Of a DNA stretch of 64,000 nucleotides, positions 1-64,000 are shown one piece after another (positions within the stretch are counted from its first letter, which is position 1; each line of letters begins with the position of its first letter). This DNA comes from an uncultured Clostridia bacterium (GTDB lineage: Bacteria > Bacillota > Clostridia > TANB77 > CAG-508). Location of the stretch: contig CAKOTZ010000006.1 of the NCBI GenBank assembly GCA_934120395.1, positions 16,914 to 80,913 on the forward strand, given 5' to 3'. The notes below the pieces were generated by a model. That model had not been told where the DNA came from and searched no databases. It saw only the letters and a program-made list of their open reading frames with translations. Both the position numbers and the translations under genes were made by a program.

Positions 1-132
1 TTGTAACAGGGTCGATGCCAGTTACAGGAATGCCGTTGCCGTTCTTTAGTTACCGGAGGAACAGCGCTAATTATTTTGCTCTGTGGAGTGGGAATACTAT
101 TAAATATATCTCGTCAAAGTTCGAAAGTATAA
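1..132 (+). CDS. SEDS-family (FtsW/RodA/SpoVE) protein, C-terminal fragment; frame changes +1 at CGG 54-56
   Basis: Frame 3 reads VTGSMPVTGMPLPFFSY. After skipping C54 it reads GGTALIILLCGVGILLNISRQSSKV*, restoring the canonical SEDS C-terminus (PLPFxSYGG). Lies directly upstream of murG as in dcw clusters. Confidence 0.7.
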
Positions 133-145
133 AAGGAGGAAAAAA

Positions 146-1258
146 ATGCGTGTTATAATAGCAGCAGCTGGAACAGGTGGACATATAAACCCAGGAATAG
201 CTATTGCAAACAAAATAATGCAAGAGGACAATAATTCAAAAGTCATATTTATAGGGACAACTAGAGGTATTGAAAATGATTTAGTACCTAGAGCGGGTTA
301 TGAACTAAAAACAATAGAAGCCTATGGTTTAAGTAAAAAAATAAATTTAGATAGTATAAGAAAAAATATAAAAACAATACAAGCGATTAAAAGTGCAAAA
401 AAAATAATAGATGATTTTAAACCAGATCTTGTAATAGGAACAGGAGGATATATTTGTGGACCTGTTATAATGGCGGCAAAGAAAAGAAAAATTGCAACAA
501 TGCTACATGAAAGCAATGCGTTTCCAGGTCTTGCAGTAAAAATGTTATCAAAAAAAGTAGATACTGTACTGGTAGGGTTTAAAGAAGCAAAAAATTATTT
601 GCCAAAAGCAAAAAAAGTGGTGGTAACAGGAACACCTACAAAAATTAATAAAAAAAATTTGAGCGTAGAAGAAAAGAAATTACAAAAAGAAAGAATAGGA
701 TTAAAAGCAAATTTGCCTACGGTATTGATTTTTGGAGGCAGTCAAGGAGCAAAAAAAATAAATGATGAGGTATTACCAATCATAGAAAACGAAAAAAATG
801 AGAATTATCAAATATTATGGGCACCAGGACAAAAAAATTATGATGAAGTAAAACAAGAATTAGAAGACAAGGCTAAAAATATACAAAATATAAAAAATGC
901 AAAAGTAGTACCATATATTTATAATATGGAGGAAGCGATGAATGTTGCGGACTTACTTGTATGCAGAAGTGGGGCAATTACAATAACTGAAATTGCAAAG
1001 CTAGGAAAGCCAGCTATATTTATACCATTACCTAATGTGAGTCAAAATCATCAAGAAAAAAATGCAAAAGTATTGCAAAAAGTTGGTGCAGCGTATATAA
1101 TATTGAATTCAGATTTAACAGCAGATAAACTACATGAAACTATAGAAGAAGTTATTACAAAGCCAGACAAACTAAATATGATGGGAGAAAATGCACAAAA
1201 AATAGAAGTTACGCATGTTGAAGATAAAATTTATGAGGAAATAAAAAAATTGTTGTAA
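146..1258 (+). CDS. murG: UDP-GlcNAc:lipid I N-acetylglucosaminyltransferase MurG
   Basis: 370 aa with the N-terminal AAAGTGGHINPGIAIA motif and C-terminal GAITITEIAKLGKPAIFIPLP. RBS aaaaggagga lies upstream. Confidence 0.93.
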   Translation: MRVIIAAAGTGGHINPGIAIANKIMQEDNNSKVIFIGTTRGIENDLVPRAGYELKTIEAYGLSKKINLDSIRKNIKTIQAIKSAKKIIDDFKPDLVIGTGGYICGPVIMAAKKRKIATMLHESNAFPGLAVKMLSKKVDTVLVGFKEAKNYLPKAKKVVVTGTPTKINKKNLSVEEKKLQKERIGLKANLPTVLIFGGSQGAKKINDEVLPIIENEKNENYQILWAPGQKNYDEVKQELEDKAKNIQNIKNAKVVPYIYNMEEAMNVADLLVCRSGAITITEIAKLGKPAIFIPLPNVSQNHQEKNAKVLQKVGAAYIILNSDLTADKLHETIEEVITKPDKLNMMGENAQKIEVTHVEDKIYEEIKKLL

Positions 1259-1487
1259 GCTATGTTTCTGTAAGTTTACAAAAAATACAAAATAATGACA
1301 TAGTTATTTCTTGAACTTTAAGTTTTTGTTACGTATACTATGAAATTTGTAAATATGGCAGAAAATAAAGTAAAAAATGGCGAAAGAATAAATAAATTGT
1401 TAAAACGTGCGACCAAAATTACTTGCAACCATGCAAAAATAAGGTATATAGTAAACTTAGTAAAAGCAAACAAAAGGGGGAAGTAAT

Positions 1488-1808
1488 TTGGGAGATACAA
1501 AATTTTTATATGGAGAGGTATTTTTAGAAGCAGAAGACTTAAAAGAAAGGAGTACCAAGAATCCAATAGAATTGATGTATTACAAAACACAACAAAGCAG
1601 AAATAGTTTAAACAATCAACCTTATAAAATATTTGGGATAGAAGTAATAAAAAAAGAACGTATAGGAGAGAAAATTCAAATAGAAAGTAGTAAAATAGAA
1701 TATATAAGCAAAAATGAAAAAACAGTAGATAAACTAATGGAACTTCTGAAAAATAATACAGTAACGCCGATTACATTAGAAGACGTAATAGGAGATATAT
1801 TACATTAA
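1488..1808 (+). CDS. hypothetical protein (106 aa)
   Basis: TTG start 7 nt after aaaggggg. No family recognised. A 48-aa ORF (1340..1486) lies immediately upstream. Confidence 0.4.
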   Translation: MGDTKFLYGEVFLEAEDLKERSTKNPIELMYYKTQQSRNSLNNQPYKIFGIEVIKKERIGEKIQIESSKIEYISKNEKTVDKLMELLKNNTVTPITLEDVIGDILH

Positions 1809-1844
1809 CAATAGAAGGGTGAAAAATTTCACTCTTCTATTGTT
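1807..1844 (+). terminator. 18-bp hairpin overlapping the stop codon
   Basis: aacaatagaagggtgaaa / tttcactcttctattgtt with 1 mismatch. No clear U-tract follows. Confidence 0.4.
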
Positions 1845-1928
1845 AACTATTTACAGTTAACAACAATTAGTATATAATTTTTCGTAGACTCTATATAAAG
1901 TGAGTATAATTATTGAAAGGAAGAAAAA

Positions 1929-3974
1929 ATGGTAGATAAATTAATAATAGTGGAATCACCCGCAAAGGCAAATACAATAAAAAAATTTCTCGGTGGAAAA
2001 ACAAAAGTTGTAGCTTCCATGGGACATATTAGAGATTTGCCAAAATCAAAAATGGGAATTGATATGGAAAATAATTTTGAGCCACAATACATTAATATAC
2101 GAGGTAAGGCAAGTTTAATAAAAGAATTAAAAAAAGATGCAAAAAATGCAAAACAAGTCTATCTTGCAACTGACCCCGACCGTGAAGGAGAAGCGATTGC
2201 ATGGCACTTAGCACATATATTAGAAATACCTGAAGATAAAACTTGTAGAGTTACTTTTAATGAAATAACAAAAGAAACTGTACAAAATGCCGTAAAAAAT
2301 CCAAGAAAATTGGATAAAGATTTAGTTAATGCACAGCAAGCTAGAAGAGTTCTAGACCGTATTGTAGGTTATAAAATGAGTCCAGTTTTATGGAAAAAGG
2401 TAAGAAAAGGATTATCAGCAGGAAGAGTACAGTCAGTGGCGGTAAAACTAATTGTTGATAGAGAAGAAGAAATAGAAAAATTTATACCAGAAGAATATTG
2501 GAATATTTATGCAAGACTGTCTAAATTAAATACAAAGAAAAAACAGGAATTTGATGCTCATTTTACAGGAAAAAATGGAAAAAAAATAGAATTAAATTCG
2601 CAAGAACAGGTAGAACAAATTGTAAAGGAAATTGAAAATGCACAATATCAAGTGCAAAAAATAAAAAAGAGTGAGAAAAAAAGAACACCTGCACCGCCTT
2701 TTACAACAAGTACAATGCAACAGGAAGCTTCAAGAAAGCTAGGATTTACGCTTAAGAAAACCATGGCAATAGCCCAAGGATTATATGAAGGTGTTAAGGT
2801 GCCATCAAGAGGCGTAGTAGGACTTATAACCTACATGAGAACTGATTCAACAAGAATATCAGAGGAAGCAAGAAAAGCTGCTAAAATGGAAATTGAGGAA
2901 AGTTATGGTAGCGAATATTATGAGAATAGATATTACAAAACAAAAGCAGATTCACAAGATGCACATGAGGCAATTAGACCAACATATATTGATTTAAAAC
3001 CAGAAAATATTAGAGATTCATTAACAAATGATCAATACAAATTATACAAGTTAGTGTACAATAGATTTTTAGCAAGTCAAATGGCTACTGCAATATTTGA
3101 CACAACGACTATTGATATAAGTGCTAATGAATATAATTTTAGAGCAAATGGACAAACATTAAAGTTTAAGGGCTTTATGGCACTATATGTAGAATCAGAA
3201 GATAATAAAAAAGAAGAAGAGTATTATTCTTTGCCAGAATTAGAAGAAGGAGAAATACTAAAAAAGGAAAACATAGAAAGCAAGCAAAGCTTTACAGAAC
3301 CACCACCACGATATACCGAGGCAAGTCTTGTAAAAGCGTTAGAAGAAAAAGGCATAGGCAGACCAAGTACGTATTCACCAACAATTACAACAATAATAGA
3401 AAGACATTATATTGAAAAAGATAAAAAGCAATTAGCTCCAACAGAGCTAGGAAAAGTGGTAAATAAGTTATTAACAGAAAACTTTAAAGACGTTGTAAAT
3501 GTTGAATTTACTGCTAAAATGGAAAGTCAATTTGATGAAATTGCAGAAGGAAAAGAAGATTGGAAAAAGGTAATTGAAGAATTTTATGGACCATTTGAAC
3601 TTGTTGTAGAAAAGGTTGATAAAGAATTAGAACATGTAAAACTAGAAGAAGAAGTAAGCGACATACCATGTGAAAAATGTGGAAGAATGATGGTAATTAA
3701 GTATGGTAGATATGGAAAATTTTTAGCATGTCCAGGATATCCAGAATGTAAAAATGCAAAACCATTAGTTGAAATAATTGATGTACCATGTCCGAAATGT
3801 GGAGCAAAAGTGCAAATAAGGAAAACTAGAAAAAAAAGAAATTATTACATATGTGAAAATAATCCAAAAAGTTGTGATTACATTTCTTGGAATAAGCCGA
3901 AGCCAGGGGAAAAATACGAAGAGGATAGCGAAAAGCCAAAATTAGAACAAAAAAACAAGAAAACAAAAAAATAA
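1929..3974 (+). CDS. topA: DNA topoisomerase I
   Basis: 681 aa. Toprim start LIIVESPAKANTIKKFLG, DPDREGEAIAWH, and C-terminal Cys4 zinc ribbons (CEKCG..CPGYPEC; CPKCG..C). Confidence 0.95.
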   Translation: MVDKLIIVESPAKANTIKKFLGGKTKVVASMGHIRDLPKSKMGIDMENNFEPQYINIRGKASLIKELKKDAKNAKQVYLATDPDREGEAIAWHLAHILEIPEDKTCRVTFNEITKETVQNAVKNPRKLDKDLVNAQQARRVLDRIVGYKMSPVLWKKVRKGLSAGRVQSVAVKLIVDREEEIEKFIPEEYWNIYARLSKLNTKKKQEFDAHFTGKNGKKIELNSQEQVEQIVKEIENAQYQVQKIKKSEKKRTPAPPFTTSTMQQEASRKLGFTLKKTMAIAQGLYEGVKVPSRGVVGLITYMRTDSTRISEEARKAAKMEIEESYGSEYYENRYYKTKADSQDAHEAIRPTYIDLKPENIRDSLTNDQYKLYKLVYNRFLASQMATAIFDTTTIDISANEYNFRANGQTLKFKGFMALYVESEDNKKEEEYYSLPELEEGEILKKENIESKQSFTEPPPRYTEASLVKALEEKGIGRPSTYSPTITTIIERHYIEKDKKQLAPTELGKVVNKLLTENFKDVVNVEFTAKMESQFDEIAEGKEDWKKVIEEFYGPFELVVEKVDKELEHVKLEEEVSDIPCEKCGRMMVIKYGRYGKFLACPGYPECKNAKPLVEIIDVPCPKCGAKVQIRKTRKKRNYYICENNPKSCDYISWNKPKPGEKYEEDSEKPKLEQKNKKTKK

Positions 3975-4071
3975 TCAAAAATATAATAAAAATGTGAATA
4001 TAGACTTTTCTTACTGAAATGGTAGAATGAAGACACTATAATAGTTATTCTATACTATGTAGTTACATGAT

Positions 4072-4122
4072 ATTATATTTTCCAAAAAACCACGTGTAAA
4101 CGTGGTTTTTTTGGAAAATATA
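4072..4122. terminator. long bidirectional hairpin terminator after topA
   Basis: attatattttccaaaaaaccacg tgtaaa cgtggtttttttggaaaatataat: about 23-bp stem with A/T runs on both sides. Confidence 0.7.
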
Positions 4123-4171
4123 ATGCTACTGCATAAAAAATATGTTATACTAAAACAAAAAAGGAGGACTT

Positions 4172-5474
4172 ATGGAACAAGAAGTAACAATTATAGGCGG
4201 TGGTTTAGCTGGATGTGAAGCAGCATATCAAATTGCCAAAAGAGGAATAAAGGTAAAATTGTATGAAAGAAAACCAAAAAGTTTTTCACCAGCACATAGT
4301 AATCCAAATTTAGCAGAAATTGTATGTAGTAACTCTTTTAAATCCAATTTAATAACAAATGCATGTGGTTTATTAAAAGAGGAATTACGAAACTTGGATT
4401 CACTATTAATAAAAATAGCAGACAAAACAGCTGTACCAGCAGGGCAAGCGCTGGCTGTAGATAGGGAACAGTTTTCAAAAGAAGTAACAGATTATATAAA
4501 ACAACATTCAAATATAGAAGTAATTGAAAATGAAGTAGCAGATATTCCAGATAAAGGAATAGTAATAATTGCAACAGGTCCTTTAACATCGAATCATTTA
4601 GCAGAAGGAATATCAAAATTAACAGGAGAAGATAAATTATATTTTTATGATGCTGCAGCACCTATAGTACAAAAAGAGAGCTTAGATATGAATATAGCAT
4701 TTTGGGGAGATAGATATGGAAAAGGAGATAGTAGCTATATTAATTTGCCAATGAATAAAGAAGAATATGAAAAATTTTATGAAGAATTAGTTAATGCAGA
4801 AGTAGTAAATTTACATGAATTTGAAAAAAAAGAGATATTTGAAGGTTGTATGCCAATAGAAATAATGGCAAAAAGAGGAGTTGATACGTTGCGTTTTGGT
4901 CCATTAAAACCAGTTGGATTTACGGATCCAAGAACAGGGGAAAGACCATATGCAATAGTACAATTAAGACAAGATAATCAAGCAGGAAGTCTATTTAATA
5001 TGGTTGGATTTCAGACAAATTTAAAATATGGAGAACAAAAACGAGTGTTTTCACTTATACCGGGATTAGCAAATGCTGAATTTATAAAATATGGTGTAAT
5101 GCACCGTAATACATACATAAATTCAGGTAATTTATTAGATAGTAGTTATTGTTTAAAAAATGATAGACGAATATACTTTGCTGGTCAAATAAGTGGAGTA
5201 GAAGGTTACGTAGAATCAATATCATCTGGTTTAGTTGCAGGAATAAATATTGCAAGAAATATAGAAGGAAAAGAAACAATATATTTTCCAAAAAATACGA
5301 TGATAGGAAGTTTAGCAAACTACATTTCAACACCAAAAAACAATTTTCAACCAATGAATGCCAATTTTGGAATATTACCACAATTAAATGAAAAAATAAG
5401 GGATAAAAAAATAAAATACGAAAAATTAGCTCGGACGAGCCCTAGAAGAATTAAGAAGTATAAAAGAAATTTAA
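4172..5474 (+). CDS. trmFO: methylenetetrahydrofolate--tRNA-(uracil54-C5)-methyltransferase TrmFO; frame changes +1 at CGG 5432-5434
   Basis: N-terminal [19 protein letters not shown] motif and TrmFO/Gid-like length. After the CGG the +1 frame gives [13 protein letters not shown]. The zero frame gives an Arg/Lys-rich tail running to 5506. Confidence 0.85.
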
Positions 5475-5566
5475 TTGACAAGATGACTATAAGTGTTGTA
5501 CAATAGAAACAGAAAAATGTAGCATTGAAAGACTTCAAGAAAAAGGACAGCAAAGGAGTGAGAAAA

Positions 5567-5893
5567 ATGAAAAAGCGGATTATTGCATTAATGGTAATAT
5601 CGCTAACGTTAGTAGTATTGCCAAGCACAAGAACATTTGCAAAATCGGACAATTTGTATCTACCACAAAATAGTATACAAATAGTAGAACTTTCAAGGCA
5701 TGGGCGAGACCATGGAGACAGATGGAGAAATCCACCGCCTCCAAGACACAGAGGACCAGACAGGCATATTCGGTCGGGGCATAGACCACCACCGCCACCA
5801 CCTCCACCTCCAAGATATAGACATAGAGATAGAGATAACAGTGCAATTTGGTGGTGGATAATAAATTCGATTATAATTGCAAATACAAGATGA
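5567..5893 (+). CDS. small secreted Arg/His/Pro-rich protein with a 9-Pro run
   Basis: RBS aaaggagtg, then signal peptide MKKRIIALMVISLTLVVLPSTRTFA. Contains PPPPRHRGPDRHIRSGHRPPPPPPPPPRYRHRDRD. Locally GC-rich. Carries two zero-frame CGG codons. Confidence 0.5.
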   Translation: MKKRIIALMVISLTLVVLPSTRTFAKSDNLYLPQNSIQIVELSRHGRDHGDRWRNPPPPRHRGPDRHIRSGHRPPPPPPPPPRYRHRDRDNSAIWWWIINSIIIANTR

Positions 5894-5911
5894 AACAATT
5901 AATCTGCTTTT

Positions 5912-5935
5912 GGGCACCAATTGGTGCCCTTTTTC
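5912..5935 (+). terminator. rho-independent terminator
   Basis: gggcaccaattggtgccc followed by ttttt. Confidence 0.75.
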
Positions 5936-5957
5936 CTTAAATAAGTAAAAACAGGTA

Positions 5958-5987
5958 TTGACAAAACAAATAACAATGCGATATAAT
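5958..5987 (+). promoter_or_regulatory. sigma-A type promoter for rpsU
   Basis: TTGACA (5958-5963), 18-nt spacer, TATAAT (5982-5987). About 100-nt leader before rpsU. Confidence 0.55.
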
Positions 5988-6085
5988 AAGGCATATTCAC
6001 GGGATAGATAAATACATAAAAAGTAATTCCCTAGAAAAATTTAGTCCCACAGTATGAGTTCAAACTTCGGAAGGAGGGAAAATAA

Positions 6086-6256
6086 TTGTCAGAGGTTAAA
6101 GTTAATAATGGAAATATAGAAGATGCTCTTAAGAGATTTAAAAGACAATGCGCAAGAAATGGAGTTCTACAAGAAGTAAGAAAAAGAGAGCATTATGAAA
6201 AACCAAGTGTAAAAAGAAAGAAAAAATCAGAGGCTGCAAGAAAAAGAAAATTCTAA
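6086..6256 (+). CDS. rpsU: 30S ribosomal protein S21
   Basis: Absent from the ORF track (56 aa). TTG start after ggaaggaggg. Translation: [56 protein letters not shown] hairpin plus T-run follows (6267-6296). Confidence 0.9.
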
Positions 6257-6313
6257 AAAAGAAGGAGGGGGTGTATATTTATACACCTCTATTTTTATAA
6301 TAAAAGAAAGGAA

Positions 6314-6763
6314 ATGATTAATATGTTAAAGGAAAAATTATTAGAAGATTTAAAAAATTCTATGAAGAATAAAAATATTATTAGAAAAAATGTAGTACAA
6401 ATGATTAGAGCAGCTATATTGCAGGTAGAAAAAGACAAGGGAATAGAAGTAACTGATGAACAAATAATAGAAATTATGGCAAAAGAAGCTAAAAAAAGAA
6501 AAGATTCAATAGAGGATTATAAAAAAGGTGGAAGAGAAGATTTAGTAAAACAAATAGAAGAGGAAATTGCAATAATAAGCGAATATTTACCAAAACAATT
6601 AAGTAAAGAAGAAGTAGCAGAAATTGTAAAGCAAGTTATAGCAGAGGTTGGAGCAACTAGCATAAAAGATATGGGAAAAGTAATGAAATCAGCAAAAGAA
6701 AAAATAGGAGCAGCATCAGATGGAAAAACAATTAATGAAGTGGTAAAAGAACAATTAAACTAG
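6314..6763 (+). CDS. GatB/YqeY domain protein
   Basis: 149 aa. LKEKLLEDLKNSMKNKN...VKEQL is typical of YqeY and sits downstream of rpsU as in many Firmicutes. Confidence 0.8.
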   Translation: MINMLKEKLLEDLKNSMKNKNIIRKNVVQMIRAAILQVEKDKGIEVTDEQIIEIMAKEAKKRKDSIEDYKKGGREDLVKQIEEEIAIISEYLPKQLSKEEVAEIVKQVIAEVGATSIKDMGKVMKSAKEKIGAASDGKTINEVVKEQLN

Positions 6764-6828
6764 GAAGTTTTAATTTGAATAAAAAAGTAAGCATAAGGAT
6801 ATAATAGAAAAAAACGTAGGAGGAAAAC

Positions 6829-8103
6829 ATGAAAGAACAAGTAAGCCAAGTAAAAGAAGGCATAAAATTGCATGTAATACCAACTGATAAATTCAAAACG
6901 AATTTATTAGCGGTGTTTATAACTCTTCCATTAAATAGAGAAAAAGTAACAAAGGATGCTTTAATACCAGCAGTTTTAAGGAGGGGGAGCAAAAAGCTCA
7001 CAACTCAAGAAGAAATAAGTAAGTGCTTAGAAAATATGTATGGAGCAAGTTTTGATTGTGGAGTAGAAAAAATAGGGGATAACCATGTATTAAAATTTTA
7101 TTTAGAAGCATTAAACGATACTTATATTCCTAAATGCGAAAATTTAATAAAAACAAGTATAGATACTATGCTTGAAATTATATTTAACCCATATCAAGAA
7201 AATGGGAAATTTAAGGAAGAATACGTAAAAAGTGAAAAGACAAATTTAAAGCAAATTATAGAAGCTAAAATTGATAATAAAGATTTTTATGCAAGTGTGC
7301 GTTGCACAGAAGAAATGTATAAAGGAAAGCCATATAGTTTATACAAATATGGATATGTAGAAGATTTAGAGAAAATTACTGCAGATAATTTATATAAGTA
7401 TTATCAAGAGCTAATAGAAACATCTAAAATTGATATATTTGTATCTGGAAATTTTGAAGTAGAAAATATAAAAAGAATTGTAAAAGAAAATGAAAATATA
7501 ATGAATATAGGTGCTAGGAAGGAAGAATATTGCATAAATAATGAAAAAGTAGAAGATTTAAAAGAAATCACAACACAAGTAGTAGAAGAAAAAATGGATA
7601 TAGCACAAGGAAAAATAGTAATGGGTATAGATGTATTAGCAACGGATTTAGAAAGTAGATTTACAGCAGTACTTTACAATACCATATTGGGTGATAGTGC
7701 AAATTCGAAGTTGTTTCAAAATGTTAGAGAAAAAGCACACTTAGCTTATAGTGCAAGGTCAAGCTATATAAAAAACAAAAATGCAATATTTATACGAGCT
7801 GGCATAGAAATAGAAAATTATGAAAAAGCAATAAGCATAATAAAAGAACAATTAGAAGATATGAAAAAAGGAAATTTTAGTCAAGAAGATATAGATAATG
7901 CAAAAAAATATATAATTTCAGCAGTTGATTCAATTCCTGAAGAACAAGACACTGAAATAACATATTATCTTGGACAGGAATTATCGGCATCTTCCTATAC
8001 ACCAGAAGAATATAAGCAAAAAATAGAAGCTGTAGATAAAGAAAAAATTGTGAAATTTGCACAAAAAATTTCTATTAATACTATATTTTTCTTAAGAAAT
8101 TAG
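6829..8103 (+). CDS. M16-family peptidase-like protein (non-catalytic partner, no HxxEH)
   Basis: 424 aa, paired with the next gene. I found no zinc-binding motif. Confidence 0.7.
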   Translation: MKEQVSQVKEGIKLHVIPTDKFKTNLLAVFITLPLNREKVTKDALIPAVLRRGSKKLTTQEEISKCLENMYGASFDCGVEKIGDNHVLKFYLEALNDTYIPKCENLIKTSIDTMLEIIFNPYQENGKFKEEYVKSEKTNLKQIIEAKIDNKDFYASVRCTEEMYKGKPYSLYKYGYVEDLEKITADNLYKYYQELIETSKIDIFVSGNFEVENIKRIVKENENIMNIGARKEEYCINNEKVEDLKEITTQVVEEKMDIAQGKIVMGIDVLATDLESRFTAVLYNTILGDSANSKLFQNVREKAHLAYSARSSYIKNKNAIFIRAGIEIENYEKAISIIKEQLEDMKKGNFSQEDIDNAKKYIISAVDSIPEEQDTEITYYLGQELSASSYTPEEYKQKIEAVDKEKIVKFAQKISINTIFFLRN

Positions 8104-8113
8104 GGAGGGAAAA

Positions 8114-9388
8114 ATGCAAATTATTGAAAATACTAAGGTAAAAGAAAAATTATATATTGAAAAGCTAGAAAATGGTTTAACGGTAATGATAATACCCAAA
8201 AAAGGGGTGCGAAAAAAATATGCAATTTGGGGAACCTATTATGGTTCAATTAATAACCGTTTTGTAATACCAGGAGAAACAGAAATTACAGAGGTACCAG
8301 ATGGAGTAGCTCATTTTTTAGAGCATAAAATGTTTGAACAAGAAAATGGAAAAAATAGTTTAGATGTTTTATCTGCATTAGGGGTGAGTGCAAATGCATA
8401 TACTACAAATGATCATACAGCATATTTATTTGAATGCACAGATAATTTCACTCCAGCATTTGAAGAATTAGCAAATTATATACAACATCCATACTTTACA
8501 GATGAGAATGTAGAAAAAGAAAAGGGAATTATAGGACAAGAAATTAGTATGTACGACGATTCTCCATATTGGAGTATGTATATAAATGCCTTAAAAGCAA
8601 TGTATAGCAACAATCCTGTGAAGATAGATATAGCAGGAACGCAAGAAACAATTAGCAAAATTGATAAAGATATTTTATACAAATGTTATAACACATTTTA
8701 TCATCCGAGCAATATGGCATTAGTTTTATGTGGTGATTTTGAACCAGAAAAGTGCATAAAGGAGATTGAAAAAAAACAAGTAGCAAAAAAATCACAGGGG
8801 AAAATAAAGAGAGTTTTTGATGAAGAACCAGCAGAAATTGTAAAAAAACAAGTACGAACACAGATGGAAGTAAGCTTGCCAATGTTTGTTATAGGATATA
8901 AAGATACTCCAAAATCTGATGGAATAGTAAAAAAACATATAGCAATAGAAATTTTATTTAATTTAATATTTGGAAAAAGTTCGAGATTATACAAAGAGCT
9001 ATATGAAAAAGGTTTATTAATGCAAGAAATGGATATGAGTTATGAATATTCAAAAAATTATGCATATATCTTAATAGATGGTCAGTCACAAGAACCAGAA
9101 AAGGTCCAAGAAAAGTTAAACAAGGAAATAGAAAAAATAAAACAAGAAGGTATAAATCAGGAAGATTTTGAAAGAATTAAAAGAATGATTTATGGAGAAT
9201 ATATTCAAGAATATAATGAAGTAGGAAGCATTGCAAGGATGTTTTTAGCAGATTACTTTAAGGGAATAAATAGTTTTGATTATTTAGAAGAAATTGAGCA
9301 AATAACAAGGGAATATGCTGAGCAAATACTAAAAGACGTATTTGTGGAAAGTAAGCAAGTAATTTCTATTGTAGAACCAAAGGGGTAA
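8114..9388 (+). CDS. M16-family zinc peptidase (pitrilysin/insulinase type)
   Basis: 424 aa with the inverted zinc motif HFLEH in GVAHFLEHKMFE. Confidence 0.8.
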   Translation: MQIIENTKVKEKLYIEKLENGLTVMIIPKKGVRKKYAIWGTYYGSINNRFVIPGETEITEVPDGVAHFLEHKMFEQENGKNSLDVLSALGVSANAYTTNDHTAYLFECTDNFTPAFEELANYIQHPYFTDENVEKEKGIIGQEISMYDDSPYWSMYINALKAMYSNNPVKIDIAGTQETISKIDKDILYKCYNTFYHPSNMALVLCGDFEPEKCIKEIEKKQVAKKSQGKIKRVFDEEPAEIVKKQVRTQMEVSLPMFVIGYKDTPKSDGIVKKHIAIEILFNLIFGKSSRLYKELYEKGLLMQEMDMSYEYSKNYAYILIDGQSQEPEKVQEKLNKEIEKIKQEGINQEDFERIKRMIYGEYIQEYNEVGSIARMFLADYFKGINSFDYLEEIEQITREYAEQILKDVFVESKQVISIVEPKG

Positions 9389-9390
9389 AA

Positions 9391-10193
9391 ATGATAACAT
9401 TTCCTAGCTTAAACATAGAATTAAATATAAATTCTGTAGCCTTCACGATAGGAAATATCGAAGTATACTGGTATGCAATTATTATTGTAACAGCAATAGT
9501 AATTGCTATGCGGAATAATGAAAATAAATGATAATATATTTGGAATTAGATTTTGTACAATGATAGACTTAGCAATTTATCTAATTCCAATTTCATTTAT
9601 AGGAGCAAGAATTTATTATATATTATTTAACTTTAAAGCATTTGCAATGGATCCAATGCAAATATTTAATCTGAGAAATCGGAGGATTAGCAATATATGG
9701 TGCGATTATAGCTGGAACAATAACCTGTATAGTTTTTTGTAAAAAAAGAAAAATAAAAACATTAGATTTATTAGATTATTTGGCACCAAGTTTAGCTATA
9801 GGACAATCTATAGGAAGATGGGGTAATTTTATAAACCAAGAAGCATATGGAGCAGAAACAAGCAATTTCATGCGAATGGGGCTAATAGAAAACGGAAACT
9901 ATATTGAAGTACATCCGACATTTTTTTATGAATCAATGGCAACCTTAATAATATTTATATTTTTATTTGTGTTATCTAAAAAGAGAAAGTATGGTGGCGA
10001 GGTAACATATATGTATTTTATATTATATTCTTTGTCAAGATTTTTTATAGAAGGGATAAGAATCGACAGTTTAATGTTTTACCAATTTAGAATATCACAA
10101 TTAATTTCGATAGTGTTATTTATAATATTTACTAGTATTTTGCTATACAGTGAAAAGAAAAGTCAAAAAAGAGAAAATAATGTCGAAAAATAG
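9391..10193 (+). CDS. lgt: prolipoprotein diacylglyceryl transferase; two +1 frame changes at CGG 9511-9513 and 9680-9682
   Basis: Three ORF pieces in frames 1, 2 and 3. Joined by skipping C9511 and C9680 they read IVIAM|GIMKINDN...IGARIYYILFN...FNLRN|GGLAIYGAIIAG...GQSIGRWGNFINQEAYG, which are canonical Lgt motifs. Confidence 0.85.
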
Positions 10194-10296
10194 CGAGCGA
10201 AAGATACAGGAAAAGTTGTATTTTTGTTGAAATCAATGTAAAAATATGGTATCATAGAAACATGAAAATAACTTTTAGAATAGGAGTGTGGTATAT

Positions 10297-10479
10297 ATGA
10301 TAAATGATAAAATTTGTGCATTAAGAGAAAAATTAAATAAGAGCATAATAGATGGAGAAGATTATGAAATTATATACAAAATAAGCACTGAATTGGATGA
10401 CCTAATCGCAAGTTATTATAGGCAAGAAAAGGATGAAAAAGACATGAATCAAAACCAAAGCAAGGTAATAATATATTAA
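10297..10479 (+). CDS. Spo0E-like aspartyl-phosphate phosphatase family protein
   Basis: Small helical protein: ICALREKLNKSIIDGEDYEIIYKISTELDDLIASYY. RBS aggagtg upstream. Confidence 0.6.
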   Translation: MINDKICALREKLNKSIIDGEDYEIIYKISTELDDLIASYYRQEKDEKDMNQNQSKVIIY

Positions 10480-10500
10480 TTCCATTAAATTAAGGAAAAA

Positions 10501-10528
10501 AGCAACCCTATTTAGAGTTGCTTTTCTT
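10501..10528. terminator. hairpin terminator between convergent genes
   Basis: agcaac cctatttaga gttgct tttctt. Confidence 0.55.
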
Positions 10529-10551
10529 AAGGAGAATAGAGTTCTGATAAA

Positions 10552-11100
10552 TCAGTATCTTTCAATCTGGACAGCTGTAATATAATTGCGGCTGAATACG
10601 CCTTTTACAAAGCGATAACCATCAATTTTATTGCAGAGACTTTTGAATGCACTGTATTCAGCATTTGAAGAACAAGGAACTTCATGGATGCCATAATCGC
10701 TTGCAGAATTTGATAATTTCTGCAAGCATGCATACTGACTATCAGTCAGTGTGTTTGCAAAACTACGAAATTCGTTAGCTGATGCAGTACTTAAATTAAT
10801 GCTTCTAGAAGCTCGAGCATTTCTTCTTGCTTCACGAATTTCTGCACGTTTATCATTGTAGTAGTCTTTTTGAACTCCACGATGAAAATCGTAAAAATCT
10901 CGCTGAGAATTACGAACATACCTGCGAAATTCGTTGAACATGTCATCCAAAATTCTATCCATTCTAGAGGACCGTGCGTAAGCAGTTGAACATTCAAACG
11001 CAATATTATTAGTATTAACGTTTGAGAAAGCAGCTACTGTACCTGTAATCATTAAAATTGCCATTACCCGGATACTAATTTTCTTTAAAGTTGCTAACAT
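10552..11100 (-). CDS. secreted hypothetical protein, Arg-rich, atypical codon usage
   Basis: RBS aaaggagtg. Signal-like N-terminus MLATLKKISIRVMAILMITGTVAAF. Uses CGN Arg codons including two zero-frame CGG. Looks more GC-rich than its neighbours. Confidence 0.5.
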   Translation of the reverse strand: MLATLKKISIRVMAILMITGTVAAFSNVNTNNIAFECSTAYARSSRMDRILDDMFNEFRRYVRNSQRDFYDFHRGVQKDYYNDKRAEIREARRNARASRSINLSTASANEFRSFANTLTDSQYACLQKLSNSASDYGIHEVPCSSNAEYSAFKSLCNKIDGYRFVKGVFSRNYITAVQIERY

Positions 11101-11208
11101 GATGACCACTCCTTTTCATGTAAATAAAAATTCAATTACCTATATTATACAGCAAAACGCTTAAAAATTCAACAATTTACGCAAAAATATAAAAATAGAT
11201 AAAAATAA

Positions 11209-11237
11209 TTGATTTTTATAAAAAAGTACGTTATAAT
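11209..11237 (+). promoter_or_regulatory. sigma-A type promoter of the pilin operon
   Basis: TTGATT (11209-11214), 17-nt spacer, TATAAT (11232-11237). Confidence 0.5.
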
Positions 11238-11288
11238 TATTTTATGATAGTGTTAAAAATAATGTGAAAATAAAAAGGAGGAAATAAT

Positions 11289-11657
11289 ATGACAAAGAAT
11301 GCAACAAAAATAATTATGGCTGTCATGCTTGCCATGGTAGTGTTTACAATGGTAGCTCCGGTATATGCAATTGATCCACATGACATTGAAACTCAAATAA
11401 AGACAGATGGAACAGCTGCAGACAAAACAAAAGAAATATCAGGACAAATCATTGGTATAGTTCAAATTGTTGGTACAGCAATTGCCGTTATTATGTTAGT
11501 AGTTTTGGGAATTAAATATGTAGTTGCAGCTCCAAACGAAAAAGCCGAAATAAAGAAATCAGCTCTTATTTATGTTATAGCTGCGGTATTCTTATTTGCA
11601 GCGGTTCAAATATTAGCTGTTATTCAAGACTTTTCAAAAGATGCTTTTGGTGAATAA
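11289..11657 (+). CDS. VirB2/TrbC-like pilin paralog 1
   Basis: Signal peptide ending VYA, then two TM helices joined by the loop GIKYVVAAPNEKAEIKK. Confidence 0.6.
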   Translation: MTKNATKIIMAVMLAMVVFTMVAPVYAIDPHDIETQIKTDGTAADKTKEISGQIIGIVQIVGTAIAVIMLVVLGIKYVVAAPNEKAEIKKSALIYVIAAVFLFAAVQILAVIQDFSKDAFGE

Positions 11658-11664
11658 TCAAAAG

Positions 11665-11701
11665 AATTCAATAGGCACGGTTAAGCCGTGCTTATTGAAT
11701 T
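11665..11701 (+). promoter_or_regulatory. 16-bp stem-loop between pilin genes 1 and 2 (attenuator or RNA-stabilising element)
   Basis: aattcaataggcacgg ttaag ccgtgcttattgaatt (one G-U pair). No strong U-tract. Confidence 0.45.
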
Positions 11702-11723
11702 TATAAGCAAAGGAGGAAAATAT

Positions 11724-12107
11724 ATGAAAAACAATATAGTGAAAATTGTTTTTGTACTATTAATGGCTATAGCTATTGCAGGAATAATTGGAACAACAGT
11801 ATTTGCAGATGGAACTGCTGTTGGTGTAATAAAAAATTTTAATCCAAATGTTAGCTCCTCAGCAGCTACATCAGTAACAAAAGTTGGAGAAAATGTGGTT
11901 GGTATAATACAAGTAGTTGGAACAATGATAGCCATTGCAATGTTATTGTTACTTGCAATGAAATATCTAAGGGCATCTCCAGAAGGAAAAGGACAGATTA
12001 AAGAAACTGCAGTTATATACATAGTTGGAGCAGTTGTTTTATTTGCAGCTGTAAATATTGTAAAAATTATTTATCAATTTTCAACAGATGCTGTCACAGC
12101 CCCATAA
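11724..12107 (+). CDS. VirB2/TrbC-like pilin paralog 2
   Basis: Start moved to the ATG after aaaggagga. Signal peptide ends VFA. Loop AMKYLRASPEGKGQIKE lies between two TM helices. Confidence 0.6.
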   Translation: MKNNIVKIVFVLLMAIAIAGIIGTTVFADGTAVGVIKNFNPNVSSSAATSVTKVGENVVGIIQVVGTMIAIAMLLLLAMKYLRASPEGKGQIKETAVIYIVGAVVLFAAVNIVKIIYQFSTDAVTAP

Positions 12108-12122
12108 GAGAGGTGAAGTATT

Positions 12123-12482
12123 ATGAATAAAAAAATATCAACAATTATTTTAACAGTTATGTTTATGTTGTTAATATTCACAGTGCCAGTATTTGCAAAT
12201 CCACCAGGCTCATCAAAAATGCAAGGCATTAGTAATGTTTCACAAGGGAATTCACAACTTACAAGAGTAGGAAACAATATAATTGGTGTTATATACACTG
12301 TTGGAATAGTAGTATCTATAGCCGCTTTGTCAATTATAGGTATTAAATATATGATATCAAGCCCAGATGCGAGAGCATCGCTAAAAGAAAGAGCAGTGCC
12401 ATATATAATAGGAGCGGTTCTAACCTTTGGAGCCGTAAATGTTATGGCGATTATAGCAAGTATGGCAGACTGGATAAAGTAA
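12123..12482 (+). CDS. VirB2/TrbC-like pilin paralog 3
   Basis: Signal peptide ends VFA. Loop GIKYMISSPDARASLKE lies between two TM helices. Confidence 0.6.
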   Translation: MNKKISTIILTVMFMLLIFTVPVFANPPGSSKMQGISNVSQGNSQLTRVGNNIIGVIYTVGIVVSIAALSIIGIKYMISSPDARASLKERAVPYIIGAVLTFGAVNVMAIIASMADWIK

Positions 12483-12483
12483 A

Positions 12484-12529
12484 ATGACAAATAAAAATGC
12501 GCAAAACAATGCGTATTTTTATTTGTCAT
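12484..12529 (+). terminator. 19-bp hairpin terminator after pilin 3
   Basis: atgacaaataaaaatgcgc ... gcgtatttttatttgtcat followed by ttttg. Confidence 0.65.
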
Positions 12530-12755
12530 TTTTGCATATATAAAAAACAGATAAAATACAAAAAACCCTAAGGTTTTTAAAAACTCGTCATATATTTGTA
12601 ATATTACAGAAAGATAACATTTTGAATAAATGGGTATTTTATTGGCTCTTTATGTTGAAATATACGCAAAAATAAAGTATAATTAAAAAGTAAAGATACA
12701 TAAAAAGCATATAAAAATATTTAATAAACTTGATGAAGGAAAAGGAGAGAAAATA

Positions 12756-13148
12756 ATGAATAAGTTACTAAAAATTATTCCATTAGTAGTATTAGTACTT
12801 ATGCTAGCGTTACCAGTAAAATCTGAAGCATTTCCTACTTTTGATGAAATGCAATCACAAGCTAGTAGTTGGCTACAAAAGGGAAAAGGGCAAGGTGGTA
12901 AAGCTGTAAGTGAAGATGACATTGCTAGCATAATGTTACCAATTGGACAGTTCTTAGTTGGTATAGGAGCTGTAGTTTTAATTTCTGTAACTATTATAAT
13001 GGGTATAAAATATATGACTGCAGAACCAAATGCTAGAGCTAAATTAAAACAACAATTTGTTGGATTAGTAGTTTCAACAATTGTTATATTTGGAGCCTAT
13101 AGTATATGGATAATAGTATATAACTTTATGGATGAACTAGTAAAATAA
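12756..13148 (+). CDS. VirB2/TrbC-like pilin paralog 4
   Basis: Signal peptide ends SEA. Loop GIKYMTAEPNARAKLKQ lies between two TM helices. Confidence 0.6.
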   Translation: MNKLLKIIPLVVLVLMLALPVKSEAFPTFDEMQSQASSWLQKGKGQGGKAVSEDDIASIMLPIGQFLVGIGAVVLISVTIIMGIKYMTAEPNARAKLKQQFVGLVVSTIVIFGAYSIWIIVYNFMDELVK

Positions 13149-13182
13149 TAGAAAGTCATATAAATACAAAGGAGGGAATTAC

Positions 13183-13518
13183 ATGGGAACATACTATATA
13201 CCACGTAATCTAAGAGGAGAAACTAGAATATTGTATATTTTTACTGTAAAGTCATTAATATCAACAGTAGCAGGAGGAGCAGTTGGCTTAATATTTTACC
13301 TTATCTTTTCTGTAATGGGAATAGGAACTGCTGGAATGATTACAATGGGAGTTTGTGCGTTAATTGGATTTTTAATTGGAACAGTAAAAATACCAACAGT
13401 AGCAGGTTTACCATTTACTAAAAAAATAGGTGGAGAGCCACTTAGCGAAATTATAAAAAGATATATCAAATTCAAAATGAACAGAAAAATATATGTTTAT
13501 ACAAAGGAGGAAAAGTAA
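13183..13518 (+). CDS. PrgI/VirB3-like small membrane protein
   Basis: 111 aa. YIPRNLRGETRILYIFTVKSL followed by two TM helices. Sits upstream of VirB4. Confidence 0.55.
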   Translation: MGTYYIPRNLRGETRILYIFTVKSLISTVAGGAVGLIFYLIFSVMGIGTAGMITMGVCALIGFLIGTVKIPTVAGLPFTKKIGGEPLSEIIKRYIKFKMNRKIYVYTKEEK

Positions 13519-13519
13519 T

Positions 13520-14854
13520 ATGAACAGTGCTATCAATATGTTAAATATAGTGTTAGTAATTTTGGTTTTCATTATTTTAGCTTTAGGACTTGCTTATTTT
13601 TATATATCATATCGTAATAAGAACAAATCAAAGGAAGAAATAAGAGCTGCTGAAAAAGGAAATAAAAGCACAGATTACGTGTCTCCTGTTCAAGGAAATT
13701 TAACAAAAGAATCTATATATAAGTTTATGGAATTTGATGAAATAAAGGACAATATGATTATTCGTAAAAATAGAGAGCAATATGTAATGGTAATCCAATG
13801 CCAAGGTGTTAACTATGACTTGTTATCAGAACAAGAAAAAATCGCTGTAGAAGAAGGGTTTGTACAATTTTTAAACACATTGCGCTTTCAAGTACAGTTA
13901 TATGTACAAACAAGAAGTTTAAATTTAAGGGAAATAATTGAAGGATATAAAGGTAGAGTAAAAAACCTAGAACAAGAAGTTGAGCAAATTAGAAGTAAAA
14001 TAAGAGTAGCTGCTAACAGTGGAAATTTACAAGCATTAGAAAAGCTAAGATATGAGGAAAGAAGAAAAGTTAATATTCTAGAATATGGGGCTGATATTTC
14101 AGAATATATAAGTAGAATGAGCTTAAATAAAAATGTATTGCAACAAAAAACCTACATAGTTATTTCATATTTTGCAAATGAACTAGGAAATATTTCTAAT
14201 TACTCAAAATCTGAAATAGATAATATGTGTTTTTCAGAATTATATACAAGGGCGCAATCTGTTATTCGTTCATTAGCATCTTGCGAAGTTAGCGGAAGAA
14301 TATTAAATTCAGAAGAATTGGCAGAATTGCTATACATTGCATACAACAGAGATGATGCAGAATTATTACAATTATCTAAAGCTCTAGATGCAGAATATGA
14401 TGCATTATATAGTACTGCAAAAGATGTATTACAGAAAAAAGAAGAGATGATTGAAAAACAATTAGATGAGGAAGCGGTTGAACTTGCAACAAAAAGTATT
14501 ATGTCTGTTGATGAACAAATGGAACAAGAAAGACTAGAAAAGGCAAAACGAGAAAGAAAAGTAAAACAAAAGGCAGTAAAACTCGTAAATGAATATAGGG
14601 ATCAATTAGAAGATAAAGTATATGAAAGAGTTATTGAAGAAGTAACAGGAAAAAAACAAGAAATAAGTCAGGAAGATGAGCTAGAAAGCGAATATGAAGA
14701 GGCTGTTGAAAAAGCAAAAGAAATAAGAGAGGAAACTGAAAAACCAAAACGAAAAAGAAGAACAAAGAAAGAAATGGAAGAAGCAAAAAAACTTGATGAA
14801 GAAAAGGAAACAGCACCAAAGAAAAGAGGAAGACCAAGGAAAACAGAAGAATAG
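13520..14854 (+). CDS. membrane-anchored coiled-coil protein with Lys/Glu-rich tail and AT-hook-like motif
   Basis: One N-terminal TM helix. The central region resembles the non-ATPase N-terminal part of VirB4 proteins (my inference only). C-terminus PKKRGRPRKTEE. Confidence 0.45.
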   Translation: MNSAINMLNIVLVILVFIILALGLAYFYISYRNKNKSKEEIRAAEKGNKSTDYVSPVQGNLTKESIYKFMEFDEIKDNMIIRKNREQYVMVIQCQGVNYDLLSEQEKIAVEEGFVQFLNTLRFQVQLYVQTRSLNLREIIEGYKGRVKNLEQEVEQIRSKIRVAANSGNLQALEKLRYEERRKVNILEYGADISEYISRMSLNKNVLQQKTYIVISYFANELGNISNYSKSEIDNMCFSELYTRAQSVIRSLASCEVSGRILNSEELAELLYIAYNRDDAELLQLSKALDAEYDALYSTAKDVLQKKEEMIEKQLDEEAVELATKSIMSVDEQMEQERLEKAKRERKVKQKAVKLVNEYRDQLEDKVYERVIEEVTGKKQEISQEDELESEYEEAVEKAKEIREETEKPKRKRRTKKEMEEAKKLDEEKETAPKKRGRPRKTEE

Positions 14855-14876
14855 GCAAAAATAGGAGGAAGGTTTT

Positions 14877-16850
14877 ATGTTTAAGAAGAAAAACAAAAAA
14901 GTACAAGAAGAACAAATTGCAAAAACTGAATATAAAAAAGAAGACTTCATAAAAGAAAATGTAAAGAACATAAAAGATTTAATTGCGCCAGCAGGTATAA
15001 ATGCTGGAAATGTTAATCATTTGGAAATCGTTTCAAACACTACAAGATATGCTAGAACTATGATTGTAGGAACAATTCCGAGAATGTGTACTTTCCCAGA
15101 ATTTTTAAGAAGCATGTATACATTTGGAGATATAAATGTATCTGTATTTATTAACCCAATTAGTGAAAGTACATCACAAACAGAATTGAACAGAACAATT
15201 AATGAATTAGAGTCAGAAAGAATTGTTGCTATTGATAGGGGAGATATAAACAGGGAGAGAATATTAGCACAAAAAAGAGCAGAAGCAGAAGAACTGAGAG
15301 ATGAAATTGCAAGTGGATTTAACAAGTTATTTGAATCTTCTATTATGTGTACTTTGTTTGCATACAGTTTAGAAGAATTAGATAAATATACCGAATTGCT
15401 TGCATCTGAAATGTCAAAAACATTAATAGGAGTTAAACCTGCATGGGCAATGCAAGATGAAGCCTTTCGTAGCAATCTACCATTTGGTGAAAATAAGATA
15501 AATAAAAAACACAGTTTTGATAGAAGATCAATGTCAACTGTTTTTCCATTCTTTACATCAGATGTTGGACATGACAGAGGAATTCCATTAGCGTTTAACA
15601 GACAAACTGGCTTGCCAATTTTATTTGATAATTTCAGTCCAACACTTTCTAATTATAACATGGTTGTTTTTGGAAAGTCTGGTGCTGGTAAAGGTGTTAC
15701 AATAAAAACGTTAACAGCACGTTCTTCAGTATTAATGGGGATAGAAAGTTTAGCTCTTGATGCTGAAGGTGAGTATGGAGTTGTTGCGGAGGCATTAGGT
15801 GGAATCAATGTTACTATAAGTCCAACATCAAAAACAGTTATAAACCTATTTGATTTGGAACCTGAGATAGTAAAGGATGAAATAACAGGTAAAGAAAGAA
15901 CAATATTAAGTGTTGAAAACAAGGTGGAGGACGTTACACAGGCTTTACTTACAATGGCAAGAGGTAGTACAAGAAGTCAGGAAGTAAACGAACTTACAAA
16001 ACAAATTATTGCTGAAGCTGTAGCAGAAGAATATGCCGCACTTGGAATTAACAATAATTTGGAAAGCTTATACATAAATGAAGGTCCAATTGTAAATAAA
16101 GATTATTTAGGTAGACCAAAAAAGGAAATGCCAACAATTGGTTCATGGTATAAAAGAATAGTTAAAAATGCTGAAAACAATACGAACCAAGATTATCGTT
16201 TTCATTATAGCTATTTGATTAAAGTTATGAAACAATATGTTAGAGAATATGAAGGTCAAATGGCATATTTTGATGGACAATCTACTTTTGAATTGCTAGA
16301 TGGTGTACCATTTATAAATTTGGATATATCAAATCTAGAAGAGCGTTTTGCAAGACCACTTGCACAACAAATACTTCTTTCATGGATTTGGGAAAAATAT
16401 GTTAAAAAGAATAGTGAGGACAAAGAAAAAGCCGTACAAAAAAGAGTACTAGTCGATGAAGCGTGGATGTTGCTTCCTTATCCAGAAGCGGTAGACTTCT
16501 TAAATACAATGGCAAGACGTGCTAGAAAAAGAAATGTTTCACTTGCAGTTGTTTCACAGAAGTTTCAAGACTTTTATGAGAAACCAGAAGTACAAGCTGT
16601 ACTTACATCATCAGATACAAAATTATTCCTAGCACAGGACAAATCAGAAATTGATTATATAAAAGAAGTATTTAAGCTAAGCGAAGGAGAAGCATATTTC
16701 TTAACAACCTGTAGTAGAGGTGAAGGACTATTAAAAGTTGGAGATGACACAGCGATAATTGCAATAAAGCCAACAAAGAAGGAGTTTGAATTTGTTGATA
16801 CAAACTTAAACAATTTAGCAAAAAAACAAGAGAGAAAAGTAAGAAGATAA
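14877..16850 (+). CDS. virB4: VirB4-family type IV secretion ATPase
   Basis: 657 aa. Walker A VFGKSGAGKGVT, Walker B RVLVDEAWML, and a typical VirB4 N-terminal domain. Confidence 0.85.
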   Translation: MFKKKNKKVQEEQIAKTEYKKEDFIKENVKNIKDLIAPAGINAGNVNHLEIVSNTTRYARTMIVGTIPRMCTFPEFLRSMYTFGDINVSVFINPISESTSQTELNRTINELESERIVAIDRGDINRERILAQKRAEAEELRDEIASGFNKLFESSIMCTLFAYSLEELDKYTELLASEMSKTLIGVKPAWAMQDEAFRSNLPFGENKINKKHSFDRRSMSTVFPFFTSDVGHDRGIPLAFNRQTGLPILFDNFSPTLSNYNMVVFGKSGAGKGVTIKTLTARSSVLMGIESLALDAEGEYGVVAEALGGINVTISPTSKTVINLFDLEPEIVKDEITGKERTILSVENKVEDVTQALLTMARGSTRSQEVNELTKQIIAEAVAEEYAALGINNNLESLYINEGPIVNKDYLGRPKKEMPTIGSWYKRIVKNAENNTNQDYRFHYSYLIKVMKQYVREYEGQMAYFDGQSTFELLDGVPFINLDISNLEERFARPLAQQILLSWIWEKYVKKNSEDKEKAVQKRVLVDEAWMLLPYPEAVDFLNTMARRARKRNVSLAVVSQKFQDFYEKPEVQAVLTSSDTKLFLAQDKSEIDYIKEVFKLSEGEAYFLTTCSRGEGLLKVGDDTAIIAIKPTKKEFEFVDTNLNNLAKKQERKVRR

Positions 16851-16875
16851 AAAATAAGTAATGGAAGGTGTGTTT

Positions 16876-18010
16876 ATGAAAAAAAGTATATCAATTATAT
16901 TAATAGCAATAATAATAATGTTAAACACACTATTTCCGTCAAATGTTTATGCAGACAATGAAAATAAGGAAGAAGAAACAAGCACATCACAGTCGTTATT
17001 TCAAAGCCAAGATTTTGATGAAGTAACAAAAGCACGGATTAAATGATGGAACAAACTTGATAGAACAAGGTCAAGCATCAATAAATGGCAAGAATCTACA
17101 ACTAACTGAAAGTGGCAATGTTTTTAAGACTATTGGAATAGGATTAATACAAGTGCTTGGTGGAATTCCGCAAGCAGTCAATGTGTTTTTGTCATTAGTT
17201 GTACAACCATATTATACAAATAATAGCAATAATGGTGAATTTCAGTGGTTTTCAATTCAAGATTTGATATATGGAAAAATAGGATTATTCGATATAAACT
17301 TTTTTAAAATACAAAATAATAGTAGTGGCGATAATATAAATACAACAATAAAAACACAAGTTAGCCAGTGGTATTATGTTGTAAGAAATATAGCTATGAT
17401 AGGAAGCTTACTGGCATTGGTGTATGTAGGAATACGTATGGCAATATCAACAGTTGCTTCTGACCAAGCAAAATATAAGCAGATGTTATTAATGTGGTTA
17501 AAAAGTTTTGTAGTATTGTTTGTACTTCCATACATATTTATATTTATTTTTTCAATTGGAGATGCTTTTATAGATATTGTAAAGCAGGTTGCTCCAAAAG
17601 AAAATTTGGATACAGTTATATTAGAAGCATTATATGGTGATATGAACAAAAATGATATTACAGCATCATTTTGGGCATTTATAAATTTATGTATGCTAAC
17701 ATATTTTAACGTAAAATTTTTTGGAAGATATTTATTCCGTTTATTAAAAATAGCATTTTTAATTATAATATCTCCATTAATAACTGTTACATATGCACTA
17801 GGAAAAGACAGCGCATATAAGGCATGGTTAGGTTCATTAATTGGAGCAATATTTATGCAAGTTGTACATATAGTAGTGTATTCAATATTTATGTTCTCAA
17901 CAGCAGAAATAGTAAAAGCAGTTCCAATTTTAATGACAGCATTCTTTATGGCAATGGAAAAAGGAGAAAGAATATTTAATTACGTATTTGGATTAGAGGA
18001 ACAAGAATAG
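16876..18010 (+). CDS. VirB6/TrbL-like polytopic membrane protein; frame changes +1 at CGG 17035-17037
   Basis: The signal-peptide ORF (MKKSISIILIAIIIMLNTLFPSNVYA...) joins the TM body via TKA|GLNDGTNLIEQGQASING. Paralogous to the core of 18077..20527 (shared WYYV.RN.A....L..VY.GI.MAISTVA). Confidence 0.65.
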
Positions 18011-18076
18011 AGAAACAATAGATAAAATTAACTTTTGTTAATTAAAAATTTTATCGATTAGAGGTTTGGTGAGAAA

Positions 18077-20527
18077 ATGAAAAACAAGTGCATGAAAATA
18101 CTGTCAATAATAGTATTAAGTGTTATTATAATAAATTGCATAGGAAATAGTGTTCAGGCAAGTTTGTTTGGCGATTTGGAAGATTGGTGGAATAAGCAAA
18201 ATGATAAGGCTAATCAAATAAGTGGTGGTGTTGCAGGACAAATACCAACAGGAACACCAACAACAGGTACTGGAACAACAAACAGTGGCGAATCAAATAG
18301 TGGTTCAAGCAGTAACTCTGGCACCAACTCTGGTAGCAGTTCGAGTAGCTCAAACAGTTCAAATAAGGGAACAGATCCAGGTGCAAAAGTGGGTAATGCA
18401 ACAGCTCAGAAGAAGGAACAAGATCTTATAGAAAAAGCAGCAACGGCATCAATTGGAGATGCTGCTGGAACCTTGGTAGATGGTGTAGTTGGAATTTTAA
18501 CAACACTTTTAAGAGTTGAAGTTTTATTGGTAGGATTTGCAGGACAATCACTTGCAACTGTAACAGCTAATAGTGCTGGAACCTTAGAAAATGATATAAT
18601 AAACATAGTAACACCAGACCAAATATTATTTAATCGTTTAGCAATTACAGATATAAACTTTTTTCAAACAGATAGTTTTGGAACAGGTAGTAATAAAAAA
18701 ACTCTAGATGCAAATAGTCCAGTAAAAAGCATACGTGAAGGCGTTGCAACATGGTATTATGTATTAAGAACAATGGCAGTTATAATTTTGCTTTGTATTT
18801 TAGTTTACATAGGAATAAAAATGGCAATATCAACTGTTGCTGAAGAAAAAGCTGTATATAAGCAATGGTTTGTTAATTGGCTTGTAAGTATGGCATTAGT
18901 ATTTGTATTACACTATATTATATTGATAGTTATAAATATCAACAATAGTTTTGTAGATTTGCTATATGGAGTAAGAAATCAAACTCTGGGGCAGAGCGAT
19001 TGGGGAAATTATGTTGCAGGATTAATGTTTAAGGGATTAAATCCATTTTCAGCATTAGGTTCTTGGACAGCAGTATTCGTATATTTAGGAATTGTTATAT
19101 TAACATTTGTTTTCCTAATAATGTACATAAAACGTATGATAACAATAGCCTTTTTAATAATTGTATCGCCAATAATAACAATAACTTATTCGATAGATAA
19201 ATTAAATGACAACAAGTCGCAAGCACTAAATACATGGTTTAGAGAATTTGCAGAAGCGGTATTAATACAGCCATTCCACTGTATAATATATTTAGTATTT
19301 ATTAGCTCTGCAATGTCTTGTATAAAAACATCAGGAACTTTAGCTGCTGGAATATTAGTAGTATTCTGTATGTTCTTTATATTCAAAGCAGAAGGTTTAA
19401 TTAAGAAAATATTTGGAATTAAATCAGAATCTGCTGGAAACGGTATGCAGTCTGCTATTGCTGTATTAGGAACGGTAGGTGCTGCTAAAGACCTTATGGG
19501 AAGAACAAAAGGATTAGTAGGAAAAAGTGCAGGAAGTGCGGCAAAAGCCCCTGGAACAGGTGCAAATACAGCTCCTGTAAATGTTAGCACAAATGCGGTA
19601 AAAACAAGCAATATGGCTGAACAAAACATGAAAAATGCGGATAATGTAAATATAGGCAGTGTTCAAAATATGAATGCGAATATACAGTCTGTTGGTGTGG
19701 CTAATTCTGGAGTAACAAATGTCTATGATTCAGAAAGATTAGCAACAATACATGCTGGAGGAATGAATACACAAACAGATTATGATTATCTAATGGGACA
19801 ACAAAGCGGTGCTAGTGAAAATGGTAAAAATAGCAATGAAAATTATACAATCGGTTCAGGAAATGGACTATCTAATGAAAGCATGCCAAATAAAAACGAA
19901 AATGCAAGTAATTTAACACCGGGAATTCACACTAGTGAGATTCCAGATGTAGGAGAAAATGCAGCAACTAATCCGAAGGAAAGAACTATTCCACAAAAAG
20001 CATTACATTTGGCTAAAATGGCAGGTGGAGCAGTTTGGAAGGCAAATAAAGCTGTTGCAGGCGCAGGAATGGCATCTGGTGTTACAGCTGCAGCAATGGC
20101 CAGCGTAGCTGGAAAAGATGTAGGAGAAATGATTGCAGCTGGATATACAGGATATCAAGCTGGAAAGGCAGCGAAGGAAACATTCGAAAACTTAAAAGAA
20201 CAAGGTGGAGATGCTTTAGCAAACTACATGAAGATAAGAAAGAATAATAATTCAGAAAGCTCAAATGCATCAAGTTCTACAACATCTAATAATCAACAAA
20301 GCAGTACGAGTAATGTAGATAGAAGAAAAAATAATAACAATACAAAAACGGCATCTAAGCCAGTAGCATCACAAGCAAAACCAATTTTTCATCCAGATAC
20401 GGAAGGAAAAAGTAGGGATAAAAGAAATAATGTAGTACAAACCCATGATGTAGGAGACAATGGTGAATTAAAGCAAAAGATGGAAGATGTATATAGTTCA
20501 CTAATGAATAATAATAACGGTGAATAA
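18077..20527 (+). CDS. large VirB6/TrbL-like membrane protein with Ser/Gly/Asn-rich extensions
   Basis: 816 aa. Signal peptide, low-complexity STGN region, multi-TM core homologous to the previous gene, and a long low-complexity C-terminus. Confidence 0.6.
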   Translation: MKNKCMKILSIIVLSVIIINCIGNSVQASLFGDLEDWWNKQNDKANQISGGVAGQIPTGTPTTGTGTTNSGESNSGSSSNSGTNSGSSSSSSNSSNKGTDPGAKVGNATAQKKEQDLIEKAATASIGDAAGTLVDGVVGILTTLLRVEVLLVGFAGQSLATVTANSAGTLENDIINIVTPDQILFNRLAITDINFFQTDSFGTGSNKKTLDANSPVKSIREGVATWYYVLRTMAVIILLCILVYIGIKMAISTVAEEKAVYKQWFVNWLVSMALVFVLHYIILIVININNSFVDLLYGVRNQTLGQSDWGNYVAGLMFKGLNPFSALGSWTAVFVYLGIVILTFVFLIMYIKRMITIAFLIIVSPIITITYSIDKLNDNKSQALNTWFREFAEAVLIQPFHCIIYLVFISSAMSCIKTSGTLAAGILVVFCMFFIFKAEGLIKKIFGIKSESAGNGMQSAIAVLGTVGAAKDLMGRTKGLVGKSAGSAAKAPGTGANTAPVNVSTNAVKTSNMAEQNMKNADNVNIGSVQNMNANIQSVGVANSGVTNVYDSERLATIHAGGMNTQTDYDYLMGQQSGASENGKNSNENYTIGSGNGLSNESMPNKNENASNLTPGIHTSEIPDVGENAATNPKERTIPQKALHLAKMAGGAVWKANKAVAGAGMASGVTAAAMASVAGKDVGEMIAAGYTGYQAGKAAKETFENLKEQGGDALANYMKIRKNNNSESSNASSSTTSNNQQSSTSNVDRRKNNNNTKTASKPVASQAKPIFHPDTEGKSRDKRNNVVQTHDVGDNGELKQKMEDVYSSLMNNNNGE

Positions 20528-20532
20528 GGCAG

Positions 20533-28814: not shown

Positions 28815-30023
28815 ATTATATTGCTAATATTAGCAGGAGTGAGTTTGTCAATGGTGCTAGGAGAAAATGGTTTAATTAACAAGGCACAGTCAAGTGTAAA
28901 CAAATACAAAGAGAGTAGCGAAAATGAACAAAAGCTATTAAATAGTATAGAAAATTATATGGATTTACAACTAAAATTACCAGGAGAAAAAGTAGATTTA
29001 CCAGATGGATGGAATAAAGATACAGTAGATGCAGTATTAGATGATAAGAAAAACACAATACCAGTACCAAAGAACTTCTATTATGTAGGAGGGAATTTAG
29101 ATAATGGAGTAATTATATCGGACAATTCAGCTGATGCCTATGATGGAAAAGTAGACAAAACAACATGGGAATATACAACAAGCTTAGTAGGCAACCAATT
29201 TGTATGGATACCATGCACAGAATCTGAATATCATAAGACAGAATGGGAAAGTCAAAGTCAATATGTTTATGGTGTATACGATAAATCGGGACCAAGTCAA
29301 GATGAAATAGATAAAGTTAAAAAATATAATGGTTTTTATGTAGGAAGATATGAAGCAGGGTTAGCAGACACAATAAAAGAATATACAGGAAATCAATTAA
29401 GCGATGGTTCAAATAGTCCAGGATATAATGTAGCAGGAATACCAAAGTCAAAGGCAGGAGAATTACCATGGATATTTATTAACCAAACAAATAGTAAAGC
29501 AAATGCAGAAAAAATGTATGAAAAAAATACTTGTGTAACAAGTGGACTAGTAACAGGAACACAATGGGACGTAATGTTAAACAAATTTATTGGAACAACA
29601 AATGCTAATAGAGTAACTTTTACAGAAGCAGACATGAAAAATTCAAGTAAATGGGGAAATTGTTATAATAATGACTTGATATATACAGGAAGGTCAGCAA
29701 CATTATTTAAGAATGGAAGTAGTGAGTATATAAGCCCATGGGGAGAAAAACAAATAAATGCGGAAACAAAAACAAATACATGTACCGAATATACAACTGG
29801 TGCCAGTAAGTCTACAGAAGCATATCATATTTATGATGTAGCAGGGAATGTATGGGAATGGACGGAGGAGGTCGGACAAGGCACTGCATATCGCGTCATT
29901 CGTGGTGGTTCTTGTGGGAATGATCAAGATACTAGTCCAGCGTGTTGGCGTTATTCTACTCTCAAAGATTATGAGGTGTACTATCACATCGGATTTCGTA
30001 CTGTATTGTATATAAAAAATTAG
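28761..30023 (+). CDS. pilin-like N-terminus plus FGE/C-type-lectin-fold protein (DGR-target paralog with diverged VR)
   Basis: 420 aa. N-terminus NKAITLIALIITIIILLILAGVSLSM. C-terminus YDVAGNVWEWTEE...RVIRGGSC...HIGFRTVLY. Confidence 0.8.
   Translation: MNLKSNKAITLIALIITIIILLILAGVSLSMVLGENGLINKAQSSVNKYKESSENEQKLLNSIENYMDLQLKLPGEKVDLPDGWNKDTVDAVLDDKKNTIPVPKNFYYVGGNLDNGVIISDNSADAYDGKVDKTTWEYTTSLVGNQFVWIPCTESEYHKTEWESQSQYVYGVYDKSGPSQDEIDKVKKYNGFYVGRYEAGLADTIKEYTGNQLSDGSNSPGYNVAGIPKSKAGELPWIFINQTNSKANAEKMYEKNTCVTSGLVTGTQWDVMLNKFIGTTNANRVTFTEADMKNSSKWGNCYNNDLIYTGRSATLFKNGSSEYISPWGEKQINAETKTNTCTEYTTGASKSTEAYHIYDVAGNVWEWTEEVGQGTAYRVIRGGSCGNDQDTSPACWRYSTLKDYEVYYHIGFRTVLYIKN
29893..30007 (+). other. 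VR-like segment not matching the local TR by adenine-only changes
   Basis: Aligns ungapped to the TR over 115 nt but differs at many C/G/T positions. Confidence 0.7.
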
Positions 30024-30148
30024 TAAATATTTCCTTCAAACACTAGACAAAATAAAAAAGTTAATATAAAATAAACACAAATATAATGTCATATAGTAGC
30101 ATAATATAGAATAATTAGGAAAATTCAAAAGAGAAGAGGAGAAAAAAC

Positions 30149-31414
30149 ATGAACAACAAATCAGCAAAGGGTATAACCCTTGTTGCCCTAATTATTACTA
30201 TAATCATTCTACTTATTTTGGCTGGAGTAAGTTTGTCAATGATATTAGGAGACAATGGGCTAATAAAAAAAGCACAAGCTAGTGTTGATGCATACCAACA
30301 AGCGGCATTAAATGAACAAAATTTACTAGATAGCATAGAAAGCTATATGGGAAATTACGGTTTACCAGAAAACACACCAACCACACCTGCAGGAACACAC
30401 GTAAAACCACCAGCAAAATGGTTAGGAACAATTGTAGATGCAGTGGCAGATGGAAAAGGCAACACATTTCCAGTGCCAAAAAGTTTTTACTACGTGGGTG
30501 GAGATTACACAAACGGAGTAATCATATCAGACGACCCAGCAGATGCATACGATGGAACAACAGATAAAACAACATGGGAATATACAACAAGTTTAGTAGG
30601 AAACCAATTTGTATGGATACCATGTACACCAGCAGAATATATAAAAACAAGTTGGGGCATGGTATATGGAGGCTATGATGCAGAAAGCGGAGCAGGAGCT
30701 GAAATGATGCAAGTAGCCAAATATGGAGGATTCTATGTAGGAAGATATGAAGCCGGCTTAGCAGACACAATAGCAGAATATACAGGAAATCAAATATCTT
30801 CTAGTTCAATTTATAATCTAGCAGGAATACCAAAATCAAAGGCAGGAGAATTACCATGGATATTTATCAGCCAAACAAATAGTAAGAAAAGTGCAGAAAA
30901 CATGTACAATACAGACGAAAAACATTCAGACTATGTAACAAGTGGACTAATAACAGGAACACAATGGGATGTAATGTTAAACAGATTTATTGGAACAACA
31001 AATGCTAATGGAGTAACTTTTACAGAAGCAGACATGAAAAATTCAAGTAAATGGGGTAATTATGCAAGTAGTGCAACAACATATACAGGAAGATCTGCAA
31101 CTCTATTTCAAAGTGGAAGTAATTGGTATATAAGTCCATGGGGAGCAAAGCAAACAGATGCAAAAACAGCAACATATACCGAATATACAACAGGAGCAAG
31201 TAAAAAAACAGAAGCATATCACACTTATGACATAGCAGGAAATGTATGGGAGTGGACGGAAGAAGTCGGACAAGGCACTGCATATCGCGTCCTTCGTGGC
31301 GGTTCTTGCGATAATGCTTCAGGTTCTTACCCAGCCTGCTGCCGCCATGGTAACAACTCTGTTTCCTTTGTGTACTATCTCGTCGGGTTCCGTGCCGTAC
31401 TTTACATCAAGTAG
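30149..31414 (+). CDS. DGR variable protein: pilin-like N-terminus plus FGE/C-type-lectin fold
   Basis: 421 aa. N-terminus AKGITLVALIITIIILLILAGVSLSM. C-terminus YDIAGNVWEWTEE...RVLRGGSCDNASGSYPACCRHGNNSVSFVYYLVGFRAVLY. Confidence 0.88.
   Translation: MNNKSAKGITLVALIITIIILLILAGVSLSMILGDNGLIKKAQASVDAYQQAALNEQNLLDSIESYMGNYGLPENTPTTPAGTHVKPPAKWLGTIVDAVADGKGNTFPVPKSFYYVGGDYTNGVIISDDPADAYDGTTDKTTWEYTTSLVGNQFVWIPCTPAEYIKTSWGMVYGGYDAESGAGAEMMQVAKYGGFYVGRYEAGLADTIAEYTGNQISSSSIYNLAGIPKSKAGELPWIFISQTNSKKSAENMYNTDEKHSDYVTSGLITGTQWDVMLNRFIGTTNANGVTFTEADMKNSSKWGNYASSATTYTGRSATLFQSGSNWYISPWGAKQTDAKTATYTEYTTGASKKTEAYHTYDIAGNVWEWTEEVGQGTAYRVLRGGSCDNASGSYPACCRHGNNSVSFVYYLVGFRAVLYIK
31287..31401 (+). other. 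DGR variable region (VR)
   Basis: 115 nt versus the TR: 12 mismatches, all at TR adenines. Confidence 0.9.
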
Positions 31415-31525
31415 ACCTGAACGCTTGTTAGCGATGCACATTGACCTTGTTTAATGATAGAATACGAGTAGATAGTTTGAAGAGGTGACATTATACATAC
31501 GATAAAATAGTAGAGGTTTATTAGT

Positions 31526-31891
31526 ATGGCGGATAATAAAAAAGAATTGATATTAATTCCAAAGTCAGAAAAATATATTCAATATATGATTGAAGTAATT
31601 ATGAAGTTGCCTCGTACAGAGAAATTTAGTATTGGAACCGAATATAAAACAGCAATGTATAAAATGCTTGAAAATATTATGCTTTTAAGCAAGGTGCGAG
31701 CAGAGGAAAAAATAAATTACATCAATTATATAGATGCTGAACTTAATGTTCAAAGAATTTTCTTGAGAATAATGTATAAAAATCAGTGGATAGACGAGAA
31801 ACGTTTTAAAGTAGCTTCAGATTTAATATATGAATTAGGAAAATTAGTAGGAGGTCTTTTAAAATTCTATGGCCAGAACATTAAGAAATAA
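31526..31891 (+). CDS. avd: DGR accessory variability determinant (Avd-like four-helix bundle)
   Basis: 121 aa, helical and basic, immediately upstream of and overlapping the RT. Confidence 0.75.
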   Translation: MADNKKELILIPKSEKYIQYMIEVIMKLPRTEKFSIGTEYKTAMYKMLENIMLLSKVRAEEKINYINYIDAELNVQRIFLRIMYKNQWIDEKRFKVASDLIYELGKLVGGLLKFYGQNIKK

Positions 31892-32885
31892 ATTTGATGA
31901 GTATTTAACTTACGATAATCTAATGCGAGCTCATTTAGAGAGTAGGAAAAATAAGCGTTATAAAAAAGATATCATTTTGTTTGAAATTAAACAAGAAGAT
32001 TATATTAGATATTTATTGGAAGAACTAAAAAATGGTACATATAAGCATGGAGGCTATTCAATCTTTTATGTAAGAGAGCCTAAATTGAGAAAAGTAGAAA
32101 AATCAAGATATATAGATAGGGTCGTGCATAGATGGTTAGTAGATAATTTTTTCATTGATCTATATGTACCAACTTTTATATCAACAAGTTATGCTTGTTT
32201 AAAAGACAGGGGAACGCACAAAGCAGTATGTGATGTGCAAAAAGCAATGCAGCATTGCCTAAGAATATGGAATGAATACTATATATTAAAAATGGATGTT
32301 GCTAAATACTTTCAAAGCATTGATAAAAATATTTTGTTTAATATAATAAAGAAAAAAATTAAAGATAAAAAGGTACTATGGTTGGTAGAACAAATTATTT
32401 ATTCAAATAAGGGAGAAACGGGTATAGCCATAGGAAACTATACTTCACAGATATTTGCAAATTTATATTTAAATGAAGTAGATCAATATATAAAAAAAGA
32501 ATTGAAGGTTAAATATTATTTTAGGTATATGGATGATTCGATAATTCTTGTAAAAACTAAAAATGAGGCAAAATTAATATTAGAAAAAATAAGACAATTC
32601 TTAAGGGAAAATTTAAAATTAGAGTTAAACTCTAAAACTCAAATATTTAAGAATAAACAAGGTGTTAATTTTTGTGGATACAAAATTAATGAATACAGAA
32701 TGAAGGTAAGAGACAGAGGAAAGAAGAAACTTAAAAAAAAGATAAAAATATTAAAAGAAAATGTGAAAAATGGTAAAATGAGTAGTAAAGAGGCTAAGTT
32801 ATACCTGTGTGGGCATGTTGGATATATTAAATATGCAGATGTTCACAATTTAACTAGCAAGCTGTTTTATTTGCCGGAAGAATAA
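31869..32885 (+). CDS. DGR reverse transcriptase
   Basis: 338 aa with IAIGNYTSQIFANLYL (the DGR-type [I/L]GxxxSQ motif) and FRYMDDSIIL. Confidence 0.92.
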   Translation: MARTLRNKFDEYLTYDNLMRAHLESRKNKRYKKDIILFEIKQEDYIRYLLEELKNGTYKHGGYSIFYVREPKLRKVEKSRYIDRVVHRWLVDNFFIDLYVPTFISTSYACLKDRGTHKAVCDVQKAMQHCLRIWNEYYILKMDVAKYFQSIDKNILFNIIKKKIKDKKVLWLVEQIIYSNKGETGIAIGNYTSQIFANLYLNEVDQYIKKELKVKYYFRYMDDSIILVKTKNEAKLILEKIRQFLRENLKLELNSKTQIFKNKQGVNFCGYKINEYRMKVRDRGKKKLKKKIKILKENVKNGKMSSKEAKLYLCGHVGYIKYADVHNLTSKLFYLPEE

Positions 32886-32914
32886 TAATAACATAGGGAT
32901 AAATCAGATGGCGG

Positions 32915-33029
32915 GCGTCATTCGTGGCGGTTCTTGCAATAATGCTTCAGGTTCTAACCCAGCATGCTACCGCAATGGTAACAACTCTGTTTCCAATGTG
33001 AACTATAACATCGGGTTCCGTGCCGTACT
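32915..33029 (+). other. DGR template repeat (TR)
   Basis: Encodes VIRGGSCNNASGSNPACYRNGNNSVSNVNYNIGFRAVL. Rich in AAY codons. Non-coding position downstream of the RT. Confidence 0.9.
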
Positions 33030-33193
33030 CTAATATTATTCGAGATTGTGTGTTTTACGGAATGCATACAGTGAAGTATTAGATATTAAAGAGGTTTATT
33101 CCTTCCTACTTTAGGTAAAAATGAATCAATAAAACATGTATTGGTAGTAAATTTACGAAGATACGTGTTTTATGCTATATATAAGGTGAAAAT

Positions 33194-33472
33194 ATGAATA
33201 AGTGTGTAATAAGTGGAAAAGTATTAGAAGAGATAAAGTTTGATTTCATATATAATAGTAAAAAACATGTATCTATAGCGAAATGTCCTATAAAATTAAA
33301 CAATGATTCAGTATTAAACGTTTTTGGACTAGACGATGAAGCTGATTATATGTATCGACATATAAAAGCGGGAGATATTATTGTTTGCTATGGAAAAATT
33401 AGAAGAATGGATGAAAAATTAGAAGTTGAAGTAATAGAAATAGAAAAAGTAAAGTTCAAAACGAGTCTATAA
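33194..33472 (+). CDS. hypothetical protein (92 aa, beta-rich)
   Basis: ORF with a plausible start. No family recognised. Confidence 0.35.
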   Translation: MNKCVISGKVLEEIKFDFIYNSKKHVSIAKCPIKLNNDSVLNVFGLDDEADYMYRHIKAGDIIVCYGKIRRMDEKLEVEVIEIEKVKFKTSL

Positions 33473-33484
33473 TTTATTTGCCAA

Positions 33485-33892
33485 TTAATTATAAATTTCT
33501 TGTAATTGTTTTTTAATCTGGTCTAGAAACTCAAAAGATTCTTTAAAACTAATATTATTCATGTCAATGGCCATTATAGACTGAATAATATTTTGTGTTT
33601 TCATGTTGTTTAAATAATCGGAGTAATTTTCAATTTTTGAATAGTTTAAATCAATAACTTCAAAAGGAATATTAAAGTTGCTTAGCTGTTTTGTATAGTA
33701 TTCTAATCTTTTTTGAGGAAATCCACATTTAGTAACGCTGTCGTTTAAATTTGTTATTTTAAAATCAAAAAGTTCTGAAATTTTTGTGGCATCTTCGTTT
33801 AGTGCAATATAAAAAATGCCACTTTTAAATAAATATATTGTTGTATTATCCTTATTCTTTAATTTTAAGTATTCTGTATATAATTTGCTCAT
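33485..33892 (-). CDS. stand-alone MutS domain I-like protein
   Basis: 135 aa from the ATG after aggggg. LYTEYLKLKNKDNTTIYLFKSGIFYIALNEDATKISELFDFKIT...CGFP mirrors the MutS N-terminal mismatch-binding domain. Confidence 0.5.
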   Translation of the reverse strand: MSKLYTEYLKLKNKDNTTIYLFKSGIFYIALNEDATKISELFDFKITNLNDSVTKCGFPQKRLEYYTKQLSNFNIPFEVIDLNYSKIENYSDYLNNMKTQNIIQSIMAIDMNNISFKESFEFLDQIKKQLQEIYN

Positions 33893-34064
33893 ATATTTGC
33901 CCCCTATCATATATAAACTCATTTTGAATTCACCTGTTCATAATATAAGCATGCAAGAAAGCAAATACAATCGAAATTTGTCGAATAGTATAAAAATAAT
34001 GTAAATTGTTAGTAACCATTTGAATACTTAGGTAAAATTATATGTTTTAAATAGAATAAAAGGC

Positions 34065-34106
34065 TTGACAAGAGGTACAAATTTTGTATATACTAAGTAT
34101 ATACAA
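34065..34106 (+). promoter_or_regulatory. mazEF promoter with overlapping palindromic operator
   Basis: TTGACA at 34065-34070. -10 region tatatact. Inverted repeat ttgtatata (34084-34092) / tatatacaa (34098-34106). Confidence 0.5.
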
Positions 34107-34121
34107 AAAGGGGGCTAAAAT

Positions 34122-34364
34122 ATGACGACTACAATTCAAAAATGGGGAAATAGTCAAGGAGTTAGAATACCAAAAGTAATATTAGATACTGTTAATTGGA
34201 AAGAAAATGAACAAATAACAATAGTTGTCGAGAATGGGAAGGTTATAATGGAAAAGGCTAAAGGAAAAAGAAGAAATATAAAAGAATTATTTGAAAACTA
34301 TAAAGACGAATATGAACCAATTGAAGTGGATTGGGGAGAAATGAAGGGAAGAGAAGTATGGTAA
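34122..34364 (+). CDS. mazE: MazE/AbrB-fold antitoxin
   Basis: TIQKWGNSQGVRIPKVILD (SpoVT/AbrB swapped hairpin). Overlaps the toxin start (ATGGTAA). Confidence 0.8.
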   Translation: MTTTIQKWGNSQGVRIPKVILDTVNWKENEQITIVVENGKVIMEKAKGKRRNIKELFENYKDEYEPIEVDWGEMKGREVW

Positions 34365-34687
34365 AACAAGGTACAATTATAAAAATAAATTTTAATCCTC
34401 AATCAGGGCATGAACAGGCTGGATATAGACCTGCAATTGTAATAAGCAATGATATATTTAATGAAAAAACAAAATTATCAATAGTTTGTCCTATTACAAA
34501 TACTGATAATAATTTTCCATTGCATGTTTCATTAGATGAGAGAACAAAGACTACAGGCGTAATATTATGCGAACATATAAGGGCCTTAGACTTAGAAAGT
34601 AGAACATATCAAGAAGTGGAAAAAGTACCAAAGGATATTTTAAATCATGTAATAGATATTGTTTATGCAGAAATAGAAGAATTATAA
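34358..34687 (+). CDS. mazF: MazF/PemK endoribonuclease toxin
   Basis: GTIIKINFNPQSGHEQAGYRPAIVISND...CPITN...LDLESR. Confidence 0.85.
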   Translation: MVKQGTIIKINFNPQSGHEQAGYRPAIVISNDIFNEKTKLSIVCPITNTDNNFPLHVSLDERTKTTGVILCEHIRALDLESRTYQEVEKVPKDILNHVIDIVYAEIEEL

Positions 34688-34744
34688 ATAAGTTATAATA
34701 AAACTCATTTTTATGAATAAAATTCATAAAGGTGAGTTTTATTT

Positions 34745-35996
34745 ATGAAAAAAAGTTTTTGCAAATTATTAGTTATTACATTAATAGTAATATTTTTAGT
34801 CCAGATAAGTGTGTATGCAAATGAAGAAGAACATGAAAATATAGAAATACAAGAAATATGGAACGAAATAAAAGAAACTGATGCAAATATTGTAAAAGAA
34901 CCTACAATAAATTCAAAGGCAGCAGTTGTATTGGATAGAAAATCAAAAACAGTAATTTTTGATAAAAATGCAAATCAAAAAAGAGCAATGGCGTCTACAA
35001 CAAAAATTATGACTGCCATTTTAGTGCTAGAAAAAGGTAATTTAAATGATTTGATTGAGGTATCACAAAAAGCTGCAAATACAGGTGGATCAAGATTAGG
35101 GTTAAAAAAAGGAGATAAAATAACATTAAATGATTTACTTTATGGATTAATGTTACGCTCTCGGAAATGATGCGGCAGTACAAATTGCTGAGCATATTGG
35201 AGGCAGTGTAGAGGAATTTGCACAAATGATGAATCAAAAAGCAAAAGAATTAAATTTGGTAAATACGCATTTTGTAACGCCACATGGATTAGATAATACT
35301 GACCACTATACAACTCCATACGAATTAGCCATATTAACAGATTATGCACTAGAAAATAGTAAATTTGCTAAAATTGTAAATACAAATACATGCACAATAA
35401 CCATTAATAATTCTCCAATAGTTTTGAATAATACAAATGAATTATTAGGTACTTTAAATGGTGTAAATGGTGTAAAAACAGGTTTTACCAATAATGCAGG
35501 AAGATGTCTTGTAACTTCTACAACGCGAAATGGATGGCAAATTGTTGTAGTTGTATTAGGTGCAGATACTAAAAGAAATAGAACAAAAGATAGCATTAGT
35601 TTGATAGAGTATACTTTTAAAAATTATGAAATTGTAAATATAAAGGATAAGTTAAAAAGAAGTTTTAATAATGAAAAGAAAAAACAGGAAGCTTTAATAG
35701 AAATTGAAAAAGGAAAAAATGATAAAATTATATTAGAATTAGGGGAGATATCTAATACAGAATATCCTATAAAAAATAGTGAATTAAAAAATTTAACTTG
35801 CAATATAGATGTAGTTCATTACATAAAAGCACCAATTAAGGAAGGCACTGTGGTAGGAAATTTGGAAGTGATGATTGGTGATAAAAATATTTGCAATGTA
35901 AATATTCTTTGTAAGTATACTGTTGATAAGAAGGGGGTGTGGGATTATTTTTCGGATTTAGTTTGTAATATAGGGAAGTATATATTGGAAATTTAA
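34745..35996 (+). CDS. D-alanyl-D-alanine carboxypeptidase (S11 PBP5-type); frame changes +1 at CGG 35162-35164
   Basis: Signal peptide. SxxK box (ASTTKIM), SxN box restored only after the shift (LRS|GNDAAVQIAE), and KTG box (VKTGFT). Confidence 0.85.
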
Positions 35997-36000
35997 TAAG

Positions 36001-36053
36001 ATTCAAAAATACACCACTAGCTCTGTTAAAGCGTATGTGGTGTATTTTTGAAT
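36001..36053. terminator. 17-bp perfect hairpin, bidirectional terminator (PBP gene / tRNA-Cys)
   Basis: attcaaaaatacaccac ... gtggtgtatttttgaat. Confidence 0.75.
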
Positions 36054-36060
36054 GACTTAT

Positions 36061-36135
36061 TGGAGGCGCCAGTCGGAATCGAACCGACGAATCAGAGTTT
36101 TGCAGACTCGTGCCTTACCGCTTGGCTATGGCGCC
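36061..36135 (-). tRNA. tRNA-Cys (GCA)
   Basis: Reverse complement GGCGCCATAGCCAAGCGGTAAGGCACGAGTCTGCAAAACTCTGATTCGTCGGTTCGATTCCGACTGGCGCCTCCA. 7-nt anticodon loop CTGCAAA, encoded CCA. Confidence 0.9.
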
Positions 36136-36206
36136 ATTAATATAATGTATGTTAAGAACTAATAAAAGATGAATAAAAAATAAAAAATTATTCATCTTTT
36201 TTGTAG

Positions 36207-36282
36207 TGGAGCGGGAAACGGGGCTCAAACCCGCGACCTCTGCCTTGGCAAGGCAGCGCTCTATCAACTGAGCTATTCCCGC
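36207..36282 (-). tRNA. tRNA-Gly (GCC)
   Basis: Reverse complement GCGGGAATAGCTCAGTTGATAGAGCGCTGCCTTGCCAAGGCAGAGGTCGCGGGTTTGAGCCCCGTTTCCCGCTCCA. Canonical 7-nt loop TTGCCAA. Confidence 0.9.
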
Positions 36283-36495
36283 ATAAGTTATTTACAGCTA
36301 TTATAATAACAAATGTAAGCAAAAAAGTCAATGGATTTTAAAAAAATATTTACAAATCATGAGCAAAGCTTAGGGAATAAGAACTTTCAAGATAAAATTT
36401 ACATAACTTATTGAAAAATAATGTAAAATGTAATATAATTGTAATGTTAATGTAGAAAAACATCGGAATAATGCTTCCGTAATAGTACTTGTGTT

Positions 36496-36528
36496 AATTT
36501 GACAGTAACAGATAGAAACTGTCAAATT
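36496..36528 (+). promoter_or_regulatory. 11-bp perfect inverted repeat upstream of the adhesin gene
   Basis: aatttgacagt (36496-36506) / actgtcaaatt (36518-36528), with an 11-nt spacer. Confidence 0.45.
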
Positions 36529-36593
36529 ATGCTATTGACTTAAGATAAAAACATAGTAAAATAATAATAGTTTTGAATAAGGAAGGTAAGAAT

Positions 36594-39500
36594 ATGAAAC
36601 GAAGTAAAGTGTTATTAGGACTAGTTATGACATTAGTAATGTTTGCTATTCCGGCATCTGCTTTTGCAACAACTTCTCATGAACTTGGAATTGTACAAAA
36701 TAGAGAAGATGGATATGCTTACAGAATAGGAGTAGGTTCTGGAGGAGATGCAAGAAATTTAGATTTATGGAAAATTGTGGAATACTTAAATGGGGGAGTA
36801 ACGTGGAATAACGCAATTTATTGTATTAAGGGTGGACCTGGTTTTGGAGGAACAATTACAGAACCAACGGATAAACGTACTTATGATGTAACTTATGATA
36901 TGAAAAAAGTAGGAGATATTCCTTCTAATTATAAGAGTACGTTACCAAGTGATACTGCAAATACAGTAACTCTTAATATAGGTGGTGTAGAAACAGAAGT
37001 ATCTTATACAAATTATAATGCAGTTTTATGGATTTTAGATAATATGTATCTACCTAAACATCCAGATGAAACACAAAGACAAGAAATGAGAGATTCTTTG
37101 TTAAAAGCAGCATTTAAAGCTCAATTAGAAGATGCAGATTTAGTACCTCCATTTGAAATTAGTCAAATAAATTTAACAGATTCAGATATTGAGGTAATAC
37201 AACAACTTGCTATTTGGCATTTTACAAATCCAGATGATATATATAATGTAGGAAATACTTTGCCAGCAATTCAAATTAGCGAAAAAGATAGTACAACTAA
37301 TTATAACGCTTATAGTATGGAGTCTAAAAGACAAGAAGATGCACAAACTTTATATACATACTTAGTTAATAATGCTATGATAAATGCAAATAAATATGGT
37401 ACAGGTGAAAATAGACATTTAACAGCACCAGTACAATTACTAAATACAAATTTATCATCAACATATATTGATGATGATGTGGTTGTTGGACCATTTAAAA
37501 TAGAAAAAGAATCTGAATTAGCTTATACCTTAAGACCATCAGTATTAAATCAAAACAATGAAGCTATTACTAATTACACTTTATATAAAAAAGGAACTGA
37601 AGGAAAGCCTGTTAAAGCAGGTGAAACTGAAACAATAGAAAGCTTAGTTGGACAAGAGTTTTACATAGCAGTTCCAAAAACATCAAATGTAACAGAAGTA
37701 ACATTAAAATTAATGGTTGATTATTATGAATCAGAAGCAAACTTCTGGACTGTTAGTGGTACAAATAGTGAACAACCAGTTGTGATGGTAGAAAAGAAAT
37801 TACAAACAGCAGAACAAAAAGTAGGATTAAACTATAATTTTGATTTAGCATTAAGAAAATTTATTACAGCAGTTAATAAAACAGCTGTAACTGATCGTGT
37901 ACCACAGGTAAAAGTAAGTGAAAACGGAAAAATAACTTATGAACATAAAAAAACACCTCTTGTTGTAGAGTCTGGAGACCTTGTAACATATACAATTCGT
38001 ATTTATAACGAAGGATTAGTTTCTGGATTTGCACAAGAAGTAAAAGATGATATTCCAGCTGGTTTAAAATTCTTACCAAATAATGAAACAAATAAGAAAT
38101 ATGGATGGAAATTGACAGAAGATGGTAAGAGTATTGTAACTGATTATCTAAAGAAAGATGATAATAATACAAATTTATTAAAAGCATTTGATTCAAAAAA
38201 CATGACTGTACCAGATTATAAAGATGTAAATGTTGTGTTTGAAGTTACAGAACCAAATTCTTCAAAGAATACAATTATAAATACAGCAGAAATTAGTGAT
38301 GATGCAGATGAACATGGAAAACCAATAGATGATATAGATTCAACTCCAAATAATAATAAAGATGGAGAAGATGATATAGACAAAGAATATATCAAATTAA
38401 AAGAATTTGATTTAGCATTAAGAAAATTCATTACAGCAGTTAATGATAACAAAATAGAAGAAAGAGTACCACAAGTAAAAGTTGATGAAAATGGAAAAAT
38501 TACATATACACATCCAAAAACACCAGTAGCTGTTGCAAATGGGGATATCGTAGTTTATACAATTAGAATATATAATGAAGGACAGACAGATGGCTATGCA
38601 AAAGAAATTACAGATGATATACCTGAAGGAACAGAATTTATAATTGATAATGAAATAAACGTACAATATCGTTGGAAATTATCAGCAGATACAAAATCTG
38701 TTACAACAGATTACTTATCAATGGAAAGAGACGAAGATAACTTATTAAAAGCTTTCAATAAAGACAAAATGACCACACCAGAATATAAAGATGTAAAGAT
38801 TGCTTTAAAAGTTACAGAATCAAATGCATCAAAGAATACAATTATAAATACAGCAGAAATTAGTGATGATGCAGATAAAAATGGAAAACCAGTAGAGGAT
38901 ATAGATTCGACTCCAGGAAATAATAAAGATGGAGAAGATGATATAGACAAAGAATATATCAAATTAAAAGAATTTGATTTAGCATTAAGAAAATTTATTA
39001 CATCAGTTAATGACAAGGAAGTAACAACAAGAATACCACAAGTAAAAGTGGACGAGAATGGAAAAATTACTTATGAACACACAAAAGAGCCAGTTTTAGT
39101 TGCAAATTCAGATATTGTAACATATACAATTAGAATATATAATGAAGGTACAATTAACGGATATGCAGAAAGTGTAAGAGATGATGTACCAGATGGATTA
39201 GAGTTCTTGCCAGATAATGAAACAAATAAGAAATATGGATGGAAATTATCAGAAGATGGAAAATCAATTACAACAGATTATCTATCAAAAGATAACAGCA
39301 AAGATAATTTACTTAAAGCATTTGACAATGTTGCTATGAAAACACCAGATTACAAAGATGTAAAAGTTGCATTCAAAGTAACAGATAAAATATTGCCAAA
39401 AGATAGAGTTTTGATAAATACAGCAGAAATTAATGATGATACAGACGAAAATGGAAAACCAGTAGATGATATAGATTCAACACCAGGAAACAATAAAGAT

Positions 39501-40721
39501 GGTGAAGATGACATTGATAAGGAATATGTAAAAGTACAATATTTTGATTTGGCATTAAGAAAATTCATTACAGCAGTTAATGATACTGAAGTAACAACAA
39601 GAATACCACAAGTAAGTGTAGATGAGAATGGAAAAGTTACTTATACACATACAAAAGAACCAGTATTAGTTGCAAATTCAAATATTGTAACATATACAAT
39701 TAGAGTATTTAATGAAGGTACAATGGACGGCTATGCAGAAAGCGTAAGAGACGATGTACCAGATGGATTAGAGTTCTTAGCAGATAATGAAATTAACAAA
39801 CAATATGGATGGAAATTATCAGAAGATGGAAAAACAATTACAACAGATTATCTATCAAAAGATAAGGCTGAGGATAATATAATCAAAGCATTTGATAGAG
39901 AAAAAATGGATACACCAGCATACAAAGATGTAAAGGTTGCATTTAAAGTAACAGAGGAAATGTTACCAGGAGACAGAATTTTAATAAATACAGCAGAAAT
40001 CAATAAAGATAGAAATGAAACAGATACACCAGATATAGATTCAACACCAGGAAACAATAAAGATGGTGAAGATGATATTGATAAAGAGTATGTAAAAGTA
40101 CAATATTTTGATTTATCTTTATTAAAATGGGTTAACAAAGTAATTGTTACTGAAGATGGTGAAACAACTGAAAGAGATACAGGACATACTGGTTTAGAAA
40201 ATCCAGAACCAATTGTAAAAGTTGAATTAGATAGAAAGAAATTAAAAAACACAACAGTTAAATTTGAATATACAATTAAAATTACAAATGAAGGTGAAAT
40301 CGCTGGATATGCTAAGGAAATTAGCGATTATATTCCAGATGGTTTAGAGTTTATCCAAGCTGACAATCCAAACTGGACAGAAGCAGATGGAAAGGTAACA
40401 ACTAGAGGATTAGAGGGAACTTTATTACAACCAGGTGAAAGTGCAGATGTTAAAATTATATTAACATGGATTAATAATTCAGAAAACATGGGAGTTAAGA
40501 CAAACGTTGCCGAAATTAGCGAAGATTATAATGAATTTGGAGCAAAGGATATAGATTCAACACCAAACAATAAGGTTGAAGGCGAAGATGATATTGACGA
40601 TGCACCAGTAATGCTTTCAATTAAAACTGGTGGAGCAACAGTAGTTTACTTTGGATTAATTGGAATTGTATTAGCAACAATTGCAGGTGGAATTATATTG
40701 ATTAAACGTTATGTATTGTAA
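36594..40721 (+). CDS. giant repeat-containing surface protein (DUF11/conserved-repeat type) with C-terminal anchor
   Basis: Signal peptide MKRSKVLLGLVMTLVMFAIPASAFA. Five ~190-aa repeats (FDLALRKFIT..YTIRIYNEG..DIDSTPGNNKDGEDDIDKEY). C-terminus SIKTGGATVVYFGLIGIVLATIAGGIILIKRYVL. Confidence 0.8.
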   Translation: MKRSKVLLGLVMTLVMFAIPASAFATTSHELGIVQNREDGYAYRIGVGSGGDARNLDLWKIVEYLNGGVTWNNAIYCIKGGPGFGGTITEPTDKRTYDVTYDMKKVGDIPSNYKSTLPSDTANTVTLNIGGVETEVSYTNYNAVLWILDNMYLPKHPDETQRQEMRDSLLKAAFKAQLEDADLVPPFEISQINLTDSDIEVIQQLAIWHFTNPDDIYNVGNTLPAIQISEKDSTTNYNAYSMESKRQEDAQTLYTYLVNNAMINANKYGTGENRHLTAPVQLLNTNLSSTYIDDDVVVGPFKIEKESELAYTLRPSVLNQNNEAITNYTLYKKGTEGKPVKAGETETIESLVGQEFYIAVPKTSNVTEVTLKLMVDYYESEANFWTVSGTNSEQPVVMVEKKLQTAEQKVGLNYNFDLALRKFITAVNKTAVTDRVPQVKVSENGKITYEHKKTPLVVESGDLVTYTIRIYNEGLVSGFAQEVKDDIPAGLKFLPNNETNKKYGWKLTEDGKSIVTDYLKKDDNNTNLLKAFDSKNMTVPDYKDVNVVFEVTEPNSSKNTIINTAEISDDADEHGKPIDDIDSTPNNNKDGEDDIDKEYIKLKEFDLALRKFITAVNDNKIEERVPQVKVDENGKITYTHPKTPVAVANGDIVVYTIRIYNEGQTDGYAKEITDDIPEGTEFIIDNEINVQYRWKLSADTKSVTTDYLSMERDEDNLLKAFNKDKMTTPEYKDVKIALKVTESNASKNTIINTAEISDDADKNGKPVEDIDSTPGNNKDGEDDIDKEYIKLKEFDLALRKFITSVNDKEVTTRIPQVKVDENGKITYEHTKEPVLVANSDIVTYTIRIYNEGTINGYAESVRDDVPDGLEFLPDNETNKKYGWKLSEDGKSITTDYLSKDNSKDNLLKAFDNVAMKTPDYKDVKVAFKVTDKILPKDRVLINTAEINDDTDENGKPVDDIDSTPGNNKDGEDDIDKEYVKVQYFDLALRKFITAVNDTEVTTRIPQVSVDENGKVTYTHTKEPVLVANSNIVTYTIRVFNEGTMDGYAESVRDDVPDGLEFLADNEINKQYGWKLSEDGKTITTDYLSKDKAEDNIIKAFDREKMDTPAYKDVKVAFKVTEEMLPGDRILINTAEINKDRNETDTPDIDSTPGNNKDGEDDIDKEYVKVQYFDLSLLKWVNKVIVTEDGETTERDTGHTGLENPEPIVKVELDRKKLKNTTVKFEYTIKITNEGEIAGYAKEISDYIPDGLEFIQADNPNWTEADGKVTTRGLEGTLLQPGESADVKIILTWINNSENMGVKTNVAEISEDYNEFGAKDIDSTPNNKVEGEDDIDDAPVMLSIKTGGATVVYFGLIGIVLATIAGGIILIKRYVL
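37838..40106 (+). repeat. four tandem coding repeats of about 567 bp (a fifth, diverged unit follows)
   Basis: Unit starts (tttgatttagcattaagaaaatt) at 37838, 38406, 38973 and 39543. The diverged unit starts at 40107. Confidence 0.85.
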
Positions 40722-40832
40722 TAAATAAATGAAAAAATGAATTCAAGCTAATTAAAGCTTTGAGTTCATTTTTTCTTTACAATAAAAAACAGTTATGATA
40801 TAATTTCAAAATAGTAACGAGAGGTGGAATGA

Positions 40833-41774
40833 ATGAATCAAATTCTATATGTGGAAAAAAAGAAAAAGAATAAAAAACAAACAACATTAGAAATCGATAA
40901 AATATTAATGTTTTTTGCAATAGCAATACTTGTTTTTGGTGTGGTTTTGGTTGGAGAGGGTACTTATGCAACAATAAAAAAATCAGAGTATACAAGCCAA
41001 GTAGCAAATGCAGCACCTGTTGCTAGTATTGAAAGAGAAGGACAATATCTTGTTATTAAAGCAACACATATTAAGCCAATTGAAGCTATCACATATAATT
41101 GGAATGGAGAAAAAGATACAGAAGTAATTATAAATGGGGAAAATCGTACAAGCATTACAGAAAAAATAGATTTACCTGCTGGAAACAATACATTTAATAT
41201 TGAAGTTACAGATGTAACAGGAAAATCAACAACATACAATAAAGAATTTTCAATTGAAACAGGGAGAGATATTGCAAAACCCAAAATAGACATGAATATT
41301 GTTGGAAATTACATTAAGTTAACAATTACAGATGAAACTGAATTATCTTATGTAACATATAGATGGAATGATGATAATGAAACAGAGGTAAAACCAACAG
41401 GAGCTGATAATAAAACAATAGAAGTTAATGTTGATATATTAAAAGGAAAAAATACATTTACCGTAATTGCTGTAGATTCAAGCAATAATACAACGAAAAG
41501 AGAAGAAACATTTGAGGGAAGAACAAAACCAACAATAGAGGTATATGCCGATGGAGATAGCTTCTTAATAATTGCAAAACATGATACGGCTATAGATCAT
41601 ATAGAGTATAATCTAAATGGACAGGACTATACTGTAAACAATACACCAGGACCTGAAATGCAACATCGTCAAAAAATGGCTGATGGATACAATAAAATTG
41701 TTATAAAAGCTTACAGCACGGAGGATACAGTTGAAACTTATGAAGGAGAATATACATACACATCAGGACAATAA
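40833..41774 (+). CDS. membrane-anchored protein with three Ig-like repeats
   Basis: 313 aa. N-terminal TM helix, then three ~80-aa beta repeats (..ITYNWNGE.., ..VTYRWNDD.., ..IEYNLNGQ..). Confidence 0.5.
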   Translation: MNQILYVEKKKKNKKQTTLEIDKILMFFAIAILVFGVVLVGEGTYATIKKSEYTSQVANAAPVASIEREGQYLVIKATHIKPIEAITYNWNGEKDTEVIINGENRTSITEKIDLPAGNNTFNIEVTDVTGKSTTYNKEFSIETGRDIAKPKIDMNIVGNYIKLTITDETELSYVTYRWNDDNETEVKPTGADNKTIEVNVDILKGKNTFTVIAVDSSNNTTKREETFEGRTKPTIEVYADGDSFLIIAKHDTAIDHIEYNLNGQDYTVNNTPGPEMQHRQKMADGYNKIVIKAYSTEDTVETYEGEYTYTSGQ

Positions 41775-41792
41775 GTTGGTTAGGAGATAAAT

Positions 41793-42719
41793 ATGATACA
41801 AGAAATTTTTATAATTGATAATCAAACAGAAATGATAAAGCAAATACAAAAAATTTTCAAAGCTGAAAGAGATTTTAAATTTAAAAGTGTAAAAACTGAA
41901 GAAATCGAAATTGCATTAAAAAATATTCCTGCATTAATCATTATCAATGAAGACAATATAGATAGGGATGTTGTAGATGTTTGTAAACAAATTAGAGCAG
42001 ATGATGATAATAGTATTACTCCAATTATTGTATGTTCTTCAAAACGAGAATTAGAACACTCTTTAAGCGTTCTAAAAAATGCGGTAGAATATTATTTAAT
42101 TCAACCAATAGATAACGAATATTTGTATTATACAATAAAAAATATAGTACGATTTATGTATATAAATCGTAGAGTAAGCCCTTTAACAGGTTTACCTGGG
42201 AATGTACAGATACATGCCGAATTAAAGAAACGTTTATTGAATAAAGAGAATTTTGCTGTATTATATTTTGATTTAGATAATTTTAAAGCATATAACGATA
42301 TATATGGTTTTATCAAGGGAGACGAAATTATCAAATTTACTGCTAGAACTATTTTAGAGTATATTCATACAGCTGATTCGGGAAGCAGTTTTGTTGGACA
42401 TATTGGTGGAGATGATTTTGTAGCAATTGTAGATTCGAGCAATGATTACGAAAAAATATGTCAAAATATAATAGTGAATTTTGATTCTAAAGTATTACAA
42501 TACTTTAATGAAGAAGATAGAAAAAGAGGCTATGTAGAGGTTGCCAATAGACGTAATATTATTGAACAATTTCCACTAACATCTATTTCAATTGGAGTTG
42601 TAGATACTTGTAACCGCAAATTCCACAACATACTAGAAATTGGAGAAGTTGGAGCACAAGTAAAGCATTTGGCAAAAATAACTCCGGGAAGTACATATAT
42701 TATAGATAAAAGAAAGTAG
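41793..42719 (+). CDS. pseudo-receiver plus GGDEF-family nucleotide cyclase domain with GGDDF variant
   Basis: SPLTGLPGN, FDLDNFKAYNDIYGFIKGD, GHIGGDDFVAIV. The N-terminal REC-like domain lacks the acidic pocket (IIDNQ; IIINEDN). Confidence 0.7.
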   Translation: MIQEIFIIDNQTEMIKQIQKIFKAERDFKFKSVKTEEIEIALKNIPALIIINEDNIDRDVVDVCKQIRADDDNSITPIIVCSSKRELEHSLSVLKNAVEYYLIQPIDNEYLYYTIKNIVRFMYINRRVSPLTGLPGNVQIHAELKKRLLNKENFAVLYFDLDNFKAYNDIYGFIKGDEIIKFTARTILEYIHTADSGSSFVGHIGGDDFVAIVDSSNDYEKICQNIIVNFDSKVLQYFNEEDRKRGYVEVANRRNIIEQFPLTSISIGVVDTCNRKFHNILEIGEVGAQVKHLAKITPGSTYIIDKRK

Positions 42720-42878
42720 AGAAAAATATATATGAAAAGTGATAAAAAAGATGTATGAAAACTTTTTTATCACTTTTTTTATTTTATGAAACTTTTGGTA
42801 AAGAAAAGTTATCTAATATATTAAGAAATTTCTAACTAAATTTATGTAAGAAGAAAGAGAGGGGATGAATAAAAGCCA

Positions 42879-43424
42879 ATGAAAAAGCTAATATGTAGAA
42901 CCAATAAAAGTATAGATGATGAATTTGTTGAATTAGTAATGGAAGCTAAAGAAAGCATGTACAAGATTGCCAGGTGCAGATTAAATAATTATGAAGATGT
43001 TTTAGATGTTACTCAAAATACAATATTATCTGCGTATAAAAATGTTACACAACTAAGGAATAAAAAACATTTTAAAACATGGATAATTAAAATTTTGATA
43101 AATGAATGCAATTTATTTTATAAAAAGCAATATAAAAATGAGAGAGTAATGGAAAATGTAAAGCTGTCAGAGCAAAAGCTTGATAAAGAATTGGAACCGT
43201 TCACTAATGTTGTAAATTCATCTATAGACTTTAAGTTACTAATGAAAGTACTAAATGATACAGAACAACTTGTTATAAGTTTATTTTATAGTAATGAGTT
43301 TAGCTGTAAAGAGATAGCTAAGATATTAGATATGAATGAAAATACGGTTAAAACTAATTTAAGGAGAGCAAAAGATAAAATTAAATTATATTACGATAAA
43401 AGGGGTGAATATAGTGAAAAATGA
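42879..43424 (+). CDS. ECF-type sigma-70 family factor
   Basis: 181 aa. Region 2 (FKTWIIKILINEC) and region 4 HTH (CKEIAKILDMNENTVKTNLRRAKDKI). Confidence 0.75.
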   Translation: MKKLICRTNKSIDDEFVELVMEAKESMYKIARCRLNNYEDVLDVTQNTILSAYKNVTQLRNKKHFKTWIIKILINECNLFYKKQYKNERVMENVKLSEQKLDKELEPFTNVVNSSIDFKLLMKVLNDTEQLVISLFYSNEFSCKEIAKILDMNENTVKTNLRRAKDKIKLYYDKRGEYSEK

Positions 43425-44763
43425 AAGTTATGATAAACTTGATAATATATTGTTTAATGAATTTGAAAGAAACTTGAAAATGCCAAAAGATTATGAAGAA
43501 AAAGTAAAAAGTATGCTTGATAAAACAACAGGTTATAATTCCAAAAAAAGAGCAACGGAAATGTTAAAGCATAGTTTTTTAAGAAAAGTGGCAAGTGTTG
43601 TTGTTATATTGGGAGTAGCTGGTGGTGCTGTTTATGCAGGATGTAATTTTGAAAATATAAAAAAATTTATATTTGATGGTGGAATTGGTACAGCTGTTGA
43701 AAATGGGTATGTAGCTAATATAGAACAAAATATTCAAGAGAAACAAATGCAAGTTATAGAAAATAACGAAATTATAGTTGATAACATAGAGGTAGGACCA
43801 AATATTGATAGTTTTGTTATGGATGATAGTAATTTGTGCATAAATTTTAGTTTTAATTTTGAAAATGAAATTAAAAAATATTTGAATTTGAAGGATTTGC
43901 ATTTGTTTGAATTAGAGAATTTGGTGATAACAGATGGAGAAAGCAAAATATTGTTTGAAAATTTAAACAAAGAAGACTTTGAGTCATATTGCCAAAAATG
44001 TAATTTGCAATATGAAAAAGGAGAATTTAATGAAAATTATATTAATAGTGGAGTGAATATTGTAAGTTATGATAAAACAGATAATACCATAAAGATAATG
44101 TACAATGTTTATGGTAGTAAATATCCAAAGGTTAAAAAAATAAAAATAGAGTTTAATGGGATAAGATTAGCAGAACATATAATGGATAATGAGATAGAAG
44201 ATTCTATAGTTCTGAAAGGCGAATGGAGCATAGAACTAAGCGTTCCTGAGCAAATGTATAATAGGACAAGTGAAAGTTATAAGGTTGTTAATACTAATAA
44301 TGAAAATTTTGAAGTATATAGTGCTAAAGTAAGCGATACAGGTTTTGAATTTGGAACAATTATAAAAAACTGTAAAGACACAATGAATGATGCAGATTAC
44401 ATAAACAAAATAAATGACTTACACCAAGTATTAAGTAATCCTAATATTACAGAAGAGGAAAATTTAAGAATTTCAAAAGAAATTAAAAAAATATCAGATG
44501 ACAAATTAAAAGTAATATTAACAGAAGAAATAGATGAAAATAATAAGCATGTTAAATCAACTTATGTTACAAATTCAAATGGAAAAAGATTTGAATTGGA
44601 TTTAACAGTTGGAAGAAAGCAAACTGCTAATCGTATAGATGATGATACATTTGATTATTACAATACATTTGAAATGACAAAGAAGGATTCAACAGATAAA
44701 ATTGAGGTAATATTGGATTATAGAGGAGAAAAGGTTAATATTGAACTTGAAAAAGTGAAGTAA
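43405..44763 (+). CDS. putative anti-sigma factor (single TM, large ectodomain)
   Basis: Overlaps the sigma gene. TM helix VASVVVILGVAGGAVYA at about residue 60. Confidence 0.5.
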   Translation: MNIVKNESYDKLDNILFNEFERNLKMPKDYEEKVKSMLDKTTGYNSKKRATEMLKHSFLRKVASVVVILGVAGGAVYAGCNFENIKKFIFDGGIGTAVENGYVANIEQNIQEKQMQVIENNEIIVDNIEVGPNIDSFVMDDSNLCINFSFNFENEIKKYLNLKDLHLFELENLVITDGESKILFENLNKEDFESYCQKCNLQYEKGEFNENYINSGVNIVSYDKTDNTIKIMYNVYGSKYPKVKKIKIEFNGIRLAEHIMDNEIEDSIVLKGEWSIELSVPEQMYNRTSESYKVVNTNNENFEVYSAKVSDTGFEFGTIIKNCKDTMNDADYINKINDLHQVLSNPNITEEENLRISKEIKKISDDKLKVILTEEIDENNKHVKSTYVTNSNGKRFELDLTVGRKQTANRIDDDTFDYYNTFEMTKKDSTDKIEVILDYRGEKVNIELEKVK

Positions 44764-44940
44764 GAGTGTATAAATTAAACTTTTTAAACTTTTCAGAAAA
44801 AATGATAAATAATATGTTAACATTAATATGTTATTTCTTTTGAATCATTATTAATAGTATCTAAATCTATTTATAAATATAAATAGATTATAGATATAAA
44901 AAGAAAAAGTACTGAGGATTGTTGACAGGAGGAAAAGACA

Positions 44941-45381
44941 ATGAAACGGTTATTTAGCATAGTGGTAACTTGTTTGATATTGGTAGGAATGACTTCGATA
45001 GTGTTTGCTGCCGATAAAAATAATTGGGATTATGGTGTTCATGCAGTTGGGGATATGAATTTAACTGATTGCACGTATACACCAGTTAAGACCATGTTGA
45101 ATTCTGGAAATGTAACAGTTTCAGGTAATTTTCATACCACAGATGGTGGTTCGAAAGGGGCATTGACTGTTAAGGTGTATAACGCTACAACAGGAGCATT
45201 AATTACTGAAAGTTGTACCGAAGAAGGCGTAACAGGAGTAACATCTAGTTTTAGTGTGCCAACATTTTATGTGGGGCAAGGCCAAAAAATAAGACTTTGG
45301 TTTGATATTAGTAGTGCTTCTAGTGTTTCATCAGGACCATATCGTCGTGCATATATAGATTATCAATATGTTATGAATTGA
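44941..45381 (+). CDS. small secreted protein
   Basis: Signal peptide MKRLFSIVVTCLILVGMTSIVFA. Codon 3 is a zero-frame CGG. Confidence 0.5.
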   Translation: MKRLFSIVVTCLILVGMTSIVFAADKNNWDYGVHAVGDMNLTDCTYTPVKTMLNSGNVTVSGNFHTTDGGSKGALTVKVYNATTGALITESCTEEGVTGVTSSFSVPTFYVGQGQKIRLWFDISSASSVSSGPYRRAYIDYQYVMN

Positions 45382-45424
45382 TATGGTAAATTAATTATAT
45401 ACTGTACTTTTTCTTTTTTCTCCA

Positions 45425-46144
45425 TCACAATTGATGGAGATTTTTCTTATATATATTAAATAGTATGGCATAGATTATGTCTTTAGGTTTTAATTTAACA
45501 TTATTGTAGATTTTAAAGTAACTAGAAAAAGTTAATATGTCACATTCATAAAACATTTCATCAATGGAATTAGAAATAGAAGATTTTATTGAACTAATTG
45601 TTCTTTTATATTTTGCTGATAACACAGGATACACATATGTATTAAAGTTAATGTAATCGTATATATTGTTTTTATAAAGAAATTGAATTATATCAATTAT
45701 ATAGGTAGTGCCAATGCGATTTAAATCAAATTTTAAATGTATTAATTCGTTTTGAATAATAATATATAAGTCATTTCTACTAAGAGACCAGTTAAATAAA
45801 ATATTACGAAGACCAAAGCTAAAGTCTTTGGGAGATATACAGTCAAATATAGAATTACTATTATTTTTTTCGGTATTTAAATAGTGATTGGATGTTATTA
45901 AAACAATATTTTGATTCATAGTTAAATTTTTCTCTATTTCCCTAATTAGTGATAATTCTTGAAATTTTTTAAAATGTGAATCTATAATTATCAAATCAGT
46001 TTGTAATTCAATTAAATCAGAAATAATGTTTTGTGAAATAAAGATAACCTTATTTAATCTGGCATCAGTGCAAAATGGAAAAATACTATTTGCTATTGCA
46101 ATAATATTTTGAGAATCATAGCCTACTATAGAAATATTAATCAT
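45425..46144 (-). CDS. degenerate receiver plus Spo0A_C-like HTH protein
   Basis: 239 aa. REC-like N-terminus without a clear phospho-acceptor. C-terminus GTTYIIDIIQFLYKNN...YPVLSAKYKRTISSIKSSISNSIDEMF resembles the Spo0A C-terminal domain. Confidence 0.35.
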   Translation of the reverse strand: MINISIVGYDSQNIIAIANSIFPFCTDARLNKVIFISQNIISDLIELQTDLIIIDSHFKKFQELSLIREIEKNLTMNQNIVLITSNHYLNTEKNNSNSIFDCISPKDFSFGLRNILFNWSLSRNDLYIIIQNELIHLKFDLNRIGTTYIIDIIQFLYKNNIYDYINFNTYVYPVLSAKYKRTISSIKSSISNSIDEMFYECDILTFSSYFKIYNNVKLKPKDIIYAILFNIYKKNLHQL

Positions 46145-46364
46145 AAATATAATCTCCTTACTATAACATAATTATTTAATATTTTTAATGACAAAAACAT
46201 TAAATAAATACAAGTTTGTATTCTATATTAAATAGACAGTTAGAAAATAAAACTTAGTCTCATGATATAAAAAATATTAACAAAAATGTAATTAAATAAA
46301 TCTAACTATATGCAATTTAAATATAAAAAATTATATAAAATATTGAAAGGATTAGATTATAGTA

Positions 46365-46916
46365 GTGAACGAATTAGTAAAAAGAGCAAAAAATGGGGAT
46401 AAAAAGGCATTTACTAAATTGATTAAAATAATATCAGAAGATTTATATAGAATGGCAAGAATACGTTTAAAAAATGAAATAGATATTAATGAAGTGGTTC
46501 AAGAAACAATAATAAAAATATATAAATCAATAAAAACGGTAAGAAGGGAAGAGGCGTTTAAAAAATGGGCAATTAAAATATTAGTTAATTGTTGCAATGA
46601 TGTATATAACAAATCGTATAATAAATATGAATTCCTAGAAGAAAATATAGAGAAAGTTTACGTAAACAAAAACTGTTTTGATTGTGATATTGAGAAAAAA
46701 ATTGATGACATGGACTTTGAAATATTAATAAGAAAATTAAGTTATAAGGAAAGAATAGTACTTACACTATATTATTCAGATGGATTAACTTCGAGACAGA
46801 TAGGAAAAATATTAGAAGAACCTGAAAGTACAATAAAAAATAGAATAAATAGAGCGGTTAAGAAATTAAGATTTTCGTATGAAGTTGAGAGTTATAAAGA
46901 AACAATTGAAAATTAA
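46365..46916 (+). CDS. ECF-type sigma-70 family factor (second copy)
   Basis: GTG start. VNELVKRAKNGDKKAFTKLI, and region 4 LTSRQIGKILEEPESTIKNRINRAVKKL. Confidence 0.75.
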   Translation: MNELVKRAKNGDKKAFTKLIKIISEDLYRMARIRLKNEIDINEVVQETIIKIYKSIKTVRREEAFKKWAIKILVNCCNDVYNKSYNKYEFLEENIEKVYVNKNCFDCDIEKKIDDMDFEILIRKLSYKERIVLTLYYSDGLTSRQIGKILEEPESTIKNRINRAVKKLRFSYEVESYKETIEN

Positions 46917-46975
46917 GTAAAAAAATTAAATGTCATTAAATTAAAAGACAAATAAAGAGCAAATTTATGCTCTTT

Positions 46976-64000: not shown

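What the first reader, a model, noticed from the sequence alone, without database searches (positions are those of the whole stretch)
29893..30007. Upstream paralog carries a VR-shaped segment that this TR can no longer explain
Gene 28761..30023 is a full-length paralog of the DGR target, and its last 115 nt align ungapped to the TR. The differences include many non-A positions. They also include synonymous changes in the normally invariant flanks (ggc>ggt, tgc>tgt, ggg ttc cgt gcc gta > gga ttt cgt act gta). So this segment is not being overwritten by the local TR. It is either a fossilised VR (a frozen variant kept as a second specificity) or the target of another TR elsewhere in the genome.
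Basis: seen in the sequence. Interest (0 to 1): 0.55.

Follow-up and report, generated by a model that had tools for sequence, protein, structure and literature searches.

The report
Frozen copy of a hypermutation target
Next to a working bacterial "diversity-generating retroelement" sits a second copy of its target gene, and the tip of that copy looks like a hypervariable region but has stopped being rewritten; this kind of stable paralog has been described before.

Summary
Window 29893-30007, the 3' end of gene 28761-30023, aligns without gaps to the template repeat (TR, 32915-33029). It has 39 mismatches: 12 at TR adenines and 27 elsewhere. The true variable region (VR, 31287-31401) has 12 mismatches, all at adenines.

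The retroelement (DGR) is active. Three other strains carry an identical TR, and each has a different target VR that differs at TR adenines (one strain also has two non-adenine differences).

The paralog's segment is frozen. An independent strain that is 97.6% identical differs at 2 of 115 nt, which is the background rate, and neither site is a TR adenine. Its 3' GC-rich homing-like motif has 5 of 17 changes. Its non-adenine changes run 18 GC>AT against 3 AT>GC.

The paralog belongs to an old sister clade (67% aa identity to the target) and is missing from three strains. Of 22 clusters in this family, 19 have equally stable C-termini. Excess divergence at TR-adenine positions suggests past diversification.

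No cognate TR is in the window. The rest of the genome could not be searched. The best reading is a fossil VR in a non-diversified paralog. This is a new example of a kind already described, and of modest interest.

The parts
28761..30023 (+). Upstream paralog of the DGR target. It has a pilin-like N-terminal hydrophobic helix and an FGE/C-type-lectin-fold body, and the ORF is intact.
   Evidence: 67% aa identity to the target. Pfam PF03781, 27.3 bits against a cut-off of 23.3. AlphaFold model pLDDT 87, with best PDB fold match TvpA 2Y3C, a DGR variable protein.
29893..30007 (+). VR-shaped segment, read here as a fossil VR.
   Evidence: Ungapped against the TR: 12 A and 27 non-A mismatches. 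No enrichment at A sites, p=0.16. 2 of 115 nt differ from strain L001. 18 GC>AT against 3 AT>GC changes.
29991..30007 (+). Degraded counterpart of the GC-rich 3' end of the VR (IMH-like): GGATTTCGTACTGTATT against GGGTTCCGTGCCGTACT.
   Evidence: 5 of 17 positions changed, all G/C to A/T. Active-type VRs in relatives keep the GC-rich form.
28371..30010 (+). 1,640-nt module (intergenic element, promoter region and paralog) that is present or absent among strains.
   Evidence: Absent from L123, L125 and L126, where a 44-nt palindrome sits instead. Present in L124 and L001.
30149..31414 (+). DGR target gene.
   Evidence: Protein variants P0123, P0029, P0124 and P0125 differ by at most 1 aa outside the last 45 residues and by 10-12 aa within them.
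31287..31401 (+). Active VR.
   Evidence: 12 mismatches to the TR, all at A (Fisher p=1.6e-9). It differs in every strain, at A sites apart from two non-A sites in L123.
31526..31891 (+). avd accessory gene.
   Evidence: Pfam bAvd PF22296, E=3e-17.
31869..32885 (+). DGR reverse transcriptase.
   Evidence: Pfam RVT_1, E=5e-17. IGNYTSQ and YMDD motifs are present.
32915..33029 (+). Template repeat (26 adenines, GC 0.48).
   Evidence: Identical in L123 to L126.
33028..33173 (+). Structured RNA motif RT-14 (Rfam RF02921), directly abutting the TR.
   Evidence: 122.9 bits against a gathering score of 48.1.
33485..33922 (-). MutS domain-I-only ORF, matching the Msl (MutS-like) DGR accessory class.
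   Evidence: Pfam MutS_I, E=1.5e-11. The class is described in PMC5758913 and bioRxiv 10.1101/2024.11.15.621889.
27918..27980 (+). Remnant of the 5' end of a further family member.
   Evidence: tblastn to paralog residues 1-21: 86% identity, E=9e-5. 27809-27981 resembles 28601-28824.

Best explanation
The segment is the C-terminal ligand-binding loop region of a non-diversified paralog of the DGR target. It is a fossil VR. The local DGR consists of avd, RT, TR, the RT-14 RNA and Msl. It copies the TR into cDNA with errors at adenines and installs that cDNA only in the adjacent target VR. That VR still carries the exact non-A sequence and the GC-rich 3' motif shared with the TR. The upstream gene belongs to an old sister clade of the same protein family. 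Its VR-equivalent was probably diversified in the past (inferred). It then lost its coupling to the TR and has since evolved by ordinary point mutation towards the genome's AT-rich codon usage. It now encodes one fixed loop sequence. It is an accessory gene, present in some strains and absent in others. What is shown: it is not templated by this TR, it is stable between strains, its 3' motif is decayed, and the neighbouring VR is actively diversified. What is inferred: that it was once diversified, that loss of the 3' motif is the reason it is no longer a recipient, and that it still functions as a fixed-specificity binder.
For: TR against paralog gives 27 non-A mismatches, compared with 0 in the window's VR and 0-2 across the four strains. 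Wu et al. report at most 11 in accepted targets. The DGR is active: the TR is identical in 4 strains and the VR differs in each, at A sites apart from two non-A sites in L123. Target proteins differ by at most 1 aa outside the VR and 10-12 aa inside it. The paralog is frozen: 2 of 115 nt differ from L001, against about 2.4% over the rest of the ORF, and both differences lie at non-A TR positions. At protein level there are 13-14 aa differences outside the VR and 1 inside. The non-A changes are 18 GC>AT against 3 AT>GC. GC of the gene tail is 0.39, against 0.48-0.51 for active VRs and the TR. Evidence for an earlier VR phase: against the sister-species ortholog P0164, the core 29915-29990 is 55% different while the rest of the gene is 15% different (p=2e-14), and the differences are enriched at TR-A sites (p=0.001). 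Among 12 non-diversifying paralogs, diversity at codon positions 1-2 is 0.67 at TR-A sites and 0.39 at other sites (p=3e-5). Non-A mismatches form a graded series across paralogs: 0-3, 7, 20, 22, 27, 31-44. In the wider family, 19 of 22 clusters have stable C-termini. There is no A-compatible partner in the window.
Against: Only two independent haplotypes of this paralog were available (window/L124 and L001), so the stability rests on a small sample. L001 is a short metagenomic contig from a multi-copy family in which at least one chimeric contig was seen. Against the present TR, the paralog shows no significant excess of mismatches at A sites (p=0.16). The signal of past diversification therefore comes from comparisons among paralogs. 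It could instead reflect tolerance or positive selection at binding-site residues, which is where TR adenines are placed. The rest of the genome was not searched for another TR.
Confidence: 0.72

Rival explanations
1. Active remote target: the segment is currently rewritten by a second TR, with or without its own RT, located outside the 64-kb window.
For: DGRs with non-adjacent and remote targets exist (Wu 2018 and Schillinger 2012). The species carries many dispersed family members. The rest of the genome could not be scanned. The genome-contig scan failed. The other collections do not contain this organism's paralog.
Against: Two independent haplotypes differ at 2 of 115 nt, which is the background rate. 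Over a similar divergence the neighbouring VR was completely rewritten. GC content has decayed towards the genome average, unlike the TR-maintained VRs. There is no A-compatible partner in the window or in any fetched locus.
Confidence: 0.06
2. Never a VR: the gene is an ancestral, never-diversified family member. Its resemblance to the TR exists only because the TR is itself a copy of the homologous C-terminus of the sister gene.
For: There is no significant A-site excess against the present TR (p=0.16). Non-A divergence (30%) is about equal to third-codon-position divergence across the two genes (30%), as expected for an old paralog. Schillinger 2012 describes stable 'ancestor' paralogs.
Against: The core is 55% different from its sister-species ortholog while the rest is 15% different, and the differences are enriched at TR-A positions. 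The same imprint is seen across 12 stable paralogs. There is a graded series from active VR to decayed VR, including P0019, which has 13 A and only 7 non-A mismatches and a near-intact GC-rich motif.
Confidence: 0.17
3. Decaying pseudogene-like remnant: the paralog is on its way to loss and has no maintained function.
For: The module 28371-30010 is absent from three strains. A truncated 5' remnant of another family member lies just upstream. IMH-like and GC features are lost.
Against: The 420-codon ORF is intact in both haplotypes. It has its own RBS and promoter-like site. The scaffold residues are conserved, and the fold is predicted with confidence (pLDDT 87).
Confidence: 0.05

Closest known systems
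Non-diversified paralogs of DGR target genes ('paralog without a VR', 'remnant TR-VR homology'): Schillinger et al. 2012 (PMC3521204); Vallota-Eastman et al. 2020 (PMC7517822, Nostoc all3226)
   Same: The gene is a member of the same family as the DGR target. It has residual, non-A-only homology to the TR at its 3' end and coexists with an actively diversified copy. Those papers already propose that diversification is removed once a variant is selected.
   Different: Here the fossil lies immediately next to the active target, within about 1.3 kb of it and 2.9 kb from the TR, rather than at a distant locus. Its stability is shown by strain comparison. It is itself a presence/absence polymorphism.
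Multi-target DGRs with adjacent paralogous targets (e.g. those listed by Schillinger 2012 and Wu 2018) and the Treponema denticola DGR with remote targets
   Same: Tandem paralogous FGE/CLec-fold genes sit upstream of avd-RT-TR. The best structural match is TvpA 2Y3C.
   Different: In those systems every listed target shows A-only differences. Here the second gene fails that criterion, with 27 non-A mismatches.
Bordetella phage BPP-1 Mtd/IMH paradigm
   Same: The VR is at the 3' end of a CLec-fold gene. A GC-rich element shared by the VR and TR ends marks the recipient.
   Different: The gene order is target-avd-RT-TR. There is only a weak 4-bp hairpin downstream of the VR. An Msl accessory gene and an RT-14 RNA are present. 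The locus is chromosomal, not phage-borne (no match in the phage collection).

Membership tests
Diversity-generating retroelement (local cassette 30149-33922) | Reverse transcriptase of DGR type ([LIV]GxxxSQ motif, YxDD) | tested here: met
   RVT_1, E=5e-17. IGNYTSQ at residue 193 and YMDD at residue 222.
Diversity-generating retroelement (local cassette 30149-33922) | TR/VR pair that differs only at TR adenines | tested here: met
   12 of 12 mismatches are at A (p=1.6e-9).
Diversity-generating retroelement (local cassette 30149-33922) | Accessory gene (avd, and here also Msl) | tested here: met
   bAvd, E=3e-17, and MutS_I, E=1.5e-11. The Msl class is described in PMC5758913.
Diversity-generating retroelement (local cassette 30149-33922) | Evidence of activity: VR varies between strains at A sites while the TR is constant | tested here: met
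   Four strains have an identical TR and four different VRs, with 10-14 A and 0-2 non-A mismatches.
Active DGR variable region (for 29893-30007) | Differs from a TR only, or almost only, at adenines | tested here: not met
   27 non-A mismatches to the only TR in the window. The best other A-compatible site in the window has at least 24 incompatibilities. The published maximum in accepted targets is 11.
Active DGR variable region (for 29893-30007) | 3' end shares the GC-rich IMH-type sequence with the TR | tested here: not met
   5 of 17 positions changed.
Active DGR variable region (for 29893-30007) | Hypervariable between closely related strains while the gene body is constant | tested here: not met
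   2 of 115 nt and 1 aa differ in the segment, against 13-14 aa differences elsewhere in the protein. Only two independent haplotypes were available.
Active DGR variable region (for 29893-30007) | A cognate TR exists somewhere in the same genome | not testable with these tools
   Only 64 kb of the genome is available. Collection scans were uninformative.
DGR variable-protein fold (FGE-type C-type lectin) | FGE-sulfatase/CLec fold with the VR at the C-terminal end | tested here: met
   PF03781, 27.3 bits against a cut-off of 23.3. Model pLDDT 87. Foldseek top hit TvpA 2Y3C (E=1.6e-4, prob 1.0), followed by TaqVP 5VF4 and Mtd.
Stable (non-diversified) paralog of a DGR target with remnant TR homology | Paralogous to a verified target, with residual TR similarity that includes non-A differences, and stable in the population | tested here: met
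   19 of 22 family clusters behave the same way.

The most novel reading that the evidence does not exclude
The family works as a 'diversify, duplicate and freeze' archive. One copy next to the DGR is continuously rewritten. Useful variants are captured by duplication or recombination into tandem and dispersed copies that lose the homing motif. Each genome then carries roughly 8-10 or more fixed-specificity binders, which are themselves gained and lost between strains. The window's paralog would be one such archived variant. The graded series of non-A decay (0-3, 7, 20, 22, 27, 31-44) would be a clock of successive freezing events.
Probability: 0.3. Interest if true: 0.55.

Novelty: new member of a known kind. 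Interest (0 to 1): 0.3.

Why it matters
This is a clean natural control for DGR targeting. Two homologous genes lie 125 bp apart. One is rewritten in every strain and the other is untouched. The sequence differences between them point to what a recipient needs: exact non-A identity, the GC-rich 3' motif, and possibly the downstream context. It also shows that most members of this large gut-bacterial family of pilin-like CLec proteins carry stable, mutually very different loop sequences. That fits the published idea that DGR-generated variants can be fixed by uncoupling them from the TR. For annotation, it is a warning against calling a VR from ungapped similarity to a TR alone.

Tried and rejected
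1. I scanned genome contigs with an A/W/R/M-degenerate pattern (TR = VR or A at each position). The scan was swamped by poly-A assembly artefacts. All 120 returned stretches were A or T runs and none was a real match.

2. I repeated the scan with fixed non-A anchors on JGI metagenomes and IMG/VR. There were no hits, not even the paralog itself, so the negative result says nothing about a second TR.

3. The search for related loci on metagenomes returned only relatives at 50% identity or less, so no further strains were gained.

4. The phage collection gave no match to the locus. The region is chromosomal and lies next to T4SS-like genes.

5. A PDB search by sequence gave no hit. The fold search was needed instead.

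6. I looked for a downstream cruciform like that of BPP-1. There is only a weak 4-bp stem after the target VR, with no significant folding (z=0.5), and nothing after the paralog. This was not used as evidence.

7. I tried to retrieve the sister species' TR. Both look-ups returned a contig that ends just after the target gene. The fossil status of P0164 is therefore inferred from the window's TR: its neighbour P0018 has only 3 non-A mismatches to it, while P0164 has 20.

8. The second gene on contig L150 is a chimera of P0018 (N-terminus) and P0036 (C-terminus). This could be an assembly artefact or a real recombination. It was not used.

Full report
**Anatomy of the locus.** The window carries a complete DGR.
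- Target gene: 30149-31414 (+).
- avd: 31526-31891 (Pfam bAvd, E=3e-17).
- RT: 31869-32885 (RVT_1, E=5e-17, with IGNYTSQ and YMDD motifs).
- TR: 32915-33029.
- Rfam motif RT-14 (RF02921, 122.9 bits): 33028-33173, directly after the TR.
- MutS domain-I-only ORF: 33485-33922 on the minus strand. This matches the published Msl accessory class (PMC5758913 and bioRxiv 10.1101/2024.11.15.621889).

The VR at 31287-31401 differs from the TR at 12 positions, all of them TR adenines (Fisher p=1.6e-9).

**Checking the observation.** Gene 28761-30023 is a full-length paralog of the target, with 67% aa and 74% nt identity. Its last 115 nt (29893-30007) align without gaps to the TR, with 39 mismatches: 12 at A and 27 at non-A positions. 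One of them, GCC>ACT, is Ala>Thr and so is not synonymous. The alignment reflects homology: blastn of the two gene tails gives E=2e-9, and tblastn of the paralog against the TR frame gives E=7e-6. Mismatches are not enriched at A sites (12/26 against 27/89, p=0.16). The present TR therefore does not explain the segment. Twenty-seven non-A differences is far above the maximum of 11 that Wu et al. accepted for any target.

**Is there another TR in the window?** I scanned both strands for any site compatible with the paralog segment, meaning each base identical or A. Only the segment itself was found. The next best sites have at least 24 incompatibilities, which is the level of A-rich background. 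The same test on the real VR finds the TR with zero incompatibilities.

**Population evidence.** Protein and contig look-ups recovered loci of the same species from human-gut metagenomes.
- L124 is the same clone as the window, with 1 mismatch in 21 kb.
- L123, L125 and L126 are about 98% identical.
- L001 is 97.6% identical.

All four complete loci (L123 to L126) have a TR identical to the window's. The target VR is different in each of the four strains, with 10-14 A and 0-2 non-A mismatches. At protein level the four target variants differ by at most 1 residue outside the last 45 residues and by 10-12 inside them. The DGR is therefore active on this timescale.

The paralog behaves differently. 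It differs between the window and L001 at 2 of 115 nt in the VR-shaped segment (29906 T/C and 29948 G/T). Both are non-A positions of the TR. This rate equals that of the rest of the ORF. At protein level there are 13-14 differences outside the segment and 1 inside it. It argues against current diversification by any TR.

**Signs of decay.** The GC-rich 3' end shared by the TR and VR is GGGTTCCGTGCCGTACT. In the paralog it reads GGATTTCGTACTGTATT, with 5 of 17 positions changed, all to A or T. Overall, the non-A changes are 18 GC>AT against 3 AT>GC. GC content of the last 135 nt is 0.39, compared with 0.48-0.51 for active VRs, 0.48 for the TR, and 0.29 for the window as a whole.

**Age and origin.**
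- Third codon positions of conserved residues are only 70% identical between paralog and target.
- The paralog's closest relatives, at 76-81% aa identity (96% for its own ortholog), form a separate clade found in other species and at other loci.
- In a sister species the same tandem order is conserved: a clade-A gene, P0164, sits upstream of a clade-B target, P0018.
- P0164 has 20 non-A mismatches to the window's TR. Its neighbour P0018 has 3. The upstream copy is therefore uncoupled there too.
- Patches of 92-97% nt identity between the window's two genes (for example 29538-29657 against 30938-31057) indicate gene conversion in the gene body that stops short of the VR core.

**Was it ever a VR?** Against its sister-species ortholog P0164, the core 29915-29990 is 55% different while the rest of the gene is 15% different (p=2e-14). 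The differences are enriched at positions where the TR has A (18/26 against 28/89, p=0.001). Across 12 non-diversifying paralogs, nucleotide diversity at codon positions 1-2 of the core is 0.67 at TR-A sites and 0.39 elsewhere (p=3e-5). Non-A mismatches to the TR form a graded series among paralogs: 0-3 in active copies, then 7, 20, 22, 27 and 31-44. These results fit repeated freezing of formerly diversified copies. The caveat is that TR adenines sit at binding-site codons, which may also tolerate or favour change without a DGR.

**Family context.** The paralog model (pLDDT 87) matches the DGR variable proteins TvpA (2Y3C), TaqVP and Mtd, as well as FGE enzymes. Twenty-two clusters of the family (at 90% identity) have at least two full-length members. 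Of these, 19 have stable C-termini and 3 are hypervariable only there: the window's target, P0024 and P0033. Genomes hold many copies. One example is a six-gene tandem array, L131. It comes from the same sample as the DGR contig of L125 and has the same coverage, about 126x.

**The paralog is accessory.** Window 28371-30010 (1,640 nt) contains a conserved 34-nt intergenic element, the promoter region and the paralog. It is absent from L123, L125 and L126, where a 44-nt near-perfect palindrome lies between the same flanks. The tandem arrangement is shared with the sister species, so loss in those strains is the simpler reading.

**Comparison with the literature.** Stable paralogs that coexist with diversified targets were reported by Schillinger et al. 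2012. A paralog with 'remnant TR-VR homology', together with the idea that diversification is removed once a good variant is selected, was reported by Vallota-Eastman et al. 2020. The finding is therefore a well-documented new example of a known kind.

**Limits.** Only two independent haplotypes of the paralog were available. The rest of the source genome could not be searched. One collection scan was wasted on poly-A artefacts, and the other collections do not hold this organism. Short metagenomic contigs of this multi-copy family can be chimeric.

**Verdict.** The reading 'not overwritten by this TR' is supported, and 'fossil VR' is favoured at about 0.7. 'Never a VR' stands at about 0.17 and 'active target of another TR' at about 0.06. 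Interest is modest.

Noticed in passing
window 33485-33922 (-): A 145-aa ORF made only of MutS domain I lies just downstream of the TR and is conserved in all strains. It matches the Msl (MutS-like) DGR accessory class described by Wu 2018 and in the Bacteroides DGR preprint 10.1101/2024.11.15.621889.
   Followed up: partly
window 33028-33173 (+): A strong Rfam hit to RT-14 RNA (RF02921, 122.9 bits) starts at the last bases of the TR. It is likely the structured RNA part of the DGR template transcript, possibly equivalent to the spacer/priming region of BPP-1. That equivalence is inferred, not tested.
   Followed up: no
window 33194-33472 (+): A small 92-aa ORF with a weak OB-fold match (PF01336, E=1.5e-4, below the cut-off) lies between RT-14 and Msl. 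It is present in every strain's cassette and could be a further accessory gene.
   Followed up: no
L123/L125/L126 9822-9865, corresponding to window 28371-30010: Where the paralog module is missing, the other strains carry a 44-nt near-perfect palindrome, TGTAGGTTAGTCAATAATTTGTGACAAATGATTGACTAACCTAC, which does not occur in the window. It could be a deletion scar, a terminator or a recombination site.
   Followed up: partly
window 28378-28411 and 27732-27765; 20 more copies in L002 and L123-L132: A 34-nt element, TTACCGCCTACACAAAAATATATGAAAATTTAGC, follows the stop codon of almost every family member and also the AAA_14/DUF4143 gene. It is nearly invariant across species while the genes themselves diverge. 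It may be a regulatory or recombination signal of the tandem-array unit.
   Followed up: partly
window 27918-27980 (+): A 21-codon remnant of the N-terminus of another family member, with its upstream region (27809-27981 resembles 28601-28824), shows that the array has suffered deletions.
   Followed up: partly
L131 9369-10643 (P0019): A family member in a six-gene array away from the DGR has 13 A but only 7 non-A mismatches to the species' TR, and a near-intact GC-rich 3' motif (GGGTTCCGTGCGGTACT). It may be a recently retired target or an occasional remote target. No second strain was available to test this.
   Followed up: partly
L131 6626-7165 and L132 1862-2401: A ToxN-family toxin gene is embedded in the six-paralog array. 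In the window, a MazE/PemK pair lies at 34122-34687, just beyond the DGR.
   Followed up: no
L150 1648-2916: This gene has an N-terminal ~160 aa identical to P0018 and a C-terminal part equal to P0036. It is either an assembly chimera or a real recombination between family members. Short contigs of this family should be treated with caution.
   Followed up: partly
window ~13500-23200 (+): T4SS/conjugation-like genes (VirB4/TraG-type ATPase at 14877-16850, T4SS pilin at 17057-18010, cell-wall hydrolase at 20533-23169) lie upstream of the DGR. Two pilin-like-signal CLec proteins next to a conjugation module recalls the pilus-associated DGR targets of Bacteroides.
   Followed up: no
L123/L125/L126 15897-17352, corresponding to window 36049-36057: The strains that lack the paralog carry an extra AAA_14/DUF4143 gene on the minus strand that is absent from the window. 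Genes of this type flank several family members (L128, L129) and coincide with indel boundaries.
   Followed up: no
window 29538-29657 vs 30938-31057; also 29160-29219 vs 30569-30628: Patches of 95-97% nt identity are embedded in gene bodies that are otherwise 40-75% identical. This suggests ongoing gene conversion between paralog and target that does not extend into the VR core.
   Followed up: partly

What the first reader, a model, noticed from the sequence alone, without database searches (positions are those of the whole stretch)
31287..33029. Complete DGR with adenine-only TR/VR divergence; TR lies downstream of the RT
TR 32915-33029 and VR 31287-31401 align ungapped over 115 nt. I count 12 mismatches, every one at a TR adenine (12 of 26 A).

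Codon changes: att>ctt, aat>gat, aac>tac, gca>gcc, tac>tgc, aat>cat, aat>ttt, aac>tac, aac>ctc, atc>gtc.

The TR is AAY-rich (NN..N..Y.N.NN...N.N.N). The 3' 18 nt (cgggttccgtgccgtact) are invariant, as expected for an IMH-like boundary. The RT has IGNYTSQ and YMDD, and an Avd-like gene overlaps it. Gene order is target, avd, RT, TR.
Basis: partly seen in the sequence, partly recalled or inferred. Interest (0 to 1): 0.72.

Follow-up and report, generated by a model that had tools for sequence, protein, structure and literature searches.

The report
Active diversity-generating retroelement in gut Clostridia
This is a genuine and apparently active diversity-generating retroelement of an uncultured human-gut Clostridia bacterium, which rewrites the tip of a surface lectin-like protein at template adenines; the kind of element is well known, but the locus also links an orphan Rfam RNA (RT-14) and a small SSB-like gene to the element's machinery.

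Summary

Population data show activity. In strain-level contigs from human gut metagenomes the TR is identical in 8 assemblies. Seven full-length VR copies give six distinct VR sequences that differ by 13-22 of 115 nt between most pairs, almost only at TR-A positions, while 491 nt of flank differ by 0-3 nt.

Three parts were not in the finding:
- Rfam RT-14 RNA (33028-33173, 122.9 bits) directly follows the TR. It pairs with a box upstream of the TR (32895-32905) in an 11-bp duplex that covaries across 48 related DGRs. This matches the spacer RNA / "cPRT Stop" layout of the Bordetella DGR.
- A MutS-domain-I gene (MSL, a known accessory class) lies at 33485-33892.
- A 92-aa SSB-like OB-fold gene (33194-33472) is present in 69 of 71 assessable related cassettes.

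Gene order avd-RT-TR is a described architecture. Verdict: a new member of a known kind.

The parts
30149..31414 (+). Target (variable protein) gene, 421 aa. It has an N-terminal hydrophobic, pilin-like helix, a middle domain, and a C-terminal FGE-type C-type-lectin fold with the VR at its end.
31287..31401 (+). Variable region (VR), the last 38 codons of the target gene before LYIK-stop.
   Evidence: 115-nt ungapped match to the TR with 12 mismatches, all at TR A. Among strain-level relatives it differs almost only at TR-A positions.
31383..31401 (+). IMH-like 3' boundary of the VR: a G+C-rich stretch identical to the TR end and never mutagenised.
   Evidence: Identical to TR 33011-33029. In 54 related TR/VR pairs, A's in the last 14 nt before the terminal CU are mutated 0 of 80 times, against 88 of 159 at positions -20 to -15. 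Perfect homology ends at the same CT in 51 of 54 pairs, followed by a constant TR-C / VR-T difference.
31417..31441 (+). Conserved non-coding motif just after the target stop codon (ACCTGAACGCTTGTTAGCGATGCAC). It is a candidate target-site element; its function is unknown.
   Evidence: Conserved in the alignment of VR-downstream regions. A strict form of the motif occurs 25 times in 81 loci: 23 within 40 nt after a detected VR end, and the other 2 at contig starts just upstream of avd. It is absent after the decayed paralogue. It does not form a significant hairpin.
31526..31891 (+). avd (accessory variability determinant), 121 aa.
   Evidence: Pfam bAvd 3.2e-17, 63.4 bits against a cut-off of 40. 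NCBIfam DivGenRetAVD 75 bits, just under its cut-off of 80. PHROG 'Avd protein of DGR' 5e-18.
31869..32885 (+). DGR reverse transcriptase, 338 aa.
   Evidence: Pfam RVT_1. Best PDB relative is bRT 8ub7_A, E 1.8e-45, with IGxxxSQ and YMDD. PHROG reverse transcriptase 3e-103.
32895..32905 (+). Upstream box AGGGAUAAAUC: the 5' strand of a long-range RNA duplex that closes the TR into a loop (like the avd strand of the 'cPRT Stop' duplex).
   Evidence: The MFE fold pairs it with 33093-33103. Over 48 related DGRs the 11 pairs are 99.8% paired and 8 of them show changes on both sides.
32915..33029 (+). Template repeat (TR): 26 A's, nine AAY codons.
   Evidence: Identical in 8 independent metagenome assemblies.
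33028..33173 (+). RT-14 RNA (Rfam RF02921), here read as the spacer (Sp) RNA of the DGR. Its elements are: hairpin 33030-33082, whose inner 9-bp stem is capped by a UACG tetraloop at 33056-33059; conserved linker AUAUUAAAGA 33083-33092; the 3' strand of the long-range duplex at 33093-33103; a small hairpin at 33105-33115; an A-run at 33117-33121; and a long 3' hairpin at 33129-33173.
   Evidence: cmscan 122.9 bits against a gathering score of 48.1, full length. In 16 of 16 related loci tested, RT-14 starts exactly at the CUCU that ends the TR. The helices covary.
33194..33472 (+). SSB-like OB-fold protein, 92 aa with no acidic tail: a candidate DGR accessory gene.
   Evidence: Present in 69 of 71 assessable cassettes of this RT clade. 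20 of 39 family members hit Pfam SSB. Model pLDDT 90; the Foldseek top 50 are SSB, PriB or RPA OB domains with TM about 0.8.
33485..33892 (-). MSL (MutS-like) accessory gene, a MutS-domain-I-only protein. It is 135 aa from the start codon that homologues share; the longest ORF runs to 33922.
   Evidence: Pfam MutS_I 1.5e-11, 45 bits against a cut-off of 20.6. Present in 58 of 71 related cassettes. Gene calls in strain relatives give 135 aa. MSL is described by Wu et al. 2018.
28761..30023 (+). Paralogue of the target gene (68% identity). It is not a current target of this TR.
   Evidence: BLASTP. Its VR-equivalent, 29893-30007, has 39 mismatches to the TR, 27 of them at non-A positions. Its 3' end lacks the IMH identity and the downstream motif. 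It is absent from strain L081.
27919..27991 (+). Truncated N-terminal remnant of a third paralogue (MNLKSNKAITLVALIITIFLLPMK*), with a copy of the paralogue's upstream region.
   Evidence: Sequence. Self-BLAST: 27892-27981 matches 28736-28824 at 87% identity.

Best explanation
The locus is a complete chromosomal diversity-generating retroelement (DGR). Its gene order is target - avd - RT - TR - spacer RNA (RT-14) - SSB-like gene, with an MSL gene on the opposite strand.

Proposed mechanism, step by step:
1. A transcript spanning about 32890-33175 (upstream box, TR and RT-14) folds so that the box AGGGAUAAAUC pairs with GGUUUAUUCCU inside RT-14. This loops out the TR. The duplex is shown by covariation.
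2. RT and Avd bind this RNA, with the UACG-capped hairpin next to the TR as the likely Avd-binding element. This step is inferred by analogy with the Bordetella bRT-Avd-RNA complex.
3. cDNA synthesis is primed in cis from the conserved linker (AUAUUAAAGAG), which lies just 5' of the duplex strand, and starts at the CUCU end of the TR. It runs 5'-ward through the TR and stops at the long-range duplex. This step is inferred, and the priming nucleotide is not resolved.
4. The RT misincorporates opposite template adenines. This is shown indirectly by the A-only pattern here, in 54 related elements and in natural strain variants.
5. The mutagenised cDNA replaces the VR, with a sharp 3' transfer boundary about 15 nt before the end of the repeat. 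The boundary is shown by the mutation statistics; the integration chemistry is unknown.
6. The result is diversification of 13 residues on the C-type-lectin surface of a membrane-anchored, probably surface-exposed protein. My arithmetic from the TR codons gives about 1e13 possible peptides.
7. The SSB-like and MSL proteins probably handle the single-stranded cDNA and the mismatched heteroduplex. This is inferred from linkage and fold only.
For: - TR/VR pair: 115 nt, 12 of 12 mismatches at TR A, P about 1.6e-9.
- RT closest to bRT, with the catalytic and adenine-mutagenesis residues conserved. Avd confirmed. Target C-terminal fold matches DGR variable proteins.
- Population test. The TR is identical in 8 assemblies. 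Seven full-length VR copies give six distinct sequences (L083 and L085 are identical). For the window's TR allele, 14 polymorphic positions are at TR-A and 2 are not. For the second allele, 20 are at TR-A and none are not. Apart from the identical pair and the near-identical pair L081/L082 (2 differences), VRs differ at 13-22 of 115 nt, while 491 nt of flank differ at 0-3 nt.
- The second TR allele carries 4 non-A changes, and all of its VRs carry the same 4 changes. That shows TR-to-VR information flow.
- Clade statistics over 54 TR/VR pairs: about 44% of A's upstream of position -15 are mutated, 0 of 80 A's in the last 14 nt are mutated, and non-A mismatches are 32 of 4238.
- RT-14: 122.9 bits directly 3' of the TR, and found at the TR end in 16 of 16 loci, including those where the TR is upstream of the RT.
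- Long-range duplex: 11 bp, 99.8% paired, 8 pairs with double changes, 0 of 500 shuffles reach the observed values, and slid controls give 36-55% paired against 92.7%.
- The element order (hairpin with UNCG loop, linker, duplex strand, short hairpin, A-run, long hairpin) matches that reported for the Bordetella spacer RNA.
Against: - No transcript, cDNA or within-sample read data were available, so activity in this particular strain is inferred from differences between strains.
- Two non-A VR differences exist in relatives: C5T in L081, and G75T in L081 and L082.
- No G+C-rich inverted repeat or significant hairpin follows the VR, unlike the Bordetella and Legionella elements. Only 34% of DGRs have one.
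- The primer:template duplex could not be pinned down. The only complementarity (CUCUAAUA with UAUUAAAGAG) is invariant, so it cannot be tested by covariation, and it competes with the P1 stem of RT-14 and with the first pair of the long-range duplex.
- NCBIfam's Avd model scores 75, just below its cut-off of 80.
- The roles of the SSB-like and MSL proteins rest on linkage and fold alone.
Confidence: 0.95

Rival explanations
1. The element is a fossil in this strain. The TR/VR pair and the ORFs are relics of past activity, and the VR is no longer being rewritten.
For: No expression or within-sample data were available. A neighbouring paralogue (28761-30023) and a truncated remnant (27919-27991) show that target copies in this locus do decay.
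Against: All ORFs (target, avd, RT, SSB-like, MSL) are intact. The TR and RT-14 are identical or near-identical across strains. VRs differ by 13-22 nt between strains whose flanks differ by 0-3 nt in 491 nt, which requires very recent retrohoming in the lineage. The window VR has no non-A difference from its TR.
Confidence: 0.08
2. RT-14 is not part of the retrohoming machinery. It is instead a 5' leader or regulatory RNA of the downstream SSB-like gene, or an independent small RNA.
For: In most loci the SSB-like ORF begins within about 0-130 nt of the RT-14 3' end. Weinberg et al. 2017 left the role of most RT motifs open and suggested retrons for many of them.
Against: Where the TR lies upstream of the RT (L030, L035, L047, L052-54), RT-14 stays attached to the TR, while the SSB-like gene sits 1.6-1.8 kb away, after the RT. 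A conserved 'single-stranded' block of RT-14 pairs, with covariation, with a box on the far side of the TR. A leader function does not explain this. The block order mirrors the Bordetella spacer RNA.
Confidence: 0.07
3. The upstream paralogue (28761-30023) is a second, active target of the same TR, making this a two-target DGR.
For: It is a full-length member of the same family (68% identity), has the same C-terminal length and framework (RGGSC...PAC.R...GFR.VLYIK), and lies in tandem. [quoted passage not shown]
Against: Its VR-equivalent has 39 mismatches to the TR, and 27 of them are at non-A positions. The last 18 nt differ at 5 positions. The post-VR motif is missing. No TR in any fetched locus matches it with an A-biased pattern. 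It is absent from a strain with 98% identical flanks.
Confidence: 0.03

Closest known systems
Bordetella phage BPP-1 DGR (mtd-avd-TR-brt), including the bRT-Avd-RNA complex of Handa et al. (bioRxiv 10.1101/2023.10.23.563531)
   Same: The RT is homologous end to end (E 1.8e-45), with K29, F66, R74, I181, G182, Q187 and the YMDD aspartates conserved. An Avd is present. The VR lies at the C-terminus of a C-type-lectin-fold protein. Mismatches are A-only. The 3' boundary is G+C-rich and not mutagenised. The RNA downstream of the TR has the same order of elements: a UNCG-capped hairpin next to the TR, a strand that pairs with sequence upstream of the TR, a short hairpin followed by adenosines, then a long hairpin.
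   Different: Here the TR and spacer RNA lie after the RT instead of between avd and brt, so the upstream strand of the long-range duplex sits in the RT-TR intergenic region, not inside avd. The element is chromosomal, not phage-borne. No inverted repeat follows the VR. It carries extra MSL and SSB-like genes. The spacer RNA belongs to a different Rfam family (RT-14, not RT-10). The target is an FGE-type lectin fold rather than Mtd's trimeric form.
MSL-containing and avd-RT-TR DGRs in the survey of Wu et al. 2018 (PMC5758913): architectures B2 and D
   Same: The core order avd-RT-TR is architecture B2. A small MutS-domain-I protein (112-283 aa in their set) that co-occurs with avd defines architecture D. 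IMH/IMH* boundaries are predicted just after the mutagenised region.
   Different: An SSB-like OB-fold gene is not among their four accessory classes (avd, HRDC, MSL, CH1), and 'OB-fold' does not occur in their main text. I could not check their supplementary lists of 'potential accessory genes', because no supplements are held.
Treponema denticola TvpA and Thermus aquaticus TaqVP (DGR variable proteins with solved structures)
   Different: Sequence identity is only 17-18%. The window protein has a pilin-like hydrophobic N-terminal helix plus a long helical stalk (residues 7-69 of the model), not a lipoprotein signal. The Treponema element uses HRDC rather than MSL.
Rfam RT-14 RNA (RF02921) and the RT-1 to RT-19 motifs of Weinberg et al. 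2017 (PMC5737381)
   Same: Full-length match at 122.9 bits. The motif was defined by its proximity to RT genes, and the authors speculated that motifs other than RT-10 might belong to DGRs.
   Different: The Rfam model treats the block UAUUAAAGAGGUUUAUUCCUUCC as unpaired. Here part of it pairs with a box on the far side of the TR, outside the model. The family had no assigned function.
Bacteroides gut DGRs (Macadangdang et al., bioRxiv 10.1101/2024.11.15.621889)
   Same: They are gut-commensal, chromosomal DGRs with Avd and Msl that diversify C-terminal ligand-binding residues of cell-surface proteins.
   Different: Those targets are type V pilus tip adhesins, and several of the elements ride on ICEs. 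Here the target family is a different Clostridia protein. The adjacent T4SS-like genes are not linked to the DGR in any of 80 related loci.

Membership tests
Diversity-generating retroelement (DGR) | Reverse transcriptase of the DGR clade (motif [I/V/L]GxxxSQ in place of the QGxxxSP of group II intron and retron RTs; closest relatives are DGR RTs) | tested here: met
   IGNYTSQ and YMDD are present. The best PDB relative is bRT, E 1.8e-45, against 2.7e-19 for a group II intron RT. All NCBIfam hits to group II, retron, Drt and Abi RT models fall far below their cut-offs. No formal phylogeny was built.
Diversity-generating retroelement (DGR) | A TR/VR repeat pair whose differences are (almost) only at TR adenines | tested here: met
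   12 of 12 mismatches are at TR A over 115 nt, P about 1.6e-9.
Diversity-generating retroelement (DGR) | VR inside a protein-coding target, typically at the C-terminus of a C-type-lectin or Ig fold, with TR adenines at codon positions 1 and 2 (AAY codons) | tested here: met
Diversity-generating retroelement (DGR) | Accessory protein Avd (present in about 74% of DGRs) | tested here: met
   Pfam bAvd 63.4 bits (cut-off 40), PHROG Avd 5e-18, NCBIfam 75 bits (cut-off 80).
Diversity-generating retroelement (DGR) | IMH / IMH* boundary: a non-mutagenised, G+C-rich 3' end of the repeat, followed by sequence that distinguishes the VR from the TR | tested here: met
   19 identical nt; A113 is unchanged. 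In 54 related pairs, 0 of 80 A's in the last 14 nt are mutated, and perfect homology ends at the same CT in 51 of 54 pairs, followed by a constant TR-C / VR-T difference.
Diversity-generating retroelement (DGR) | G+C-rich inverted repeat (cruciform) downstream of the VR, as in the Bordetella and Legionella elements (found in 34% of DGRs, so not universal) | tested here: not met
   No inverted repeat was found with a seed of 6. The DNA fold has z = 0.04. A conserved non-palindromic motif lies there instead.
Diversity-generating retroelement (DGR) | Ongoing mutagenic retrohoming: VR variants restricted to TR-A positions while the TR is constant | tested here: met
   Between-strain data show 6 distinct VR sequences among 7 full-length copies, 34 polymorphic positions at TR-A against 2 at non-A, and near-identical flanks. 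Within-sample reads could not be tested with these tools.
DGR spacer RNA architecture (Handa et al.: Avd-binding stem-loop, template:primer duplex, cPRT Stop duplex with stem-loop and adenosines, RT-binding stem) | Duplex between sequence upstream of the TR and sequence downstream of the TR (average 13 bp), followed by a short stem-loop and adenosines | tested here: met
   An 11-bp duplex, 32895-32905 with 33093-33103, 99.8% paired with 8 covarying pairs in 48 DGRs. It is followed by hairpin 33105-33115 and AAAAA at 33117-33121.
DGR spacer RNA architecture (Handa et al.: Avd-binding stem-loop, template:primer duplex, cPRT Stop duplex with stem-loop and adenosines, RT-binding stem) | Stem-loop of about 9-11 bp capped by a tetraloop immediately downstream of the TR (Avd-binding) | tested here: met
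   A 9-bp stem, 33047-33055 with 33060-33068, with a UACG loop; 7 of its 9 pairs show changes on both sides. Binding to Avd itself cannot be tested here.
DGR spacer RNA architecture (Handa et al.: Avd-binding stem-loop, template:primer duplex, cPRT Stop duplex with stem-loop and adenosines, RT-binding stem) | Template:primer duplex between the TR 3' end and the spacer, with a defined priming nucleotide | tested here: inconclusive
   The only candidate is CUCU(AAUA) 33028-33035 with (UAUUA)AAGAG 33084-33093. Both strands are invariant in the clade, so covariation says nothing, and the pairing overlaps P1 and the long-range duplex.
Rfam RT-14 (RF02921) | Covariance-model score at or above the curated gathering score over the full model | tested here: met
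   122.9 bits against 48.1, model positions 1-144 of 144.
MSL (MutS-like) DGR accessory protein | Small protein (112-283 aa) homologous to MutS mismatch-recognition domain I, encoded in an avd-containing DGR cassette | tested here: met
   MutS_I 45 bits (cut-off 20.6), 135-145 aa. Present in 58 of 71 related cassettes.
Bacterial SSB family (PF00436) | OB-fold of the SSB type at Pfam's threshold, and usually a C-terminal acidic tail | tested here: inconclusive
   The window protein itself does not hit Pfam SSB; it hits only the generic OB model at 22 bits, below that model's cut-off of 27. 20 of 39 homologues hit SSB at E<0.01. The fold match to SSB domains is strong: TM about 0.8, probability 1.00. 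There is no acidic tail. It is therefore SSB-like in fold, but membership is not established.
Type IV pilin / pseudopilin (prepilin N-terminal methylation motif) | G-[FILMY]-[ST]-L-x-E motif with Glu at +5, and N_methyl at Pfam's threshold | tested here: not met
   N_methyl scores 15.9 bits against 21.2. The sequence is KG-ITLVAL, with Ala in place of Glu5, across the family. The N-terminus resembles a pilin helix but fails the motif.

The most novel reading that the evidence does not exclude
In this clade of Clostridia DGRs, the 80-100-aa SSB-like OB-fold protein encoded right after the TR-spacer RNA is a dedicated retrohoming factor. It would coat or deliver the adenine-mutagenised single-stranded cDNA and work together with the MutS-domain-I protein MSL. 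If so, it would be a fifth class of DGR accessory gene. RT-14 would then be the first Rfam 'RT motif' other than RT-10 with a concrete assigned role, as a DGR spacer/priming RNA whose conserved 'unpaired' block clamps the template by pairing across it.
Probability: 0.4. Interest if true: 0.55.

Novelty: new member of a known kind. Interest (0 to 1): 0.38.

Why it matters
DGRs are the only known natural system for targeted protein hypermutation in bacteria, and they are being developed as tools for directed evolution. This locus adds little as yet another DGR, but it is a clean and demonstrably active example from uncultured human-gut Clostridia, with strain-level evidence of recent diversification.

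The comparative data collected here do three useful things:
- They give an orphan Rfam family (RT-14) a concrete role, and extend the Bordetella 'template clamped by a long-range duplex' model to Firmicutes elements whose TR lies after the RT.
- They define a sharp 3' boundary of mutagenesis, 15 nt before the repeat end, in 54 elements.
- They flag a near-universal SSB-like gene in this clade (69 of 71 cassettes), plus MSL, as testable candidates for the least understood step of retrohoming: how the cDNA is handled and integrated.

Tried and rejected
- Megablast of 28700-33200 against the plasmid and phage collections found nothing.
- An exact-pattern scan for the TR/VR, with N at every TR adenine, found nothing in JGI metagenome contigs or in IMG/VR.
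- An exact look-up of the RT protein was not on record. The Avd and SSB-like look-ups then succeeded.
- A second VR in the window: none. The paralogue was rejected as a target.
- A hairpin or cruciform downstream of the VR: not found.
- Link to the T4SS-like gene cluster at 11289-26290, on the idea that the DGR diversifies a mating adhesin on a conjugative element. Rejected: 0 of 80 related DGR loci carry homologues of those genes next to the DGR, and the window's first 10 kb are housekeeping genes.
- Type IV pilin identity of the target N-terminus: fails the motif and the Pfam threshold.
- Promoter and terminator scans gave no more sites than shuffled sequence, so the transcription unit is unresolved.
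- The primer:template duplex and the priming nucleotide could not be resolved.
- The supplements of Wu et al. 2018 are not held, so I could not check whether their 'PAG' genes include the SSB-like gene.

Full report
OBSERVATION. Each is an adenine in the TR, so 12 of the 26 TR adenines are changed. If 12 differences were placed at random among 115 positions, the chance that all hit A's is 1.6e-9. Similarity ends abruptly on both sides, and no third copy exists on either strand of the window. The TR encodes VIRGGSCNNASGSNPACYRNGNNSVSNVNYNIGFRAV with nine AAY codons, and 22 of the 26 A's are at codon positions 1 or 2. The last 19 nt are identical in the TR and the VR.

THE GENES. The VR ends a 421-aa ORF (30149-31414). 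It is followed by a 121-aa ORF (31526-31891) and, overlapping that by 23 nt, a 338-aa ORF (31869-32885). The TR starts 30 nt after that ORF's stop.
- The 121-aa protein is Avd: Pfam bAvd 63.4 bits against a cut-off of 40, PHROG 'Avd protein of DGR' 5e-18, and NCBIfam DivGenRetAVD 75 bits, just under its cut-off of 80.
- The 338-aa protein is a reverse transcriptase. Its best relative among all solved structures is chain 8ub7_A, aligned end to end at E 1.8e-45. The next best is a group II intron RT at 2.7e-19.
- The residue numbers in that alignment (I181, G182, Q187, D215/D216, F66, R74, K29) coincide with those given for Bordetella phage bRT in Handa et al.. The chain is therefore bRT, and all of those residues are conserved in the window protein.
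- The N-terminus (KGITLVALIITIIILLILAGV) resembles a pilin helix but lacks Glu5 and fails the N_methyl threshold. I treat it as a membrane anchor.

IS IT ACTIVE? The exact RT sequence is not on record elsewhere. The exact Avd and the exact downstream 92-aa protein are, in 17 and 10 contigs from human gut metagenomes (Hadza and other cohorts).
- In these contigs the TR is 100% identical to the window's in 8 assemblies.
- A second TR allele with four non-A changes (T33C, T38G, C39A, C80T) occurs in two assemblies, and every VR linked to that allele carries the same four changes.
- Seven full-length VR copies give six distinct sequences. L083 and L085 are identical, and L081 and L082 differ at only 2 positions.
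- With the window's TR allele, the VRs are polymorphic at 14 TR-A positions and 2 non-A positions. With the second allele, they are polymorphic at 20 TR-A positions and no non-A position.
- Apart from the two close pairs just named, VRs differ at 13-22 of 115 nt, while the adjacent 491 nt (intergenic region plus avd) differ at 0-3 nt.
- In all, 22 of the 27 A positions (the 26 of the window's TR plus the extra A at position 39 of the second allele) are changed in at least one VR. A113, in the invariant tail, is never changed.
It also shows transfer of non-A information from TR to VR.

A scan of the window against Rfam finds RT-14 (RF02921) at 33028-33173 on the + strand. The match is full length, at 122.9 bits against a gathering score of 48.1, and it begins at the last two bases of the TR. 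Weinberg et al. 2017 defined RT-1 to RT-19 only by their proximity to RT genes. They assigned RT-10 to the Bordetella DGR and speculated that other RT motifs might belong to DGRs.

I fetched 80 loci encoding the closest RT homologues (59-73% identity), all from gut or rumen Clostridia-type MAGs. A self-BLAST screen found an A-biased TR/VR pair in 55 of them. In most, the TR lies 20-100 nt after the RT stop, as in the window. An RT-14-like sequence directly follows the TR in every case. Rfam confirmed RT-14 in 16 of 16 loci tested, each match starting exactly at the C of the TR-terminal CUCU, including the loci where the TR is upstream of the RT.

The minimum-free-energy fold of 32870-33185 pairs a box just upstream of the TR (AGGGAUAAAUC, 32895-32905) with GGUUUAUUCCU (33093-33103). 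That segment lies inside a block the Rfam model treats as unpaired. I aligned 48 distinct elements, joining the upstream box, the TR tail and the downstream 165 nt (A2; the row labels after L039 are shifted by one, which does not affect the counts). On that alignment the 11-bp duplex is paired in 99.8% of cells, and 8 of its 11 pairs change on both sides. The whole structure exceeds all 500 shuffles, and register-shifted controls give 36-55% paired against 92.7%. The 9-bp stem capped by UACG, the small hairpin and the long 3' hairpin also covary. The low score for the outer stem P1 comes from a 1-nt alignment shift in 15 rows.

Read 5' to 3', the elements are:
- a UNCG-capped hairpin next to the TR;
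- a conserved linker (AUAUUAAAGA);
- the strand that pairs with sequence upstream of the TR;
- a short hairpin, then an A-run;
- a long hairpin.
This is the order that Handa et al. describe for the Bordetella spacer RNA: Avd-binding stem-loop, primer strand, cPRT Stop duplex, stem-loop plus A-minor adenosines, thumb ring and RT-binding stem. They also predicted such duplexes in 207 of 278 Avd-containing DGRs. I therefore read RT-14 as the spacer RNA of this DGR clade.

The priming site itself is unresolved. The only complementarity between the TR end and the linker (CUCUAAUA with UAUUAAAGAG) is invariant, and it overlaps other helices.

BOUNDARIES. In 54 distinct related TR/VR pairs, perfect homology ends at the same dinucleotide in 51 (CU of CUCUAAUA in the TR; CUUUAYAU in the VR), and a constant C-to-U difference follows. 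This is an IMH/IMH*-like distinction. A's in the last 14 nt before that point are never changed (0 of 80), those at -20 to -15 are changed 88 of 159 times, and non-A positions differ at 32 of 4238.

Part of the conserved sequence after the VR is coding (LYIK-stop). Beyond the stop codon lies a conserved non-coding motif (window 31417-31441). A strict form of it occurs 25 times in 81 loci, always directly after a VR: 23 cases after a detected VR, and 2 at contig starts just upstream of avd. It does not form a significant hairpin, and there is no G+C-rich inverted repeat. Such a repeat is found in only 34% of DGRs.

ACCESSORY GENES AND CONTEXT. Two small genes lie downstream of RT-14.
- A 92-aa ORF (33194-33472) matches Pfam's generic OB-fold model only below its cut-off.
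- On the opposite strand is a MutS-domain-I-only protein (33485-33892; 45 bits against a cut-off of 20.6). The latter is the 'MSL' accessory class of Wu et al. 2018, also noted in Bacteroides DGRs.
A profile search of the 80 loci finds the OB gene in 69 and MSL in 58 of the 71 loci with enough downstream sequence. The OB gene follows RT-14, or follows the RT when the TR is upstream. 20 of 39 family members hit Pfam SSB. A model with pLDDT 90 matches bacterial SSB, PriB or RPA OB domains at TM about 0.8. The family is small, with 145 cluster representatives among 1.84 billion. No paper in the held library connects DGRs with an SSB or OB-fold accessory protein. I could not inspect Wu et al.'s supplementary 'potential accessory genes'.

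The T4SS-like cluster upstream (11289-26290) is not linked to the DGR in any related locus, so it is a coincidental neighbour. The flanking genes are chromosomal housekeeping genes, and the plasmid and phage collections have no similar DNA.

PARALOGUE. ORF 28761-30023 is 68% identical to the target. Its VR-equivalent has 39 mismatches to the TR, 27 of them at non-A positions. It lacks the boundary identity and the post-VR motif, matches no TR in any fetched locus, and is missing from strain L081, whose flanks are 98% identical. A 24-codon remnant of a further copy lies at 27919-27991. These are decayed or never-targeted family members.

COMPARISON AND VERDICT. Every defining DGR feature I could test is met, except the optional inverted repeat. 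The gene order avd-RT-TR is architecture B2, and the presence of MSL is architecture D, in the published survey. The element is therefore a new member of a known kind, and 'TR downstream of the RT' is not unusual. Beyond confirmation, the worthwhile results are the assignment of RT-14 as a DGR spacer RNA with a covarying template-clamping duplex, the sharp mutagenesis boundary, and the near-universal SSB-like gene in this clade. From the TR codons I calculate 13 diversifiable residues (nine AAY, ATT, TAC, TAT, ATC). That gives about 15^9 x 4^4, or roughly 1e13 peptides; this is my own arithmetic from the sequence.

Noticed in passing
window 33194-33472 (+): A 92-aa SSB-like OB-fold protein without an acidic tail lies directly after the TR/RT-14 RNA. 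Homologues are present in 69 of 71 assessable cassettes of this DGR clade. It is not among the published DGR accessory classes as far as the held literature shows.
   Followed up: yes
window 33485-33892 (-): A MutS-domain-I-only protein (the MSL accessory class) is present in 58 of 71 related cassettes, on either side of the core genes and in either orientation.
   Followed up: yes
L030:2050-4220 (CAMXJY010000020.1, uncultured Clostridium sp. MAG): Six tandem units of [upstream box - ~135-nt TR-like segment - RT-14] lie between the target gene and avd. All share the same 5' and 3' repeat ends but differ in the middle, including at non-A positions and by indels. Only one unit matches the local VR. 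This may be an array of alternative templates. L078 has two such units.
   Followed up: partly
window 31417-31441 (+): A conserved non-coding motif (ACTGAR-N-CTG-N-GCGATRCA) lies immediately after the target stop codon. In the related loci it is found only directly downstream of VRs, and it is absent after the decayed paralogue. It does not form a hairpin, and its function is unknown.
   Followed up: partly
window 27732-30023: This is a tandem family of target-gene copies in different states: a 24-codon N-terminal remnant (27919-27991), a full paralogue (28761-30023), and duplicated upstream segments (27732-27773 matches 28378-28419; 27809-27902 matches 28601-28693). A strain-level relative (L081) lacks the full paralogue.
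   Followed up: partly
L083, L084, L085, L087, L089 (human gut metagenome contigs): A second TR allele differs from the window's at four non-A positions, and its VRs carry the same four changes. One of these changes creates a new A (position 39), which is itself mutated in one VR (L087).
   Followed up: yes
window 11289-26290 (+): A chromosomal T4SS-like cluster contains four small VirB2/TrbC-type pilin paralogues in a row, a fifth T4SS_pilin domain in a 317-aa protein, PrgI, a TraG/VirB4-like ATPase, a pLS20_p028-like membrane protein, an 878-aa cell-wall hydrolase and a CAP/SH3 protein. No relaxase or integrase turned up among the ORFs I scanned. It is not linked to the DGR in other genomes.
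   Followed up: partly
window 34122-34687 and 34745-35996 (+): A MazE/MazF toxin-antitoxin pair is followed by a D-Ala-D-Ala carboxypeptidase (Peptidase_S11) split into two ORFs of 141 and 256 aa. The same split is seen in strain relatives L081 and L091, so it is not a sequencing error peculiar to this window.
   Followed up: no
window 36573-40721 (+): A 1382-aa surface protein has a thioester (TED) domain and four DUF11 repeats built from near-identical ~190-aa modules. It lies next to tRNA-Cys and tRNA-Gly (36061-36282, minus strand).
   Followed up: no
window 26404-27756 (+): An AAA_14/DUF4143 ATPase gene lies immediately upstream of the target-gene family. A second gene with the same domains lies downstream in strain L081. 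It is not linked to the DGR in other genomes (1 of 80).
   Followed up: no

What the first reader, a model, noticed from the sequence alone, without database searches (positions are those of the whole stretch)
33485..33892. Stand-alone MutS domain I protein in the island between the DGR and mazEF
A 135-aa minus-strand protein aligns by eye to the mismatch-recognition domain I of MutS (YTEYLKLKNKDNTTIYLFKSGIFYIALNEDATKISELFDFKITNL...KCGFPQKRLEYYTKQL). It has none of the connector, clamp or ATPase domains. Its position is suggestive for interference with or mimicry of mismatch repair, because it sits next to a retroelement whose cDNA creates A-mismatches during retrohoming. That link is speculative.
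Basis: inference. Interest (0 to 1): 0.5.

Follow-up and report, generated by a model that had tools for sequence, protein, structure and literature searches.

The report
MutS-like accessory gene of a DGR
This small gene is a cut-down copy of the mismatch-repair sensor MutS that belongs to a diversity-generating retroelement; the class (MSL) is already described, its function is untested, and it most likely keeps the host's mismatch repair from erasing the mutations the retroelement writes.

The parts
33485..33892 (-). MSL (MutS-like) DGR accessory gene, 135 aa plus stop codon
   Evidence: ORF; Pfam MutS_I E 1.3e-11; family of about 135-aa proteins; linked to DGR RT/Avd in 63 of 80 genomes
33638..33892 (-). 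MSL residues 1-85: MutS domain I fold. The F27 codon (33812-33814) is equivalent to E. coli F36 / Taq F39. I29 replaces E38/E41.
33491..33625 (-). MSL residues 90-134: helix-loop-helix homologous to the MutS C-terminal dimerisation/tetramerisation domain. The motif is degenerate in this copy (ISFKESFEFL instead of the family's L[ST]PxEA).
   Evidence: Helices 90-107 and 116-134. Family C-terminal fragments hit TIGR01070 positions 798-840 of 840. The C-terminal profile's top PDB hits are the E. coli MutS CTD, 3zlj_C and 2ok2_A, E 0.003.
33194..33472 (+). Small OB-fold, SSB-like protein (92 aa, no C-terminal tail), a second candidate accessory gene. Its stop codon is 12 nt from the MSL stop codon, and the two genes are convergent.
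   Evidence: Weak Pfam OB-fold hit; annotated as SSB (weak) in homologous loci; its profile hits the window's own ssb at E 1.7e-5; best PDB hits are SSB-like proteins, E 0.02-0.2; found in 20 of 80 MSL loci; OB-seeded loci carry RT and MSL
32915..33029 (+). Template repeat (TR)
   Evidence: Repeat family D2; 12 of 12 internal mismatches to VR are at TR adenines
31869..32885 (+). DGR reverse transcriptase
   Evidence: Pfam RVT_1 E 5e-17
31526..31891 (+). Avd (bAvd-like accessory variability determinant)
   Evidence: Pfam bAvd E 3e-17
30149..31414 (+). Variable (target) protein with a C-terminal FGE-sulfatase/C-type-lectin fold. VR is at 31287-31401.
   Evidence: Pfam FGE-sulfatase; TR/VR comparison
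28761..30023 (+). Paralogue of the target protein. Its VR-like end (29893-30010) differs from TR at all four bases, so it is not a current target.
   Evidence: Pfam; 40 mismatches spread over A, C, G and T

Best explanation
The gene encodes an MSL (MutS-like) accessory protein of the adjacent diversity-generating retroelement. The protein is MutS with domains II-V removed. It keeps the mismatch-recognition domain I, with the base-stacking Phe, joined by a short linker to the MutS C-terminal helix-loop-helix oligomerisation domain. Shown here: the homology, the fold, the cassette membership, the conservation pattern and purifying selection. Inferred: MSL dimerises through the C-terminal hairpin and binds the densely mismatched heteroduplex that forms when the adenine-mutagenised cDNA pairs with the parental VR strand. 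It has no ATPase, clamp or MutL-recruiting connector. It also lacks the Glu that, in MutS, couples mismatch binding to licensing of repair. It would therefore form a dead-end complex that keeps host MutS off the heteroduplex, so the new VR sequence survives instead of being repaired back to the parental one. The co-encoded tail-less SSB-like protein may likewise coat the cDNA without recruiting host exonucleases. Confidence that the gene is a DGR accessory gene of the MSL class is about 0.95. The confidence value given below refers to the anti-repair mechanism.
For: Identity: MutS_I profile, fold, register to MutS F36/E38.
Cassette membership: a real DGR sits next door. An RT lies within 2 kb in 63 of 80 species-level loci, median gap 379 nt, with no nearest RT between 2 and 10 kb. 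The same module occurs in unrelated flanks. MSL-Avd-RT genes overlap in distant members.
Design: Phe is kept in 112 of 113 representatives, and the Glu position is I/L/V in 105 of 113. The C-terminal module is homologous to the MutS CTD, which dimerises as a double helix-loop-helix (PMC3783165; PMC1636413).
Biological need: deleting host mutS raises retrohoming 5-10 fold in B. ovatus, and repair is all-or-nothing (bioRxiv 10.1101/2024.11.15.621889). Engineered DGR systems add dominant-negative MutL or delete mutS and sbcB.
Selection: dN/dS 0.08-0.30.
Against: No experiment on any MSL was found. In MutS, isolated domain I is only part of the DNA-binding surface, because the clamp domains supply much of the affinity (general knowledge), so tight mismatch binding by MSL is unproven. 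I could not test whether the host genomes encode MutS/MutL. This copy's own C-terminal motif is degenerate (P to F, A to S), and its fragment alone did not hit MutS (protein 9). MSL as a whole is acidic to neutral (pI 5.5 here, family mean 6.9), although the domain I half is basic (pI 8.7). In Wu et al.'s 2018 survey only 16 of 372 DGRs carried MSL, so it is dispensable for the basic mechanism.
Confidence: 0.45

Rival explanations
1. Poison subunit. MSL uses its MutS-type C-terminal hairpin to pair with the C-terminal domain of host MutS rather than with itself. The resulting hetero-oligomers cannot signal repair, giving a general dominant-negative effect on MutS rather than local shielding of the heteroduplex.
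For: The C-terminal module is homologous to the MutS dimerisation/tetramerisation domain. That domain is critical for MutS tetramerisation and for its function in repair and anti-recombination (PMC1636413). Dominant-negative MutL is what engineers add to DGR systems.
Against: General inhibition would make the host a mutator, which is costly. No host MutS sequence was available to test compatibility of the two hairpins. Homodimerisation explains retention of the hairpin equally well.
Confidence: 0.2
2. Positive cofactor of retrohoming. MSL recognises an unusual DNA or RNA-DNA structure, such as the cDNA:target junction, a D-loop or mispaired bases. It then promotes cDNA integration, or it recruits host MutS so that repair is directed against the parental strand and fixes the mutations on both strands.
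For: In most loci the gene order is MSL-Avd-RT on one strand, and in a distant member the three genes overlap (14 and 16 nt), as expected for a subunit of the RT/Avd machinery. Wu et al. report three DGR RTs with a weak MutS_I-like C-terminal extension. In polyvalent proteins of conjugative elements, MutS-I domains are proposed to bind ssDNA or mispaired regions (PMC5512222).
Against: RT and Avd alone make adenine-mutagenised cDNA in the Bordetella phage system (general knowledge). Most DGRs lack MSL. Where tested, host MutS acts against retrohoming, not for it, although that element lacks Msl.
Confidence: 0.2
3. A decaying fragment of mutS, or an unrelated neighbour that happens to sit beside the DGR.
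For: It is short, lies on the opposite strand to the RT, and sits next to a toxin-antitoxin pair.
Against: Full-length conservation in hundreds of clusters, dN/dS well below 1, tight linkage to DGR genes in different genomic flanks, and mazEF not linked.
Confidence: 0.02

Closest known systems
MSL (MutS-like) DGR accessory genes, Architecture D of Wu et al. 2018 (PMC5758913); Msl of the Bacteroides Bfr, Bth and Bun DGRs (bioRxiv 10.1101/2024.11.15.621889)
   Same: Small protein (the published MSL range is 112-283 aa), homologous to the MutS mismatch-recognition domain, encoded inside a DGR cassette that also has avd and no HRDC gene. Function untested in both cases.
   Different: I could not compare it directly with the published MSL sequences, because the supplement is not held. 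The papers I read describe homology only to the MutS or mismatch-recognition domain. In the library I searched I did not find the C-terminal MutS oligomerisation domain, the Phe-kept/Glu-lost pattern or the companion OB-fold gene reported.
Bacterial MutS (MutS1), the mismatch-repair ATPase
   Same: Domain I sequence and fold with the stacking Phe, and the extreme C-terminal helix-loop-helix (E. coli residues ~828-851).
   Different: Lacks the connector, core/lever, clamp and ATPase domains (about 700 residues). The Glu of F-x-E is replaced by Ile/Leu/Val. It therefore cannot hydrolyse ATP, form a sliding clamp or recruit MutL.
[quoted passage not shown] 2017, PMC5512222)
   Same: MutS domain I used outside MutS by a mobile element in Firmicutes and Bacteroidetes. 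One such protein (P0214) scores 105 bits with the MSL profile, while MutS proper scores about 20 bits.
   Different: Those domains are repeats inside proteins of thousands of residues, together with ArdC-N and other domains. This one is a stand-alone 135-aa protein with a MutS C-terminal domain, in a DGR.
Engineered suppression of mismatch repair in recombineering and DGR tools (dominant-negative MutL E32K; mutS and sbcB deletions)
   Same: Proposed to work the same way: it prevents repair of a heavily mismatched incoming single strand so that the edits persist.
   Different: Natural and element-encoded. It mimics MutS rather than MutL. The effect has not been demonstrated.
Avd and HRDC, the other DGR accessory proteins
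   Same: Small nucleic-acid-related proteins encoded in the cassette.
   Different: Unrelated folds. Avd is strongly basic (pI 9.5 here), whereas MSL is acidic to neutral.

Membership tests
MutS domain I (Pfam PF01624) | Significant match to the family profile above the curated threshold | tested here: met
   E 1.3e-11, 45.2 bits against a cut-off of 20.6
MutS domain I (Pfam PF01624) | Domain I fold | tested here: met
MutS domain I (Pfam PF01624) | Phe of the F-x-E mismatch-binding motif | tested here: met
   F27 aligns with Taq F39 and E. coli F36. It is invariant in A1 and present in 112 of 113 diverse representatives.
MutS domain I (Pfam PF01624) | Glu of the F-x-E motif | tested here: not met
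   The position is I29. Across 113 representatives it is I, L or V in 105, and Glu is not among the common residues.
Canonical MutS mismatch-repair ATPase | Connector, core/lever, clamp and ABC ATPase domains (II-V) | tested here: not met
   The protein has 135 aa. Only MutS_I is found. Full-length MutS models match only their first ~75 positions.
Canonical MutS mismatch-repair ATPase | C-terminal helix-loop-helix dimerisation/tetramerisation domain | tested here: met
   At family level, 5 of 10 C-terminal fragments hit TIGR01070 at positions 798-840 of 840, as the top or only hit. The C-terminal profile's best PDB hits are the E. coli MutS CTD, E 0.003. The window copy has the two helices, but its own fragment did not score.
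DGR accessory protein MSL (Wu et al. 2018) | Small protein (112-283 aa) homologous to MutS | tested here: met
   135 aa; definition
DGR accessory protein MSL (Wu et al. 2018) | Encoded within a DGR cassette (RT, TR/VR with adenine-specific differences) | tested here: met
   RT and Avd. TR/VR mismatches are 12 of 12 at adenines. The gene lies about 455 nt from the TR. Homologues are linked to an RT in 63 of 80 loci.
DGR accessory protein MSL (Wu et al. 2018) | Co-occurs with avd and not with HRDC | tested here: met
   bAvd at 31526-31891. No HRDC domain among the ten neighbouring proteins scanned.
DGR accessory protein MSL (Wu et al. 2018) | Sequence relationship to the 16 founding MSL proteins (for example the Legionella DGR copy) | not testable with these tools
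   The supplementary sequences are not held, and no collection with those genomes was available.
DGR accessory protein MSL (Wu et al. 2018) | Contributes to mutagenic retrohoming | not testable with these tools
   This needs genetics. No published test was found.
MutS-I of polyvalent proteins (Iyer et al. 2017) | The domain is embedded in a large multidomain protein, usually with ArdC-N | tested here: not met
   Stand-alone 135-aa protein. Contrast P0214: 2323 aa with DUF285, MutS_I repeats and ArdC-N.
Bacterial SSB (for the neighbouring OB-fold gene 33194-33472) | OB-fold related to SSB, plus an acidic C-terminal partner-binding tail | tested here: inconclusive
   The OB similarity is weak but consistent. 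The family is 81-101 aa and ends right after the OB fold, with no acidic tail visible.

The most novel reading that the evidence does not exclude
MSL and the tail-less SSB-like protein together form a natural kit for evading host repair in one subclass of cellular DGRs. In this reading, a dimeric mini-MutS (domain I plus the MutS C-terminal domain, Phe kept, Glu lost) caps the mismatched cDNA:VR heteroduplex or poisons host MutS. A mini-SSB coats the cDNA without the tail that recruits exonucleases. These would counter the two host restrictions, MutS and ExoI, that experiments on Msl-less DGRs have identified.
Probability: 0.3. Interest if true: 0.7.

Novelty: new member of a known kind. Interest (0 to 1): 0.45.

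Why it matters
How the heavily mismatched retrohoming intermediate of a DGR escapes mismatch repair is an open mechanistic question. Host MutS was recently shown to cut DGR output 5-10 fold, and engineers disable mismatch repair to make DGR tools work. A naturally evolved, element-encoded MutS mimic would explain how some DGRs solve this problem. It could also serve as a compact add-on for targeted-mutagenesis tools. The anatomy found here turns the vague label "MutS-like" into specific, testable predictions. These are the retained wedge Phe, the lost licensing Glu, the retained MutS oligomerisation domain and the companion tail-less SSB-like gene.

Tried and rejected
- mazEF as part of the module: rejected. 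MazF matched in 1 of 90 loci and MazE in none.
- AAA_14/DUF4143 ATPase as a linked gene (seen near the DGR here and in L094-096): rejected, 1 of 90 loci.
- Phage origin: no tblastn match in 50,697 phage records, and only one partial hit in IMG/VR.
- Supplementary tables of Wu et al., for a direct comparison with the founding MSLs: not held.
- The AlphaFold database library for fold search: not available.
- Metagenome scan with the single OB protein: found nothing. The 18-sequence OB alignment was too divergent to seed a scan. A 6-sequence alignment worked.
- Promoter and terminator scan around the gene: no more sites than in shuffled sequence, and no terminator between the convergent genes.
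- GC-rich hairpin or cruciform downstream of VR as a possible MSL ligand: none found.
- mutS in the window or in the fetched loci: none found.
- My impression that the target proteins have a prepilin-type N-terminus: no profile support.

Full report
**Observation**

The minus-strand ORF ending at 33485 can start at ATG 33922 (145 aa) or ATG 33892 (135 aa). Every homologue begins MSKLY, and AGGGGG lies 7 nt upstream of 33892.

- The protein matches Pfam MutS_I at E 1.3e-11 (45.2 bits, cut-off 20.6, profile positions 5-78 of 113), with no other significant domain.
- Full-length MutS models of NCBIfam match only over their first ~75 positions.
- An AlphaFold2 model built on 42 homologues has mean pLDDT 91.7.
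- It is a real gene. There are 468 homologues at E<=1e-3, nearly all of about 135 aa with only PF01624.
- There are 295 clusters at 50% identity with E<=1e-10, nearly all matching end to end.
- Pairwise dN/dS is 0.08-0.30.

**Surroundings**

The gene is the last component of a DGR cassette:

- a paralogue of the target protein, 28761-30023;
- the target protein, 30149-31414;
- bAvd, 31526-31891;
- the reverse transcriptase, 31869-32885;
- the template repeat, 32915-33029;
- a 92-aa OB-fold gene, 33194-33472;
- the MutS-like gene, convergent, with its stop codon 12 nt from the OB gene's stop codon.

TR differs from the VR of the second target gene (31287-31401) at 12 internal positions, and all 12 are TR adenines. 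That is the signature of mutagenic retrohoming. The paralogue's repeat differs from TR at 40 positions spread over all four bases, so it is not a current target.

Downstream lie mazE and mazF and a split D-Ala-D-Ala carboxypeptidase gene. Upstream lie type IV secretion (conjugation) genes.

**Linkage to DGRs elsewhere**

A scan of one genome per species found 168 loci with a homologue, and the 80 best were kept. All are uncultured gut Clostridia and relatives. I searched them with profiles built from the window's RT, Avd, target and OB proteins.

- A DGR RT lies within 3 kb of the homologue in 63 of 80 loci.
- Among the 33 loci with at least 3 kb of sequence on both sides, 28 have an RT; most of the other loci without one are cut by contig ends.
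- The gap to the nearest RT has a median of 379 nt and a maximum of 1998 nt, although the loci reach 10 kb to each side.

Three arrangements recur:

- MSL-Avd-RT on one strand, in 34 loci, 6 of them with the OB gene after the TR;
- the window's arrangement, target-Avd-RT-TR-OB with MSL convergent, in 16 loci;
- MSL-RT convergent with a second MSL paralogue followed by Avd, in 10 loci.

The same module sits between unrelated flanking genes in different genomes. In a distant member the three genes overlap by 14 and 16 nt. MazF was found in 1 of 90 loci and MazE in none, so the "island between the DGR and mazEF" description does not hold. The gene belongs to the DGR.

**What is already known**

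Wu et al. 2018 defined exactly this class as MSL (MutS-like). It was found in 16 of 372 DGRs, at 112-283 aa and near-neutral pI. It always occurs with avd and never with HRDC (their Architecture D), and one copy is in the Legionella DGR (PMC5758913). A 2024 preprint notes Msl in three Bacteroides DGRs. In a Bacteroides DGR that lacks Msl, it shows that deleting host mutS raises retrohoming 5-10 fold, with all-or-nothing repair of the heteroduplex. Later engineering papers delete mutS and sbcB or add dominant-negative MutL, and one cites the MutS-like homologues in natural DGRs as the reason. I found no experiment on any MSL. The finding is therefore a new member of a known kind, and its mechanism is open.

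**What I can add**

1. The F-x-E motif. The HMM alignment to Taq and E. coli MutS puts G25-I-F27-Y-I29 on G-D-F-Y-E. Among 113 diverse representatives, Phe is present in 112. The Glu position is Ile, Leu or Val in 105. The stacking wedge is kept. The Glu that in MutS contacts the mismatched base and licenses ATP-dependent repair is lost across the family. That role of Glu38 is from my own knowledge of Lebbink et al. 2006.

2. The C-terminal half. The two C-terminal helices (90-107 and 116-134) are not a random tail.
   - The family consensus there is I-x-x-I-D-x-N-x-L-[ST]-P-x-E-A-x-x-x-L-x-x-L-K.
   - Ten C-terminal fragments were scanned against 18,950 NCBIfam models. Five hit the full-length MutS model TIGR01070 as their top or only match, always at its last positions (798-840 of 840), with E 1e-3 to 1.5e-2.
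   - A profile of 39 C-terminal fragments was searched against 177,635 PDB sequences. The best hits were the isolated E. coli MutS C-terminal domain (3zlj_C, 2ok2_A; E 0.003), followed by full-length MutS aligned at residues 828-851, [24 protein letters not shown].
   - That domain is the helix-loop-helix that dimerises and tetramerises MutS (PMC1636413; PMC3783165).
   - MSL is therefore MutS with domains II-V removed.
   - The window copy belongs to a subfamily in which the motif has drifted (ISFKESFEFL), and its own fragment did not score.

3. The OB-fold gene. The 92-aa OB-fold gene belongs to the cassette too.
   - It is present in 20 of 80 MSL loci.
   - I seeded a separate metagenome scan with the OB protein. 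An RT lies directly upstream in 8 of the 11 loci found. MSL is present in 5 of them, including each of the four (L099, L101, L106, L107) in which both Avd and an upstream MSL were detected; in L105 the contig reaches past Avd and no MSL lies there.
   - Its profile hits the window's own ssb gene (48530-48949, in rpsF-ssb-rpsR) at E 1.7e-5.
   - Its best PDB matches are SSB-like proteins, at E 0.02-0.2.
   - The family is 81-101 aa and ends right after the OB fold, with no acidic tail.

4. Relatives of domain I. The MSL profile scores 105 bits on a 2323-aa polyvalent protein that carries MutS_I repeats and ArdC-N. It scores only about 20 bits on MutS proper. MSL domain I is thus closest to the mobile-element MutS-I domains described by Iyer et al. 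2017.

**Mechanism**

Shown: homology, fold, cassette membership, conservation pattern and purifying selection.

Inferred:

- MSL dimerises through the MutS-type hairpin.
- It binds the mismatch-dense heteroduplex between the cDNA and the parental VR.
- It has no ATPase, clamp or connector, and no licensing Glu, so it forms a dead-end complex.
- That complex keeps host MutS from triggering removal of the incoming strand.

This matches the need shown by the mutS deletion data and what engineers do artificially. The tail-less SSB-like protein could protect the cDNA from exonucleases in the same spirit, given that deleting sbcB raises DGR activity.

The rivals are these:

- heteromerisation with host MutS through the shared C-terminal domain, acting as a general poison subunit;
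- a positive role in integration, or redirection of repair against the parental strand; the operon coupling with Avd and RT fits this.

A pseudogene or a chance neighbour is excluded.

Weak points:

- There is no experiment on any MSL.
- Domain I alone may bind DNA weakly.
- I could not check whether the host genomes have mutS.
- The whole protein is acidic (pI 5.5), although its domain I half is basic (pI 8.7).

**Verdict**

The class is already published, so novelty is modest. The architectural details and the companion OB gene were not found in the papers I could search, and they make the anti-repair hypothesis directly testable.

Noticed in passing
window 33194-33472 (+); also L007 6453-6725, L021 12153-12395, L099 2421-2666: A small tail-less SSB-like OB-fold gene sits just downstream of the TR. 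It is present in 20 of 80 MSL-bearing DGR loci. OB-seeded loci carry an RT directly upstream in 8 of 11. I did not find it named as a DGR accessory gene in the papers searched.
   Followed up: partly
P0214 (2323 aa, ENA contig of 14.6 kb): A polyvalent protein with DUF285 repeats, several MutS_I repeats and an ArdC-N domain. It scores far higher with the MSL profile (105 bits) than MutS itself does (about 20 bits). This suggests that MSL domain I and the MutS-I domains of conjugative elements share an origin.
   Followed up: partly
L058 10001-12507, L059, L060, L065, L087 and others: Ten of 80 loci carry two MSL paralogues in one cassette, arranged MSL-RT convergent with MSL2-Avd and the TR presumably between them. 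Why two copies are needed is unexplained.
   Followed up: no
L091-L093 5001-5390; L001-L003: Some MSL genes have no RT within 5-6 kb. One set follows a T2SSE/pilus-like operon. Another set abuts FGE-sulfatase-type target-like genes. These may serve remote DGR targets or be orphans.
   Followed up: no
window 33605-33631 (residues 88-96, ENYSDYLNN): A strongly conserved motif at the linker and the start of the first C-terminal helix in the window's subfamily (N89, D92, Y93, N95 and N96 at 90% or more). It is not conserved in the wider family. No function is assigned.
   Followed up: no
window 14877-23169: Conjugation and type IV secretion genes: a TraG/VirB4-like ATPase, a T4SS pilin and a large cell-wall hydrolase. 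The DGR may lie on or beside an integrative conjugative element.
   Followed up: no
window 34745-35170 and 35226-35996: A D-alanyl-D-alanine carboxypeptidase (Peptidase_S11 plus PBP5_C) is split into two ORFs. This is either a frameshifted pseudogene or a sequencing error.
   Followed up: no
window 28761-30023 and 30149-31414: There are two tandem paralogous target-type proteins, and only the second matches the TR. Both start with a hydrophobic N-terminal segment that looked pilin-like to me, but no prepilin profile matched.
   Followed up: partly
window 26404-27756; L094 7541-8794: An AAA_14/DUF4143 ATPase lies near the DGR both here and in a distant MSL locus. It was found in only 1 of 90 loci overall, so this is probably coincidence.
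   Followed up: yes
window 36573-40721: A 1382-aa surface protein with a thioester domain and DUF11 repeats, a putative adhesin, lies just beyond two tRNA genes (36061-36282).
   Followed up: no

What the first reader, a model, noticed from the sequence alone, without database searches (positions are those of the whole stretch)
36496..42719. Repeat adhesin with non-LPXTG anchor, Ig-repeat partner and a GGDDF pseudo-receiver cyclase in one locus
The 1375-aa surface protein has four near-identical ~567-bp tandem units plus a diverged fifth (starts 37838, 38406, 38973, 39543, 40107). These repeats are prone to recombinational length variation.

Its C-terminus is SIKTGG followed by a hydrophobic helix and KRYVL. 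That has the layout of a sortase signal but not the LPXTG sequence.

An 11-bp perfect inverted repeat (36496-36528) sits in its promoter region.

Downstream are an N-anchored protein with three Ig-like repeats and a REC-like plus GGDEF-family protein. The GGDEF signature is GGDDF, and the receiver lacks the acidic pocket and a clear phospho-acceptor Asp.

The arrangement suggests a locally wired second-messenger control of adhesin display, with an atypical and possibly non-c-di-GMP cyclase.
Basis: partly seen in the sequence, partly recalled or inferred. Interest (0 to 1): 0.5.

Follow-up and report, generated by a model that had tools for sequence, protein, structure and literature searches.

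The report
Membrane-anchored thioester adhesin beside pseudo-receiver GGDDF cyclase
An uncultured gut Clostridium carries a large covalent-binding surface adhesin next to a widely conserved gene pair (a membrane protein with three Ig-like domains and a GGDEF-type signalling enzyme whose receiver can no longer be phosphorylated); the parts are real, but each is a variant of a known kind and a link between adhesin and enzyme is not shown.

Summary
The 1375-aa ORF is a fibrillar adhesin: signal peptide, thioester domain (its only Cys is in a YCIK motif), five CLIPPER/DUF11 units, then LSIKTG, a hydrophobic helix and KRYVL.

Corrections:
- Units 1-4 are only 72-85% identical in DNA, not near-identical.
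- The inverted repeat has 12-nt arms. It is not found upstream of the orthologues.

AlphaFold2 puts L-S-I of "LSIKTG" in the last beta-strand of the final domain. A plain C-terminal membrane anchor is therefore more likely than a sortase signal.

The adhesin has its own terminator. Gene 2 and the GGDDF gene form a separate operon. That pair is adjacent in all 88 related loci examined. The adhesin lies upstream in 40 of 64.

The GGDDF protein belongs to a large, unnamed HxGGDDF branch of receiver-GGDEF regulators (1423 clusters). Distant members have normal receivers. This clade has Asn at the phospho-acceptor, so it is a pseudo-receiver. The metal and guanine-binding residues are kept, so nothing points to a product other than c-di-GMP.

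No riboswitch, PilZ, EAL, HD-GYP or sortase gene lies in the window.

Verdict: a new variant of known kinds, of moderate interest.

The parts
36411..36439 (+). Best promoter-like site upstream of the adhesin (TTGAAA-17-TATAAT, 11/12). If it is used, the leader is about 150 nt long.
   Evidence: Consensus scan only. The number of such sites in the region is no higher than in shuffles.
36495..36529 (.). Perfect 12-nt inverted repeat TAATTTGACAGT-N11-ACTGTCAAATTA. It is a candidate operator or a leader hairpin.
   Evidence: The RNA fold is -13.1 kcal/mol, z = -2.4. It is not conserved upstream of orthologues. No Rfam family matches.
36535..36562 (+). Proximal promoter-like site (TTGACT-16-TAAAAT), immediately downstream of the inverted repeat.
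   Evidence: 10/12 match. Consensus match only.
36594..40721 (+). Adhesin CDS, 1375 aa: signal peptide, thioester domain, five CLIPPER/DUF11 units, C-terminal TM helix.
36594..36668 (+). Sec-type signal peptide MKRSKVLLGLVMTLVMFAIPASAFA.
   Evidence: Read from the sequence. The assignment is by inspection and no predictor was run.
36696..37793 (+). Thioester-domain region. Cys77 lies in YCIK (36822-36824). QQLAIW lies at 37200-37217 and fits the TQxxPhiW motif. The conserved Gln394 (37773-37775) is the candidate bond partner.
   Evidence: Pfam TED scores 33.1 bits against a 22 cut-off at ORF residues 122-268. Cys77 is the only Cys in the protein. C77, Q203/Q204, W208 and Q394 are at least 85% conserved in 36 orthologues. 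Motif definitions come from PMC6194298.
37838..40634 (+). Five tandem CLIPPER (DUF11) Ig-like units, starting at 37838, 38406, 38973, 39543 and 40107.
   Evidence: PF01345 scores 92.4 bits over 5 stretches. TIGR01451 scores 110 bits over 5 stretches.
40614..40631 (+). LSIKTG: the end of the last beta-strand (L-S-I) plus a short hinge (K-T-G).
   Evidence: AF2 gives strand 163-172 = IDDAPVMLSI and coil 173-176 = KTGG (pLDDT 90.8 overall). The family consensus is L[STA][IV]xTG in 117 of 120 homologues.
40635..40718 (+). C-terminal transmembrane helix and conserved short cytoplasmic end (...ILIKRYVL-COOH).
   Evidence: AF2 helix 177-202. The end IK[KR][YF]V[LI] is conserved across homologues.
40726..40779 (+). 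Intrinsic terminator after the adhesin gene (long hairpin followed by UUUUUUCUUU).
   Evidence: -21.2 kcal/mol, z = -6.6, 0 of 200 shuffles as stable. Inverted repeat I6.
40776..40804 (+). Promoter-like site for the gene 2 / GGDDF operon (TTTACA-17-TG-TATAAT, 11/12).
   Evidence: Sequence. Consensus match only.
40833..41774 (+). Gene 2, 313 aa: invariant cytoplasmic N-terminus MNQIL, a Lys-rich stretch, a TM/stalk helix (residues 21-58), and three extracellular Ig/FN3-like domains.
   Evidence: It lies immediately upstream of the GGDDF gene in 88/88 loci.
41793..42719 (+). Pseudo-receiver plus GGDDF-type GGDEF domain protein, 308 aa. Asn52 codon is at 41946-41948 and the GGDDF motif at 42405-42419. 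Asp160, Lys165, Asn168, Asp177 and His203 are conserved.
42730..42782 (+). Intrinsic terminator after the GGDDF gene.
   Evidence: -17.1 kcal/mol, z = -6.0, followed by a U-run. Perfect inverted repeat.

Best explanation
There are two adjacent transcription units in an uncultured, low-GC gut Clostridium.

Unit 1 encodes a Sec-exported fibrillar adhesin of the thioester/isopeptide (TIE) kind.
- An N-terminal thioester domain would bind a target covalently.
- It sits on a stalk of five CLIPPER (DUF11) Ig-like domains.
- The protein is most likely held in the cytoplasmic membrane by a C-terminal helix. The last beta-strand of the fifth domain (...APVMLSI) runs through a four-residue hinge (KTGG) straight into the helix.
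- On this reading "SIKTG" is a structural element, not a sortase site.

Unit 2 is an operon conserved in hundreds of related species.
- Its first gene encodes a bitopic membrane protein: an invariant cytoplasmic N-terminus fMet-Asn-Gln-Ile-Leu, one helix, and three Ig-like domains outside the cell.
- Its second gene encodes a cytoplasmic receiver-GGDEF protein of a large, unnamed "HxGGDDF" branch.
- Ancestrally that branch has a phosphorylatable receiver. In this clade the acceptor Asp has become Asn.
- The output domain keeps the metal-binding and guanine-binding residues of diguanylate cyclases. It therefore probably still makes c-di-GMP from GTP.
- Its activity is probably set by protein contacts, most plausibly with the co-transcribed membrane protein, rather than by phosphorylation.

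The adhesin is a frequent but dispensable neighbour. It may be one target of the signal.

What is shown: gene and domain content, motif conservation, synteny, the terminators, and loss of the acceptor Asp.
What is inferred: catalysis, the product, the partner contact, membrane rather than wall anchoring, and any control of the adhesin.
For: Adhesin:
- Pfam TED and five DUF11/CLIPPER stretches score above their cut-offs.
- The single Cys77 lies in YCIK. QQLAIW and Gln394 are conserved in 36 orthologues. These fit the TED motifs in PMC6194298.
- CLIPPER is a known isopeptide stalk domain (PMC12617251).

Anchor:
- AF2 (pLDDT 90.8) gives strand 163-172 = IDDAPVMLSI, coil KTGG, and helix 177-202.
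- The conservation pattern V-x-L-x-[IV] alternates as a strand would.
- The extreme C-terminus IK[KR][YF]V[LI] is conserved, unlike the variable tails of LPxTG/NPxTG proteins in the same set of loci.

Operon structure:
- Strong terminators follow the adhesin gene and the GGDDF gene.
- An 11/12 promoter-like site precedes gene 2.
- The gap between gene 2 and the GGDDF gene is 18 nt.

Synteny:
- Gene 2 is adjacent to the GGDDF gene in 88/88 loci. The adhesin is upstream in 40/64.
- At least 590 species hold the GGDDF gene.

GGDDF family:
- 1423 50%-identity clusters score E<=1e-30, and 131 of the top 150 carry GGDDF.
- D160, F164, K165, N168, D169, G172, G176, D177, H203, GGDDF, R253, K291, K295, S300 and R307 are conserved in at least 90% of 72 sequences.
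- D160, K165, N168 and D177 align to PleD D327, K332, N335 and D344.
- A GGDDF enzyme, GSU1937, is catalytically active (PMC8835794).

Pseudo-receiver:
- Distant members have DD...D-x-x-MP...T...K. This clade has IINED.
- Asn52 aligns to PleD Asp53 and to the Asn of PleD's non-phosphorylated second receiver domain.

Gene 2:
- MNQIL is kept in 81 of 82 loci, whatever the start codon.
Against: - No enzymology exists for this branch. The fourth motif residue is Asp rather than Glu.
- PleD Arg366 is His here.
- The C-terminal third of the domain does not align to solved cyclases with HMMER. Activity or product could therefore differ.
- The isolated tail scores 17.8 bits on the LPXTG_anchor model TIGR01167, just above its 15.9 cut-off.
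- A few orthologues read [STA]PATG, like C. difficile-type sortase motifs. Sortase processing is therefore not excluded.
- An AF2 strand assignment is a prediction, not a measurement.
- The contact between gene 2 and the pseudo-receiver rests only on co-transcription, strict adjacency and a conserved cytoplasmic peptide.
- A close relative of the GGDDF gene with the same Asn occurs without gene 2 (L089).
Confidence: 0.5

Rival explanations
1. The tail is a genuine cell-wall sorting signal with a non-canonical L[STA][IV]xTG motif. A dedicated sortase, encoded elsewhere in the genome, cuts after Thr and links the adhesin to peptidoglycan.
For: - The layout is motif, then hydrophobic segment, then basic end.
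- T is 92% and G 100% conserved in 117 homologues.
- TIGR01167 scores 17.8 bits on the window tail and 23.6 bits on an orthologue with APATG.
- Three orthologues have [STA]PATG.
- Related genomes carry LPxTG and NPxTG proteins, so they probably have sortases.
Against: - AF2 places L-S-I in the last strand of the folded domain, with only four residues before the helix.
- There is no wall-spanning spacer.
- The TIGR01167 match covers only model positions 4-31, that is TG plus helix plus basic end, not the LP positions.
- The C-terminal end is far more conserved than in ordinary sorting signals.
- No ORF with a TLxTC signature or a sortase Pfam match lies in the 64 kb window.
Confidence: 0.25
2. 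The GGDDF domain is catalytically dead. It acts as a nucleotide-binding receptor or scaffold, as many degenerate GGDEF domains do.
For: - The motif deviates from GG[DE]EF.
- PA3258 (GGDDF-EAL) showed no cyclase phenotype, as cited in PMC8835794.
- Arg366 is replaced by His, and the C-terminal third is divergent.
Against: - Metal and substrate residues are near-invariant across a family whose members are only about 33% identical. That pattern is typical of an active site.
- There is no RxxD I-site that could serve as a c-di-GMP receptor site.
- GSU1937 shows that GGDDF can be active.
Confidence: 0.3
3. The GGDDF enzyme makes a product other than c-di-GMP, for example cGAMP, c-di-AMP or a linear or oligomeric nucleotide. 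This is what the first reader suspected.
For: - The family has its own invariant residues (His203, Arg253, Lys291, Ser300, Arg307) that canonical cyclases lack.
- The only characterised GGDDF enzyme is a Hypr-type cGAMP synthase.
- NCBI names distant members only "response regulator".
Against: - Asn168 and Asp177 align to PleD Asn335 and Asp344. By my recollection of the literature these residues read guanine.
- Asp177 is kept in 90% of the family. It is not replaced by the Ser that marks Hypr enzymes.
Confidence: 0.1
4. The adhesin and the gene 2 / GGDDF operon are functionally unrelated. They are neighbours only through shared ancestry in a conserved chromosomal region.
For: - They are separate transcription units.
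- The adhesin is missing from 24 of 64 loci. In those loci FtsH, SpoIIE or kinase genes lie upstream instead.
- The GGDDF gene sits in a conserved core-gene neighbourhood (ksgA, yabG, veg, Peptidase_S11).
Against: The same order and orientation persist although the adhesin N-terminal parts have diverged to 25-57% identity.
Confidence: 0.4

Closest known systems
TIE (thioester-isopeptide-ester) surface proteins, e.g. S. pyogenes SfbI/Cpa, C. perfringens CpTIE, B. anthracis BaTIE (PMC4450167, PMC6194298)
   Same: - An N-terminal thioester domain with a [YFL]C-Phi-zeta Cys motif and a TQxxPhiW-like motif.
- A stalk of cross-linkable Ig-like domains.
- A signal peptide and a C-terminal anchor region.
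   Different: - The stalk is built of CLIPPER/DUF11 (CnaA-like) units rather than CnaB or ester domains.
- The Cys-to-candidate-Gln spacing is long (77 to 394), so the class is unresolved.
- The tail is L[STA][IV]xTG plus a conserved IKKYVL-type end, not LPXTG.
- No solved structure matches by sequence.
CLIPPER (DUF11, PF01345) fibrillar-adhesin stalk domain, structure 9IFR (PMC12617251)
   Same: - Five tandem units match PF01345 and TIGR01451.
- The units have conserved Lys (FDLALRK) and Asn (NTAEI) positions.
- They form the stalk of a long surface protein.
   Different: - The units are about 189 aa, longer than the 121-aa crystallised domain. Each carries an acidic DIDSTPxNxxxGEDDID segment.
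- The fold match to 9IFR is weak (E = 1e-3, TM 0.28-0.40).
- Isopeptide geometry was not measured.
PleD / WspR-type receiver-GGDEF diguanylate cyclases
   Same: - A receiver fold followed by a GGDEF domain.
- PleD D327, K332, N335, D336 and D344 are matched by D160, K165, N168, D169 and D177.
- The receiver aligns well to PleD's non-phosphorylated second receiver domain, which has the same Asn.
   Different: - The motif is GGDDF, not GG[DE]EF.
- Arg366 is replaced by His.
- There is no RxxD inhibitory site.
- The C-terminal third is not alignable.
- The phospho-acceptor Asp is lost.
- All NCBIfam equivalog scores are far below their cut-offs.
GSU1937 of Geobacter sulfurreducens, a Hypr GGDEF with a GGDDF motif (PMC8835794)
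   Same: A natural GGDDF motif in a protein with no EAL or HD-GYP partner domain. Activity was shown with reporters.
   Different: - GSU1937 has a transmembrane N-terminus and the Hypr Ser in place of the guanine-reading Asp. The window protein keeps Asp177 and has a pseudo-receiver.
c-di-GMP-controlled sortase substrates CD2831/CD3246 of Clostridioides difficile (PMC4591827)
   Same: A Clostridial adhesin whose display might depend on c-di-GMP. The anchor motif is non-LPXTG ((S/P)PxTG there).
   Different: - There the control runs through c-di-GMP riboswitches and the ZmpI protease, and SrtB anchoring is proven.
- Here no riboswitch is found in the leader or the window.
- No protease or sortase gene is nearby.
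- The motif lacks Pro and is predicted to lie in a beta-strand.

Membership tests
Thioester-domain (TED/TIE) adhesins | Match to the Pfam TED model above its gathering score | tested here: met
   PF08341 scores 33.1 bits against a 22 cut-off, at ORF residues 122-268.
Thioester-domain (TED/TIE) adhesins | Bond-forming Cys in a [YFL]C-Phi-zeta motif | tested here: met
   YCIK holds Cys77, the only Cys in 1375 aa. It is conserved in at least 85% of 36 orthologues.
Thioester-domain (TED/TIE) adhesins | TQxxPhiW motif next to the bond | tested here: met
   QQLAIW at residues 203-208 (T replaced by Q). Q203, Q204, A206 and W208 are conserved.
Thioester-domain (TED/TIE) adhesins | Bond-forming Gln, and an actual Cys-Gln thioester | tested here: inconclusive
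   Gln394 is the only conserved Gln downstream of the TQxxPhiW-like motif, so it is the candidate. The bond itself cannot be tested with these tools.
CLIPPER / DUF11 isopeptide stalk domains | Repeated matches to PF01345 and TIGR01451 | tested here: met
   92.4 bits over 5 stretches and 110 bits over 5 stretches.
CLIPPER / DUF11 isopeptide stalk domains | A Lys-Asn isopeptide with a catalytic acid | tested here: inconclusive
   Lys in FDLALRK/SLLK and Asn in NTAEI/NVAEI are kept in all five units. The catalytic acid was not assigned and no geometry was available. The paper notes that some DUF11 domains lack the bond.
Sortase substrates (cell-wall sorting signal) | An LPXTG-type pentapeptide with Pro at position 2 | tested here: not met
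   The window has LSIKTG. The consensus is L[STA][IV]xTG, and Pro occurs in 3 of 117 homologues.
Sortase substrates (cell-wall sorting signal) | A hydrophobic segment followed by a basic C-terminal end | tested here: met
   AF2 helix 177-202, then KRYVL. TIGR01167 scores 17.8 bits against a 15.9 cut-off on the isolated tail, matching model positions 4-31 only.
Sortase substrates (cell-wall sorting signal) | The motif is accessible in an unstructured stretch outside the folded domains | tested here: not met
   AF2 places L-S-I in the terminal beta-strand of the last domain (pLDDT 93 for residues 161-170). Only KTGG separates it from the helix. This is a prediction only.
Sortase substrates (cell-wall sorting signal) | A cognate sortase in the genome | not testable with these tools
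   None lies in the 64 kb window. The rest of the genome is not available.
Diguanylate cyclases (GGDEF domain) | Match to the domain models above their cut-offs | tested here: met
   PF00990 scores 54.9 against 23.8. TIGR00254 scores 53.1 against 37.4. Only profile positions 5-104 of 161 are matched.
Diguanylate cyclases (GGDEF domain) | The active-site motif [GAS]G[DE]E[FY] | tested here: not met
   GGDDF is invariant in the clade and present in 131 of 150 family representatives.
Diguanylate cyclases (GGDEF domain) | Metal-binding Asp and guanine-binding Asn/Asp (PleD D327, N335, D344) plus Lys332 | tested here: met
   D160, N168, D177 and K165 align to these positions. They are 90-100% conserved. 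The roles of the residues are from my memory of the PleD literature.
Diguanylate cyclases (GGDEF domain) | Arg366 before the motif, and the RxxD inhibitory site | tested here: not met
   Arg366 aligns to His203 (99% His in the family). RxxD aligns to H192-T-A-D195, which is not conserved.
Diguanylate cyclases (GGDEF domain) | Synthesis of c-di-GMP | not testable with these tools
   This needs enzymology.
Two-component receiver domains | Phospho-acceptor Asp at the end of beta-3 | tested here: not met
   Asn52 aligns to PleD Asp53 and to the acceptor Asp of 12aw. NED occurs in 62 of 82 loci and DED in 4. Distant family members have Asp.
Two-component receiver domains | The acidic pair, the Thr/Ser and the Lys of the active site, and the Pfam score | tested here: not met
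   The window has D9-N10, S82 and Q104. Response_reg scores 25.4 bits, below the 30.2 cut-off.
c-di-GMP riboswitch-controlled adhesins (C. difficile type) | A c-di-GMP-I or -II riboswitch in the leader | tested here: not met
   There is no Rfam match at gathering score in the window. Only a 9-E-value chance hit appears in 36280-36620.

The most novel reading that the evidence does not exclude
The three proteins form one outside-in adhesion sensor.
- The cytoplasmic pseudo-receiver of the GGDDF cyclase has traded phosphorylation for docking onto two short, nearly invariant cytoplasmic peptides.
- One is the fMet-NQIL N-terminus of the Ig-domain membrane protein. The other is the IK[KR][YF]V[LI]-COOH end of the membrane-anchored thioester adhesin.
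- Covalent capture of a target by the adhesin, or load on its stalk, would then be relayed across the membrane into second-messenger synthesis.
- As a corollary, the HxGGDDF branch (1423 clusters, unnamed) would be a functionally distinct class of GGDEF enzymes.
Probability: 0.1. Interest if true: 0.75.

Novelty: new variant of a known kind. Interest (0 to 1): 0.4.

Why it matters
Each component is recognisable, but three points would be worth a specialist's time.

1. A very large, phylogenetically broad branch of receiver-GGDEF proteins is defined by HxGGDDF and its own invariant residues. I found no characterised member. The single published active GGDDF enzyme shows that the motif need not mean "dead". 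One enzyme assay would settle activity for over a thousand protein clusters.

2. Within abundant, uncultured gut Clostridia this branch lost its phospho-acceptor. It became strictly paired with an Ig-domain membrane protein that carries an invariant five-residue cytoplasmic N-terminus. This is a testable case of a receiver rewired from phosphorylation to partner binding.

3. A family of thioester adhesins carries a conserved tail that looks like a sorting signal but is predicted to be part of the last folded domain. This is a caution for automated LPXTG annotation, and a possible distinct anchoring mode.

None of these changes current concepts unless the adhesin-to-cyclase link proves physical.

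Tried and rejected
- **Tandem Repeats Finder:** it found nothing because the period exceeds 500 nt. The repeat finder and my own alignments were used instead.
- **Riboswitch in the leader:** none. Rfam gave only two tRNAs and an RT-14 RNA in the window.
- **Inverted repeat as a conserved operator:** the exact pattern is absent from 93 loci. No similar repeat lies upstream of the orthologues. Half-site matches in the window are no more frequent than chance.
- **Sortase, PilZ, EAL or HD-GYP genes in the window:** none among 58 window ORFs scanned against Pfam. No TLxTC ORF was found.
- **CmpB-like membrane gene:** it lies between gene 2 and the GGDDF gene in 58 of 88 loci but is absent from this window.
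- **PDB sequence search with the adhesin:** no hits.
- **Fold search with the last CLIPPER unit:** only weak generic Ig-like matches. 9IFR ranked eighth.
- **Fold search with gene 2:** generic three-domain Ig/FN3 arrays, with no functional clue.
- **My first reading of the alignment:** I took Glu53 as the acceptor position. Recounting that alignment, a MAFFT family alignment and a profile alignment to PleD all gave Asn52.
- **Mapping the C-terminal phosphate-binding Lys/Arg of PleD:** HMMER does not align that part. My by-eye mapping (K295, S300) is therefore not used as evidence.
- **Literature searches:** searches for GGDDF and for pseudo-receiver GGDEF in Clostridia found no paper on this family.

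Full report
**Setting.**
- The window has low GC (26-35%), and nearly all genes are on the + strand.
- The closest relatives of the three genes come from uncultured gut Clostridia MAGs. Examples are Clostridium sp. CAG:440, CAG:571 and CAG:354, and Candidatus Merdicola.

**The adhesin.**
- From ATG 36594 the ORF encodes 1375 aa.
- Its N-terminus, MKRSKVLLGLVMTLVMFAIPASAFA, looks like a Sec signal peptide. This is by inspection only.
- Pfam gives a thioester domain (TED, 33.1 bits against a 22 cut-off) and five DUF11 stretches (92.4 bits). Pfam now calls DUF11 "CLIPPER". NCBIfam TIGR01451 agrees.
- CLIPPER was recently shown to be a CnaA-like stalk domain that forms an isopeptide bond in fibrillar adhesins (PMC12617251).
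- The protein has a single cysteine, Cys77, in YCIK. This fits the TED motif [YFL]C-Phi-zeta.
- QQLAIW (residues 203-208) fits the TQxxPhiW motif.
- Gln394 is the only conserved Gln further downstream, so it is the candidate bond partner.
- All of these positions are at least 85% conserved in 36 orthologues (motif definitions).

**The repeats.**
- The five unit starts and the periods of 567/567/570/564 nt are right.
- The units are not near-identical. Units 1-4 are 72-85% identical in DNA and 61-81% in protein. Unit 5 is 55-62% and 23-27%.
- Exact shared runs reach 54 and 44 bp between neighbouring units. Unequal recombination is possible but not especially favoured.
- Orthologues range from about 1200 to 2700 aa, so unit number does vary between species.

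**The tail.**
- Across 117 of 120 homologues of the last unit, the motif is L[STA][IV]xTG. L is 95% conserved, T 92% and G 100%.
- It is followed by a hydrophobic segment and a strikingly conserved end, IK[KR][YF]V[LI]-COOH.
- On its own the tail scores 17.8 bits on the LPXTG_anchor model (cut-off 15.9). The match covers only the TG-helix-basic part of the model.
- Three orthologues read [STA]PATG.
- Other proteins in the related loci carry ordinary LPxTG or NPxTG signals with variable ends. One is a CLIPPER paralogue with LPQTG. The adhesin tail is therefore a separate class.
- An AlphaFold2 model of the last unit plus tail was built from 51 sequences (pLDDT 90.8). It gives beta-strand 163-172 = IDDAPVMLSI, a four-residue coil KTGG, and helix 177-202.
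- L-S-I thus belongs to the last strand of the folded domain. The alternating conservation V-x-L-x-[IV] is what a strand with one buried face would show.
- I therefore favour a plain C-terminal membrane anchor (about 0.5-0.6) over a sortase signal (about 0.25).
- No sortase gene lies in the window. The rest of the genome could not be examined.

**Transcription units.**
- A hairpin of -21.2 kcal/mol (z = -6.6) followed by a U-run sits right after the adhesin stop codon.
- A similar hairpin (-17.1 kcal/mol, z = -6.0) follows the GGDDF gene.
- An 11/12 promoter-like site with an extended -10 element precedes gene 2.
- Gene 2 and the GGDDF gene are 18 nt apart.
- The adhesin therefore looks monocistronic, and gene 2 plus GGDDF form an operon.

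**Upstream of the adhesin.**
- There are two promoter-like sites (36411-36439 and 36535-36562) and the inverted repeat. Its arms are 12 nt, not 11.
- The repeat is unlikely by chance. It is species-specific, has no second copy, and matches no RNA family.
- Its function is open.

**Gene 2.**
- The model (pLDDT 85.5) shows a long helix (residues 21-58) and three beta-sandwich domains. Foldseek finds only generic three-domain Ig/FN3 arrays.
- The extracellular part evolves fast, at 35-64% identity.
- The first five residues, fMet-Asn-Gln-Ile-Leu, are kept in 81 of 82 loci, whether the start codon is ATG, TTG or GTG.
- A Lys-rich stretch before the helix puts this peptide in the cytoplasm. This follows the positive-inside rule and is an inference.

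**The GGDDF protein.**
- It is highly conserved: 62-91% identity in thousands of metagenomic proteins, all about 308 aa, with GGDDF invariant.
- A full HMMER scan of 1.84 billion representatives found 1423 clusters at E<=1e-30. Of the top 150, 131 carry GGDDF.
- Members occur in Actinomycetota, Elusimicrobiota, Chloroflexota and other phyla. They are named only "response regulator" or "diguanylate cyclase-like".
- In 72 sequences of about 33% median identity, these positions are at least 90% conserved: D160, F164, K165, N168, D169, G172, G176, D177, H203, GGDDF, R253, K291, K295, S300 and R307.
- A profile alignment to PleD maps D160, K165, N168, D169 and D177 onto D327, K332, N335, D336 and D344. 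It maps H203 onto R366. The RxxD site is not kept.
- The C-terminal third does not align to any solved cyclase.
- The only published active GGDDF enzyme is GSU1937, a Hypr-type enzyme (PMC8835794). The Hypr Ser is not present here.
- I conclude that the domain is probably an active, GTP-using cyclase. Its product is probably c-di-GMP. Its chemistry is untested.

**The receiver.**
- Distant family members have the full receiver signature: DD, then D-x-x-M-P, then T/S, then K.
- The Clostridial clade at 42% identity or more has IINED or LINSD at the acceptor position.
- Asn52 aligns to PleD Asp53. It also aligns to the Asn of PleD's second, non-phosphorylated receiver domain.
- In the window, Asp10 is also Asn and the conserved Lys is Gln104.
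- "Pseudo-receiver" is therefore correct, and it is a derived state.

**Synteny.**
- In 88 loci (82 non-redundant), gene 2 always lies immediately upstream of the GGDDF gene.
- A CmpB-like membrane gene (PF06541) sits between them in 58 loci. It is absent from this window.
- The adhesin is upstream in 40 of the 64 loci that have at least 5 kb of upstream sequence.
- Farther relatives of the GGDDF gene occur in other contexts. One lies next to ksgA without gene 2. One is fused to an anti-sigma-type kinase domain beside a STAS gene. One carries extra receivers beside a histidine kinase.
- The conserved functional unit is therefore gene 2 plus GGDDF. The adhesin is a frequent neighbour.

**Mechanism and verdict.**
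- The best-supported reading has three parts: a membrane-anchored TIE adhesin, a separately transcribed envelope-facing Ig protein, and a pseudo-receiver cyclase controlled by partner contacts rather than phosphorylation.
- Control of the adhesin by the messenger is possible but unproven.
- The window holds no c-di-GMP riboswitch, PilZ, EAL or HD-GYP gene.
- An HD-GYP-like gene does lie next to the GGDDF gene in the closest long contigs.
- The most novel reading is a physical adhesion sensor that uses the two conserved cytoplasmic peptides. I give it about 0.1.

Noticed in passing
window 28761-33173: A complete diversity-generating retroelement. It has two paralogous target genes (28761-30023 and 30149-31414) with an FGE-sulfatase/C-type-lectin-like C-terminus, bAvd (31526-31891) and a reverse transcriptase (31869-32885). 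The template repeat 32915-33032 differs from the variable repeat 31287-31404 at 13 positions, 12 of them at template adenines. The Rfam RT-14 RNA (122.9 bits) at 33028-33173 directly follows the template repeat.
   Followed up: yes
window 11289-23169 and 62790-63953: A type IV secretion-like cluster. It has three TrbC/VirB2-type pilin ORFs, a PrgI-family ORF, a VirB4-like ATPase (TraG P-loop) and an 878-aa protein with a cell-wall hydrolase domain. A TraG/TraD-type coupling-protein fragment lies on the minus strand at the window's end.
   Followed up: partly
window 34745-35996; L006 12032-13268: The D-Ala-D-Ala carboxypeptidase (Peptidase_S11) gene upstream of the adhesin is split into two ORFs (34745-35170 and 35226-35996). 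A similar split appears in the related contigs L006, L007 and L008. It could be a shared frameshift, a pseudogene or recoding. This was not examined.
   Followed up: no
window 40833-40847; 81 of 82 related loci: The N-terminus fMet-Asn-Gln-Ile-Leu of the gene 2 family is kept whatever the start codon (ATG, TTG or GTG). The rest of the protein diverges to about 30% identity. A cytoplasmic docking peptide is the obvious guess.
   Followed up: partly
L004 9209-9985 and 57 other loci: A CmpB-like membrane protein (PF06541, about 260 aa) is inserted between gene 2 and the GGDDF gene in 58 of 88 loci. It is absent from the window. It may be a third member of the module.
   Followed up: partly
L091 8001-9736: A distant HxGGDDF family member is fused to an HATPase_c_2 (anti-sigma-factor kinase type) domain. 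It is followed by a STAS-domain gene. This suggests that the branch can feed partner-switching cascades.
   Followed up: no
window 42879-44763, 45425-46144, 46365-46916: Two ECF-type sigma factor genes lie just downstream of the locus. The first overlaps a 452-aa ORF that could be its anti-sigma factor. Between them, on the minus strand, is a 239-aa ORF with a weak Spo0A_C-like match (E = 0.0016, below the cut-off).
   Followed up: no
window 33485-33922 (-) and 34122-34687: A 145-aa ORF consists only of MutS domain I. Two overlapping small ORFs look like a MazE/MazF-type toxin-antitoxin pair from their sequences. That assignment is my reading only and was not scanned.
   Followed up: no
L006 10952-11876: In the closest long contigs, an HD_5/HD (HD-GYP-like) gene lies convergent and directly after the GGDDF gene. 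It is split into two ORFs. This hints that c-di-GMP turnover exists in the clade.
   Followed up: no
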